NCBI RefSeq assembly: GCF_006345805.1
Contig: NC_043005.1
Span: 19,530,001-19,594,000, forward strand
Origin: Octopus sinensis
Lineage: Eukaryota
Direction of reading: 5' to 3'
DNA: 64,000 nucleotides
The notes beneath the pieces were generated by a model. That model made no database searches, was not told where the DNA came from, and saw only the letters and a list, made by a program, of their open reading frames with translations. Shown piece by piece: positions 1 through 64,000 of the stretch. Numbering within the stretch: the stretch's first letter is position 1; each line of letters opens with the position of its first letter. The translations under genes and the position numbers were made by a program.

Positions 1-150
1 ACATTGACGTTTAATGTAAATCAAGAAAAGCTTGTTCGAAAATAGAGTTCTTAAAATTCGATAATGAAACAAAATTTCTATATTACTGATATGGCCTTCT
101 ACTAGAGCTTCTGTTACATCCGCTGCACTTCTATTATTACAACTGCTTCT

Positions 151-342
151 TAAGGTGATGAGCTGACAGCATTTCGTTGGCAGCACTTCGTCCGGCTCCT
201 GGCGTTCCTGAGTTCAAATTCAACCAAGGTCGACTCTACCTTTCTTCCTTTTGGGGGTCGATGAAATAATTATCAGTCAAGTATTGGGGTCGATGCCCTT
301 TTCCCTCAAAATTGCTGCCTTTGTGCCTATAATTTGAAACCT
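151..342 (+). mobile_element. tRNA-derived SINE, family A (degenerate)
   Basis: B-box-like GAGTTCAAATTC and body ggtcgact..ggggtcgat; 17-bp TSD ttattacaactgcttct at 134-150 and 343-359. Confidence 0.8.
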
Positions 343-930
343 TTATTACAACTGCTTCTGCGATTGTTTCTGCTGTTGTCTTCTTCCAATCAGGACTCAC
401 GCCATTAGCCCCAAAAAATATCTCTAATTCGAGCCTACTCTAAGCTACTAAGAATGCGTGTGGCAACTTGAAGATCCACCCACCACACGCGATAGAGTGG
501 CGGTTGCACAGGCGCGAAAGCTAAATTGTTATCCTCATTCCATAAACGGTGGCTTTTTAACGGGTGGAGAGCTAAACCATCCTGGGGTACAGAAGATTCG
601 CAAGCTAGACTAGGGTCTGAAAGTTTACCACACTATAGTGGGTTACACTATGGTTCCTCTGCCTGTGCAGGCTGCTGTTGTTGCTGTTACTACTGTTGTT
701 GTTGCTGTTATAAAAAACCACATTACAACACACCACTTCTCAACTGCTATCACTACACTACACCACTTCATCACTGCCACCTTAATATCACAACACCATC
801 ATTGTTGCAACATCACCACCACTTCTCTAAATTATGAAGTATACATTGGTGGAGCCCGCTCATCTTCAAGTTATACAAACAATATCTGTATTTGAACTCA
901 GCATCGTCAGCTAACAAACAACTTGTTACC

Positions 931-1148
931 ATTGGTTTCAAATTTTGTTACAAAGCCAGAACTTTCAGGTGAGAGATTAAGCTGATTACATCGATCCCAG
1001 TACTCAACTGGTACTTATTTTACTGACCCCGAAAGGACGAACAGCAAAGTCGACCTCAGCGGAATTTGATTTCAGAATAGGGAAGATGGGCGAAATACCG
1101 CTAAGGTTTTTGCCTGGTTGCTAACGGTTCTGCTAGGTTGCGGCCTTG
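931..1148 (-). mobile_element. tRNA-derived SINE, family A
   Basis: Reverse complement of family A body (ggtacttattt..gaccccgaaagga..gtcgacctc..ggaatttga). Confidence 0.85.
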
Positions 1149-1176
1149 CAGCTTGTTAATATTACAATACTGTTGT

Positions 1177-1740
1177 AAAGCGGCAAGCTGGCAGAACCGT
1201 TAGCACACCGGGCGAAATGCTTAGCGGTATTTCGTCTGCCGTTACGCTCTGAGTTCAAATTCCGCCGAAGTCAACTTTGCTTTTCATCCTTTCGGGGTTG
1301 ATTAAATAAGTACTAGTTATGCACTGGGGTCGATGTAATTGACTTAATCCCTTTGTCTTTGTTTGTCCCCTCCATGTTTAGCCCCCTGTGGGCAATAAAG
1401 ACATAAATACTGCAGTACTGTTGTAAAGCGGCGAGCTGTCAGAATCGTTAGCACGCCGGACAAACGGCTTAGCATCATTTCGTCTGTCTTTACGTTCTGT
1501 GTCCAAATTCCACCTAGGTCGACTTTGCCTTTCATCCTTTTGGGGTCGACAAATTAAGTACCAGTTGCATACTGATGTCGATCTAATCGACTGGCGCCTT
1601 CCCCCAAAATCTCGGGCCTTGTGCCTAGAGTAGAAAAGAAAAGAATATTACAGTGCTGTTGTAAAGCGGCGAGCTGGCAGAATCGTTAGCACGCCGGGCA
1701 AAATGGTCTTTGCGTTCTCAGTTCAAATTCTGCCGAGGTA
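1177..1740 (+). mobile_element. Three head-to-tail family A SINEs (1177-1408, 1425-1646, truncated 1663-1740)
   Basis: Each starts aaagcggc(g/a)agctg(g/t)cagaa(t/c)cgttagcac (A box) and carries a (g/t)(a/g)gt(t/c)caaatt B box; first two have different 3' tails. Confidence 0.9.
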
Positions 1741-2494
1741 TTATATAATTCAATTATTATATTAACTACCATTCTCTTATGTATACTTTATAAAAAAAAC
1801 AAAAGCTGGATGAAGTTTAAATACGTTGATGCTCTTTCTAACAGTATTTATGAAGGCAAGAAGCTGACGAGAAGTGAATTTGGTTATTGGGTCATGTCAC
1901 ACTCGAGTGTTTTAAGCGGTCGATGTTTCGGTAGAGTGTCGTGATACCTTTGTATGCAATAACCTCAGAGTGTAACGTATCACCCTTAGTGTGACATGTT
2001 ACACTGGGATATATATGTTGGCACACATCAATTCAGGCACGACACACACGCGCTAAATCGCTTGCATACACCACACATGCAAGCATGGGCATTCCATTTG
2101 ATACATACACACAAGCGCACACATACACAGATTCATTGATATACACAAAAGCACCATACACTACATAGAAAGGTACACATGCACATACCGGAAAATAAAC
2201 ACATAATAATAAATTATACCATACTTACATGAATATTTTAGAGGACACACTCGAAGAAAACAGAAAAATAGCAAAATTGATTAGTTTTCTTGGGTTTTAT
2301 TTACAAAATATTAGAATATATACAAACAGCTTGTGAAATTAAATCAATTAATACAGCTGATAAATCTCCTGGTTTCTTTGACGTTTTTCTTCTCTTTTTT
2401 CCGAACGTTTGGTAATTTAAGTTAGAAGAAAGATATCTTTTTAATTACTTGAGAGAGCAAAAAGAAAGAAGTCTTTCTGTGATCTGTCTCAAAA

Positions 2495-2525
<31 letters not shown>

Positions 2526-4003
2526 ATAGGTGTTAGACAAAATTTAATGATTACACTACGTTTGTTAATCTAGTTATTAAAACAAATGTTGTTTCTTTAT
2601 TCTTTCAACTGCATGAGATGTTTCACTGTAACTTATTCCTAAAACTTGTTAACTTAGCTTCACAAAATGCTTTATTTTTCTTATTAAAGGTCAATGCTAC
2701 AGAAAAAGGTCAAATTGGGTTAGGAAAAAATTTAAGATATCACATTTCATCTAAATAAGATAAGAAACAGTTATATTAATTAAATGATTAATATTTCAAG
2801 TCTTGTTAGCTGACGATATATGACTTCTACACAGTGACAACTTTGTCCTTATTATAATGATTGTATTGAAGATATATCTGTGTAACCAATACTTTAAACA
2901 CTCGCTTGGATGTCTAACTTCAACTCTTTTTTCTGTCACGGCAATATTGTTACAACAATTATAACTATAAAAAAAAAGGAGATATTGTTTGCATAAAGCA
3001 AGGAGATCAAATAAACATAGTTTCACATTTCACTATTTTTCCTAGTTTTCCTATATTTCCTAGTTTTCTTTTAAATCCTTAAAAATTATTAATGGCTCTT
3101 AAAAATTTTTTAATGTTTCGTTCTTATGAATATTTGACGGTTATTTCGTTTCAGCTTCGTGTTTCCTTTTTCGTCTTTCATTTCCCTGCCGCATGTCATT
3201 ATATTATAGCAGACATTATTTTCTTAATCTCTGTAGCTTTTCTACTTTGTAATGATATATCAGAAACACTATACAGTGACGAATAAACCGAGATCTTCGT
3301 TTAAAGTAGTGTTCTACCTTTTAACGCATTCATTTTTATTGCTTAAACCTATAATAAAGTTTTGTTCCACGACATATAATTCAATTATTATATTAACTAC
3401 CTACAAATTCTTATAAAACCAAAATTTATTAAGCTTCGAATATTATGTAAACATAACTAATTTTACATAACTTGTTTTTCAAACAACTCTAATTCATCTA
3501 ATAATCTATTCACATTTTCAATAATTACTGCAGATTATATAATCTCCAACAGCTGCTTGTGCAAGCTTCTACTCTATCCCTTTCTCTTTATTTCTTTATA
3601 TTAATCTAATTTATTTTCTAACTTCCACACGTTTTCTTAAAATTTTATGGTATGTCTTGTATTTAAGTCTTTATACGTCGAAGCTAGTGAAACGTTTCTT
3701 TAGTACACTTTCTTATCCGAAATTGCAAATATTTTCTATCGCTTCTTTAACTTAATCTACTTTTTGGTATATTTTAATCATTTTTATTCTAATTTTCCAA
3801 TGTTTCCTTTTCACATATTTTTTAAAACTTTATATCATATTATATTTATTTTGTGTTTTTATTTTTCAAGTATTTATTCATTTATTCATTCATTTATTTA
3901 TTTATTTACCTTTTAATTCATCTATTTATTTACTTATTTATCTATTTTGATTTTCACTATTTCAGAATATAGATAATTGCTCTCAATAAGAAATTGTAAT
4001 ATT

Positions 4004-4223
4004 GGTTTCAAATTTGGCACAAAGCCAATAATTTCAGGGGAGGTTACTACTCGATTACATCGACCCTAGTATTGAACTGGTACTTATTTTAATTGACCCC
4101 GAAAGGATAAAGGGTAAAGTTGACCTCGGTGGAATTTGAACTCAGAACGTAAAGACGGACGAAATACCGCTAAGCATTTTGCCCGGCGTGCTAACGTTTC
4201 TGCCAATTCGCCGCCTTAGAACC
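4004..4223 (-). mobile_element. tRNA-derived SINE, family A
   Basis: Full reverse-complement family A copy; imperfect TSD ttgtaatatt / ttgtaatgtt. Confidence 0.9.
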
Positions 4224-4970
4224 TTGTAATGTTAATATGACGCAATCTTATAAACGAATATGTTTATTTTATGGCATGTATGTTTTATATACATCTCTTT
4301 GCACATCATTATCTCGCCTTATAGTCTTCTCTGCGCAGATCTTACCAAGTAAAATGATTCTTTGCGCGACAATAAAGAGAAACATTCCGTCCAGATATTG
4401 TAATTTTCACGTAATCTTTAATACAAGATTATATAAAAATACATACGCACATACATATATGTACGCGCATACACATACAAATACGCGTATCCATGTGTAT
4501 GTGTGTTTTGAATGTAACATATTCCAACGGATCTAATCTGAAACATAATACCACACACAGACTGCTGTTTAATTAGCTAACTTCAATTACTTAAGATATT
4601 TAGAGCTGTCACATCAGTCGTTTTGATAAAAATGAGATAGAGTTAAACATCTCAGAAAAATAGCATCGAACATATGTAAAGAACATGTATATAACGCTGG
4701 GACAGGACTTGTTTCTTCAAACCGAAATCACATGGTTTTCTTCATTAACCAGCCTCAATAAATGATGTCTTGATAATTGCACGATATTACATCGCAAGAA
4801 GAACGTGTATTTTGATGGGCCATCATTTCAAATGAAGTAAATGATAAATTCATTTCAATTTGTTAATCTCTTCTTTTATGGAAAAAGTATCCCCAGAGAA
4901 CTTAACTGTGTGGTAAAAAAAAAAGCAGATTTTATCATAGTATTTAGACATGTATGTGTTAAACGAAGTA

Positions 4971-5337
4971 CGAAGTGCGTTCAAAAAGTATCCGACTTTA
5001 TTTTTTTCCCGACACTAATGCCGCGCGGGCAAAATCCTTTGGGTGGGAGGTGACGCCACCCTTTCTGCGCATGCGTGAAACTTTTCGCGAAAGGCCGCTG
5101 CGGCTCGCGGCTATAACGCTTAGAGTACAGAAGCGTAATGCGTGCTCGTCAGAATTTTGCTTTCCGTAAGATGACAGAACGCATCGAGCAGAGACCATAA
5201 TAAACCCATGTCTCATCACCAGTGATGATGATCTTCATGAAGTCTGGGTCACCTCCCAACCAAAGGGTTTTCGCTCACGGTGCATTAGTTTTTTTGGTGG
5301 TTAAAAATAAAGTCGAATACTTTTTGAATGCACCCTG
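4971..5337. mobile_element. Tc1/mariner-type MITE (~367 bp)
   Basis: Imperfect ~34-bp TIRs cgaagtgcgttcaaaaagtatccgactttatttt / aaaataaagtcgaatactttttgaatgcaccctg, flanked by TA on both sides. Confidence 0.75.
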
Positions 5338-5958
5338 TATATTCCAACCGATGTCTACTTCTCTTCTGTTTCTTTGTAATCCTAGTTCACCACTTCCTGT
5401 TTCCGTTCTGACTATTTTTCTGACTTATTTTCCAGCTCGTTTAGCCAGCACACCTATCTTTCTCTTCTCCATTGTTTGCTCAAGAACATCGTCTAGCACT
5501 TAAAGCGCCTTTTCTTTCTTTCTCTCCGATTGCTCCAGTTGCTTTATTGTTTTATGTTGTTTCGTTTTCTTTTATTTATATAAAAAAAAATCTTGTTTTA
5601 TTTAATTTTATCGTAAATAAATACATAATATTTTCTTCTTTTCTATTCACTAGCCTCGACAATATATCCGTTTCATGTTTTGTTGCTAAGATTCGACTCC
5701 ATTTTTTCCTTATTTGTTTCCGACATGCCTTCAATGCATCTTTCTCACAACCGTATCCAATGGTTGTTGATAGCCTTAGGGGACGTTCAAGTGTCGAAAC
5801 GGTTTTAAATCGGAGTGAGACAGCTTATGGTCGTTTCATTTTGGCTTATTTTTGTCTTCTGTAATTATCATCATGCGCTTTTATAGTTTGTGTCCTTTGC
5901 TTGTATTTTCGATTGACCACGAACACAGACATATTGTCAAATATGTTTGTTTTATACA

Positions 5959-6892
5959 TGCATGCATGCATGCATGCATACATACACTCATACATACATA
6001 CATACATACATACATACATACATACATACATACATACATACATACATACATACACATACATACATACATACATACATACATACATACATACATACATACA
6101 TACATACATACATCATACATACATACATACATACATACATACATACATACATACATACATACATACATACATACATACATACATGTATACATACATACAT
6201 ACATACATACATACATACATACATACATGTATACATACATACATACATACATACATACATAACATACATACATACTACATACATACATACATACATACAT
6301 ACATACATACATACATAACATACATACATACATACATACATACATACATCATACATACATACATGTATACATACATACATACATACATCATACATACATA
6401 CATACACTCATACATACATACATACATACATACATACATACATACATACATACATACATACATACATACATACATGTATACATACACACATACATGTATA
6501 CATACATACATACATACATACATACATACATACATACATACGTACATACATACATACATACATACATACATACATACATACATACATACATACATACATA
6601 CATACATACATACATACATACGTACATACATACATACATACATACATACATACATACATACATACATACATACATACATACATACATACATACATACATA
6701 CGTACATACATACATACGTACATACATACACATACATACATACATACATACATACATACATACATACATACATACATACATACATACACATACATACATA
6801 CATACATACATACATACATACATACATACATACATACATACATACATACATACATACATACATACATACATACATACATACATACATACATA
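5959..6892. repeat. (CATA)n microsatellite, ~930 bp
   Basis: Directly visible; source of the spurious HTYI/MYVC ORFs. Confidence 0.99.
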
Positions 6893-7165
6893 GGTGGTGA
6901 ATTCGATTCTCGGACTTAGCTGTGTGTTATGTTCTTGCGCATGACACTTTATTTCACGTTGCTCCAGTTCACTCAGCTGTAGAAATGAGTTTCGACGTCA
7001 CTGGGGCCGAACTGTTTCGGGCTTTGCCTTTCCTTTTGATAACATCGGTGGCGTGGAGAGGGGAGACTGGTATGCATAGGCGACTGCTACTCTTCTATAA
7101 ACAACCTTGCTCGGACTTGTGCCCAGGATTGGAACTTTCTAGGTGCAATCCCATGGTCATTCAAG
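6893..7165 (+). mobile_element. tRNA-derived SINE, family C (5'-degraded)
   Basis: cacgttgctccagttcactcagctgtagaaatgagtt..ggcgtggagagggga; matches copies at 44236 and 49574. Confidence 0.85.
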
Positions 7166-8084
7166 GCCGAATTAAATATTGTTATCTGAAAACTTGTATG
7201 TTATTTTTTTTATCCATTTCTACAGCCTAATGTATCTCAAGATTTTGTTTAACTGGCATGACCCATTAAAATCCACCCATTCAGATTGCACTCATTATAT
7301 TTTCGTAATGTCCTTTAGCCCTAATTATTTGGCGGCTTTTCAAATCTAATAATCTAACAGTATTCTCTCTCAGTTCCACACAACCACCGACAGGATGACT
7401 TCTAAACCTACTGTTTTTACGTATACATTTTCTCAAATTGCCTCACTAACACGAAAAAAAAAAGTGATTTTACAAAAAATGCTTTTTACATCCATCCCTC
7501 TGGACATTATACGAACTATAAGAATTATTTGCTCGAACATTAATTGGTACGATTGTAACTAATTGATTTCTTGGCTGTTTACAATATATGTGTTTGTGTA
7601 TGTATATATTTATTCAAGCTTCATAGTTCTTTTGATCTACTCGTTCATGTTGTGTTCGTTATGTTTTCATTTGAATAATTTCCCCTAAAGATAATTACTT
7701 AGCTAATTGCTAAAGCTAGTATCCTAAAAGCATCCGTTCTACACAGACTCAGCACTATAAAGGATTCCTCTTGATCCAGTTTTTATGTACACAAGTTCTT
7801 TTTCTCCAAAATTAAGTCACCTGATGCTGTGTTTTTAATTAAGTTTATTAATATTTTCAACCGAAGCATAACTTTTTCATTTATCATTTTAATTTCCGTT
7901 CTGTGATGTGCAACGCACTGGAACGTCCTTGGATGGCTTCATTAATTTATTAATTTTTCTATAGGAACATGTTACTAACCCTTCATTTCTATATTTCTGG
8001 AGAGATGGACGCTGTGAGTGATCTTTAGGGTCACTTATCACAGCGGAATGTATTCAGTCTAGAGAAATAGACAGAAAGGGAGAC

Positions 8085-8480
8085 GAGTCGGCCGCAGTAT
8101 TTGACTAGTACCATTTTATCGACTCTGTAAGAGCAAAAGGCAAAGATGACCCCGGTTGGACTTGAAATCAAAGTGCAGAGAGTCGAAACAAACAGTGCAA
8201 ACTATTCTAACTTACTGCATAACAAGGCGGCGAGCTGGCAGAATCGTTAGCACGCCGGGCGAAATGCGTAGCCGTATTTCGTCTGCCGTTACGTTCTGAG
8301 TCCAAATTCCGCGGAGGTCGACTTTGCCTTTCATCCTTTCGGGGTCGATAAATTAAGTACCAGTTGTGTACTGGGGTTGATCTAATCGACTGGCCCCCTC
8401 CCCAAAAATGTCGGGCCTTGTGCCTAGAATAGAAAAGAGCTTAGTGCATAACGACGCTGTCAATGTGCCACCCACCTTAT
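8085..8480 (-). mobile_element. Old family A SINE interrupted by a younger copy
   Basis: Degenerate reverse-strand body 8095-8210 continues after 8452. Confidence 0.55.
8223..8439 (+). mobile_element. tRNA-derived SINE, family A (young, nested)
   Basis: Complete A/B boxes and tail; TSD ttactgcataac (8211-8222) / ttagtgcataac (8441-8452). Confidence 0.92.
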
Positions 8481-9179
8481 TTGTCAACCGTCAGTATAGC
8501 TTTAAACTGTTTTGATCACTAAGATTTTAGTTCTGTTAGTCATTTTCATAGAACTAGTAAACACAATCGTATGGCTGCTTCTAGCTTACCTTTTCTCATT
8601 TTTGTTCACTTATTACTTTGGCGAAAAAATCATTTACTACAAGTTACGTTGATTTAAACCAGTGACTTCCCTGTTACAAACATGAAGGAATTTGTAATTA
8701 TTCTTAAATCATAATTACATTTATAATGCATTTTGTAAAGTATTCATAATTTTCCTTACTTTTGTTGTGATTCTTCGTCTAGCCTTTTTTATTTCATTTA
8801 CAATTAACGTAAATTCCTGTTTGTTTCGCATTATTTGTAATGTCACAAGTTACATATGTCTACTATAACATCGTAAGATCTTTCTGAGTCCGATCTTTTT
8901 ATACATGTTGCGTTTTTATCAAAGTGCAATGTCCTTTTCGGGATGTGATCGTTCTGTAGAATAGAGATGCATCGTAGATATATACTTAAGGAAATATTTA
9001 TTTCAGTGTATTCCGGCGTCTATCGTGATGACCGACTAGCCGTTTCCAGTAATGCTAGTTTACTTGTAGTAGACACATTTAGGAAGGACATGAACCAAAA
9101 CTTCAGGGCGAAAATCATTATAGCGACTAATATGTACCACCTGTACTCAATTTTTTATATGTCTTCTTAACCTTAGCAC

Positions 9180-10430
9180 CAACCAATACAAATGTTATTA
9201 GAAATTCAAGCAGGATCGTATTATCCGCTCATAATCTTTAAGAACCTATTTATTCAAGAATAATTACAGAAAAACAATCGAACCTGTCTATAATTGATCT
9301 TTCCTATAAGGTATATTTTATTATAAGGAAGCTCTGAAGGCCAATGAATTTACGGAAAAGATAGCAATAACTCAAACAAGATATTTTCAAGGCCTCCAAA
9401 AAGAAAACAAATCACAGTCTCTCTCAGACAGGACTTGCTAAACAACAGCAGTAAAAATAAATACATTAGCTTAGTGTTGAAAAGTGAAGAAAACAATATC
9501 TTATGTGTTGGAAGTGAGCTCCTCAGGAAGTGCTCTCTTCCTGATCACCTCCCATACATCCCCAAATCGACGGGACTGGCACACTTCAAAGAAGATCTGA
9601 AAGTGAAACGCTCAGCATTGGAATAAAAAAGACCATGCATGGGTATGTTTCCCGTAGACTTGAAGAATATTAAAACATTGTCACGAAGCGAAACCTCTCT
9701 TGGACTCCTGATCGCTGCATCACACTTCGAAGGCTATGCATTTGCAATCCAAGAACAGTAGATTTCTACTAGATACCTCATCAACAAAAGAGACAGCGAA
9801 GCCTTTGATGTTCCAATATACAACTGTAAATGTAGATTATGTCATATTTCTGCCGAAGACATCACACATGATTAGTAGCTGCTCAAATATGTCATTAAGG
9901 TATTAACCCCCTTTGCAACATGATGTCGTCGCAGAAACAATATACAATGACATTTGGAAAAAGACTGTCCTGGAATAAATATAGGGAATACCCTTGTTAT
10001 TGAATACGTACACAACTATCAGCACGAGGAATACGAGTGGAATATTCCCATCAAAACATCTGTCAAGTATAAGCATAACAGGCCGGATATTGTTGTTTGG
10101 AACAAACAAGAAAAAGCATCTACTGTCACAGAGGTCAGCTGTCCTGTTGATGTGAATATCTCTTTGGAAATCAAAGAGAAAGAGGATAACTATGGACAAC
10201 TGCTTCAAAACCTCCAGCTTCTATATCTAGATTGCAAATTTATGTTTATACCAATAATAATTGGAGGACTTGTTTTTTATAAATAAATGCCTAACTGTTA
10301 GCCTGGAAAGCTTTGATTTTCAGAAAAAGAAATTAAGCAACTGACTCGCACATTACAAATACAATTTGTAAGTAGAACAGTAACACTCTGCAAGACTTCT
10401 CTAACATGTTAGGTATATAAACCGCTCTTT
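9180..10430 (+). mobile_element. Decayed REL-endonuclease non-LTR retrotransposon 3' part (R4/Dong-like)
   Basis: ORF 9954-10286 has HNRPDIVVWNKQEK..EVSCPVDVNI..KEDNY..FIPIIIGG (REL nuclease motifs); broken CCHC region upstream. Confidence 0.8.
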
Positions 10431-10639
10431 ATACTCCATTCATTCTTTCTTTTCTTTCTTTCCCAACTGGGTAGCCATGTCTCCCTATCTTCCTTTCTAA
10501 CTATCTCTTAATTCCTAGCTTTCCTTTCCTAACTGGGTTACAATGTATCTCCTCCACAGCAAGACAATTGTCTCTTTTCTTCTGTTATACTCTAACCTTT
10601 CTCCGCTCTCAAGAGGTCTTAGTCTTGAAAGTTACTTGG

Positions 10640-10938
10640 TGTTGGTACCACGTAAAAGGAAATTGGTACTGATGCCATATTAAGAGCACCCTGTACACTC
10701 TATAAAGTAGTTGGCATTAGAAGGGGCATCCAGCCGAAGAAACTATGCTGCCGTGCTGGGCCACATGAAAAGCACACAGAACACTTTTTAAAGTGGCTGG
10801 CTTTAGGAAGAGCATCCAGCTATAGAAACAATGTGACATCAGACATTGGAACCTGGTATAGTGTTCTTGTTTTACCAGCTCCGGTCAAACTGATAAACCT
10901 ATGCCAGCATAGAAAACAGATGTTAAATGATGATGATT
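10640..10938 (+). mobile_element. 3' part of a SINE/LINE-tail repeat
   Basis: Duplicated gttggcattagaagggcatccagc-like motif; ends ccagcatagaaaacagatgttaaatgatgatg. Confidence 0.6.
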
Positions 10939-11321
10939 ATGACTTCAATTGAAGGTCGACAAATTACATAATCAATAATGAAATCATGCTGATGCAATAA
11001 CTTTCATAACATAACCGACCCCCACCACCACCATCAAAAGTCTTATATTTATAGACTACCATATTAGTATGGCGATAACTATTAATATATTCAGAAATGA
11101 TTCCAGAATATTTCAATAACGCACATAGTATTCCTTTCAATAGCAGCCAAATCTCCCTTAAATCGCACCTAAATAGTGAAACAACACGCCACCCTTCGTT
11201 GAACATTGTTCCCGCCTGTATGCCATATGTATACTTATGCATATACACTAAAGGGATATATGATATAATGATGTCAAATCAATGTAAAATACGCAATCTT
11301 AAAAATAGTGCGTTCGCACTA

Positions 11322-11357
<36 letters not shown>

Positions 11358-11735
11358 AATGAAATAAAATAAAAAACAGGACACAAAGGATGTCGCGGTG
11401 CACATGTTTCGAGCTTTATAAAACAACTTATTCTTACAGCAATGTATAATCGACATAACAGGTAGTTTAAAGCCCTCTTCAGCTGCATGCAATTGCTACA
11501 ACAAAGACTTGTATCACATTATGAAAGGTTTGAGAAAGAACATTTGGTATTATTTATAATGGTAGGTAAACTGTGTATCGCTGAGAAAGTATGTTTGTCA
11601 ATCTTCATAATCAAATAAGGGTACAGGGTATTATTGGACTCCAAAAATCAGTCCATACCGTTTTCTCACTCAATATAGAGTGCTTACATTTATCAAGTAT
11701 TCATACTGTGTATATATATATATATAATATATATA

Positions 11736-11784
<49 letters not shown>

Positions 11785-13978
11785 GTGTGTGCGCGCGCGC
11801 ATGTATGATTTGTCTTTGAGTTTAAGTTCTTGAGAAAGTTCAAGCTGGTCGCTAACAGAGCAACAAGTCATTCTGAGCTAAGAGAGTTCCCGGTGTTTGT
11901 GAATGTGTGGTTGAGTTGGTGTGTCGGTTGAACTGTCGATGCATACACCCAAGTGTGGGCATATATTCACATAAGAAACGCAAATGGAGAATTTATGGAA
12001 AGCCATACAAACCTTCGCTGTGACTGGATTCTGATGGACACCTGACCTCTAAAACAGTGTGTGTATATATGAATGTATGTATGTACAATGATGCATATAG
12101 GACAACTGAACCCAAAACAAGAGCATATTTTTATTACTAATAATCACCATAACTTACATAGTGACTGGATAGCCGTGAGTTTCGTGCAGTGGCGCTTATC
12201 AGGTTTGATAAGTGCCTATATATATATACGCCAGCTTAATTTAATTCCTCCTTAGTCGAAAGACATCTGTTGTTATGTCCTGTCATTTGTATTTGTGTAA
12301 CATTCTCCGTTTTTTTCCGTCCTTGTTTTCGTATGCATTCGCTGGTTTCTTCCAAGGAATCTAATGTTCTTAGCTTAGTCTTTCCTTGAGGCTGGCCAGA
12401 TTGGAGCAATCTCAAGTATAACCACCCGAAATTGCAAAGATAATCTGGAACTCTTAAGTCTATTTTAAATATTTTTCTGATAAATTTACAAATTGTATCT
12501 ATAAAGTGCGTATTATTCACTCTTTTTTTTTTTTTTGCTCCAAATATTTACCCACTGAAACAAGTGCACCAAATTATTGGTGTAAATGCGAATTCATAAT
12601 CAAGAGAGGAGAGCAGTAGGTTTCGAAGCAACTATCGCTATATACTCTCTTTCTCGCCGTTTCTGGTAGTGATGTTCACATTTTCAGTGCAAATTATCCG
12701 ACGATGCCTTTCGGATTCTGCTTGCTCTCCGCCTTACATCTGTGACATATCTTATTCAAACTATACTCTTGTGGTGAATTATTTTGTATAATCTTTTCTC
12801 TTTAAGTAATTAGTTTTGATATGAATTCTTGTAATACTTAGAAATATTTATCATATAGTATTATTTATGAAACCATAAAATATTGGAAGGGAAATACCTC
12901 TTTTGTTTTATATCGATAATTTTTCTTCGTTCGAATATCTAGGACGGAAATGTTGCTTCCTACAATGTTGGTTGTTCAGAGCAATTTCAATATTATCTTC
13001 AATTAGGTTGCGTGGGATGGTTATTATTCAACGACGTGATTGACCTCCCAATATGTGTAGGAGTACACATAAGTCTGTGTGTGTGTGTGTCTATGGATGT
13101 GTGTCATTGTATGTGTGTGACACTACGTGTGAGCGTGTTTATGTGTCTTATGTAAATGTGTATGTGTTTTATGCGCGTGTGTGTGTATGTGAGTGTGTGG
13201 TGCAATAGAAAGCCCAAGACTTTGTGTAAACAACACAGTGTGGTGGCGGTTAAAAAGATAAGATAAAAGGAACGGGAACGGAGATTCGCTTCTACTGTCA
13301 ACCATGTCGCTCAACCGCAGGTACGGATATCTCCCACTTTTCGGCATTTTTTTTTTTTATTGTAATTTTTAAGGGCCGGGCGTTTGTGTTCGTAAGAAAA
13401 ATATATGATGTTTGTGGCGATAAGCATAACCGTGGAAAAGTGTAAATAGATATAGAGAATATAGGGATTAAAGTTATAGGAAGTAAGAAGAGAAACTAAA
13501 AACATATTGTAAGAAAAATTCCTTAAGATTATATATACCTACGGATTAGTGTTGGGACAACCGCCTTTTCGGAGATTGGCAAATTATGAACTTCTGTCTT
13601 GGTGTGTCTATGTATGTGTGTATTTATGCGTACGTATGTGCGTGCATGAGTGCATGTATGTGTGGGGGAGGGGGCAATTGTTTTACTAAAGTGGAGGAAC
13701 GTTTATCATACGAAAAGCACTCTCTACTCAAAGTGACTACGATTAAAGTGTAAAATTACTTCGTTTGAGTCTCAGCTTGAGTTTGCGAAACTATAAGTTG
13801 GTAAATCATAGGTTGTTATATTAGGAATGAGCAGAACAAGATACGATGGATGTTCGTCAGACTGAAGACCTGGTCCGTCAAAGATAGCCAAAGCGGGTTT
13901 GATTTATAACACCAATTAATCAACACAGTTCAGCAAGCGAGCACAATATCGTTAATGTCATCCCTGACTTACGGAACG

Positions 13979-14424
13979 ATTACCTGTGTGTGTGTGTTTT
14001 TGTTGTGTATGTGTGTATGTGTGTGTGTTATTGTTGTGTATGTGTGTGTTTTTTGTTGTGTATGTGTGTGTGTGTGTGTGTGTCTTTTTGTTGTGTATGT
14101 GTGTGTCTTTTTGTTGTGCATGTGTGCGTGTGTATCTCTTAAATCGATTTTGAACTTTGATATCGTTAATATTTTTATTGGGCGACGAAATTCATCGATT
14201 TAAGTGATACACAACACACGCACACATACACAACAAAAAAACACACACACACACACATACACAACAAAAAAACACACACACACACACATACACAACAAAA
14301 AGACACACACACACACACGCACACATGCACAACAAAAACACACACACATACACAACAATAACACACACACACATACACACACACGCACAAACATACACAA
14401 CAAAAACACACACACACAGGTAAT
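13979..14424. repeat. Fold-back inverted repeat with minisatellite arms
   Basis: Termini attacctgtgtgtgtgtg / cacacacacacaggtaat; inner stem gtgtatctcttaaatcgat / atcgatttaagtgatacac; ~47-nt spacer. Confidence 0.85.
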
Positions 14425-14796
14425 AAGCTCTCAAATTCCTGGAAGTATATCCTAATTTCTTGTGAATATACCCGTACTTCATGTAAATATACTTCAAGTT
14501 CTTGTGGAATATACAGCATGTTCTTTGGAATAATTCCCCAAATTATTAACAAAATTGTAGATATATCTATACAGACGCAGAGTCTTTCTTGAATACAGAC
14601 AGGCAGAAATGGGTGAGTTGAATGTAGAATGTAAAGACACAATATCAAATGCTGTCATAAATTTAGTCTGGCACTCCACCTGCCTTAGTAGTTTGTTTCT
14701 AGTCATTGGTAAATTCGGAGAAATGTCCTTAGCACTACAGACCCACTTAACAGATGACAATTGTAATTATGGCTTTTATCAAAGAGTACAACAGGG

Positions 14797-14940
14797 ATCA
14801 CTACCAACCCCTGTCGGAGCTTCGTGGAGCTTTTAGGTGCTTTCGCTCAAATAAACACACACAACGCCCGGTCTGGGAATCGAAACCGCGATCCTCCGAC
14901 CGCAAGTCCGCTGCCCTAACCACTGGACCATTGCGATCCT
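14797..14940 (-). mobile_element. tRNA-derived SINE, family B (head only)
   Basis: Reverse complement of gcaatggtccagtggttagggcagcggact..gatcgcggtttcgattccc. Confidence 0.85.
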
Positions 14941-15124
14941 ATTTCCATCTGCCAGGATAAAGCGCTAAAGACAGAAACGCTAAGGTTTTATTCTTCCAGA
15001 CACTTATTTAAATTCCCATATTTACTCATGGAATACTTGTTGACGACGGATAGAGAAATACCAGTTTGCTTCGAACATTAATAATGTTTGTTTTATATTA
15101 TAAGCCACAGGGTCTTAAGTCCGA

Positions 15125-15300
15125 AGCAGAGATAAGTCGATGGCATCAATCCCAGTATTTGAGTGGTATTTTATTTTATCGACTCCGGAGAAATGAAAGC
15201 AAAGTCTATCTTGGCTGAATTTGAACTTTGAGCCTAAAGAGCCGAAACAATTCTGCCAGATATTTTTGTCCAACGTTCTAACCATTCTACCAATCTATTT
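15125..15300 (-). mobile_element. Degenerate family A SINE
   Basis: cccagtatttgagtggtattttattttatcgact..gctgaatttgaact. Confidence 0.6.
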
Positions 15301-15506
15301 CCCTCACTTTAATTATAATGATCTCTAACACACACTTAGAGGGGTGGGGACATGTACATAAAATCGATTTAATCACCACCTCTAATAAAAATGGATTTAT
15401 TCAGTCGACTCCAGACAGGTAAAACGTGATATTTTTCTAGCATTGATATACACCCATTATTTTTAAGAAGAAACTGTATGGAAACCTTGAAGTGGGATAC
15501 CGTTCC

Positions 15507-15913
15507 GGATCTTTTCGGTTTGAACGGCAGTTTTTAACATAATTTCTAGGTAACTAAAAAATGTTAAACTTCGTATACTGTTTATAAAAGATCTTTTTCT
15601 CTTGGATTTATTGAGAAAATTCTATAGTTTGTAAGATATTTGTTGTTTTTTTTCTTCAATTTCTGCAATTTCAATCAATCACTGACGTCTATTGAGTTAA
15701 AAAGCATTCTGTGCCGTATGAATATGTCCCTCGTTTAAGAAACAGATTGGGTTTATTTACATTTGTGAAGAAAAAAAGATACCCTTCCCCCACCCCTAAT
15801 CCTAACCCTAACCCAGATTGAAATGCAATAGATTGATACTAGGGTTATAATTATGGGTGACAATTTCATATGACACCGCTAGAAAAAAACTGCCGTTCAA
15901 ACCGAAAAGATCC
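15507..15913. mobile_element. Merlin-type MITE, copy 1
   Basis: 29-bp TIR GGATCTTTTCGGTTTGAACGGCAGTTTTT; 9-bp TSD taccgttcc at 15498-15506 and 15914-15922; GG termini and 8-9 bp TSD fit Merlin/IS1595. Confidence 0.85.
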
Positions 15914-16603
15914 TACCGTTCCTGTTCTTGAAAGCTGACTTTGTCCACCGCTCGATTTAACGTCACCACTTGATATTTGTGTACATTCAGCAGAGTCCAT
16001 TATGTACGCAAGAGTATTTGAGCGAGGTCTTCAGTCTGAGGATAACCACTTCTTTCTTGTTTCAAAAGCCATTAAAAAGTTTCGTTATCGCTGCCGCTTC
16101 TCCACTGATAAAAATCATTTAAAGACGACTGCGCTGTTGAGAGCGAAATGTCTTGGCTATGGACAGATACATTCTGCTAAACACTTGGTAGTTCAATACA
16201 ATGGCTTCTGTACTGCCCTTGTGCGCTGTTTCACTATTTTGTCACGTGTGATATTTTAAACAGTTGAGAGCGTAGTGGTACGTCAGCTAACTTAGCTTTA
16301 TGAACAGATTGAATCTGTATATTTACCTCCTCGCTCGTTCACTCGACACCAGGCGAGTCTAACAGATAACCCTCTCACCCTCTTTTCACACAGGTCTGTG
16401 CTTTTTAATGAACTGATCATCAACCTGGCTAACTTGATTGCAAAGTAGACATAACATTTTATGATTGCTATTCACGTCTCCTTAACATCTGAGCTCAAAA
16501 GTTGCTGAGTTCACCTTTGCCTCAAAGTCGATAAAAGTATGTATCGATCTAGTCGGTTATACATTACCCAAAATTTCAAACGTTATTCCTTTCTTAGAAA
16601 TTC

Positions 16604-16992
16604 TTTTACTCTTTTATTCTTTTACTTGTTTCAGTCATTTAACTGCGGCCATGCTGGAGCTTCACCTTAAAGGATTTTAGTCGAATAAATTCTTTTTAAG
16701 CCTAGTACTTATTCTATCGGTTTGTTTTGCCGAACAACTAAGGTAAGGGGATGTAAACACACCAACATTGGTTGTCAAGTGATAGTGGTGGTGGTGAGGG
16801 GGACAAACACATAAATATACTCACACACACAAACACATTATATATACGACGGGCTCCGTTGAGTTTCCGTCTACCAAGTCCATTCGCAAGGCTTTGGTCG
16901 GCCCAAGGCTATAGTAGAAGATACGCAGCGGGACTGAACCCGGAACCATATGGTTGGGAAGCATGCTTCTTACCATACAACCACGCCTGCGC
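16604..16992 (-). mobile_element. tRNA-derived SINE, family D
   Basis: tttacttgtttcagtcatt..ccatgctggagc tail; head gggactgaacccggaaccat. Confidence 0.9.
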
Positions 16993-17057
16993 CTATTCTT
17001 ACCACACAGCCACAATGTAAAAAACTAAAAGAATTGTTCGTAGAGATTAGTAACAAT

Positions 17058-17349
17058 ACTCTTTACTCTCTTTTACTCTTTTACTTGTTTCAGTCATTTG
17101 ACTGTGGCCATGCTGGAGCACTGCCTTTAGTCGAGCAAATCGACTCCAGGACTTATTCTTTGTAAGCCTAGTACTTATTCTATCGGTCTCTTTTGCCGAA
17201 CCGCTAAGTTACGGGGACGTAAACACACCAGCATCGATTGTCAAGCGATGTTGGGGGGACAAGCACAGACACACAAACATACACAAACACACACATACAT
17301 ACATATGACGGTCTTCTTTCAGTTTCCGTCTACCAAATCCACTCACAAG
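17058..17349 (-). mobile_element. Family D SINE 3' part, truncated by REL element
   Basis: Family D tail and body stop at ccactcacaag, where the REL fragment begins. Confidence 0.85.
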
Positions 17350-17997
17350 AGTGGGAAGAGGGTCGAAAGTGTGACTCACATTGTTAGTACTTGTGAAAGT
17401 CTTACACAGATAGAATACAAGTGCAGATACGACAAGGTTGCCCGAAACCTTCACTGGCTACTATGCCGGAAGTATGGATACAAGTTAACGGATGCTTGGT
17501 ACCAACATACACCGCAAAAAGTAATGTACTTAAAGGGAAAGGCAAAAATCCTCTGGGACATAGACTTTCTGGCAGACCATGCGTTAGGGCACCGAAAGCT
17601 GGATATAGTAACCTTTAGGAGGGAGAAATAAGAGTGGCTAATAACCGACGTTGCAGTCAGGGGATCAACATATTACCATGAAAAAAAAAAAGGATTGATA
17701 AATATGGATAGCTGAGGATTAAGATCGCTAAGAGTAGGTTATTCCTATTGTCATTGGTGCATTGGGTTCAATATCACCCAACCTGACAAAAAAAAAAAAA
17801 AAAACATCTGGAAACTTTAGAATTACCCTACAATCTAGGTGTATTGCAAAAACAGCATTACTTGGAACTGCACGCATTTTGCGTGAAGTATTGTCTGTCT
17901 GAGGTCCTTGTTGTGATTGACAGGCAGTACAAACCCTCGGTAGACACAATATCTTCAATCAACAACATCACGATATTGGATACTGTATGACGTCTTA
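17350..17997 (+). mobile_element. 5'-truncated R4/Dong-like retrotransposon (nest member 1)
   Basis: HIVSTC..RYDKVARNLHWLLC..ILWD..LDIV and VIPIVIGALG motifs; followed by (AAT)n 17998-18041. Confidence 0.85.
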
Positions 17998-18041
<44 letters not shown>

Positions 18042-21000
18042 GGTGAACACCGGGGACGTTTAAGATGTAAGAAGGAAAATTCAGAGCTCCGAAATCTATC
18101 CACAAACATCGAAAACAAGGACATCCTATGGAGCCAAAGTTTTACTAACAAAGAATTGGACTGTATCCGAGTAAGTAATACTAATTGAAATTTATTACTA
18201 TTTTCGAAACGAAATGATGTATTTTGACTCGATATCATCTCCGCCTCTAACGCAACACATGTAAACATGCGTGGAACATCACGATCATCTCCGACCCCAA
18301 ACACCATGTACAAAGGAACTACGAAGAAATTAAATGCCACCGATACTATTCAACCCAAGAATAACAATCGAGCGGTACGTACATTAAACTTACAACAAAA
18401 AATGTACGGAAAACTACACGTGCGAAATAATGTGACAACAGAAATAAACGGACCGGTACCCTACGAAAATGACGACCGTCAAAATAATGGGCCGGACGTT
18501 GTACCTCATGTCCCGCAAATAAAACCCAAAAGACGTAAATGGACACGTGAGGAATACATTTCTATCTTACACGCATACTTCACAGCAGTACTCTACCCAA
18601 AAAATGAAAATACAACACATACATATAAAATATGGAAGGAAAATAATAGAGATATAGACTTGGATACAGCAATGAACCCTAATAAATTAGCTAACGTACG
18701 AAGATACATTCTCAACACAAAAAAATATCAGAAATAGAAATAGAACACCTAAAAGAAAACATACACCAGGAAAATGTAGATAGAAGCCACACAACAATGC
18801 CCAATAATATAAACACTGAAACTGTAAAACACGAAGACAAACGCAACATTCCCAACAAACACGATGTAAACAACGAAGGGGAGCCTAATGATTATGATAA
18901 TATAAAAAATAAAATAATCAAAGAACTGAAAACCACAGAGCTCAAGAATCAAAATAAACAAAATAACAACACCTATTATAAACAGCATAAACCTAGCCGT
19001 CACTGAACTGATAGCCACTGAATAAAAAAAAAGTGATATCACTGAGCTAAATAACCTAATATACGCAGCAGCCACTGCAGCCACAAAAGAAGCTGGATAC
19101 TCACCCAAACCCGCCCAAACAGGAGTACCACCACCCAAACAAACCCTGTGGATAAATAACATCCAAAGCAAAATAAAAAAAATTAGAAAAGACCTGTCGA
19201 TTCTTAATGAAATCAGCAAACAATCAACGCTACTGAGCAACAAAAAGAGAACAAAAATACTCCGCAAATATAACATCACAGAGAAAGACTTGCCTGAAAT
19301 AAAAGAAAAGCTGAAGCAAGATATCCTTGCCAAAGCACAAAGGATCCGCCGGTACAAGAAACGCCAACGCTTCTTTGAAGAAAACAAAAAGTTCAACTCC
19401 AACCCCAAAAAGTTCTACCAAGAACTGGGAAAAAATAAAATAGAAGTCACTGCAGCACCAACGGCAGAAGAATTGGAAGAATTCTGGGGAGAAATATGGT
19501 CGGCGAACGAACCACCAAAAAAAAGGAGTATCAAAACAACAAACTCGGCATCTGAACAACTTTGGACCACCATAACAACTGAAGAGGTCACCCAGGCACT
19601 GCAAAGACTAAGCAACTGGAAGGCACCTGGGCATGACAAGATCCCCAACTTCTGGTTGAAATATCTAACAGGAATGCACAAAAAGCTGGCTGAAAACTTT
19701 AACAACGTACTAGCAGAGCCAGAGACAATGCCTGAATGGCTCACGAAGGGGAAAACCATCTTAATTCCAAATCAAATGAAACAGAAAAACCAGAAAACTA
19801 CAGACCAATAACCTGCCTCCCTACTATGTTCAAGGCATTTACTGCAGTGATATCACAAAGGCTGAACAAGCACCTGGACGAAAACAAACTGTTCCCAGAA
19901 GAGCAGAAAGGATGCCGCAAAGGCTCATATGGCTGTAAAGATCAACTAATGATTAATAAAGCCATAACTGAAGACAGCCACAGAGAGAAGAAAGGCCTCA
20001 GTATGGCCTGGATTGACTACAAAAAGGCGTTTGATAGCATCCCCCACACATGGATCCTCGAAACACTAGCCATTAACAAAGTAGCACCAACAATCATAAA
20101 ATTCATAGAGCACTCTGTGAATAAATGGCAAACAGTCCTACACCTCCAAACAAAAGAGGGACTCATGAAAACCAAAGACATCCCCATTAGAAGAGGAATA
20201 TTCCAGGGAGACACGCTCTCTCCACTCCTTTTCTGCTTGGCACTGTCACCTCTATCTGATATGCTAAATAGAACTGGATGCGGATATAAATGTTACGGCA
20301 AAACGATCAGCCACCTTTTATATATGGATGACCTAAAACTATACGCTGCAAATGACAAACAGCTGGAAACACTATTAAAGACAGTTCATGGATTTACCAA
20401 AGAAATAGATATGAAATTTGGATTAGAAAAATGCGCCAAAGTAACCCTGAAAAGAGGAAAACTAGTTAAGAGTAACAACGTCACACTAGATAAAACCAAT
20501 GAAATAAAAGAATTAGACCAAAGCCAAACTTACAAATACTTAGGAATCCATGAACTAGATAAGACACAACACACACAAATGAAAGAGAAAATAAAAAAAG
20601 AATATTATAGACGAGTTAGATCAATACTAAACACAGAGCTCAATGCTAAAAACAAGATAATAGGTATCAACACTTTAGCTGTCCCAGTTATAAGTTACAG
20701 CTACAATATCCTTAACTGGACACGAAATGAACTGACCAAAATAGATAGGAAAACAAGAAAAATAATGACAGGATCTAGGATGCATCACCCAAAATCTGAC
20801 ATAGAAAGACTATATATACAACGTATAGAAGGTGGTAGAGGCCTTATACAGCTGGAAAACTACTATAAAATAACCACCATAGGACTGCAAAAATATCTAC
20901 TTCAGAATGAAGGAAAACTGATCCAGATAGCGGCAAAACACGAGCAAAACAAAAAGCTGTTCTCAGTATTTAAGGAAGCTGACAAATACAAACAAGAAAT

Positions 21001-21979
21001 CATACCACCTAATAAACATGAAGAAGAAGAAGAAGAAGAAGATGAAGAAACAACAAAAGCTATAAAACAAATGAAATCCAAACTAAAAATAGAACAGCAA
21101 CGAACCATGATAAAACGATGGCAAGAAAAGCCCCTTCATGGTAAATACTGGACTAAACTAAACGCAAAAGAAATAGACAAAGAAAAATCCCAGCAATGGT
21201 TGAGAAGCTCAGGATTGAAAGCAGAAACAGAGGGATTTTTAATTGCAGCACAAGACCAAAGCCTCCCCACCAGAAATTACCAAAAACCTGTAATGAAAAG
21301 AAATATAACAAGTAACTGCAGAATATGTGGAGATAGACAAGAAACAATAAATCATATTATCTCTGGCTGCCCAGTCCTGGCTAAGAAGGAATATATTCAC
21401 AGACATGACAGAGTTGGAACCTACATACACTGGAAGCTATGCCAACATTATGGAATAACAACAGAAAAAAGATGGTATAGGCACACACCAGAAAAGGTCA
21501 CAGAAAACGAGAAAGCAACCATACTCTGGGATATGCCGATACACACAGATAGAGAAATTAAGGCCAACAGACCAGATATAGTTGTCAGAGATCATGAAGA
21601 AAAAAATGCTTTCTAATTGATGTATTAATACCGGCTGATGACAACGTGTCTCTAAAAGAAATGGAGAAACTCTCAAAATACAAAGACCTGGAAATAGAGG
21701 TAACTAGAATGTGGAATCTGAAAACAGAAACAATTCCTATCATAGTAGGTGCATTAGGCATGATAAAAAAATATTCAGACAAATACATAACAAAAACACC
21801 AGGACTTACAAACACATATAACATACAGAAAATTGCACTACTAGGCACTGCACACATCCTACGCAGAACACTTTCCATACAATAACCATCAGAGCATCAC
21901 AACAAATCACAGCACATACCCAAGGCACACAGAGCTGTGCTCGGTAGTGAAGTGAAAGCACGCTATAAAAATAAAACTA

Positions 21980-21982
<3 letters not shown>
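18042..21982 (+). mobile_element. Near full-length R4/Dong-clade non-LTR retrotransposon (RT + CCHC + REL endonuclease)
   Basis: N-terminal KRRKWTREE; RT motifs NYRPITCLP, EEQKGC, WIDYKKAFDS, GIFQGDTLSPLLF, LLYMDDLKL, YKYLG; CRIC..HIISGC, RHDRV, NRPDIVV, KYKDL; (AAT)n on both sides. Confidence 0.95.
19736..21616 (+). CDS. Largest open segment (626 aa) of the Dong/R4 RT-REL polyprotein; joined to flanking segments by frameshifts
   Basis: ORF track plus the RT, zinc-knuckle and REL motifs listed for the element. Confidence 0.9.
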   Translation: MAHEGENHLNSKSNETEKPENYRPITCLPTMFKAFTAVISQRLNKHLDENKLFPEEQKGCRKGSYGCKDQLMINKAITEDSHREKKGLSMAWIDYKKAFDSIPHTWILETLAINKVAPTIIKFIEHSVNKWQTVLHLQTKEGLMKTKDIPIRRGIFQGDTLSPLLFCLALSPLSDMLNRTGCGYKCYGKTISHLLYMDDLKLYAANDKQLETLLKTVHGFTKEIDMKFGLEKCAKVTLKRGKLVKSNNVTLDKTNEIKELDQSQTYKYLGIHELDKTQHTQMKEKIKKEYYRRVRSILNTELNAKNKIIGINTLAVPVISYSYNILNWTRNELTKIDRKTRKIMTGSRMHHPKSDIERLYIQRIEGGRGLIQLENYYKITTIGLQKYLLQNEGKLIQIAAKHEQNKKLFSVFKEADKYKQEIIPPNKHEEEEEEEDEETTKAIKQMKSKLKIEQQRTMIKRWQEKPLHGKYWTKLNAKEIDKEKSQQWLRSSGLKAETEGFLIAAQDQSLPTRNYQKPVMKRNITSNCRICGDRQETINHIISGCPVLAKKEYIHRHDRVGTYIHWKLCQHYGITTEKRWYRHTPEKVTENEKATILWDMPIHTDREIKANRPDIVVRDHEEKNAF

Positions 21983-22070
<88 letters not shown>

Positions 22071-22072
<2 letters not shown>

Positions 22073-23190
22073 CTAGCTTACAAAACAACCACAATTGGCA
22101 TCAAGGAAAGCAAAAAATTTGCTATTGATCTCGTGCAGGATACCCAAACTGAACAACCCGAGGGAAGTACGGCAACTATTGTTGCAAAGAAGGTGAAAAT
22201 GATGGCAATGAAAAAAGCGCACGAGCAATTGGCTGATAGGTGGGAGGAGAAACCTCTGCACGGCAAATATGTGACCCGCAGCAAACAAGCTGATGTTGAC
22301 CAGAAGCAAACCCATCAGTGGCTGCGGAGCTCAGGGCTAAAAGCAGAGAGCGAAGGTTTCATCCTGGCTGCTCAAGACCAAAGCCTATCAACCCGGAACT
22401 ACCAGGCCAATGTGATGAAAAATGGAGCAGACCCAAAATGCCGATTCTGCAACGACATGATTGAAACAGTGGACCACCTAATCTCTGGATGTAAAGTCTT
22501 AGCACCAGTGGAGTATAAATTAAGACATGACAGAGTTGGCCAATATCTCCACTGGCTAATAAGTCGGCATTACAATATCAAAACTGCCGACAAGTGGTAT
22601 AATCACCACCCTGAGGCTGTAACTGAAGGAGAAAATGTAACCATTCTGTGGGACTTTCCAGTACATACAGACCGAACCATCAAGGCCAATAAACCAGATA
22701 TTGTTGTGAAAGACCAAAACAATAAAGTTTGCTTATTGATCGACATGAGCATCCCCTGTGATCATAATATCTCAGCGAAAGAGTTTGACAAGCTCAGAAA
22801 ATATAAAGACCTACTCATTGAAATTGAGAAAATGTGGCATCTCAAGGCGGTTACAATACCAGTGATCGTAGGAGCACTAGGAATGATCAAGAAGGGAACC
22901 GAAAATTATCTGAGAATGATCCCTGGCTTACCATCCCTGCAAGAAGTGCAAAAGATTGTCTTAACTGGTACATCACACGTATTGAGAAGAGCATTGTCGA
23001 TGTGAGAACTGTTGCTGCTCATGTATTTTAATGTAACAAAAAAAAAAAAAAAAAAAAATGAACGAACTACTGAGTTTGGTTTAATGGCCTACCAATGAAT
23101 ACTATGAGTTTCTTTGCCCTAGGAGTCGGGAAGACACTCGGCAAGAAATGGAAGAAAATTTGAAAGAAGAAAAAAAAAAAATAAAAAAAA
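22071..23190 (+). mobile_element. 5'-truncated R4/Dong-like element (nest member 3); intact 290-aa C-terminal ORF 22133-23005
   Basis: WEEKPLHG, WLRSSGLKAESEGFILAAQDQ, CRFC..HLISGC, RHDRV, ANKPDIVV, KYKDL, IPVIVGALG; ends in A-rich tract and (AAT)n 23191-23220. Confidence 0.92.
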
Positions 23191-23220
<30 letters not shown>

Positions 23221-23221
<1 letters not shown>

Positions 23222-23696
23222 TAAGATGTGGGATTTGAATATCCAGACTGACAGAGTAATAGAAACTAGAAGGCTTGATTTAGTAATTGTAAACGAAGAG
23301 AATAGAAAGTGCCAGGTAATTAATTGGCTTTACAGTCTTAAATGAGGAGGAAAAAATCAATATGAGAGGTATAGAGAAAATAACTAAGTACCAGCACCTA
23401 GTCATTGAGTTACAGAGGCTATGGAAAGAGTGGGTAAAATGCCTCCCCGTAGTTATAGGTGCATCAGGAACTACCCCTAGAGATTTGAACAGATGGATAG
23501 AGGAAATGGGCATAAAACCTAGTTTAGTACAGCCCCGTAAAACGGTGTTATAAGGGACAGCTGAATTACTTAGGAATGTTCTTGACATCTAAAGTTACTT
23601 ATTATAACCTGATGTTAGGATTTTTTCCAACAGTTTAATCTGTTGTGTATATATGAACTAATACTAATAATAATAGTAATAATAATAATAATAATA
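23221..23696 (+). mobile_element. 5'-truncated, decayed R4/Dong-like element (nest member 4)
   Basis: EKITKYQHLVIELQRLW..LPVVIGASG..KTVL; ends in (TAA)n ~23659-23696. Confidence 0.8.
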
Positions 23697-25363
23697 GAGG
23701 TAATGATGAGGATTATGATTTATAAAATACTGATATGTGTTTTGATAGTCATAAGAATAAGTTTAATTTTTTCGGAAAATAAACACTTTTGTAATTCGTT
23801 TAATTACTACATGTAATCACACGCGCACACTCACACCAACACTGATACACATATTTATTAGTGTGAGTGTGTATAAATGCATATATGTGCGTGTATTTAT
23901 TTGGGTATGTGTGTGTGTATTTATCTGTGTGTTTGTGTGGATGTGTGTGTCTAGGTATGTGTGTTCAAATATTTCCGAATGGATGTTAATTATTTGCACT
24001 GAGATGAAAGTAAAAAAAAACAAAAACAAATGACGGATTGAATTGTCATAACATGTGTGTGTGTGATTGTGTGCGTGTGTGTTTCCATTCCATTATTCAT
24101 GGAATTCACCATTTGTTATCCATAAAATGCAGCTACAATATGGAAATGAGTGTCTCATATGCTGTATAAATATATTAATAACCATTAACGTTTGTTAGCT
24201 ACAAACGACAGTCGTAGCTGTGTTTTTCATGAATACTTTATCCAAGCAATTTTCTCATTTCATGTCTCGTTCAAGGGTAATAGAGACATCGTGTTGATTT
24301 TGGTATCGTCAAGGAGAATCTCTGAAAGTGTGTAGGTGAGGAGATTGGCTAGTGGTGGAGACGGTAATGGTGGTGGTTCGGAGAAAAGAGAGGTGGGAAG
24401 TTTTGCATCAGTAAGAGTTAATTCAGTGAAGAGAAAAAGAGAGAATGAAGAAGAGTACTGATGAAAGGATGAGAACAAAGAAACAAAGGGGAGTAAGGGG
24501 AAACAGTGTAAGGTTTATGGTGTTTGTTGACCAGTGTTGAATATGGCCTCGACCTAGAGTATCATAAAGAATAACACTGTGTGTGCTTTAACCATCTGTG
24601 GTTGATCAATACGATACGTTGGTGTTTAGACTTTACAGCATCATAAAAGGCGATGACAAATATTTCTTATACAAAGAATAACCCTGCCTTCCAGCTTGAA
24701 ACAACAGCCAAATATCCCTTATATATCACACGTTCCATTCTTCAAAGAGGTAAGGAAATAATAATGTATCTGTTATATAACATTAACGAAATGGCGAAGG
24801 CCGGAATTCCCTTGGATTATAGGCCTGCTCAATTAAGCTTTTCCCGAGGTTAAACAACACTAACAACAACAATTAATATTAATACTGTGATTAGTTGAGT
24901 ACTAGATATAGCAGCTAGATCTCCCAAGATTTATGTTATGATAAAAATAAAGAACAAACCGGTCATATATGGAATCGCTTTCATCAGTGTTAATCTAGGG
25001 CCAAACACCTCAAACTACCTCTATTATAGAATATTCAGTATGGATGGTAATGTGACCACGTATCATTCTGAGTGTCTGATTATATACGTATCTTGCAGTA
25101 TATCGAAAGAGCGATCCCAAGAAATGAAATTGCCAATAATAGTGAAGTACATATTCAGTGTAACACATTGATTGCAATGGTGTATTAAAAGACCGTTATT
25201 CAAAAATAGAATACATTGCGGCCAAAAACAATAATGATATTCAGAAGCAGAAAAAAAAACAACGAAAACAGAATATTGCAAGATATACTCGTCCCTGTAA
25301 TTTAAATGTTCATTTAAATGTAATTTAAACGTTAATACATACATATACATATATATATACATA

Positions 25364-25708
25364 CTCTTTTATTTGTTTCAGTCATTTGTCTGTGGCCATG
25401 CTGGAACACTGCCTTCAGTTGAGCAAATTGACCCCACGACTTATTCTTTGTAAGCCTAGTACTTATTCTATCGGACTTTTTTGCCGAACCGCTGCCAGCT
25501 TCGGTTGTCAAGCGATGTTGGGGGACAAACATATACACACACATACATATATATATACTCATATATACAACGGGATTCTTTCAGTTTCTGTCTACCAAAT
25601 CCACTCACAAGGCTTTGGTCGGTCTGAGGCTATAGTTGAAGACACTTGCCCAAGGTGCCACGCAGTGGGACTGAACCCGGAACCATGTAGTTCGTAAACA
25701 AGCTACTT
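25364..25708 (-). mobile_element. Family D SINE with head interrupted at the A-box
   Basis: Full tail and body; head stops at taaacaagctactt, where a Tx1-like 3' end begins. Confidence 0.9.
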
Positions 25709-26098
25709 TATTTCATGAAGATTTGCCATAAAGGCATTACAAAGAGTAGCTTGCGGGCTGGATATATACACTGAGGAGGTGAATGATGAAATAGGGATGA
25801 TATTGATGAGAGAAGGCCAAAAACGCCCGCCAATGTTCTTCTTCTCTAAAACATTGTTCTTTTTTTTTTTAAACAGAATAAATAAAACGAAGTATTGAAT
25901 GTCTCGCGACAGTTTTTACAATTATTGGATTTAATAGTCCATTACAAATATTAACATGTAATAACATACAATAAAATATTCAATATACAATCAAACAGTT
26001 CAATAAAGAGTCACAATAGAAGAAGAAAACAATAGTTCCTAAAAAGAAAACACAGCAAAAAAATCTCCTGGGCATTCATGTACTCCAAACCCTTATGC

Positions 26099-26822
26099 GG
26101 TACTAGTTGCGTAGACTGGACCCGGTTTGCGCACATGTGTAGCGTGCTAGCCAGACGTAGGCAGTCGATCCTACGAGCTGACTGACGCATGCACGATATA
26201 TACGATATATACTTGTATACCTACCATATATATATATACCTACCATATTCTGAGCGCCTTGTTTCCCTGGGCATGGATTCACTGAAGCTCCGGCGTTTGG
26301 CGACGGACTTGGTAAACACCCACAAAGTTATCAACCACCTCACCAACAACAACACTGAACACCTTTTTGATCTCCATGTGTCTAACACACGTGGACATGC
26401 CTACAAAGTCAGAAAACAATACAGCTCCCATGACTTTCGGAAACATTTTTTCACGCTCAGAGTTGCTGAAGCATGGAATAAACTGCCTGCGTCAGTTGTT
26501 GACTGCCATGACACTGCATCTTTTAAGGCCCTCATGCTTTCCGAAATCCGCCGAAACTTCACCTGATTATATATACACTTTAGATGAGTTGTAGTGCACC
26601 TGAGCACTGTACACAATTATTATTATTATTATTATTATTATTATACGATATATACTTATATATATCGTATACAAGTATATATCGTATATATCGATGCAAG
26701 TATATATCATATATATCGTGCATGCGCCAGTCAGCTCGTAGAATTGACTGCCTACGTCTGGCTAGCACGGACGCGCGTCTACGCGTGTGCGCAAACCGGG
26801 TCCAGTCTACGCTACTAGTACC
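26099..26822. mobile_element. Palindromic (fold-back) MITE-like element
   Basis: ~120-bp inverted arms ggtactagttgcgtagactggacccggtttgcgcac.. / ..gtgcgcaaaccgggtccagtctacgctactagtacc. Confidence 0.85.
26238..26643 (+). mobile_element. 5'-truncated CR1-clade LINE 3' end
   Basis: YSERLVSLGMDSLKLRR..NTRGHAYKV..FFTLRVAEAWNKLPASVV (CR1 RT C-terminus); (ATT)n tail 26616-26643. Confidence 0.9.
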
Positions 26823-27245
26823 CTATTTACTGGCAGCGAACGACTTTCGGTGGTAGGATAACTCACCAAACTATATTTCTCACAATGAGAAAAAATTTTC
26901 ACTTCATGTGAACACTTCAAATACAGTTTTCCAATAATGGTAAATGTTGTTGTTGTAAAAACAAAGTATTTGAAGGATACGCCCACTAGACAATGAGAAA
27001 AAAATTTACTATGGACCATATTACTGAACCACAAGTAGACCAACATCCTGAATTCAGTGAGGTTTTCCTGTTTGTAAAACATATAAGCACAGTCAACGAC
27101 CCTCACCAGGTCCAAGAGAAAAGTCTTACCTTGCAACAGCTTCTTTTGGCCGGCTAAACACAGCCGACTATCTTCTTCAATGCACAACACAATGACGCAT
27201 GCGCACACTGACAACTGAGACTCATAGGAAATAAGCAAGCTACTT

Positions 27246-29250
27246 TATTTCATTTCATTTGCCATAGAGGCAGCACAAAGATGGGTGGAGGCGCAATGGC
27301 CCAGTGGTTAGGGCAGCGGACTCGCGGTCGTAGGATCGCGGTTGGTTTAGATTCCCAGACCGGGCGTTGTGAGTGTTTATTGAGCGAAAACACCTAAAGC
27401 TCCACGAGGCTCAGGCAGGGATGGTGGTGATCCCTGCTGTACTCTTTCACCACAACTTTCTCTTACTCTTACTTCCTGTTTCTGTTGTACCTGTATTTCA
27501 AAGGGCCGGTCTTGTCACTCTCTGTGTCACGCTGAATATCCCCGAGAACTGCGTTAAGGGTACACGTGTCTGTGGAGTGCTCAGCCACTTACACGTTAAT
27601 TTCACGAGCAGGCTGTTCCGTTGATCGGATCAACCGGAACCCTCGTCGTCGTAACCGACGGAGTGCTTCCACACACACCACACAAAGATGGGTAGCTTTG
27701 CGGGTTGGACATAGACATTAATGAGGCGGATGATTATGATTAAAAAATAATAAAGAAGAGAGAAGGCAGAAAGCGCCCGCCGACTCTCTGCTTCTCTAAA
27801 ACATTGTTCTTTAAAAATGCATATACAGAGGTATTAACCTTCTTACAATTTAAGATACAATATATTTGGACTAAAAAGTCCATACAATTATAAATTACAA
27901 TTTATACACAAATTAGAGGCGATAAACCTCTACAATTCTTTCCCGAGTAAATTTCTTGCAACTTGCAAGCATTGCTGCCACCGAAATCTGGGACTCCAAA
28001 ACAGGATTCTATAATTCTTGTTTTTACACGAGTCAATTATCAGATCACAATACTTTCCTTCCAGCACCAGGGCATTCACCTGCGAAGGACACTCAGGGCT
28101 GTCAATATAATTCGGTTCCCTCAGGACCCGACTATCCATATAATTCTCCACGAAACTGTCAAAAGCTCTTCCCCTGAGATAGCAGAACATACATTCTTCA
28201 CCACCTTCACTGGAAGGGGCCTCAACTCCTTCATTCGGAAGCACACATCCCACTGACGAGGTCATCTTCGTCCCCCCTCCGGTGGCGCACATACCACCGA
28301 AGGGGTTTCGGGCTATTCCGTCACCGGCAATGGCCCGTTTTTTCTTTTTTCTCTTCTTTTTTTTCCTTTTACGACGGGAAGGTGGAGTTCCTTCGACATC
28401 TCCGGAGGACCCTCCCTCGCCCCCGCCGTCTCAGGATTCATCGGTGGGCAACCAGTGTTGTCCCTCTTCTTTCTTTTCTTCCCCTTTGTTTTCGAGGAGG
28501 TTACCCCCTCCTCAACTTTTTCCTCTACTGGGGGAGCAGGGAACACCTCTTCAATTAATTGTTCCAGGACCTTTGCTTGGTCCCGGCAACAGTTCTTCCT
28601 TATGTGGCCCGATTCCTGGCACAAGTGACACTTGAGGGTGGGGTGTCCCTCAACCATCGCCGGGTACCTGGAACCGGCCATTATTTAAAAATCTGGTAAA
28701 TCCAGATCATCGGCTGATTGAGTCCATAGGGTCAAAATTGCTTTTGTCCCGACCCAATCAACCGCAGGCAACATTTTAACATTTAAGAGCTTGGCAGGGC
28801 CGCCACCCAGGCCCCGAAGGATAGTGTCTTCTATCCCTTCGGCCTCTATATCGGGTGGCAGCTCGCACACCCAGGCTCTTGTCAACCCTCTACCGCCATA
28901 AGTAGGGAGAAACAAAATTTTCTCCCCCTCCAAAGGCGTGTTCGCAAAATTACGAGCTTCCGCAGGAGTGTTAAAAAGTACACACACAGTTTCACACTTC
29001 ACACCCCTGCGGATAAACTTAACAGTTGGAGATAGTCTGCCAACTCCTCCTCAATTTCTTCCTCAGAGAAGACTTTGATGGTGTCAAGAACCCTAGAATA
29101 AGTCCTTAACATCACCGTTCTCTCCGTATAATTTTTAACCCTTTCTTTGGGGGCCAGAATTTGCCACTCCAAAGCGGATTTCACCGGTGCCATGTTGATA
29201 GCCAAAACAGGAAAAGTCTACAAACAAAAATCAAAATGTTCAAATGAAAG
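27246..29250 (-). mobile_element. Tx1/L1-like derivative copy 2: frameshifted gag-like ORF1 + APE stub + 3' UTR, no RT
   Basis: ORF1 pieces 28999-29205, 28685-29002, 28313-28681 with CCHC knuckle CHLCQESGHIRKNC; APE-like EGKYCDLIID..YRILFWSP in 27930-28292. Confidence 0.75.
27287..27680 (+). mobile_element. tRNA-derived SINE, family B (full length)
   Basis: ggaggcgcaatggcccagtggttagggc head; tail gtcgtaaccgacggagtgc; 13-bp TSD cacaaagatgggt (27274-27286, 27681-27693). Confidence 0.95.
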
Positions 29251-29589
29251 TCTATAAAGAAACTCAAAAAAAAGATCAGAAAGACAGACAGGAGAAGAAA
29301 GAGCTAAAGAAAATAGTCCAAAATGCAACACAACACAATTCTGCTATTCTGGTAATCCAAACTCGTAGTCCTTCGCAGCGTCCAACTCTGGTGGTAATAC
29401 AACTCAAAGACACCGCATTAACAAATAAATATCCTTCATTATTAAATAACAACCATGTCTGAATTCTAACTGTTGAGAAAGAGGGACACCAACTACCAAT
29501 AACAATTCTATAAACCTTAGTGGGGCCTCTGCTACAACCACTGCTAGGTGTAAAGATGGACAACTGCTCTAAGCCAAGACAACCACTAC

Positions 29590-30720
29590 TACTAGCTAGG
29601 TGATATTGTTATTTGAATAGGAGTTTTGAAAAGATCTTGTTTTTAATGTTTTCGTATATGTATGAGTGTTTAAGTCAAGCAGACTATTTTCTTTTTTGTG
29701 TAGTTGTATCTGCCAAGTCTTACCATGTATTTTTGCATCGGTTATACTTATTTGTTTCCTTTGGGTTCAATGTAGGCTGACTGTTTGTAGTTCAACTCTT
29801 TGTTGTATTAATTTATCTGCGTGCCTGTGAAGAAAATCTAGGTGGATGATTTATCATCTTTGGAGTTTGGATCATCTTTTGAATATTGATGATAATTTGG
29901 TGACTTTAGCGTGTTGTAATTTCATTCCCTGTTTAGTAAGTGGATATTCAAGCATTTTTCGGTGGTTCATAGCAGAAGATTACGGAACCATTTACTTACG
30001 ACGGCGACAAGTCTAGTATTTCTCGTTTCGCATTTGCAGTAATGCTATTTTCTTTCATTTTTCATTGTGTTATGACAGGGATGTTGCCTTTCTTTTCTAT
30101 GTCTTCTGGAATGTGCATGTAAATGTCATTGAGTGTTTCACTAGTAGCGCTGGTACAATTTTTCAGTTTTATTATCTTTGATAACAGCTGGTTTATAGAA
30201 TATGTTTGTTTCGATATAACGGGAATGCTATTGTTGTAATGTAGTTGTATAAGTTTATATTTGTGTATTTGTATGTTCATCGGTGTGTTGTTCTTTAATG
30301 ATTGATGGTTTTGTGCCGTAGGAGCTAACTTTCGTATTGTTTTTGCTGAATAATGTGATATTTGTTCTTTTGGAAAGTGTTTAGTGATCACTGCTAGGAT
30401 ACAGCGTGCTACATTTGCGGTTAGGTTTAAAGTGGGTTGACTCAAATTGAGTTTTTCTGCTTTCTTTTTCTCTGTTCGCTTGAGGCGCCTAAGGGATATA
30501 TAGCGTTTTTTTTTCTCTCTTTTAATCAACTTGCTTTTACAGTTTCATTGTAGAATGATGCCGCTTGAATAAATATTTTTTTGTAGACAAAATTGTTGAT
30601 AACATCCATATTAATATTAATACTCTCTGTTTCAAAAGTTTATATGTAAACTTAAATGCAATATCATCACCTTCATACACACATGTAGAATGAAAGAAGC
30701 TTTTATAATGTGTTTCTACT
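29590..30720 (-). mobile_element. Decayed Penelope-like element (RT C-terminus/linker and GIY-YIG region)
   Basis: NLTANVARCILAVITKHFPKEQ..KTIRKL resembles the PLE linker (TNIGK.FL.LI.KHFPK); downstream frames broken. Confidence 0.6.
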
Positions 30721-30742
30721 TTCTATTATGTATCTGTGTGTA

Positions 30743-30793
<51 letters not shown>

Positions 30794-32226
30794 TCACTAA
30801 AAGTGACCAAACAGTACAATGAATACCAGCATTGCTAGAAATAGGAGCCAAAGACTCCTTAGCCACAAAATGTCACGTTCTATTTGGAGTGACAGGGGAA
30901 ACAACATCTCCCCACCGTGAGCGAGCTGCATTAGATTGACATGTTAATTTTGTATAAGAAATTAATACTCGTCAGAGTAATGCTTACTCCATCACCACCC
31001 GTGATGGAGTAAGCATAAATCTGAAGAAATTACGAGTTTTAGCAAAGCAGAAAAAAATTTATGCAACGATATGAGATTCCTACATCAGGAAAAGTTAAAA
31101 ACAATGACGGAAAGTAATGGTGCTTTGTGATTGAATCCCTTGTAATATTTCCTCTGCACCAAATTATAAACGCATCCTCGATACTCTCACAATCAGAAAA
31201 GCAGTGAGTGGCCTGTTATATACCTCCAATCAACGATGCAATTGTTCACAAACAGTGATGTCAAATATGTGATTGTTGACCTAATCAGTTGGGTAATGAG
31301 TCATGACTTTGTCTCACTATAAGGTCGAACTCGGTACCAGAAAATATTTAGCAAAAATCTCATTTATTCACTATTGCTGCTGCTGCTGCTGGTGGTGGTG
31401 GTGGTGGTGTGGAGAGGTTGTTTAGCCATATTAATCTTGATTAAAGATCTTGTGATCAAAAGTGTTCCAGCCAAAACGATTTCCCAGAAAATGCCTGGGA
31501 CTACATTATTCAATAGATGCTACAATATGTACTACAATATGTACTGTCCCAGTACCTGTAGGCTTCATATTATAATACATGGTCTACCAAGAGTCCCACA
31601 CTGACCCATTTACTAAGGGCAATAAACAAAAGGATTATTCCATCTTCAGCTAACCAGATCAGCTTTTCTAAAAGATATTTTCAGCAGCTTAACCTTTAAA
31701 AAGGTTGATCAGCATATACCAAAATAGGTAATCGATTAAAATTGTTTCTTAATCACATTTTCTCGAATGTGCTAAGGAAAGATGCGACCGAACACATTAT
31801 TTGGTCTGGGGAGAGCAACCCATTACTCCCTTTGCCGCAATCTTCTGCTGTTTAATTACTCTCTTTTGTTTCATTTTCTTTGTTAACCTGGCGAGAGTTT
31901 TTTCTTGATAATTTCATCTGTTATACATTTAATGTTTTTTTTTCATGTAAATATATCTATCTATATATATATGTAAAAGTGAGTTTGTGTGTGTGTGTTC
32001 TGTGTGTAAACCCGCGTAATTTCTGATTTTCTCCAAACTGGGAACATACATTACTTCTGTTCCAGAGATTGTTTTAGACCCTTAAATTTTTTCACAATGA
32101 GTAATGGGCCTCTGGGTGCAGAAAATACCCTTTCCTGGGTTACGTTGTGAAGGAAGGCAACTCTATTGTCACCCTTATATTCATTGGTAATAAAATTATC
32201 AGAATCTCAATTGGCTGTGTGAAAGA

Positions 32227-32900
32227 GTGATACAGGCTCCGAAAAACAGCACTGTAAGTAAAATTAATGAGCAGCTACTGCAGTACCGTCCTGGAAGTCC
32301 TTTCATCTATAAGTCAGTTGATACAATCCCAGACCCAGAAGAGGTGATAAATCATCCAACAGAATTTCTCAGTTCATCAGAGCCTCCAGGACCACCTCCC
32401 CACAGACTGGAACTTATATTGGGTACTCCAGTAATGTTATTGAAGAATTTAGATCCATCAACACCCTGCAGTGGAACACGCCTGGTAGTAAAGAAGATGA
32501 TACCACATGTTATTGAGGTCACCATTTTCTCTGGATGTAGAAAAGGAGAGGATGTTTCCATACCCAGATTTCCTCTCATTCCATTGGGAGCAGAAATTCC
32601 TTTTTCGTTCAGAAGAGTGTAATTTCTTATTCGTATCAGCTTCGCAATGTCTATCAATATATCCCAGGGTCAAACACTGTCTGTGGTAGGACTTCACTTG
32701 GAAGAATTTTGCTTCTCATACGGGCAATATGTTGGCTAAAGTGGGAAGCAAAAACAATTATATTTGCATTTGTTCCACAAGGGAAAACACCAAGAGGTTT
32801 TGTAGGAACTATATCTTATGATGTGGTCCAGTATCCACCCCTCTTTGTGAATGGGGAAGATGGATACCACTTCGGCATAATACCAACAAAGCCAAAGACT
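32227..32900 (+). mobile_element. Helitron RepHel fragments (PIF1 helicase C-terminus plus an N-terminal-region piece)
   Basis: PPHRLELILGTPVMLLKNL..CSGTRLVV, RV*FLIRISFAMSINISQGQTL..CFSYGQ; then SYDVVQYPPLFVNGEDGYHF. Confidence 0.9.
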
Positions 32901-33540
32901 GCACCAACAAAGCAGTTTCCTACATTGACTTCAGTATCAAAACATATTCTCCAATTACTCCTACCAACCACGTGGTAAGCTATTACGCCTTATTTTTTTC
33001 AAGTAATTCATTACTACATATTCTCATGTTACTGCGTAGACTCAGTTTATGTTTCTTATTCTACAACCACACCAGCAATCCAATGTCAACCCTTCTCCTT
33101 CAGCAACATTTCAACTTCCCCGTTGCCATCTCCCATTTCAGCTCCCTTCCGGAATGTACCCATTTATGTACAATATCTCCATTGCACCTACATTCATTCG
33201 ACCGTCAGCCATACAACAGGTCATATTAGACGCAGCGTCAACCGTTGCAAAGGAGAGTATATCCACTGACAGCTTTCCAGTGCGCTCAAAAATTACATAC
33301 ACTCCAACCTCCAATTTTCCATGACAGGTTAGGGCCTTAAATCCTCCAAATAGATGAACGATACATCGCTTAGTTGAATTAGCTCATCATTGACTTCACA
33401 AATGTTGTGTCGGCAATGCTGCACTTTCCGTTATCACATCTCAACGTAACTAATATATATACAAACTATGCCATTTTAGATCCTGAGCAATGCTAGGTAT
33501 CTTTGCTAGTTCATAATCAAATTGCTTCTATTGTGGTCAT

Positions 33541-33575
<35 letters not shown>

Positions 33576-34145
33576 GAAAGAAAGTTTGAAAAAAACTGCA
33601 CTTTGTTATATATATATATATATACATATACATACACATATATACATACACATATATACACACACATATATACACACATATATATATATACACACATATA
33701 TACACATATATATATATACACACATATATATATACACACATATATATATATACACACATATATATATACACACATATATATACATATATATACACATATA
33801 TATATATACATATATATGCATATATATACATATAAATGCATATATATACATATATATGCATATATATACATATAAATGCATATATATACATATATATGCA
33901 TATATATACATATATATATACATATATATATACATACATATACATATATATACATATATATACATATACATATATATACATATATACATATATATACATA
34001 TACATACATATACATATATATACATATATATATATACATACATATACATATATATACATATATATATATACATATACATATATATATATATATACGTATA
34101 TATACATATACATATATACGTATATATACATATACATATATATAT
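33541..34145. repeat. Complex (TA)/(TACA) microsatellite
   Basis: Directly visible. Confidence 0.98.
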
Positions 34146-35014
34146 AAAAGGTTACGTCTAAATGCAACGGGGAGGAGTTTCGTGACCGTCGGGATGTTGA
34201 CAGCGAGGAGGGTGACGAAGAGGCACCGAAGGAGAACGTTGTCATAACTCTCATGCAAAAAGAGCGCAGCCAGACACTTCTGCGGATTTTAAAGTCAAGG
34301 AGGAACAAGGCAGGGAAGAATTTTAAATTTGGAGCAAATGTGCAAAACGGGTTGACCAGAGATTTAAATCCTGGTAAAATTAAAAATACATCTCTAGTTG
34401 AGTAAACACTGCTTGGCCACCTGCAGTGATATCCAGTGTGTGTGTATATTACATTTTATAATAATATATATATGACAGAGGTGTTTAAACCCTCTAAGGG
34501 AGAGATGTATACTCCCAGTAATTATGATCCTTGTTATAAGGTAGACAGCAGCAGGTGTTTTAAAAGGTAAACCATATATTTTCTAAGCAATGTCCAAGTC
34601 TCTATTTGTTTATTCAGCCAGCAAGGAAGTCATAAAAACAAGAAACCATCCAAACTTGTGGTAAGCAACATTTATTAAAATAAAAGTATTCAGAACACAG
34701 AATAACATGTAACAAAAACAATTTGCAAACATATTTACATATGTAACTATACACATCTGTGTGTGTATGTATATATGTATATATCTAGGCTTTATTTTGA
34801 GATTACCAATATTCGCAAATAAAATACAGACAGGAGTTTTAGTGCACCAAGATAAGAGAAAAAAATCTATCAGAAAGGAACTCTATCTCTCTTAAAAAAA
34901 TATCTTTTGATAAGCATAACAAATGCGCAACCGGTAAAAAGAACTTTCACCTAATTAAATACACTCTCCCTTACTTAAATTATTTTGTCAGCATTTTCTT
35001 CATTTCCTTTTTTT

Positions 35015-35106
35015 ATATATATATATACATATATAGATATATATATATACATATATATAATATATATATATATACTATATATATATACATATACATATAT
35101 ATATAC

Positions 35107-35137
<31 letters not shown>

Positions 35138-35346
35138 CATATACATATATATATATACATATATATATATACATATATATATACATATCATATATATAAT
35201 ACCTATATATATAATAACATATACATATATTACATATACATATATATACATATATATATATAATACATATACATATATACATATACATATATATATATAT
35301 AATATATACATATATATATATATATCATATAATATATATACATATA

Positions 35347-35377
<31 letters not shown>

Positions 35378-35439
35378 CATATACTATATATATACATATA
35401 TATATACATATAATATACATATATATACATATATATATC

Positions 35440-35472
<33 letters not shown>

Positions 35473-35565
35473 CATATATATATACATATATATATATATA
35501 CATATATATATACATATATATATACTATATACATATATATATATTATATATACATATATATATAC

Positions 35566-35596
<31 letters not shown>

Positions 35597-35604
35597 ATAT
35601 ATAC

Positions 35605-35653
<49 letters not shown>

Positions 35654-36065
35654 TATATACATATAATATATATATATACATATACATATATAATAACATA
35701 TATATATATACATATATTATATATACATATATAATATATACCATATATATATATACATATATATATATATACATATATTATATATATACATATATATATA
35801 TATTATACATATATATGTACATATATACATATATATACACATATATATATATATACATATATATGTACATATATACATATATATACACATATATAATATA
35901 TACATAATATATACATATATACATATACATATATATATATACATATACATATACATATATATATTACTATATATATGTACATATATATATACATATTATA
36001 TATATATATATATATATAATATATATATATATATATACTATATATATATAATATACATACATATA
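35015..36065. repeat. Complex (TA)/(TACA) microsatellite
   Basis: Directly visible. Confidence 0.98.
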
Positions 36066-36929
36066 TTAATAAATGAAAGAATGGAGTCGAACGAAGATTT
36101 TAACAAAATTCCTTTACTCTCAACACATGTTTTGAAGACTGCATACTCTTAATTCCGAAGGAAAAAAGGGTGCATTATGCTGTCTTCTCATCAGGAAAGA
36201 CAAGGAACCTCTATCAGCCTCAAGACGAACAAAAACTTTTTTATGACTGCCTACAAGGTGTCCACAGTGATAATGAGCGTTTTTTCATAAATCCGTTATA
36301 AGCAATGACGTCAAAATTGGTTGGAAGGACGAAGTTCTGAAAATAAGAAGGGGACTGAATGTATGCTGTATGTATGGGGATGCGCGGGTGTTTGCTCTTG
36401 CTAATGAGTTTGATTGTTTATGTGTGTGTATGAGTGTGTGTATATAACTGTATTTGTGTCTATGTGTGTGTGGTGGGGACAATTGTCAAATATATTTAGT
36501 TGTGGGGTGACAAATTTGTGTCTGTGTGTTTGATTGAGCGTATGATAGAGAGAGATACAGGGAGAGGTAGAGAGGAAGAGATAAACATATGCCAGTGATA
36601 TTTAGTATTAGTGTTTCATGTAACGGAGTAGACATAAAAGAATTTGTTTATGTCAGTGGTGTAGACGTGAAACTAATTATTAAAACCAAAGAGGTTATCT
36701 ATATTATTTATCATTCATATGAGTGGTAAGTGTTTTTTTGCCAATGCTTACATTTATAGGATTTTTCCATTAATGTGTTAACCAAGGGGAACTTGGCGAA
36801 AAGTATATAGAAGAGTTCGGAATTACAAATGCCACAATATTTCCTGCCCTTATCAAAAGGAAAGGATACAGACAATATGGACCAATCCAGCTTGAAAGTT
36901 ATATTGTTGTCCTTAAGACGCCAAACTAA

Positions 36930-37615
36930 TTATATATACACATATATATATATACATATACGTATATACATATATATATATACATATACATATATATATA
37001 TACATATACATATATACATATATATATATACATATATATATATACATATACATATATACATATATATATATACATATATATATACACATATATACATATA
37101 CATATATACCATATATATACACATATATATATACACATATATATATACACACATATATATGCACATATATATACACATATATATACCAATATATATACAC
37201 ATATATATACAACATAATATATACATATATATATACACATAATATAAACAATATATATACATATATATATATACACATATATATATATATACATACATAT
37301 ACACATATAGATATACATATATATACATTACACATATATATAATATATACATATACATATATACATATATATATACTATAACATACATATATACATATAT
37401 ATATATACATTATATATATACAATATATATATATACATATATATAATACATATATATACATATAATACATATATAATACATATATATACATATATATATA
37501 TACATATATATATATACATATATAATACATATATACATAATATATATATACATATATATATACATATAAACATATATATATATGCATATACACATATATA
37601 TATACACATATATAT

Positions 37616-37670
<55 letters not shown>
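36930..37670. repeat. Complex (TA)/(TACA) microsatellite
   Basis: Directly visible. Confidence 0.98.
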
Positions 37671-37673
<3 letters not shown>

Positions 37674-39013
37674 GGTGTCCATAAGTCTCTTTACAATTTA
37701 AAAATTTTATTACAAAGCCAGTTAACAAGATATCTTAACCAGATTTGTTTATTGCAACAGTTGTTTGTTAAAGTTTCTTAACTGTTATTTAATAGACCTC
37801 AGTATGGGCACAATTAGTTACGTGAAGCACATCAAGACGATACTCGATCTCTTGCCATGTTCACTGTACGATAGCCTCATCAACGGTGGCAATGGCAACA
37901 TGAATCGTTTGCTTTAAGTCAGCAATGTCCCATATCTTATTTAATGCACGATATCTTTTACATAACCCCATAAAAAGAAGTCCAAGGAAGTCGTATCTGG
38001 CAAACATGGTGGCCGTGGAATTGGCCCATCCCTTCCAATCCATCAGTCTAGAAATGTTTGAGGAACTGATGAACATGCTGTCCTCAATGTGGTGGTGCAC
38101 CATCTTGCTGGAAAATGATGGTTGGTTGTAAATCAATCAGTTGTGGTGCCACATATTTGGTCAGAAGGTCGGTTTAAACATCTGCAGTAATTACAGTAAT
38201 TGCAGTAATTGTTGCCTCGTTGAAGAAAAATGGACCAATTATTCAATTGCACGATTCCACACCACACATTCACTTTTGGACTATCCCGTTGAAGCTCCTT
38301 AGTCACATGGGGGTGTTCTGATCCCCAGATTCTCACATTGTGTCAGTTTAATTTCCCTGAAACATGAAAAGTTGCCTCATCAGTAATACAAACTCGCTTG
38401 AGGAATGCTTCATCCTCAGAAATGTGTTTCAGCATATTGAGTGCAAACTCTTTTTGTTTTGGCTTGTCATTTGGCTCAAGTGCCTGTAACAGTTGCACTT
38501 TATAAGTGTACAACCGTAAGTTCTTGTGGAGGACCTTGTGCACTGTTGAATGTGGTAGTTGCAACTGTCTGGCATCGGTGAGGATGGACTTTGTAGGAGA
38601 ACGGGCAAAGGCTTTTGAAACATGATCCATGTTTTCATCAGATGTTTTTGGTCACCCGCTCCTTCCTTTATCCAACTCTGTACTTGTCTCCATAAATTTC
38701 TTGTGCCATGCAAGAATTGAAGGACGCAATGGTGGATATCTTCCATACTTAGTTCTGTAGTTTTGTTGAGTCTGAACCTCTGATTTTGTCTCAATAAACC
38801 AGGATACACATTGTGCCTTTTCATAAGGGGGTAGCCATTTTATAAGGGTTCAGTGAATCAGTTCCCTTCCATCAACAGAGTATCTGGAACACAAAAATTT
38901 AATATCAATAAAAACTTTAATAAACAATTAAATTAAAACAAATCTGGTTAAAATATTACAACTGCCTTTGTAATAATTTTTTTAAATTGTAAAGAGATTT
39001 TATGGACACCTTG
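37671..39013 (-). mobile_element. Tc1/mariner-superfamily DNA transposon (~1.34 kb), disrupted transposase
   Basis: TIRs cagggtgtccataagtctctttacaattt / aaattgtaaagagattttatggacaccttg within TA tracts; minus-strand TDEATFH..LN, RIWGSEHP, PKVNVWCG, QQDGAPPH, DFFLWGYVK in shifting frames. Confidence 0.92.
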
Positions 39014-39023
39014 TATATACATA

Positions 39024-39060
<37 letters not shown>

Positions 39061-39874
39061 GTAAGATACAAATAAGATAACAAACCCATGGCTGTTTGTT
39101 GACAATTTTTTTCTGCATTGTAATGGTAATTCACCCAGTTTCTGCTGTTCTAATGGCATCTCGGTATTTGAATATAAATGATCTTATTTGTATCTAGCAA
39201 TACTCATTTTGGCACTTATAAAAATCAAATGTTAGTTTGTTCATATTTGTATACACATGGTTATATATACATATACAGTGGCGGACTGGGTTTAAAAATA
39301 TTGGTTGCCAGGAGACTAAGGGGGCCCACCCACAACTACAATGCTATCATTTGATTTTTTTTTATATTGATAATTTCAGCTTGTAGTAAATATATACTAC
39401 CCTTTTTTATTCAGTGCTTTTATTTTTGATTTTTACACTGTAACAATATCCATCATTATCATGAACATCCACACCTGTGTTCTATAATGGTATGTTACCC
39501 TGCCTAATGCCAAATACTTGACAGTATATTGGGTGTTTTTTTTTTTATCATAGCAGCTCTAGGTTGCTCACTACAAAGCTTTCAAAACCCTTCAACAAAG
39601 AAGAGGTGCAGTATTGAGAGACATAGTTATGTGCCAGGTGTTGAAAGGCTAGTGTATGATAGAAGGACAGGAATATGCATACCTGTGTATTTATGTGTGG
39701 GGAGTGTTTGATGTACACATAGTCAAATAAATACCTGAAGCAATTTATTTAATTAACTGCACCCCTCATCCCAAAAGTGTAGCATTGTGCCAAAGCTAGA
39801 AATCCATAGCATATTACTCATTTACATATTACTCACCTCTCCATCATAAATCCTTTGTTAATCTCTTAGTTCCA

Positions 39875-41668
39875 TCAAATTTTACAAGCCACAAGGAATA
39901 TTTCCCTCTCAGTCAACTCTAGAATGTACCAAGATGGAAAAATTTGGTGAAGCCAACTGGTTCCAACTGGTAAGAACATATCTAAATTACAATGAAGGAA
40001 TTTAAAAAATTTCTGCAAACTGTGTAGTTGTTCTGAGAGTATCTGTTGATCGAATTCTTTCTGTTCACAGAGGACACTGATCAGAGCAGAGAGATTACTT
40101 CCAATAACTTTCCCAAAAAATAATTTACCAAAATTTTCATCTTTTGATAATGTAAGCAGAAAGTCTCGGATATATCCAGAATGACTCACTACAGTTTTGC
40201 ACTGAACACCTCCATTTTGAAACTGAGAACATTCAAATGCATTTATTACTGCCTCCATGAAAAATTTGTCTGGTGTTAAAATGATACTTTCAGAAGTTTG
40301 TGTAATATATTTAGAGATGTTAGACTTGACAGAGATATTGTGGACCTGAGTAAGATGCCATTTCATATGGAACTGTATTGAATGACACAAGGAACATATG
40401 CGGCAGCCATACTTCATTTCAGTTTTGTTATAACTGCTTATATCACAATAGAATTTCTGCTTCCATTTGGGTAATTCTGAATGGAAGTTACTCATGTGTG
40501 TCTTAATTTGATGAAAGATTGCTTCACAGTAAGGTACAGGACACTTTACCAAATAGTTTGACTCTGAGAGAATCATTCTTGATCTTTCTTCAGTTTCAAA
40601 AATTTTGTTTGGCATTTCATGCCTGCTTGAAGTAGAATATGGTGTTATCAACAGAGTTTCATTAGTTCTTTCAAATCCATTCTGTGAATCAGAGAAATCC
40701 AAATCCGTGCCTTCATTTTTAATTGCTGATAGAGATTTAAGTTCATTTTCATCAAATAACTGTTTAAAATTATTTAACAATCCATTAGAAGTTTTGGGAT
40801 CTGGAGAAGATATTCTTTGAAACTTTGACCTAAAGTGACTATGTTTGGAAGAATTAGCAGTTAATCCATAAATGCTTTTATCATTATCTGTTTCTGTTTT
40901 CAAATCTGAAATCAAATGTTGATTCATGTTCAAATCTTGTTGCTTAGAAGATTGAGAATAGTAATAATCACTTGAAGAGTCCAATATGTATGTATGGGAA
41001 TCTGATGAATCTAAGCAGCTAGAAAATGTAATCTGCTTCACAATTTCACTATCCAAATCCGTTTTACAGAAGTTGGAATTTAAATGAAAGTCTTGTTCAT
41101 ATAATGTGATAGCATTTCTCGGGAGTGTCTTGAATGTTACAACTATGTCATCTTTAAAACATTTATAATTTCTCTGAATAAAATTCTGACCAAATTCATT
41201 AGTGGTAAATGCTTTATCCCACTGTCTCTCACAGTTTAAATTTCTTCTCTTTAATTCTTGCATTTTGACAAACTTTCCTGCAACTACAGAATCATTATAA
41301 AATGTCTTGTTGTCTTCAGGGCATAATAAAGAGTTGGAATCTATAGGATTAATGCTGTATTCTCTATTTTCTGAATCTGGAATAACAGTGATTTTATAAT
41401 GACATTTACTATCCTTGAAGAATGTTTGTTTTCTATAAGAAATTGATTTCTCTTTAATTCCATAGGAAATGCCCGGTATAAAGCTGTCAGTGCTGAGATG
41501 TTCAAATTCTTGATGATTACTGTTACAATAGTGATGACAGACATAAGAGATGTATTCTTTCCAATCAAGTGAATTATATTCCTGGATAAAGCTCAAAGGT
41601 ATGCTGATTTCAAAAGTAACTCCATTTTCTAAGAATTTTAAATATTTCTTCATTCCTGAAAGAGCCAT
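39875..41668 (-). CDS. 597-aa protein with two atypical C2H2 zinc fingers and a helical C-terminus resembling a tyrosine-recombinase core-binding domain
   Basis: Uninterrupted 1.8-kb ORF in repeat-free DNA; context gaagaaATGG; CPVPYC-x9-H-x4-H (40481-40543) and CSLC-x9-H-x4-H (within 40340-40405); acceptor ctcttttctttcctaacAG ends 41710; donor AG|GTGAGT at 39837/39836. Confidence 0.75.
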   Translation of the reverse strand: MALSGMKKYLKFLENGVTFEISIPLSFIQEYNSLDWKEYISYVCHHYCNSNHQEFEHLSTDSFIPGISYGIKEKSISYRKQTFFKDSKCHYKITVIPDSENREYSINPIDSNSLLCPEDNKTFYNDSVVAGKFVKMQELKRRNLNCERQWDKAFTTNEFGQNFIQRNYKCFKDDIVVTFKTLPRNAITLYEQDFHLNSNFCKTDLDSEIVKQITFSSCLDSSDSHTYILDSSSDYYYSQSSKQQDLNMNQHLISDLKTETDNDKSIYGLTANSSKHSHFRSKFQRISSPDPKTSNGLLNNFKQLFDENELKSLSAIKNEGTDLDFSDSQNGFERTNETLLITPYSTSSRHEMPNKIFETEERSRMILSESNYLVKCPVPYCEAIFHQIKTHMSNFHSELPKWKQKFYCDISSYNKTEMKYGCRICSLCHSIQFHMKWHLTQVHNISVKSNISKYITQTSESIILTPDKFFMEAVINAFECSQFQNGGVQCKTVVSHSGYIRDFLLTLSKDENFGKLFFGKVIGSNLSALISVLCEQKEFDQQILSEQLHSLQKFFKFLHCNLDMFLPVGTSWLHQIFPSWYILELTEREIFLVACKI

Positions 41669-42562
41669 TTCTTCTCATGGAATAATATCAATCACATGGA
41701 AACATCTTTCTGTTAGGAAAGAAAAGAGTATGTTTATTTTTCTTTATCAAAATATTATTATTGTTAATATATCTACTAAAACAAGAGAGATAAATACTTT
41801 TAAATAAAATTTCAAAAATAGAAAGATATGTTAAAATTAAAACAGTTTAAAAATACATTTCAATTAAGCAATTAATAAAACATATATTTTTAAGCTGAAG
41901 TACAAACAGGAGTGGCAGTGAGGTCAAATTTGGTGCTTGACTTGTAAACCCATAGCTACATGCTCAAACCTTACCTCAGTCAGTGAGTTATCTGTTTGAC
42001 TGACATTGGGCTCCATTTCAGCTTCATAATATAATAAATTAATACTACAATTTGTCTAATCTATCCTACAAGTGCTAAATTATTTAATATAGTGAGCTTT
42101 AAATAATTAATTTGAAATATATATGGAAAATAAAGACATCATTAACTCTATGACTGATATTTTATTTTATTATTTTAATTAATTACAAAGAAAAATAAGG
42201 GGGAATAACACTGATAGTCTCAGTCCTATTAAACCTAATCAGAGAAGTACTGATTTCACCAGAGTAGTAGTTCTGAGAGAATCATTCAGAAATCATGCAT
42301 TCATTTTTACATCGAAGTTTTCCATGTTAACATGAGTGAGAGTAATACATTATCGAAGCATTGTTTTAGAAATGGATGCCTTTCCTGTCACCAACTGTTG
42401 CTTGTTTTTCAAGTAAGGGGTATCTTGATTCACATGTCTTTAAAGATGCGAAAACAGCAGATGACACAATGGCATCACAACCCTTAGCTGAGCAATTTTA
42501 GGGGAACCTGAAATGTAAACAAATACAGATACATACCTACGTTCACACACTTGCATACATCG

Positions 42563-42921
42563 TGGCACTCCGTCGGTTACGAGGACGTGGGTTCCAATTG
42601 ATCCAATAAGCGGAACAGCCTGCTCGTGAAATTAACATGCATGTGGCTGAGCACTCCACAGACACGTGTACCCTCAACATAGTTCTCGGGGAGATTCAGC
42701 ATGACACAGAGTGTGACAAGGCTGGCCCTTTTGAAATACAGGTACAACAGAAGCAGGAAGAAAAAGAGAAAGTTGTGAAAGAATACAGCAGGGTTCGCCA
42801 CCAACCCCTGCCGGAGCCTTAGGTGTTTTCTCTCACTAAACACAACGACCGGTTTGGGAATCGAAACTGCGATCCTACAAACGCAAGTCCGCTGCCCTAA
42901 CCACTGGGCCGTTGCGCTTCT
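42563..42921 (-). mobile_element. tRNA-derived SINE, family B
   Basis: Reverse-complement full copy (gcactccgtcggttacga..ctgccctaaccactgggcc). Confidence 0.92.
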
Positions 42922-43540
42922 ACACATGCATACATACACATACAAACACATGCATTTATATTTGATAGGATTTCATTGAATTTCCATCTACGAAACCCAC
43001 TCACATGGCTTTGGTTGGCTCAGGGTTATCGTACAGGTTGGTTGCTAGAAAATTTGAAGGCAAAACTAACAAGCGTTAATTAGATATCAATAAATTGTGA
43101 TAGGTGTTTCTGTTATCTCTGTCTGTTATCAGCAGAGATACAGAAATATCGATGCCATATAACCGTCATTGATGAATCGAAAATGTGCTTGATAAAAGAT
43201 TGTGTGTGTGCGCGTGTGAGGGTGCATGGCCTATTGGTTAAGGTATTGCACTCATGATCGCAAACAGATGGATGGTAAGCCATCAGTTTCAACAACTGGA
43301 GTTCAATTGTTTGATCAACTGGATTATGTGGTCATTGCAAGTGGTCGAGTATTCCTCAGACAGGTGTACTTTTCTACCTTTAACATAATTCTTAAGAAGA
43401 ATTAATGTGATACAGTGTGTAACAAAGCTGTACCTTTAAATTACTGGTACAATCTATTTGACGGATTTCTATACAGTTTCTGTGCGCCCGATTTTATTCA
43501 CTAAGTAAGGAAACTGGAGCTAAAGAAAATGACATTTAAC

Positions 43541-43972
43541 GGATCTTTTCGGTTTGACTGGCAGTTTTTTCTAACGGTGTCATATGAAATTGTCACCTAT
43601 AATTATGACCCTAGTATCGATCTATTGCATTTCAATCTGTTTTAGGGTTAGGGTTAGTTAGGGTTAGGATTAGGGGTGGGGGGAAGGGTATCTTTTTTTC
43701 TTCACAAATGTAAATAAACCCAATCGGTTTCTTAAACGATGGACATATTCATACGGCACAGAATGCTTTTTAACTCAATAGACGTCAGTGATTGGTTGAA
43801 ATTGCAGAAATTGAAGAAAAAAAACAACAAATATCTTACAAACAATAGAATTTTCTCAATAAAGCCAAGAGAAAAAGATGTTTTATAAACACATTCTACC
43901 AGTATACGAAGTTTTAAATTTTTAGTTACCTAGAAATTATGTTAAAAACTGCCGTTCAAAACGAAAAGATTC
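43541..43972. mobile_element. Merlin-type MITE, copy 2 (inverted relative to copy 1)
   Basis: Same TIR; 8-bp TSD catttaac / catttaat. Confidence 0.85.
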
Positions 43973-44235
43973 CATTTAATATATAACACAAAGAATGATT
44001 TGACAATTGTGAAGTGAACTTCTTAACTAGTCAGCTGTGCTCTCTTTTTCTCTCATTTTTGTTGCTGTCTTTCATTAATATAAGGCCAGGATGTCTACTA
44101 CAGTTTCTTTTACTCGTTACATGTATATATATACTTTATACAGGTGTGCGCACACACACACACGTACATTTGATCATATATATTTATAAATTCTCTCTAC
44201 TCTCCCTTTTACATCTGGAAACACATATAAATAAC

Positions 44236-44532
44236 CTCGGCGCATGGCTCAGTGGTTAGAGCGTCGAGCTTACGATCGTGAGGTTGTGAGCTCGAATCCC
44301 GGACACGTTGCTCCAGTTCACTCAGCTGTAGAAATGAGTTGCGACGTCACAGGTGCCAAGCTGTATCGACCTTTGTCTTTCCCTTGGATAACACTGGTGG
44401 CGTGGAGAGGGGAGGCTGGTTTGCATGGGCGACTGCTGGCCTTCCATAAACAACCTTGCCCGGACTTGTGCCTGGGAGGGTAACTTTCTAGGTGCAATCC
44501 CATGGTCATTCATGACCGAAGGGGGTCTTTAC
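44236..44532 (+). mobile_element. tRNA-derived SINE, family C
   Basis: Head ggcgcatggctcagtggttagagc..gctcgaatccc; body shared with 6893 copy. Confidence 0.9.
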
Positions 44533-44831
44533 ATGTATCTTAAAGGCAGTAGCGTCTCTCTCTTTTTCTCTCTTTCCTTTTTTAACCTATATATGTATGT
44601 TAGGACTACCCCTTTTCGCCACGGTGCTTCCTATACACAACCCAAATGATAAAAAATAAAACACTTTTTGTCTTTTCCTTTCTTACATTTTTGCCACATC
44701 TGTTCATCCAGTATTTATAGATATTCTGGGATACTAAATTGTCTTTTTCTTTACTCCCTCGTTCTTGTTGCTTTCTTTCAAAAAAAAAAAAAAAGGGCCA
44801 CCTACTGCACAACTACAATGCATCTACCCAA

Positions 44832-45060
44832 ACCGAGCTGGCAGAAACGTTAGCATGCCGGGCGAAATGCGTAGCCGTATTTCGTCTGTCGTTACGTTCT
44901 GAGTTCAAATTCCGCCGAGGTTGACTTTGCCTTTCATCCTTTCGGGGTCGATAAATAAAGTACCAGTTTCCAACTGGGGTCGATGTAATCGACTTAATCC
45001 CTTTGTCTGTCCTTGTTTGTCCCCTCTATATTTAGCCCCCCTCGTGGGCAGTAAAGAAAT
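44832..45060 (+). mobile_element. tRNA-derived SINE, family A
   Basis: Full A/B boxes and ttaatccctttgtctgtcc tail. Confidence 0.92.
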
Positions 45061-45190
45061 ACATTAATATCAAAACTATCCTCACTTCACTCCCCTGACA
45101 AGTAAAAGCCTCAACCTCCAACTCTTTGTGGCTGTCTCTGCTTTACCATAAATCATATATGTCATTGTGTGTACATGCATATGTATGAGA

Positions 45191-45574
45191 GTGGAGGCGC
45201 AATGGCCCAGTGGTTAGGGCAGTGGACTCGCGGTCATAGGATCGCGGTTTCGATTCCCAGACCAGGCGTTGTGAGTGTTTATTGAGCGAAAACACATAAA
45301 TCTCCACGAGGCTCCGGCAGGGGATGGTGGTGATCCCTGCTGTACTCTTTCACCACAACTTTCTCTCACTCTTACTTCCTGTTTCTGTTGTACCTGTATT
45401 TGAAAGGGCCGCCCTTGTCACTCTCTGTGTCACGCTGAATATCCCCGAGAACTATGTTAAGGGTACACGTGTCTGTAGAGTGCTCAGCCACTTACACGTT
45501 AATTTCACGAGCAGGCTGTTCCGTTGATTCGGATCAACCGGAACCCTCGTCGTCGTAACCGACGGAGTGCTTCC
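45191..45574 (+). mobile_element. tRNA-derived SINE, family B
   Basis: Full copy; 10-bp TSD atgtatgaga (45181-45190, 45575-45584). Confidence 0.95.
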
Positions 45575-46254
45575 ATGTATGAGAAAAGCTTCGTTGAATG
45601 ACGATTCTAAACTCTTCAATTAATAAAATGTAATTACTAAGCCACAACACTACTGAGGCATAGAAGACTGGAAACGTTCTTTTATGTGACCAGGAATCAC
45701 AGAATAAGGGATAATGGCAGCAATAATTCCTTTTAAGTTGTGTTCATGGTTACACGTTGTTATGAAGATTACAGTCGGTTAAATATTTCAGTTACCCCCG
45801 TGGTATTTTTTACTAGGAATTTAAATATCTAAATACCGCGAAGTATCTTATCTGGCGGTCCACTTGTGTATGCTTATGATCCACAGCTGATATTAATAAA
45901 TTTATTAATGATATTAGTGCACAGTGAGAAAAATATAAATTTCTCTATGGACTTACTACGATTACTGCTTAGAACGTAATAATCTCCCTTGCAACTATTC
46001 AGGGGAAGTAACTCTCGGAGAAACCGATTTGGCTGACGTTATTTTGATTGACGAAACAATTTACTGGTAAGAGAAGGGAAAACTAATAGTTTAAATTAAA
46101 CCTAATATACTACATTATTTATTTATACATCCAAGAATATTGACATCATCACTGTGGCTGGAAGTTATTATAAGGCAACTTAATGAAATACACAATCAAA
46201 ACAGTCTTTTCAGTATTCTTTTGTTCCAGCGGCCCGTGTATTGATTTAAAATTT

Positions 46255-46443
46255 TCATACAATAATTCCCCAATAATTTCGGTTGTAGCGAAATTATTAA
46301 CTGGTACTTATTTTATCGACCCTGATAAAGGATGAAAGGCAAAGTCGACTTCGGCTGAATTTGGACTCAGAAGGTAAAAACGAACGAAATGCTGTTCAGC
46401 ATACTACCTGGTGTGCTAACGATTCTGTCAACTCACCGCCTTC
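46255..46443 (-). mobile_element. tRNA-derived SINE, family A
   Basis: Reverse-complement body and head. Confidence 0.85.
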
Positions 46444-46654
46444 AGCGCCCTCTATATTGATAAAAAATCGAAACTTTAGCAGATATTGAATGTTAGTGAT
46501 ATCCGCTTGAAAGGGACACACCCTATACATATGAGGGGAGCGACGTGTATGAGTGTAAAGATGATCTTTCGTTTTAGTTTCACTTTCATTTTGTCAATCA
46601 GTAACTAAAATAATTTTGTTTGCCCATGTGGCTTTGAGTTCAGTTTCACTGCGC

Positions 46655-47277
46655 GGCACCTAGGATAAATATTTTTTTATTGTAGTCTCATTCCGATCAA
46701 TAGCCTCTGAGTGATTTTGGCAAACGAAAACTGTAAGGAAGCCTGTATGTGTGGGTATGTGGTAAGAAGTTTTCTTCTCAGCCATATGGTTCTGGGTTCA
46801 ATCCCACTGCGTGGCACCTTGGGCTCGTGAGTGGAATTTGTAAACGGAAACTGAAAGAAGCCCGTCGTGTGTATTTGTGATTCTCCCCACCACTGCTAGA
46901 CAACCGGTGTTGGTGTGTTTACGTCGCCATAACATAGCTATTCTGCAAAAGAGACCGATAGTACCAGGTTTTTAAAAAGTAAATATTGAGGTCGATTAGT
47001 TCAACTAAAATTCTTCAAGACTGCAGCATGGCCCCAGTTTAATAACTGAAACAAGTAAACGATAAAAGATATATTTGTGTGTGTGTGTGTGTGTGTGTGT
47101 GTATGAGTGTGTGTGCGCGCACCTATGCGTGTGTGTATATACATACACATATGTATGTGTGTATGTGTCTTTGCGTTGCGTATGTCATCAATCGCCGCTT
47201 GACTAATCGTGTTGGTTTACTTACGTCTCCGTAACCTAGTGGTTCGGCAAAAGAGAACAATAGAATAAGTACCAGAT
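46655..47277 (+). mobile_element. Cluster of family D SINE pieces
   Basis: Two heads (gagttcagtttcactgcgcggcacc; gggttcaatcccactgcgtggcacc), a tail ending ~47070 and a further fragment 47185-47277. Confidence 0.75.
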
Positions 47278-47279
47278 TA

Positions 47280-48830
47280 AATGTGAATTCTACAACAAAG
47301 TGTAGTTTTTTTTTGTTTGTTTTTTGATTTTCGTCGGGTCAACTGATTCCCCTTTCGGGTATTTGTGCATGTGCACTCAAATTGTTTCATTTTCTGCCAC
47401 CGCGCGAAATTTCGAAATGGAATATAAGGATCCCGGAATACAATGTTGAAAAAATAATTCCGAAGTTTATTCCCCGTAAATTCGAACAGCATGTAAAATG
47501 AAATTTCTTTGATATTTTCAACGAATTCATGCTGTATGTGCATCACAAACAGATGTGTGTAGGTGTGTGTCAAGAAAGTTTGTTGGAGATTTGGCTGTTA
47601 TTTCGGTACTCATACTGTATTTTTTGTAAATGCCCTTTCAAGTTTCGTTTTGTAGAAAAAAAAAACACTTTGGAAATTTCCAAAACTTTCAGTTGTAAAA
47701 GAAAAAATAAAGAAAGAAATGAACACTTTATTTTAACTTTTTGCCAGACAAATTGCTATGGCCAAACCAAGTTCCTTTCCGAAGTGATATTTGGGGGTTT
47801 TTGCCGACTTCTTACAACTTTCCTTGTTGCACTGAAACCTGCGCTCTGAGCGAGATCTTCCGGCCCGCTTCACTTTGTAAAATTTGCTCAGTATAGTTTT
47901 ACAAGATGGGCAACGCATTTGTTTGGCAAGGATCCCAAGTTCCTGGCAATAACTTTTTATTTTAACTTTTTTATAATATCTCTTTTTACCGCGGGAAATT
48001 TCTCTGAAATTTTATCGCCAAGAAACAAAGCCGGCCAGTATGAGATTTTTTTGTCGAAGCTCAGCCTCAATCGACTTCTAGGTCATATGAAGCGTATATG
48101 TAAATTTTTTTTTTTAAATATGTGCGGAAAAGAGTTTGTGTGAGAATTGGCTGTTATTTCTAGCATGTGGACAGGCTGCTTGAAGGCTTATTAAATGTAC
48201 GGGAGCGGGTGTGTTACGTCTCCGCCATGTGCGTCCAATTTTGATTTGGAAGTATTTAAAAAGTTATTTGGAAATCATAAAGAGAAACGAAGAGAAACGA
48301 ACGACAGAATCGGACCACCGTCCACATTTTAAAACCGAAATTTTTTTTTTAAAGTTCCAAAATCCTTTTCCCCATGTCGCACATCTATCACCACACCACT
48401 TCCAAAGTTTCACTTTTAGAATATCAGTCAACACATACGTAATGGTGAAAAGGGTTTCAAAACTTCATGTTTATGCATAGACTGCAAGGGGAAGGGGAGA
48501 GGGGTTTTTTTAATTGAAATTTTACAAAAATTTTTGGAAATTTTTTTTTCAGAATCATAACCTTCCATATTTTCCCGCATATTTTGCAAAAAAAAAAATT
48601 CTGTAAAAAGTAAAAAATAAAATTGAGGGTTGGGGTGAAATTTTGAAATGCCGATTTTGCCAATCTGTTTTCAGATTTGTAATCTCCGTACCCGAAAACG
48701 GGGTCTCTATAAAAATTTTTTTTAAATAATAAAGGTTTTTATTTGGAGTGGTACAAAAGGAAGTCTTGCTCCAATAAATATCATATTTTATGTTGAGAAG
48801 TTGTAGGTAGAGATTTATATGAATAACGGA
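47280..48830 (-). mobile_element. Merlin/IS1595-like transposon relic (internally deleted)
   Basis: Zn-ribbon-like MRCPSC..RRFQCNKESCKK..HFGKELGL (47733-47918) and C-terminal-like GNKLRNYFFNIVFR (47277-47573); flank shares sub-repeats with 56600-56960. Confidence 0.5.
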
Positions 48831-49149
48831 CAGTATCAACATCTATTGACAAGGTTGCAAAAACAAAGAAAAATTTTGAAAGAAGAAAATATAAAATATA
48901 ATTGAGAGGAAATCGAACCAATGTGTGTGTTAGATTATAAGACATTAAGACAATTTGACTCTCCCTAGACAACAAAATATATGAAATGAATTACTCTACA
49001 ATAATCCTGTTGTTTTGTTGTATCATTACTTAATCTGAACAGAATTTGTTATCGAAGTTAATAATGCACATTTAGGAAAGATGATTGATTCGGTACGAAA
49101 GAGTAAAAGCAAAAATTGCACGTTTGTTTTGGAGTTATTTTTTAAAATT

Positions 49150-49550
49150 GATCTAGTGGAAAGGTTCTGTGTTCAAGGTGTTGTGAGCGAGGATGACTTC
49201 CAAGACCGACGCAATAGATGTCTCCATAGATCTCTGCATGTTAAAGTTAGCATGAAAATCTGGACGGGGATGGAATTCCAGAAGTCTGACGTTCTGGGAA
49301 AGAAGGATTGAATTATGTAGTTGGTGTGGATCATTGGAGTGGATATAAAATATGACTGATGAGAGGAGGAGAAATGGGTCAGTCGGCGAAACTAGAGGAT
49401 CTAACTCCGAAAAGCAGAGGTCACTATAAGAGTTGAAAAGGTAAATTGAAGAGACAAGCACCTCTGTAGGTCGGAGGCTGGAGTGCATCGTTGAGAAGCT
49501 TCATGGTTATCAATGGGATGGTTTCTATGAGGGGCGTAGTCGTAAGCAAG
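49150..49550 (-). mobile_element. Possible decayed LINE APE-endonuclease fragment
   Basis: Weak DFHANFNM..LAHNTLNTEP resemblance to GDFN..L.Q.V.EPT. Confidence 0.3.
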
Positions 49551-49573
49551 AAAGAAAGAAAGATAGAAAGAAA

Positions 49574-49855
49574 AAGACCCCCTTCGGTCACATGAATAAC
49601 CACGGGATTGCACCTAGCAAGTTCCCCTCCGAGACATGCATACCAACCTCTCCTTTCCACGTCACCAATTTTATCCAAGGGAAAAGGTAAAGGCCGATAC
49701 CATTTGACACCAGTGAGTTGCAACTCATTTCTACAACTTGGTGAACTGTAGCAAGGTGAAATAAAGTGTATTGCTCAAGAACACAACACATAGCCCGGTC
49801 CAGCTATTGAACTCACTACCTCATGATTATGAGTCCAATGCTCTAGGGTCTGAGC
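49574..49855 (-). mobile_element. tRNA-derived SINE, family C
   Basis: Reverse complement of the family C body. Confidence 0.85.
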
Positions 49856-50124
49856 TCTAAGTTTCCAGTGATGCTCTTGCAGAGAGTGCGTTGTTGGATA
49901 GGAACTGTTGTGTCTATTCAAGCCAGCAATTTTTCTTAATTATTGTCGAGTTTGTTCTTTGCATGATTTACTGTAACTCAGCTACGAGTGAAGCACTCAG
50001 GGAGAGGGGTTAGGGCTTTGGCGGAAGTGGGGGTAGATGTAGAAAGATAGACATGTCTAAGATGATGGCTTCACTTGCCCGCACAACTGCCTTTGATTGG
50101 TCATGTGTTAAATACATTCAGGTC

Positions 50125-50325
50125 CTTGAATAGTAATAATAGTAATAGTAACAACAATAACATCGAAAAATACCTTAGGAATGAGAACCCAGGTTCGAAA
50201 TTTCCCACAAGACACCTGATGAAGGCTGGAGGGTATATCAGCCGAAGCGTTGTGTTAACAACAAACAAGATGACGACAAATATCCTAAAGTACATAATTC
50301 TTCATCTCTTAAATGTAGATCTGTT
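50125..50325 (+). mobile_element. Penelope-like terminal repeat fragment
   Basis: Contains a minimal hammerhead fold, typical of PLE repeats. Confidence 0.55.
50212..50255 (+). ncRNA. Minimal type I hammerhead ribozyme motif (core variant)
   Basis: ACAC-CTGATGA-A-GGCTG(10-nt loop)CAGCC-GAA-G-CG-T-T-GTGT; stems I and II pair; position 15.1 is G instead of A. Confidence 0.6.
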
Positions 50326-50339
50326 ATTCGGTTTAGTTA

Positions 50340-50821
50340 AGTATAAAAAAAGCAAATAAAAATTAAGGGAGAGATAAGTATTAAAAGAAGTAAATAGACA
50401 TTGGGTATTCTGTGGCATAGAGAGAGTCTCAATAAAGTGTTTTTTGGTCGAAGTACCTGACCGCACAGAAGAAACTTTAACTGAACTGATTTAACTGAAC
50501 AGGATTTTGCCTGGGTCTCAAACAGTCAGCAATGGATGGCGAGAATATAATAACATCGGTATTCTCAATGGTGGTGCCTACACGCATGGGGTAATTATAC
50601 ACCAACATTGTGTTGATCCTCATGATCAAGACGTCCACACACAAAATGTGGAACATATTTGGATGCGGGTGAAACGGAAGTTGAAACGACATTTTGGGAC
50701 ATCGGACGAATCGTTTGTTTCATATCTGCATGAGTTTCTCTGGCGTAATTCCACTGAGAAAATGAGGACATTGTTCACTTTCTGGCGGCGATCGCCGGTC
50801 TTTATGCTGTATAAAAAGTAA
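50340..50821 (+). pseudogene. Merlin (IS1595-like DDE) transposase fragment
   Basis: WVFCGIER..CFLVEVPDRTEETL, then PGSQTVSNGWREY..VDP..HTQNVEHIW.RVK..YLHEFLWR; frameshifted. Confidence 0.88.
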
Positions 50822-50822
50822 G

Positions 50823-51197
50823 GGATCTTTTCGGTTTGAACGGCAGTTTTTAACATAATTTCTAGGCAACTAAAAAAATTTTAACTTCGTATACTGGTAG
50901 AATGTGTTTATAAAACATCTTTTTCTCTTGGCTTTATTGAGAAAATTCTATTGTTTGTAAGATATTTGTTGGGTTTTTTTCTTCAATTTCTGCAATTTCA
51001 ACCTATCAAATACGTGTATTGAGTTAAAAAGCATTCTGTGCTGTATGAATATGTCCCTCGTTTAAGAAACAGATTAGGTTTATTTACATTTGTGAAGAAA
51101 AAAAAGTACCCTTCCCCCACCCCCTAGGGTTATAATTATGGGTGACAATTTCATATGACACCGCTAGAAAAAACTGCCGTTCAAACCAAAAAGTTCC
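50823..51197. mobile_element. Merlin-type MITE, copy 3
   Basis: Same TIR; 8-bp TSD aaagtaag / gaagtaag. Confidence 0.85.
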
Positions 51198-52201
51198 GAA
51201 GTAAGTTGCTTCTTGTACTACTTATCTTCCTTTAATTTTATTTACTTATATATATATGTATATATATATAACGAAACTGAACAATTACTTAATATAGTTA
51301 TAGAAACAGCCGCGCAAAAAATGGTGGCGGGGTCACTGGCCTTTGACCATAAGAATAATTGTCTAGTACTGAATTAGGCAAAACAACAACACACCACCAC
51401 AACTACTACCACCACCACCAACAACAACACTACTACCATAACTACTACTGTCACACGGTCACTCGAGTTTCTAGGTCTAACGGCCGAATCTCTATACTCT
51501 CTTTCTCTGTCTCTCTCATATAAAAGCCAGCTTTTTAAGCAAGAGAGAATAAATTGGTTCATGATGTATTTCTAGACATAATAGAAGCGGGGGAGGGGGG
51601 ACCTCTTTGATCAGAACTGATTTGGGAGATAAACAATCGATATTGATGAAAGTACAGCTGATAAGGGGTTAATTGATGGTTAATTATTGGAACATGCGTG
51701 AAAGTCAGAGAAGTAATAAGCCTAATTAGATTGTAGTAATTCTCTGTAGACAAACTCTCAAGTAAACTCATTAATTGTTTAGAGGATATTCCCACGTGAC
51801 TTTAATTAAATTTCAGATTATGTGACCATTTAACTAAAGAGGGGAGGAGATGAGAGAGAGAGAGAGATGGATGAATGAGGAAGAAACAGACGAAGAGATG
51901 CGAGAGACAGGCAGATAGACATACAGTGTGTGTGATCAAGTGGTAGAGAACCGAGAGATCGAATACTCGTTTTTTCCCTCCTTTTTAACGGGTTGCTCGG
52001 TTTGCAGAGATGTAAAGAAGTACTACAGAGTAAGAAGCTCATGGAACAAAGTTTAACTGATCACGTGAATATATGGCGGTGCCCCAGCATGGCTACAGCT
52101 CGTGAGCTGAAACTAGATAAAATAAAATCAAAATAAAATATATAGCCAGGATAGGGATGATGCCTCTCGCAAGATGGCTTTACATATTTATTTGCCCCTA
52201 G

Positions 52202-52317
52202 ATGATGCGGAGAAGAAACGAGATGTCCAAGACGAGATATCCAAACGACCTTATAACGAAAGATCGCCGAAGTTTCGCCCTATGTCCAGTACATTAGCCG
52301 CTGCTGTTGAGTTCCAT
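52202..52317 (+). CDS. Candidate internal coding exon of an unidentified host gene
   Basis: Acceptor atttatttgcccctAG, donor CAT|GTAAGC, open frame (D)DAEKKRDVQDEISKRPYNERSPKFRPMSSTLAAAVEFH, CpG-rich unique sequence. Confidence 0.4.
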
Positions 52318-52377
52318 GTAAGCTTCTTCATTCACCAACAATGAAAACAATCTGGTGGATCAAACATTACTATACTT

Positions 52378-52500
52378 ACTCTTTTACACATTTCAGTCAT
52401 TTGATTGTGGCCATGTTGGAGCACTGCCTTTAGTCGAAGAAATCGACCCCAGGACTTATTCTTTGTAAGCCTAGTACTTATTATATCGTTCTCTTTTACC
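52378..52500 (-). mobile_element. Family D SINE 3' fragment
   Basis: ttcagtcatttgattgtggccatgttggagcactgcc..gtaagcctagtactt. Confidence 0.85.
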
Positions 52501-52502
52501 AA

Positions 52503-53099
52503 AGACAGACGAAATACCTATTTCTTTACTACCCACAAGGGGCTAAACACAGAGAGGACAAACAAGGACAGACAAACGGATTAAGTCGATTACAGTGCGT
52601 TACTGGTACTTAATTTATCGACCCCGAAAGGATGAAAAGCAAAGTCGGCCTCGACGGAATTTGAACTCAGAACGTAACGGCGGACGAAATACCAATTTCT
52701 TTACTATCCACAAGGGGTTAAACACAGAGGGGACAAACAAGGACAGACAAACGGATTAAGTCGATTATATCAACCCCAGTGAGTAACTGGTACTTATTTA
52801 ATCGACCCCGAAAGGATGAAAGGCAAAGTCGACCTCGACGGAATTTGAACTCAGAACGTAACGGCGGACGAAATACCTATTTCTTTACTATCCACAAGGG
52901 GTTAAACACAGAGGGGACAAACAAGGACAGACAAACGGATTAAGTCGATTATATCGACCCCAGTGAGTAACTGGTACTTATTTAATCGACCCCGAAAGGA
53001 TGAAAGGCAAAGTCAACCTCGGCAGAATTTGAACTCAAAACTTAACGGCAGACGAAATACCGCTAAGCATTTCGCCCGGCGTGCCAAATCGCCACCTTA
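52503..53099 (-). mobile_element. Tandem array of family A SINE units (one with head, two headless)
   Basis: gacgaaatacc recurs at 52508, 52683, 52867, 53051 (~175-184 bp period). Confidence 0.9.
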
Positions 53100-53283
53100 A
53101 ACCTTCCGTAATAATATTCCAAGGAAAATGTAGTTTAATTTAAACGCTCCAGCACCCAATGATGAGAAATTCTATTTTGTAGAATTATATATTTTATATT
53201 TAAAAACACATTGTATAGCTCAACTGTTGAAGAATTAGTTTTTATTTTATAAATTCTTTTTTTTTTTTTTGTAAATATTTTTT

Positions 53284-56160
53284 ATTAACACGCGCACGAT
53301 TTTCACTAAGAAAAAAAATTCGGATTTATTGCGTGGAATCAAGTACCCTGACCTCCTAATATGCTGCAAATCCCTTATTTTGGTTCGGAAAAATGGTAGG
53401 GGGCCAGGGGGGATATATTTAATAACGAACCATGTAATTCACACTCTGGAAAATATATTTCTGCATGTTTTGTTTTGTTTTTTCTTAAACACACAAGATA
53501 TAGCTTATAAATTTAGGATGTTTATGAAAGATACACTACTTTATTATCAGAATATATATACTTTTTCATACGATTAAGAAACATTTATTTTAAATCGTTC
53601 ATCTTTCTCCCCACCCCCCAAAAATAAACAATTAGTTTGGGCGCAATTTTTATTATTTTTTATTAGTGAAAATCGTGCGGGTGAAAAAAAATCAATGGGG
53701 GTGGTGGTGAAATTTCCGAGGCTTCCACCTCACCCTTCCCCGTTTTCGGACCCCCAAAAGGAGTTTTATAGCATATTAGGAGGTCACAGGAATTCATTCA
53801 ACGAAAAAAAAAATAATTTTCAATGATTCCGGGAGAGGGATGACAGCACCACCACTTTCTTCCGAACCAAAATAAAGGATTTGCAGCATATTAGGTCAGG
53901 GTATTTGATACCAGACAAAAAAATCCGAGTCTTTTTTTTTCATTTTAGTGAAAATCGTGCGGGTATTAATATAAGAATTTACCTTTTCATTAAAAAATTT
54001 GGTGATCTTTCGTTTTATGTACATATAATGGCTACCAAACGGAGCGATAGAAAGGCCAGCGTCAACGATGCAACATTGCATATAAATACAATAGAAATGA
54101 TAAAGAGATGTACTTGCATAGCGAGTGACTTGATCTGAGATCGTGTGCTGGAACGAAAACAATTGCAGCGTGGAAGGTGTGCAGCAAGAAGTTTTGTCAG
54201 TGAACAGTTCGCGGTCTCAAAGCGACGAAAATATTTTGCCAAATTAAATTTAAATGCAGAAATGATATGGTGCTTTGTCAAAAATATAACATTTATGGAA
54301 ACCAGACAATCTCTTCTCAGACAGTTTAAGTGACATCGGAAATATTCTGCGAAATGAAGACAGCTGTTAAATGGCTTCGTAATTGTTTTCCATTTGCTTC
54401 CTTGTCCTCCTTAATATGTACGTAAAACGAAAGCTTGCCCAATTTTTAATGGCATCTGCATTTTTTTTTTATTTATTTTTTTTTTTTTTATTTGGAGTTT
54501 TCAATTTTGGGCGATCTTTGGTTTTTAGATATCTGCAGAACTGATCGAGAAAACGAAACAATCCGGGGAAATAGAAAAATAGACTTGGGAATCTCGAGTA
54601 AATTGAACGATTATGCAAATACTTAAATCTGTTTGATGGCTCGTTAGTATTTTATTTCTATTTATTGAGAGATTTCACATTTTTTTATGGTAACACTTTT
54701 GTTTCATAAATCTTCAAAAAAATTTTTCCCCAAAAAAAATTATACCCCCACCCCTATTATTTCGAAAGCTGTGGTGGAAGAAAGATAAGGAAAAAATGTT
54801 AAATTTTGGTAAGTGCACCCGCACGCATTTCATTAAGAAAGAAAAAACCTCGTATTTTTTGCGTGGAATCAAGTGTCCTGACCTTCTTAATGTGCTGCAA
54901 ACCCCTTATTATTGTTTTAAAAAAAGGGATGGGTAGGAAACCGCCCCACCCATCCTGGAATGGTTGGAAATTTTTCTTTTTTTTCGTTGAATGAATTAAG
55001 GTGACCTAATATGCCACAAAATACTTTTTGGGGCCGGAAAACGTGTGGGGGGTGGAATCCTCGGAAATTTTACCCCACCATTTTACAGAAATACGTTTTC
55101 GAGAGTGATGATTGAACGGTTCGTCATTAAATAAATATTTACTAGTTTGTACAATAGGAATTAATATGTTAACATTTATATTGTGTGTATTTTATGTTAA
55201 AAATATTTTTTCTGAAGTCATAGTCTACGAAATGTGTGTGTAAGCATATATACATATATAAAAGTGCGTATGTATATATAGACACACACACACAAGGGTT
55301 AGTACCAAATTGTTTCAGAAAAGTACTTATTACATACCTTGTTGTTAAATCATTAGATTAATCCCAAAATACAAGCTTTTTTCTAAAGTTTATCAATATA
55401 AATAATTGTTCGATTATACGTTTCAAGCTGTGTGGCAGCGTTTAAAAAAAATCACTTATGCTTTGCATACTTCCCGCTTAAACTCCAATAGGGTTTCATT
55501 TTTGCTTGGGGGTGGAGGTGAGAAAATAAAAGCTTTCTCTCTACAAAGAAGCGATTAAAAATAAATATATCTTAATTGTTGTGTGAGAAAATATATATAT
55601 TCTCATGATAAAATATTGTATCTTTTAAATACTCCCTTATTTTACAGATTATATATTGTGTGTTTAAGAAAAAAAACATTTGCTTTCTCTTCCACAGTAC
55701 TGTGTGAAAGAAAGAGGGGGAGGGAGAGTGGTGAAGGAGAGGGGGGAGGGGGAAGAGAGAGAGGGGAATTATAAAAATAAGAATTCTCTAGACATTTAGC
55801 TGTTATTTTTACCATCTCGACATTTTCAGTTTCAGACAGCGAAAGGCTTATGGATCAATTTTGGAGCTTTTCATAGAAAATTTGAAATTAAAAATAAAAT
55901 TTTCCATATTCTTAATCTCCGTATTTCTCCACGTAGATTGACAAAAAAAAATTTTTTAATTAAAAATTGTGGTGGGGGAATTTAAAATACGCAACTTTTA
56001 TATTCTCTCTCGCTCTCTCTTCTCACACACAAAAATGAAACCCAATTGGAGTTTTAGCGGGAAATATGCAAAGCGATAGTGATTTTTTTTTTTAAAACGC
56101 TACCACACAGCCTGAAATGTTTAGTCGAACAATTATTTATTTGATACACACACACACACA

Positions 56161-56191
<31 letters not shown>

Positions 56192-57240
56192 GTGGGGGGA
56201 GGAGAATTCACAAAAGACGAAAAGACGAAGACAAGTGGTGTAGAGAACAAACAGATGTTTTATGAGTGTGGGACAAAAGCCCTATAGTTATTGTGTCAAA
56301 GTGGACAAAAGCCCCACGGTTATATTTTTCGGTTTTTATGATTTTTTTCACCTTTTACTTGTTTCAGTCATTAGACTGTGGCCATGCTAGGGCACTGCTT
56401 TCAAGAATTTTTAGTTGAACGTATTGACGCCAGAATTTTTTTCGTAAGTTTTGATAAGTGCACCCGCACGCGTTTCACTAAGAAAAATAACCCGCCTAAT
56501 GTGCTGCAAACCCCTTACTTTTGTTCAGAAAAAATAATGGCACTGCCCCCTCCAGGAATCATTGGTTTTAGGATTAGGGTTTTAGAGTTAGTGTTGGGGA
56601 AAAAAGTTAAAATTGAAGGAGTTGGGGGAAGGGGAAATTTCACAATGCCGATTTTTGGCAAAAGAAATTACAAAAATAAATTTGGGAGAAAATGGGGTGG
56701 GGGAACGAGCGGAAGTCTTTCCAACACTTTTTTTGTCCAGAAAACAAATATTTCAAAACATTTCTGTACTTACGGTTACGGTTTTAGGGTTAGGGTTATG
56801 GCTAAGGTTAGGGTTTTAGGTTTAGGATTTTAGGGTTAGGGGTAGGGTTAGTGGTAGGGAAAAAAAGTCAAAATTGAAGAAGTTGGGAGAAGGAGGGAAC
56901 TTCACAATGTCGATTTTTGGCAATTTTCCGGAACTTCCGTATCCGAAAACGGGGATTTAGGAAAAAAAATTACAAAAATAAACAAATTTGGGAGAAAATG
57001 GTGGGGGCGGGCGGAAGTCTTTCCTTTTCGCTTTTAAAGGTAAATGATTCTCATAGAAGCAAACACGATATTAAGCCTCGTATTTTTCCAAGTAGATTGA
57101 CAAAAAAAAAATCGAAAAAAGTTAAAAATTTAAAAATTTGGGTGAGGAGTGGGAATTAAAAAATTTTTAAAACGTGATTTTTTGGATGTTCGGAATCTCC
57201 ATCATCGAAAACCTAAGAATCGACTGAGAAAAAAAGATTT
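53284..57240. mobile_element. Complex of related DNA-transposon relics (Merlin-like), with a ~690-bp fold-back at 53284-53969
   Basis: Repeated ends cacccgcacg..ttcactaag (53288, 54817, 56461; inverted at 53666, 53947); VNDATLHINTIE (~54060-54100) resembles the Merlin HTNTIE motif. Confidence 0.5.
56773..56858 (+). repeat. Degenerate telomere-like (TTAGGG)n tract
   Basis: ggttttagggttagggttatggctaaggttagggttttagg..ttagggttaggggtagggttag. Confidence 0.8.
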
Positions 57241-57299
57241 CCGAAAGCTCGTATTTTTCCTTTTTTTTTTTTTTTTGGTGGGGAGGGGTGACTCATCCA

Positions 57300-57662
57300 G
57301 CTCCACCTTTTATTGAGCCCGTAAGGACGAAAGGCAAAATCGACCTCGAAAGAATTTGAGCTCAGAACAAAAAGACGGACGGAACACCGCTAAGCATTTT
57401 GCTTGGTGGCCTAATGACTCTACAAGCTAACTGCCTTTTAAAAGTTAAATAGTCCTTTCTATTATAGGTACAATGCCTGAAATTTTGAAGGAGTGGGGTT
57501 GGGTGGGGGCTAGTCGATTACATCGATCCCAGTGCGAAACTGGTACTTATTTCATCGACCCCGAAAGGATAGGCTGAATTTGAACTCAGAAAGTAAAAAC
57601 GGACAAAATGCCATTTAGTAATTTTTGTCCAGCGTGCTAACGATTCTGCCAGCTCGCCGCTT
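57300..57662 (-). mobile_element. Two adjacent family A SINEs
   Basis: Two reverse-complement bodies; heads end ~57440 and ~57662. Confidence 0.8.
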
Positions 57663-58539
57663 TAATTAATTAATTAATTAAATTAATAATAATCATAATC
57701 CATTAAAAAGTTAATGACAAGAGCGAAATAAACTGTTGGCGCGAAATGAATATCTCTAGAAATAACTGAGAAAAACAGCTCATTTGGAATACAGGAAGCA
57801 GAAATATTAAAAACAAACATTAATAGGAAACATGGCGTCTGAAAGAGATAAAACTCAATAAAATGAAATGGGTTTTAAGATGAGTGGCGTGTATCTAAAG
57901 ACAATAGCATTTACCTGAGAGAGAAAATAGGATTTGTGGTCAATACTTCAAACTTTAGACATGTTGGTATCGCTTGCTATGAAGTCCATTAATTCGAGTA
58001 ACACTGAAATTGAATCAAATTACACTTATCCCTAAAGACCTTTTGCGCAGGTGCAAACTGTATGTGTGCATGTATCTATGTTAGCGCGTATATGTATGAT
58101 TGTGTGTGGATATATGCATGTGTATATATGATTGCTAGCTATCTAGAAAGATAAATGGATAGATATTAATGAAAATCATATATATATATGTGTGTGTGGT
58201 GTGTGTGTGTGTGCTGTGTGCGTGTGTACATATATGTTTATAATATATCTGTGTGTATGTATGTATGTATATATAATTATATGTATATTCGGACAGATAA
58301 ATAAATAGAGAAAGAGGGAGAGGGAGAGAGGGAAAGAGTGAGAGGGGAGGAGAGAGACGCTGAGCTGAAAGATCAAGAGTTCAAAAGATGGTCCAATAGA
58401 AATTGTTTCAATGTTGAAGCATGCAATGTACATTACATTATACTGAAGTTGTTCACACAATTACTCACACACGCACAAACATGAACACTCATATATTTAT
58501 AGGGCATACTTGTATGAATATGTAAATCTATGTATGTAA

Positions 58540-58578
<39 letters not shown>

Positions 58579-58597
58579 GCACATCGCACACACAGTA

Positions 58598-59000
58598 TAC
58601 TCTTTTACTTGTTTCAGTGATTTGACTGCCGCCATGCTGGAGCACCGCCTTTAGTCGAGAAAATCGACCCCAGGACTTATTCTTTGGAAGCTTAGTACTT
58701 ATTCTATCGGTCTCTTTTGCCGAACCGCTAAGTTACGGGGATGTAAACACATCACCATAGGTTGTCAAGCAATGTTGAGAGGACAAACACAGACACACAA
58801 ACATATACACACACATACATATAAATATATATATACATATTTACGGCGGGCTTCTTTCAGTTTCCGTCTACCAAATCCACTCACAAGGATTTGGTCGGCC
58901 CGAGGCTATACTAGAAGACACTCGCCCAAGGTGTCACGCAGTGGGAATGAACCCGGAACCATGTAGTTGGTAAGCAAGCTACTTACCACACAGCCACTCC
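58598..59000 (-). mobile_element. Family D SINE with intact head
   Basis: Full copy; head ggtaagcaagctacttaccacacagccact (58969-58998). Confidence 0.92.
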
Positions 59001-59510
59001 TGTTTTTATATATATTTATAGAATATATAAATGTATATATGTGTGCGTATGTGTTTGCATATGTGTGTGTGTGTGTGTGTGTGTGCACGTGCGCGTTTGT
59101 GTGCGAATAAAGATAAACAAAGAATTATAGATAGCAGGAATTTATTTATGAGATGTTATTTATACATATTCCAGGATGAAAATATTTCTTTACAGCTGTT
59201 TCAAAAATGCGGTGTATGGTTGATATTATAATGCATATTATACCATAATTATGCAATATTATGTATTGCATGTAAGCAAAAGTATTATTAACTTGCATGA
59301 AGCTTAATATGTGAGTATCTTCGTGCGGGAATCACCGAACATTCTCTTCAAAAGGATGATTGACTATCTTTCCTCTTATTTCTCGCTCGAATTTTGTACT
59401 TGTCACATCAAACTCATTCTGCCACGCTACTTTAAGAAGCTGAAATTAATGAATCTGATCACAAGCATTCGGTGTTTATCCTACACTTGCACAAGCATTC
59501 TCTTTCCCTC

Positions 59511-59609
<99 letters not shown>

Positions 59610-59736
59610 TTGTTGACGTCATAAGAATTTCATAAACCTCCGAGAGAATGTGAGCTAAATCTGTTTTGTTATAACTCGAAGCACACACATAAAGCCATAA
59701 ATAATCGCTCGTCAGCATGCAAATATTTATAGTTTT

Positions 59737-60089
59737 ACTAGCGGGACCCGTGAATATTTCACGGAATTAATGGTAAGCCTATTGGGTTATTTTTGAAAAC
59801 TTTATCCAAAAAACCTGGAATTAATGGTAAGCCTATTGGGTTATTTTTGAAAACTTTATCCAAAAAACCTGGAATTAATGGTAAGCCTATTGGGTTATTT
59901 TTGAAAACTTTATCCAAAAAACCTGGAATTAATGGTAAGCCTATTGGGTTATTTTTGAAAACTTTATCCAAAAAACCTGAAAGCGTAACCCGTGTTGTGT
60001 CAGTACGAAAAGATAGTCGCTCATTTGTTACTCATTGAAAAGTGAAAGGAACTGGAATACGATGATTGGAATATGTTGATATATACTTG
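59737..60089 (+). mobile_element. Helitron-like non-autonomous element with internal tandem repeat
   Basis: 5' actagcgggacccgtgaatatttcacgg with hairpin 59748-59764, followed by a 54-bp array. Confidence 0.45.
59763..59978. repeat. Four perfect 54-bp tandem repeats
   Basis: Unit ggaattaatggtaagcctattgggttatttttgaaaactttatccaaaaaacct at 59763, 59817, 59871, 59925. Confidence 0.97.
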
Positions 60090-60482
60090 ACTAGCAGTAT
60101 CGCCCAGCGTTGCTCGGGTTTGTAAGGGAAATAACTATATAAGCATTTTTAGAGATGTAATAGCCATCTCAATATGGCTAACCACAAAGGGGGGGGGGTG
60201 TTACTGTAGCTTTTTACGTTCTGAGATTTAATAATAAATTTTTAGAGAGTTACTTCCCTTATATATGCCAAAAATGCATTAAAAATGGGAAAAATTGATG
60301 GTAAATTCTTTTTAAATCGTAGACTCATCGTAGACGGGCGCAAATACCCAGAAGGGCTCGATATGAATCACAACTATAAGATACCCGGTTTTGGTTAAAC
60401 TGCACCGCAAAATGTGGGAGTAGTTAGGAATCTAAATCGTAGGAGACAGACAGCACACAACCTCACTTTTATATATAAAGAT
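60090..60482 (+). mobile_element. Non-autonomous Helitron-like element
   Basis: 5' actagcagtatcgcccagcgttgctcggg and 3' ttttatatataaagat termini resemble invertebrate non-autonomous Helitron/Helentron families. Confidence 0.6.
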
Positions 60483-60929
60483 ATACTTTATGCACAATTT
60501 TATAGACGTAATACACAGCACTCATAAAATAAATATTCACTCTTATATTTCCATTTTTCCCATAGCCAAAAACATCACGTACATATGATACAACCATCAG
60601 TTAAATTGCATATATCTGCAACGTAGATAAGCGTGAATATTTCACTGAATTGCACTTATGACCATGCGTTAAGGGATAGGTGATATAAGAAAACTTTGTT
60701 CAAGGCTTAAAACATACACTTTTTACTATCCAATCAAAACCGCCACCTCCACCACTGTCACCACCACCACCACCACCACCACCACCACCACCACCACACC
60801 ACCACCACCACCATATATATATATATATATATATACATGTGTGTATATATATGTGTGTGTGTGTGTGCGTGTGTATACATATAGACAGACAGACAGACAG
60901 ACAGATAGATATAGATATAGATATAGATA

Positions 60930-61321
60930 CAGGCGTAGCTGTGTGGTAAGAAGTTTGCTTCCCAACCACATGGTTTCAGGTTCAGCCCCACTTCGTAGCA
61001 TCTATTGCTTCGGTCCGATCAAAGCCTTGCGAGTGGATTTGGTAGACGGAAACTGAAAGAAGCCCGTGTATATGTGTGTGTGTATGTGGGTGTGTGTATT
61101 TATGTGTGTCATTGTGTCTGTGTTTGTCCTCCACCTCACCGTTTGATAACAGTTGTTGATGTGTTTACGTCCCCGTAACTTAGCGGTTCAGCCAAAATGA
61201 TTGATGCGATTAGTACTAGGCTTAAGAAAAAAATTCATAGGGTCGATTTGTTCGATTAAAGCACTTCAAGGCGGTGCTCCAGCATGGCCACAGTCACATG
61301 ACTGAAACAAGTAAAAGAATA
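60930..61321 (+). mobile_element. tRNA-derived SINE, family D
   Basis: Head gtggtaagaagtttgcttcccaaccacatgg; tail gactgaaacaagtaaaagaat. Confidence 0.9.
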
Positions 61322-61799
61322 ACAGAATATATTAGGTGTGGTTTATGTATGATAGAGAAGGTTATATGATGACGTCTACTCCCACCATATAACTGCTGAC
61401 ATACAGTAAGCAATTTTCCTGAGTTTGTGCTAAGAATCTGTGATATTTTGGCGTCTTGTAAATATTTTATTAAATAACAGTGATTGTGCCTAACAGATTT
61501 GTTCTTATCCGATTCCTTGATCGATGGCGCTTGGTCCACCATCCGTCATACGGCAGCATTTGACTCAGGTCAGCGGGGTTTTTGATATATATATATTTAA
61601 AAAAAAGTAAAAGAAGTGGATCTTGATATACTGGTAAATAGGTTAAGTTAAAAGTACACGTCTCTGGGAATATTCAGCTACTAACAAGCTAAAACAATAG
61701 TTATGTTGATCAAGCAACTAGAACGTTCATCGTTGAAACCAGCAGACATCCAGGAAGACTGTGTGTACGCGCCTGTACATACGCATACGTACAAATATA

Positions 61800-61883
61800 C
61801 ATACATAAATACATGCATCCATATGTATATATATATATATATATATTCATGTATCTATATATATGTGTGTGTATAGATATATG

Positions 61884-61914
<31 letters not shown>

Positions 61915-61964
61915 ATAGATATATATATATATTCATGTATCTATATATATATGTGTGTGTATAT

Positions 61965-62023
<59 letters not shown>

Positions 62024-62219
62024 ATATATAGATATATAATATACACACACACATATATATACACACATATATACACGAATATATATATATACATACAAAT
62101 ATACATACATACATGCATCCATATGTATATATATATATATATTCATGTATCTATATATATGTGTGTGTGTATAGATAATTGTATATATATATATATGTGT
62201 ATATATAGATATATAATAT

Positions 62220-62250
<31 letters not shown>

Positions 62251-62310
62251 CACATATATATACACGAATATATCTATATATATATGTATATATATATATA
62301 TATATACATA
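61800..62310. repeat. Complex (TA)/(TG)/(CA) microsatellite with internal duplication
   Basis: atacatgcatccatatgt..attcatgtatct block repeated at ~61810 and ~62110. Confidence 0.9.
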
Positions 62311-62825
62311 CGTATGCTTGTGTGTGGTAGGGAGAGGGGTTATTCAGAAGTCAAAGATTAAGAGTGCAAATGGGAACGTTCCAGAAGGAATCAAGTAAAG
62401 ATTGTTTCAATGTACAAACATGCAATGCACATTTCTTTCCGTTGAAGCTCTTCAAACAATCACACTATCACACTCATCGATACACACACACACATATATT
62501 TATTGGTATACATAAGCGTGCGTGTGTCCTTGTGTGTACGTACTTTTGAGCTTGCATGTGTGTCTATGTGTGTGTATGTGTGTGTGTGCTTTAAAATAGT
62601 TATTTTAAAGTACTTTTAGCAATAACGACACAATATTTGCTGACTGTGTGTCACTCTTTATTGAAAGCGGAATCAAATTCATTGTCAAGATCTGGTTGAA
62701 AGGCAAAACTTCTTATACGTTCTACGCAAACTTGATCTTCACAATATATTTGAGTATGTGTGCGCGTGCGCAATGTGTGTGTACGTGTCTGGGTGTACAT
62801 ATGTGATTACATAAGTAAATTTTAT

Positions 62826-62945
62826 ATTCTTTTACTTGTTTCAGTTATTTGACTGCACCCATGCTGGAGCACTGCCTTTAGTCTAACAAAACGATCACAT
62901 GACTTATTCTTTGTAAGCCTAGTATTTATTCTATCGGTCTATTTT
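62826..62945 (-). mobile_element. Family D SINE 3' fragment
   Basis: ttttacttgtttcagttatttgactgcacccatgctggagcactgcc. Confidence 0.85.
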
Positions 62946-62994
62946 TCTTAATATATTATATATATATATATATATAATATATATATATATATAC

Positions 62995-63262
62995 ATGCAT
63001 ACATACATACATGCATACATACATACATACATACATACATACATACATACATACATACATACATACATACATACATCATGCATGCATACATACATACATA
63101 CATACTACATACATACATACATACATACATACATCATGCATGCATACATACATACATACATACATACATACATACATACATCATGCATGCATACATACAT
63201 ACATACATACATACATACATACATACATACATACATACATACATACATACATACATACACAC
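62995..63262. repeat. (CATA)n microsatellite
   Basis: Directly visible. Confidence 0.98.
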
Positions 63263-63850
63263 AGACATTATATATATATATGCATATATAGGTACAGGAC
63301 GTCATCAACTGTGTAAATAACATGAAATACGTAAACAAACGAGTTAAATACACAAACAACGAAAGACAAAAGGGAGAACAGGACAAATAAACACAGAGAA
63401 ACTACTCTTCATCAGTTGTCGACAATCTATCTACTCCTCATTTCGAGCATTCAGCGATAATATGAGTCTTCTAAGACAGTTGCTCCAATAAACTCTAAAA
63501 TCAAATTTAGGATTTATGGAGGGTCAAAATTGGGAACAAAAACAGAAGAGTGGAGACATACAAGGAAACCGAATGAAAGCAAACATGAAGGATCGTTAGA
63601 CCAGAACGAGAGGAAAATAGTGAACGCTGGGAGAAATATTTTCTATGAGAAAAGAGAGAAGTGTGAGAAAAGAAAAGTCCAATCCTTTGAACGTCCGTGC
63701 AGGAAAAGAAATATGGTCACGCGAGGAAAAGAACAATGGTCACGTGTGTGCAATGAGAGAGAGAGAGAGAAAGAGAAAGAGGTAGAGAGAAAGGGAGACA
63801 GATAGAAAACGGTGAAGAAGGAATTAAAGAAGGATGGAGGAAGAAAACAA

Positions 63851-63923
<73 letters not shown>

Positions 63924-64000
63924 ATATAAAGAACAATCTTACTTAGAAATGGATGCGTGCGTTCCGTCATATATAAAATAATAAGTAAAACATATGCATA

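What the first reader, a model, noticed from the sequence alone, without database searches (positions are those of the whole stretch)
39837..41975. Single-exon ORF with two short-spacer C2H2 fingers and a recombinase core-binding-like tail: possible domesticated tyrosine-recombinase element gene
Seen: an intact 597-aa ORF in the only long repeat-free stretch. The whole ORF lies in one putative exon (acceptor ending 41710, donor AG|GTGAGT 38 nt after the stop), with an in-frame upstream stop, a strong start context and a possible upstream donor GAG|GTAAGG at 41975/41974. Both fingers use C..C-x9-H-x4-H rather than the usual x12. The tail (AFECSQFQNGGVQCKTVVSHSGYIRDFL..EQLHSLQKFFKFLH) has the T..Y...I..FL and L.SL..FF.FL pattern of the helical core-binding (SAM-like) domain of tyrosine recombinases. 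Inference: I recall x9 fingers preceding such domains in uncharacterised animal YR-transposon (Crypton-like) proteins. Here the catalytic R-H-R-Y domain is absent, which suggests a DNA-binding-only exapted gene, analogous to vertebrate Crypton-derived genes (ZMYM, KCTD1, ATF7IP).
Basis: partly seen in the sequence, partly recalled or inferred. Interest (0 to 1): 0.72.

Follow-up and report, generated by a model that had tools for sequence, protein, structure and literature searches.

The report
Conserved orphan zinc-finger gene in octopus
This is a real, single-copy, selectively maintained Octopus sinensis gene for a protein with two unusual short-spacer zinc fingers and a conserved helical tail, but the proposed link to a tyrosine-recombinase transposon rests on one weak similarity and is unproven.

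Summary
The 597-aa ORF (window 41668..39875, minus strand) is real and is already annotated as an unnamed protein in O. sinensis and O. vulgaris. It behaves as a host gene. It is single-copy and has no transposon ends. Orthologues are intact, dN/dS is 0.44 overall and 0.14 in the tail, and all coding indels are in frame. A distant subfamily (31% identity) keeps both Cx(2,4)C-x9-H-x4-H fingers, a PKWK linker and the tail, and stops at the same residue, so no catalytic exon is hidden.

The recombinase idea is not established. Pfam, PDB, PHROGs, NCBIfam, phage tblastn and HMMER found nothing. AlphaFold models were too poor (pLDDT 39 and 50) for fold comparison. Known Crypton-derived genes keep the catalytic-domain remnant (DUF3504), which is absent here.

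The most likely reading is a lineage-restricted zinc-finger nucleic-acid-binding protein of unresolved origin. Exon boundaries are untested, and a position-conserved AATAAA after the stop is an alternative to the proposed donor.

The parts
39875..41668 (-). Complete CDS, 597 aa plus TGA stop; exact protein already in NCBI/UniRef for O. sinensis CM016867.1
   Evidence: dN/dS 0.44 vs L001; only two indels, both 3 nt
41081..41194 (-). N-terminal motif FGQNFIQRNYKCFKDD..TLP..LYEQDF (aa 159-196), homologous to a motif repeated five times in P0003/P0006 (RKH.YFNDD..IDKSP...LF..D)
   Evidence: BLASTP matches to three P0003 repeats, E 0.003, 0.008 and 0.12
41324..41443 (-). Possible weaker second copy of the same motif (aa 76-115, ISYRKQTFFKDSK...)
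   Evidence: by eye only; no significant alignment
40559..41068 (-). Ser/Asp/Asn-rich acidic, hydrophilic middle region (aa 201-370), likely disordered; least constrained part
   Evidence: 18% Ser, pI 5.0, GRAVY -0.93; codons 301-400 dN/dS 1.55 on only 4.5 synonymous differences
40481..40543 (-). Zinc finger 1, Cx4C-x9-H-x4-H (aa 376-396)
   Evidence: all four ligands invariant in five sequences
40460..40471 (-). Invariant PKWK motif in the inter-finger linker (aa 400-403)
   Evidence: invariant columns in A4
40340..40396 (-). Zinc finger 2, Cx2C-x9-H-x4-H (aa 425-443); octopus-only alternative x12 reading from C422
   Evidence: weak resemblance to classical C2H2 fingers of ZNF217/ZFAT, E 0.15
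39878..40279 (-). Conserved C-terminal tail (aa 464-597): four predicted long helices then a short beta-hairpin; the most constrained part of the protein
   Evidence: dN/dS 0.14 at dS 0.30 and 0.11 in the second subfamily; secondary structure from low-confidence AF2 models; weak hhalign match to XerD core-binding domain
39875..39877 (-). Authentic stop codon; position conserved in all lineages (TGA, or TAA in L086)
41669..41865 (-). Highly conserved block directly upstream of the ATG (92-96% identity to L001, above the ORF mean of 90% and distal flanks at 69-84%); contains the acceptor-like AG at 41710 and a TATATTAA; either intron 3' end plus 5'UTR, or core promoter plus 5'UTR
39831..39836 (-). 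Donor-like GTGAGT 38 nt after the stop; conserved within the octopus clade only
39744..39749 (-). AATAAA polyadenylation-signal candidate 126 nt after the stop; conserved in the octopus clade; the distant clade has AATAAA at +73 in all three loci

Best explanation
This is a lineage-restricted, single-copy host gene of Octopus sinensis with a CDS in one exon. It has orthologues in O. vulgaris and in a more distant octopus-like species, and a deeply diverged sister subfamily in three unidentified AT-rich genomes. Shown: the ORF is maintained by purifying selection. The conserved core of the family is the C-terminal ~230 aa, made of two CCHH zinc fingers with a shortened C-x3-[F/aliphatic]-x2-[I/L/Y]-x2-H spacer (x9 instead of x12), an invariant PKWK linker, and a ~135-aa mainly helical tail that is the most constrained part and runs to a conserved stop. 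Inferred mechanism: the basic finger pair (pI 9.0) binds nucleic acid, most likely DNA. The helical tail provides a second contact or an oligomerisation/partner-binding surface. The acidic Ser-rich middle and the N-terminal RKH.YF.DD motif (one or two copies here, five in the sister subfamily) act as a flexible effector or partner-recruiting arm. On this reading it is a chromatin or transcription regulator. Its evolutionary origin (de novo, fast-evolving old gene, or capture from a mobile element) is unresolved.
For: The ORF is intact and the same length (597 aa) at 81% aa identity. dN/dS is 0.44 overall and 0.14 in the last ~100 codons at dS 0.30, Fisher p 1.5e-6. The ORF has two indels, both 3 nt, against ten in the flanks of which one is a multiple of three. 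The second subfamily gives dN/dS 0.37 (tail 0.11, p 1.7e-5) and 0.35 at dS 0.84. Allelic variants in several sequencing runs are all intact. There is one copy in the 64-kb window and one per species among 15 billion proteins. The locus is colinear with O. vulgaris over ~20 kb. No terminal repeats bracket it. Finger ligands and PKWK are invariant, and two x9 fingers occur by chance in 1 of 20,000 shuffles. Finger 2 weakly resembles classical C2H2 fingers. The finger region is basic. The gene is annotated in both genomes.
Against: There is no direct evidence of expression, zinc binding or nucleic-acid binding. No known domain model matches. The octopus tail is mildly acidic (pI 5.1-5.9), although it is basic in the sister subfamily. 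CCHH fingers can also bind RNA or protein. dN/dS of about 0.4 is only moderate constraint outside the tail. The taxon of the sister subfamily could not be determined, so the age of the family is unknown.
Confidence: 0.6

Rival explanations
1. One reading: the gene is an exapted remnant of a tyrosine-recombinase (Crypton-like) transposon that kept only the DNA-binding half, namely the zinc fingers plus the SAM-like core-binding domain, and lost the catalytic R-H-R-Y domain.
For: hhalign of the tail against a profile of 79 XerD core-binding domains gives one colinear alignment over three helices in the predicted register: KTV..YIRDFL to NTL.AYRRDL, LHSLQKFFKFLH to LSAVRRLFQYLY, and then the invariant D of N.D.F.P to the post-helix DDP. 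Score 16.7, P 0.026. Only 4/200 column shuffles and 3/200 block shuffles reach it, and the reversed tail scores 9.7. The same region is the only match against full-length XerD. The four-helix prediction fits the length of a core-binding domain. An intronless CDS in a lineage-restricted zinc-finger gene is typical of domesticated TE genes (general knowledge).
Against: HH probability is 1.9% and P rises to 0.096 against full-length XerD, and the hypothesis was chosen after seeing the same pattern. There is no hit to any integrase, SAM-like or DUF3504 model in Pfam, PDB, PHROGs or NCBIfam. tblastn against 50,697 phage genomes finds no integrase. The XerD HMMs do not reach E<10 on the tail, and no catalytic remnant lies downstream or elsewhere in any locus. 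An exhaustive phmmer search of 1.84 billion representatives found no YR-containing relative. Animal Cryptons have no recognizable domain beyond the YR, and known domesticates retain DUF3504 (PMC3212892). Foldseek found no recombinase, though the model was poor.
Confidence: 0.15
2. The fingers are not DNA-binding. The protein is an RNA-binding or purely protein-interaction adaptor, for example a scaffold whose helical tail oligomerises.
For: Non-canonical finger spacing and only two widely spaced fingers (28-aa linker) are poor for classical tandem DNA recognition (general knowledge of C2H2 fingers). The tail is acidic in the octopus clade. A repeated short linear motif in the N-terminus suggests partner binding.
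Against: The finger region is basic. The same x9 spacing is used for DNA binding by prokaryotic Ros/MucR fingers (from memory, not tested here). No evidence distinguishes the ligand.
Confidence: 0.2
3. It is the gene of a low-copy mobile element or an endogenous viral element that is still mobile or was recently mobile (a plain TE).
For: It sits in a repeat-rich region with a LINE RT ORF and a Pif1-like fragment within about 20 kb. It has an intronless CDS.
Against: There is a single copy per genome. The position is orthologous with alignable flanks in three octopus genomes and in L003/L086/L004. No terminal repeats are present. No relatives occur in viral or metagenome contigs. Selection is purifying between species.
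Confidence: 0.03
4. It is a chance or decaying ORF with no function.
For: No known domain, no demonstrated expression, AT-rich genome.
Against: The 597-codon frame is preserved at dS 0.21, with in-frame indels only and dN/dS significantly below 1 in two independent clades. The stop position is conserved across clades.
Confidence: 0.02

Closest known systems
Classical C2H2 (Kruppel/TFIIIA-type) zinc fingers
   Same: CCHH ligand set; Cx2-4C and Hx4H spacings; a hydrophobic residue three positions after the second Cys and another three before the first His; weak profile match of finger 2 to ZNF217/ZFAT fingers (E 0.15).
   Different: The spacer between the second Cys and first His is 9 rather than 12 residues in every family member. 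No Pfam zf-C2H2 hit even at E<=10. There are only two fingers, separated by a 28-aa linker with an invariant PKWK rather than a TGEKP-type linker.
Ros/MucR-type prokaryotic C2H2 fingers (Cx2C-x9-H-x3/4-H)
   Same: The same shortened 9-residue spacer and the same C-x3-F-x2-L-x2-H layout (recalled from the literature, not tested here).
   Different: No match to the Pfam ROS_MUCR model. These are eukaryotic proteins with two fingers. The resemblance is probably convergent.
Core-binding (SAM-like) N-terminal domain of tyrosine recombinases (XerD/XerC/Cre type)
   Same: About 100-aa domain predicted as four helices. Colinear weak hhalign match to XerD residues 17-88 (17-110 against full-length XerD) with matching hydrophobic motifs.
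   Different: Significance is marginal (P 0.026-0.096, HH probability <2%). There is no HMMER, Pfam or PDB signal. No catalytic domain follows; a conserved ~35-aa beta-hairpin and a stop codon follow instead. The octopus tail is acidic, whereas XerD-type domains have median pI 9.4.
Crypton-derived host genes (KCTD1 isoform b, KIAA1958, ZMYM2/3/4, QRICH1, WOC, ATF7IP)
   Same: Single-exon, conserved host genes, often combined with zinc fingers and acting as transcriptional regulators (PMC3212892).
   Different: All of those retain DUF3504, the degenerate catalytic YR domain. This family has none and is restricted to a narrow lineage.

Membership tests
Tyrosine recombinase / Crypton transposon protein | Catalytic domain with the R-H-R-Y tetrad (Phage_integrase / DUF3504 fold) | tested here: not met
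   No Pfam hit at E<=10. A full-length XerD HMM finds nothing in six-frame translations of the window and four related loci. The protein ends at a stop conserved in all lineages.
Tyrosine recombinase / Crypton transposon protein | N-terminal core-binding (SAM-like) four-helix domain | tested here: inconclusive
   hhalign score 16.7, P 0.026, empirical 3-4/200, correct register; P 0.096 against full-length XerD. HMMER, PDB, PHROGs and phage tblastn are negative. AF2 pLDDT of 39-50 makes the Foldseek result uninformative.
Tyrosine recombinase / Crypton transposon protein | Multi-copy, mobile, with element termini | tested here: not met
   Single copy. Orthologous position with alignable flanks. 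No bracketing repeats.
Crypton-derived domesticated genes (DUF3504 genes) | Presence of a DUF3504 domain | tested here: not met
   No DUF3504 hit in Pfam for any of the five members. Definition from PMC3212892.
Classical C2H2 zinc finger (Pfam zf-C2H2) | Cx2-4C-x12-Hx3-5H spacing and a match to the family model | tested here: not met
   The conserved spacing is x9. No Pfam match. Only a sub-threshold resemblance to ZNF217/ZFAT.
Classical C2H2 zinc finger (Pfam zf-C2H2) | Two Cys and two His ligands conserved, zinc coordinated | tested here: inconclusive
   All eight ligand residues are invariant in five sequences. Actual zinc binding is not testable with these tools.
Functional protein-coding host gene | Purifying selection on the reading frame between species | tested here: met
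   dN/dS 0.44, 0.37 and 0.35 in three comparisons, with Fisher p 1.5e-6 and 1.7e-5 for the first two. Indels in the ORF are in frame only.
Functional protein-coding host gene | Transcription and correct splicing or polyadenylation | not testable with these tools
   The Logan contigs are colinear with the genome and end in repeats, so they are probably genomic. The stored annotation holds only CDS ranges.

The most novel reading that the evidence does not exclude
The family is a new type of tyrosine-recombinase domestication. Only the DNA-recognition half of a Crypton-like transposase (x9 zinc fingers plus the core-binding domain) was retained as a host regulator and the catalytic domain was discarded. 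This is the reverse of all known Crypton exaptations, which keep the catalytic-domain remnant.
Probability: 0.12. Interest if true: 0.6.

Novelty: new variant of a known kind. Interest (0 to 1): 0.35.

Why it matters
If the function is confirmed, this would add a lineage-restricted regulator to the cephalopod gene set. It would have a non-canonical (x9) eukaryotic CCHH finger and an unassigned helical domain. Cephalopod-specific genes are of interest for the clade's unusual genome and nervous system. If the recombinase link were confirmed, it would show that the DNA-targeting half of a YR transposase can be exapted on its own. As it stands, this is a well-supported but uncharacterised orphan gene that is already present as a 'hypothetical protein' in two annotations.

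Tried and rejected
(1) Pfam, PDB-sequence, PHROGs and NCBIfam scans of the full protein, the fingers plus tail and the tail alone gave no meaningful family.
(2) A profile search of the 5.8-billion protein set with alignment A1 returned nothing, not even the known orthologues. I treat it as uninformative.
(3) AlphaFold2 on fingers plus tail (pLDDT 38.7) and on the tail alone (49.7) was too poor. Foldseek against PDB gave a best E of 2 to armadillo-type repeats, which I reject as meaningless.
(4) Metagenome and viral contig scans found no relatives.
(5) tblastn of the tail against phage genomes found no integrase hits.
(6) The Crypton paper's supplement contains only catalytic-domain alignments, which are useless for a core-binding test.
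(7) I tried to use L001 as a transcript to test splice junctions. The contig is colinear with the genome through both proposed sites, begins in a dispersed repeat and ends in (CA)n, so it is probably genomic and gives no splice information.
(8) Literature searches for the SRA/ENA accessions, and a shared-repeat search to identify the species behind L001, L003, L086 and L004, found nothing.
(9) Synteny between L004 and the window by tblastx showed only the gene itself matching.
(10) Tail charge as an argument against DNA binding was rejected as indecisive, because the tail is acidic in the octopus clade but basic in the sister clade.
Full report
**The observation**

The window is from Octopus sinensis, assembly GCA_006345805.1, chromosome CM016867.1 (species per PMC10700109). 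The minus strand carries an ATG-to-TGA ORF at 41668..39875 encoding 597 aa.
- an in-frame TGA two codons upstream of the ATG (41677-41675);
- an A(-3)/G(+4) start context;
- a pyrimidine-rich acceptor-like AG ending at 41710;
- GAG|GTGAGT starting 38 nt after the stop;
- GAG|GTAAGG at 41975/41974.

The two fingers are at aa 376-396 (Cx4C-x9-H-x4-H) and aa 425-443 (Cx2C-x9-H-x4-H). Two such motifs occur in 1 of 20,000 shuffles of the protein.

Some minor corrections apply:
- In the octopus clade only, finger 2 also reads as a canonical x12 finger from Cys422.
- The window has another long ORF, a LINE reverse transcriptase at 19736-21616.
- Several other acceptor-like sites exist upstream.
- O. 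vulgaris annotates the CDS from Met6. Met6 is preceded by ctctttcAG, which also looks like an acceptor.

**Is it a gene?**

Yes. The exact protein is already in NCBI/UniRef for O. sinensis. O. vulgaris has a 98%-identical 'hypothetical predicted protein' at a locus colinear over about 20 kb.

A third, unidentified octopus-like species (Logan contig L001) has a 597-aa orthologue at 81% aa identity. Against it:
- dN/dS is 0.44 overall (61 synonymous and 124 non-synonymous differences, Fisher p 1.5e-6);
- in the last ~100 codons dN/dS is 0.14 at dS 0.30, so the low ratio there is not due to low mutation;
- the ORF has only two indels, both 3 nt, whereas about 1 kb of flanks has ten, of which one is a multiple of three.

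Allelic variants from several sequencing runs are all intact. tblastn finds no second copy in the window or in the O. vulgaris locus. No inverted or direct repeats bracket the ORF. An exhaustive phmmer scan of 1.84 billion representative proteins found only this cluster and one distant cluster.

**The wider family**

The distant cluster consists of P0003 (681 aa), P0017 (92% identical to P0003) and P0006 (51% identical to P0003). P0006 lies on a 499-kb ENA contig. These align to the octopus protein only over its last ~250 aa, at 31% identity and E 3.6e-26.

All eight finger ligands, a PKWK motif in the 28-aa inter-finger linker, and many hydrophobic positions of the tail are invariant. Every member terminates at the same residue (…LV[AS]CK[IVT]*):
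- P0006's apparent extension is a gene-calling artefact, with TGA read as Trp;
- L086 uses TAA at the same position.

The stop is therefore authentic and no catalytic exon is hidden behind an assembly error.

This subfamily is also under purifying selection. dN/dS is 0.37 overall and 0.11 in the tail (p 1.7e-5), and 0.35 at dS 0.84 against L004.

The N-termini share a ~35-aa motif (FG.N.I.R[KN][HY]..F.DD…P….L[FY]..D). It is present five times in P0003 and once, or possibly twice, in the octopus protein. Between that region and the fingers lies an acidic, Ser-rich, hydrophilic stretch that is the least constrained part.

I could not identify the organisms behind these contigs. They share no repeats with octopus and are more AT-rich.

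**Testing the recombinase interpretation**

Sequence-to-profile methods find nothing:
- Pfam on all members;
- PDB sequences with single-sequence and profile queries;
- PHROGs and NCBIfam;
- tblastn against 50,697 phage genomes.

The only sub-threshold signal is finger 2 against classical C2H2 fingers of ZNF217/ZFAT (E 0.15).

To test the core-binding idea directly, I fetched E. coli XerD and 80 diverse relatives. I built a profile of the core-binding domain (XerD residues 1-110, 79 sequences) and compared it with the tail alignment by hhalign.

The score is 16.7, P is 0.026 and HH probability is 1.9%. In the empirical nulls:
- 4 of 200 column shuffles and 3 of 200 ten-column block shuffles reach that score;
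- the reversed tail scores 9.7.

Against full-length XerD, the same region is the only match and extends into the post-helix linker, with P 0.096.

Plain HMMER with the same XerD models does not reach E<10 on the tail. It finds no catalytic remnant in six-frame translations of the window, L001, L002, L003 or L004.

AlphaFold2 with the four- or five-sequence alignments gave pLDDT 38.7 and 49.7. The predicted secondary structure is four long helices plus a terminal beta-hairpin. That is compatible with a core-binding domain but also with many other folds. Foldseek on the better model returned only non-significant armadillo-type hits, which is uninformative given the model quality.

From the literature, Kojima & Jurka 2011 state that the only recognizable domain in animal Cryptons is the YR/DUF3504 domain. 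All known domesticates (KCTD1, KIAA1958, ZMYM2-4, QRICH1, WOC, ATF7IP) retain it (PMC3212892). A core-binding-only exaptation would therefore be something new rather than an analogue of these genes.

Overall, the recombinase link is a lead with nominal p of about 0.02. That value is inflated by post-hoc hypothesis choice, and nothing independent corroborates it.

**Gene model**

The roughly 200 nt upstream of the ATG (41865-41669) are 92-96% identical to L001. That is higher than the ORF itself and much higher than more distal sequence. This fits either a conserved intron end plus 5'UTR or a core promoter.

The +38 GTGAGT is conserved within the octopus clade but absent from the distant clade. 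By contrast, an AATAAA is position-conserved in each clade: +122 to +129 in the octopus clade, and +73 in L003, L086 and L004. Only transcript data can decide.

**Conclusion**

The finding is a real, conserved, already-annotated but uncharacterised gene. Its most likely product is a zinc-finger nucleic-acid-binding regulator with a strongly constrained helical C-terminal domain of unknown fold. The transposon-domestication story is possible (about 0.12-0.15) but unproven. Interest is moderate to low.

Noticed in passing
window 19736-21616 (+) and 22133-23005 (+): 626-aa ORF with RVT_1 (E 1.9e-32) and zf-RVT domains, followed by a 290-aa ORF with zf-RVT. This is a non-LTR retrotransposon copy (or two) in a strongly A-skewed stretch (AT skew 0.39-0.42 at 18-22 kb).
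   Followed up: partly
window ~31236-32622 (+): The O. sinensis annotation has a 158-aa product with a Pif1_2B helicase domain here, about 7-8.6 kb downstream of the finding. It may be a Helitron or Pif1-like fragment.
   Followed up: no
window 43642-43673: Short interstitial telomere-like repeat, (TTAGGG)n of about five units.
   Followed up: no
window 42561-42921: A 361-nt segment present in O. sinensis and O. vulgaris but absent from the L001 orthologous locus, with a 14-nt overlap at the junction (possible target-site duplication). It contains a ~150-nt dispersed repeat with other copies near 14781-14941, 27281-27666 and 45166-45581, so it is probably a lineage-specific SINE-like insertion.
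   Followed up: partly
window 59763-59979: Perfect (100% identical) four-copy tandem repeat of a 54-nt unit.
   Followed up: no
window 52508-53061: A 184-nt unit repeated 3.1 times in tandem. The unit belongs to a dispersed family with many copies in the window (for example near 1186-1408, 4051-4215, 8226-8391).
   Followed up: no
window 5954-6892, 35014-36066, 36931-37668: Very long microsatellites ((ATAC)x237 and (TA)n arrays of 0.7-1 kb) that generate most of the spurious long ORFs in the six-frame list.
   Followed up: no
L003 3735-3757; L086 and L004 equivalent: Logan contig L003 ends 17 nt after the clade-conserved AATAAA at +73, as a polyadenylated transcript would, while L086 runs on. 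L003 may derive from RNA-seq, which would be expression evidence for the sister subfamily.
   Followed up: no
L004 10001-12208: P0006 was predicted with TGA read as Trp (a metagenome gene caller). This gives false N- and C-terminal extensions. Under the standard code the protein starts at MNNSNK and stops after LVSCKT.
   Followed up: yes
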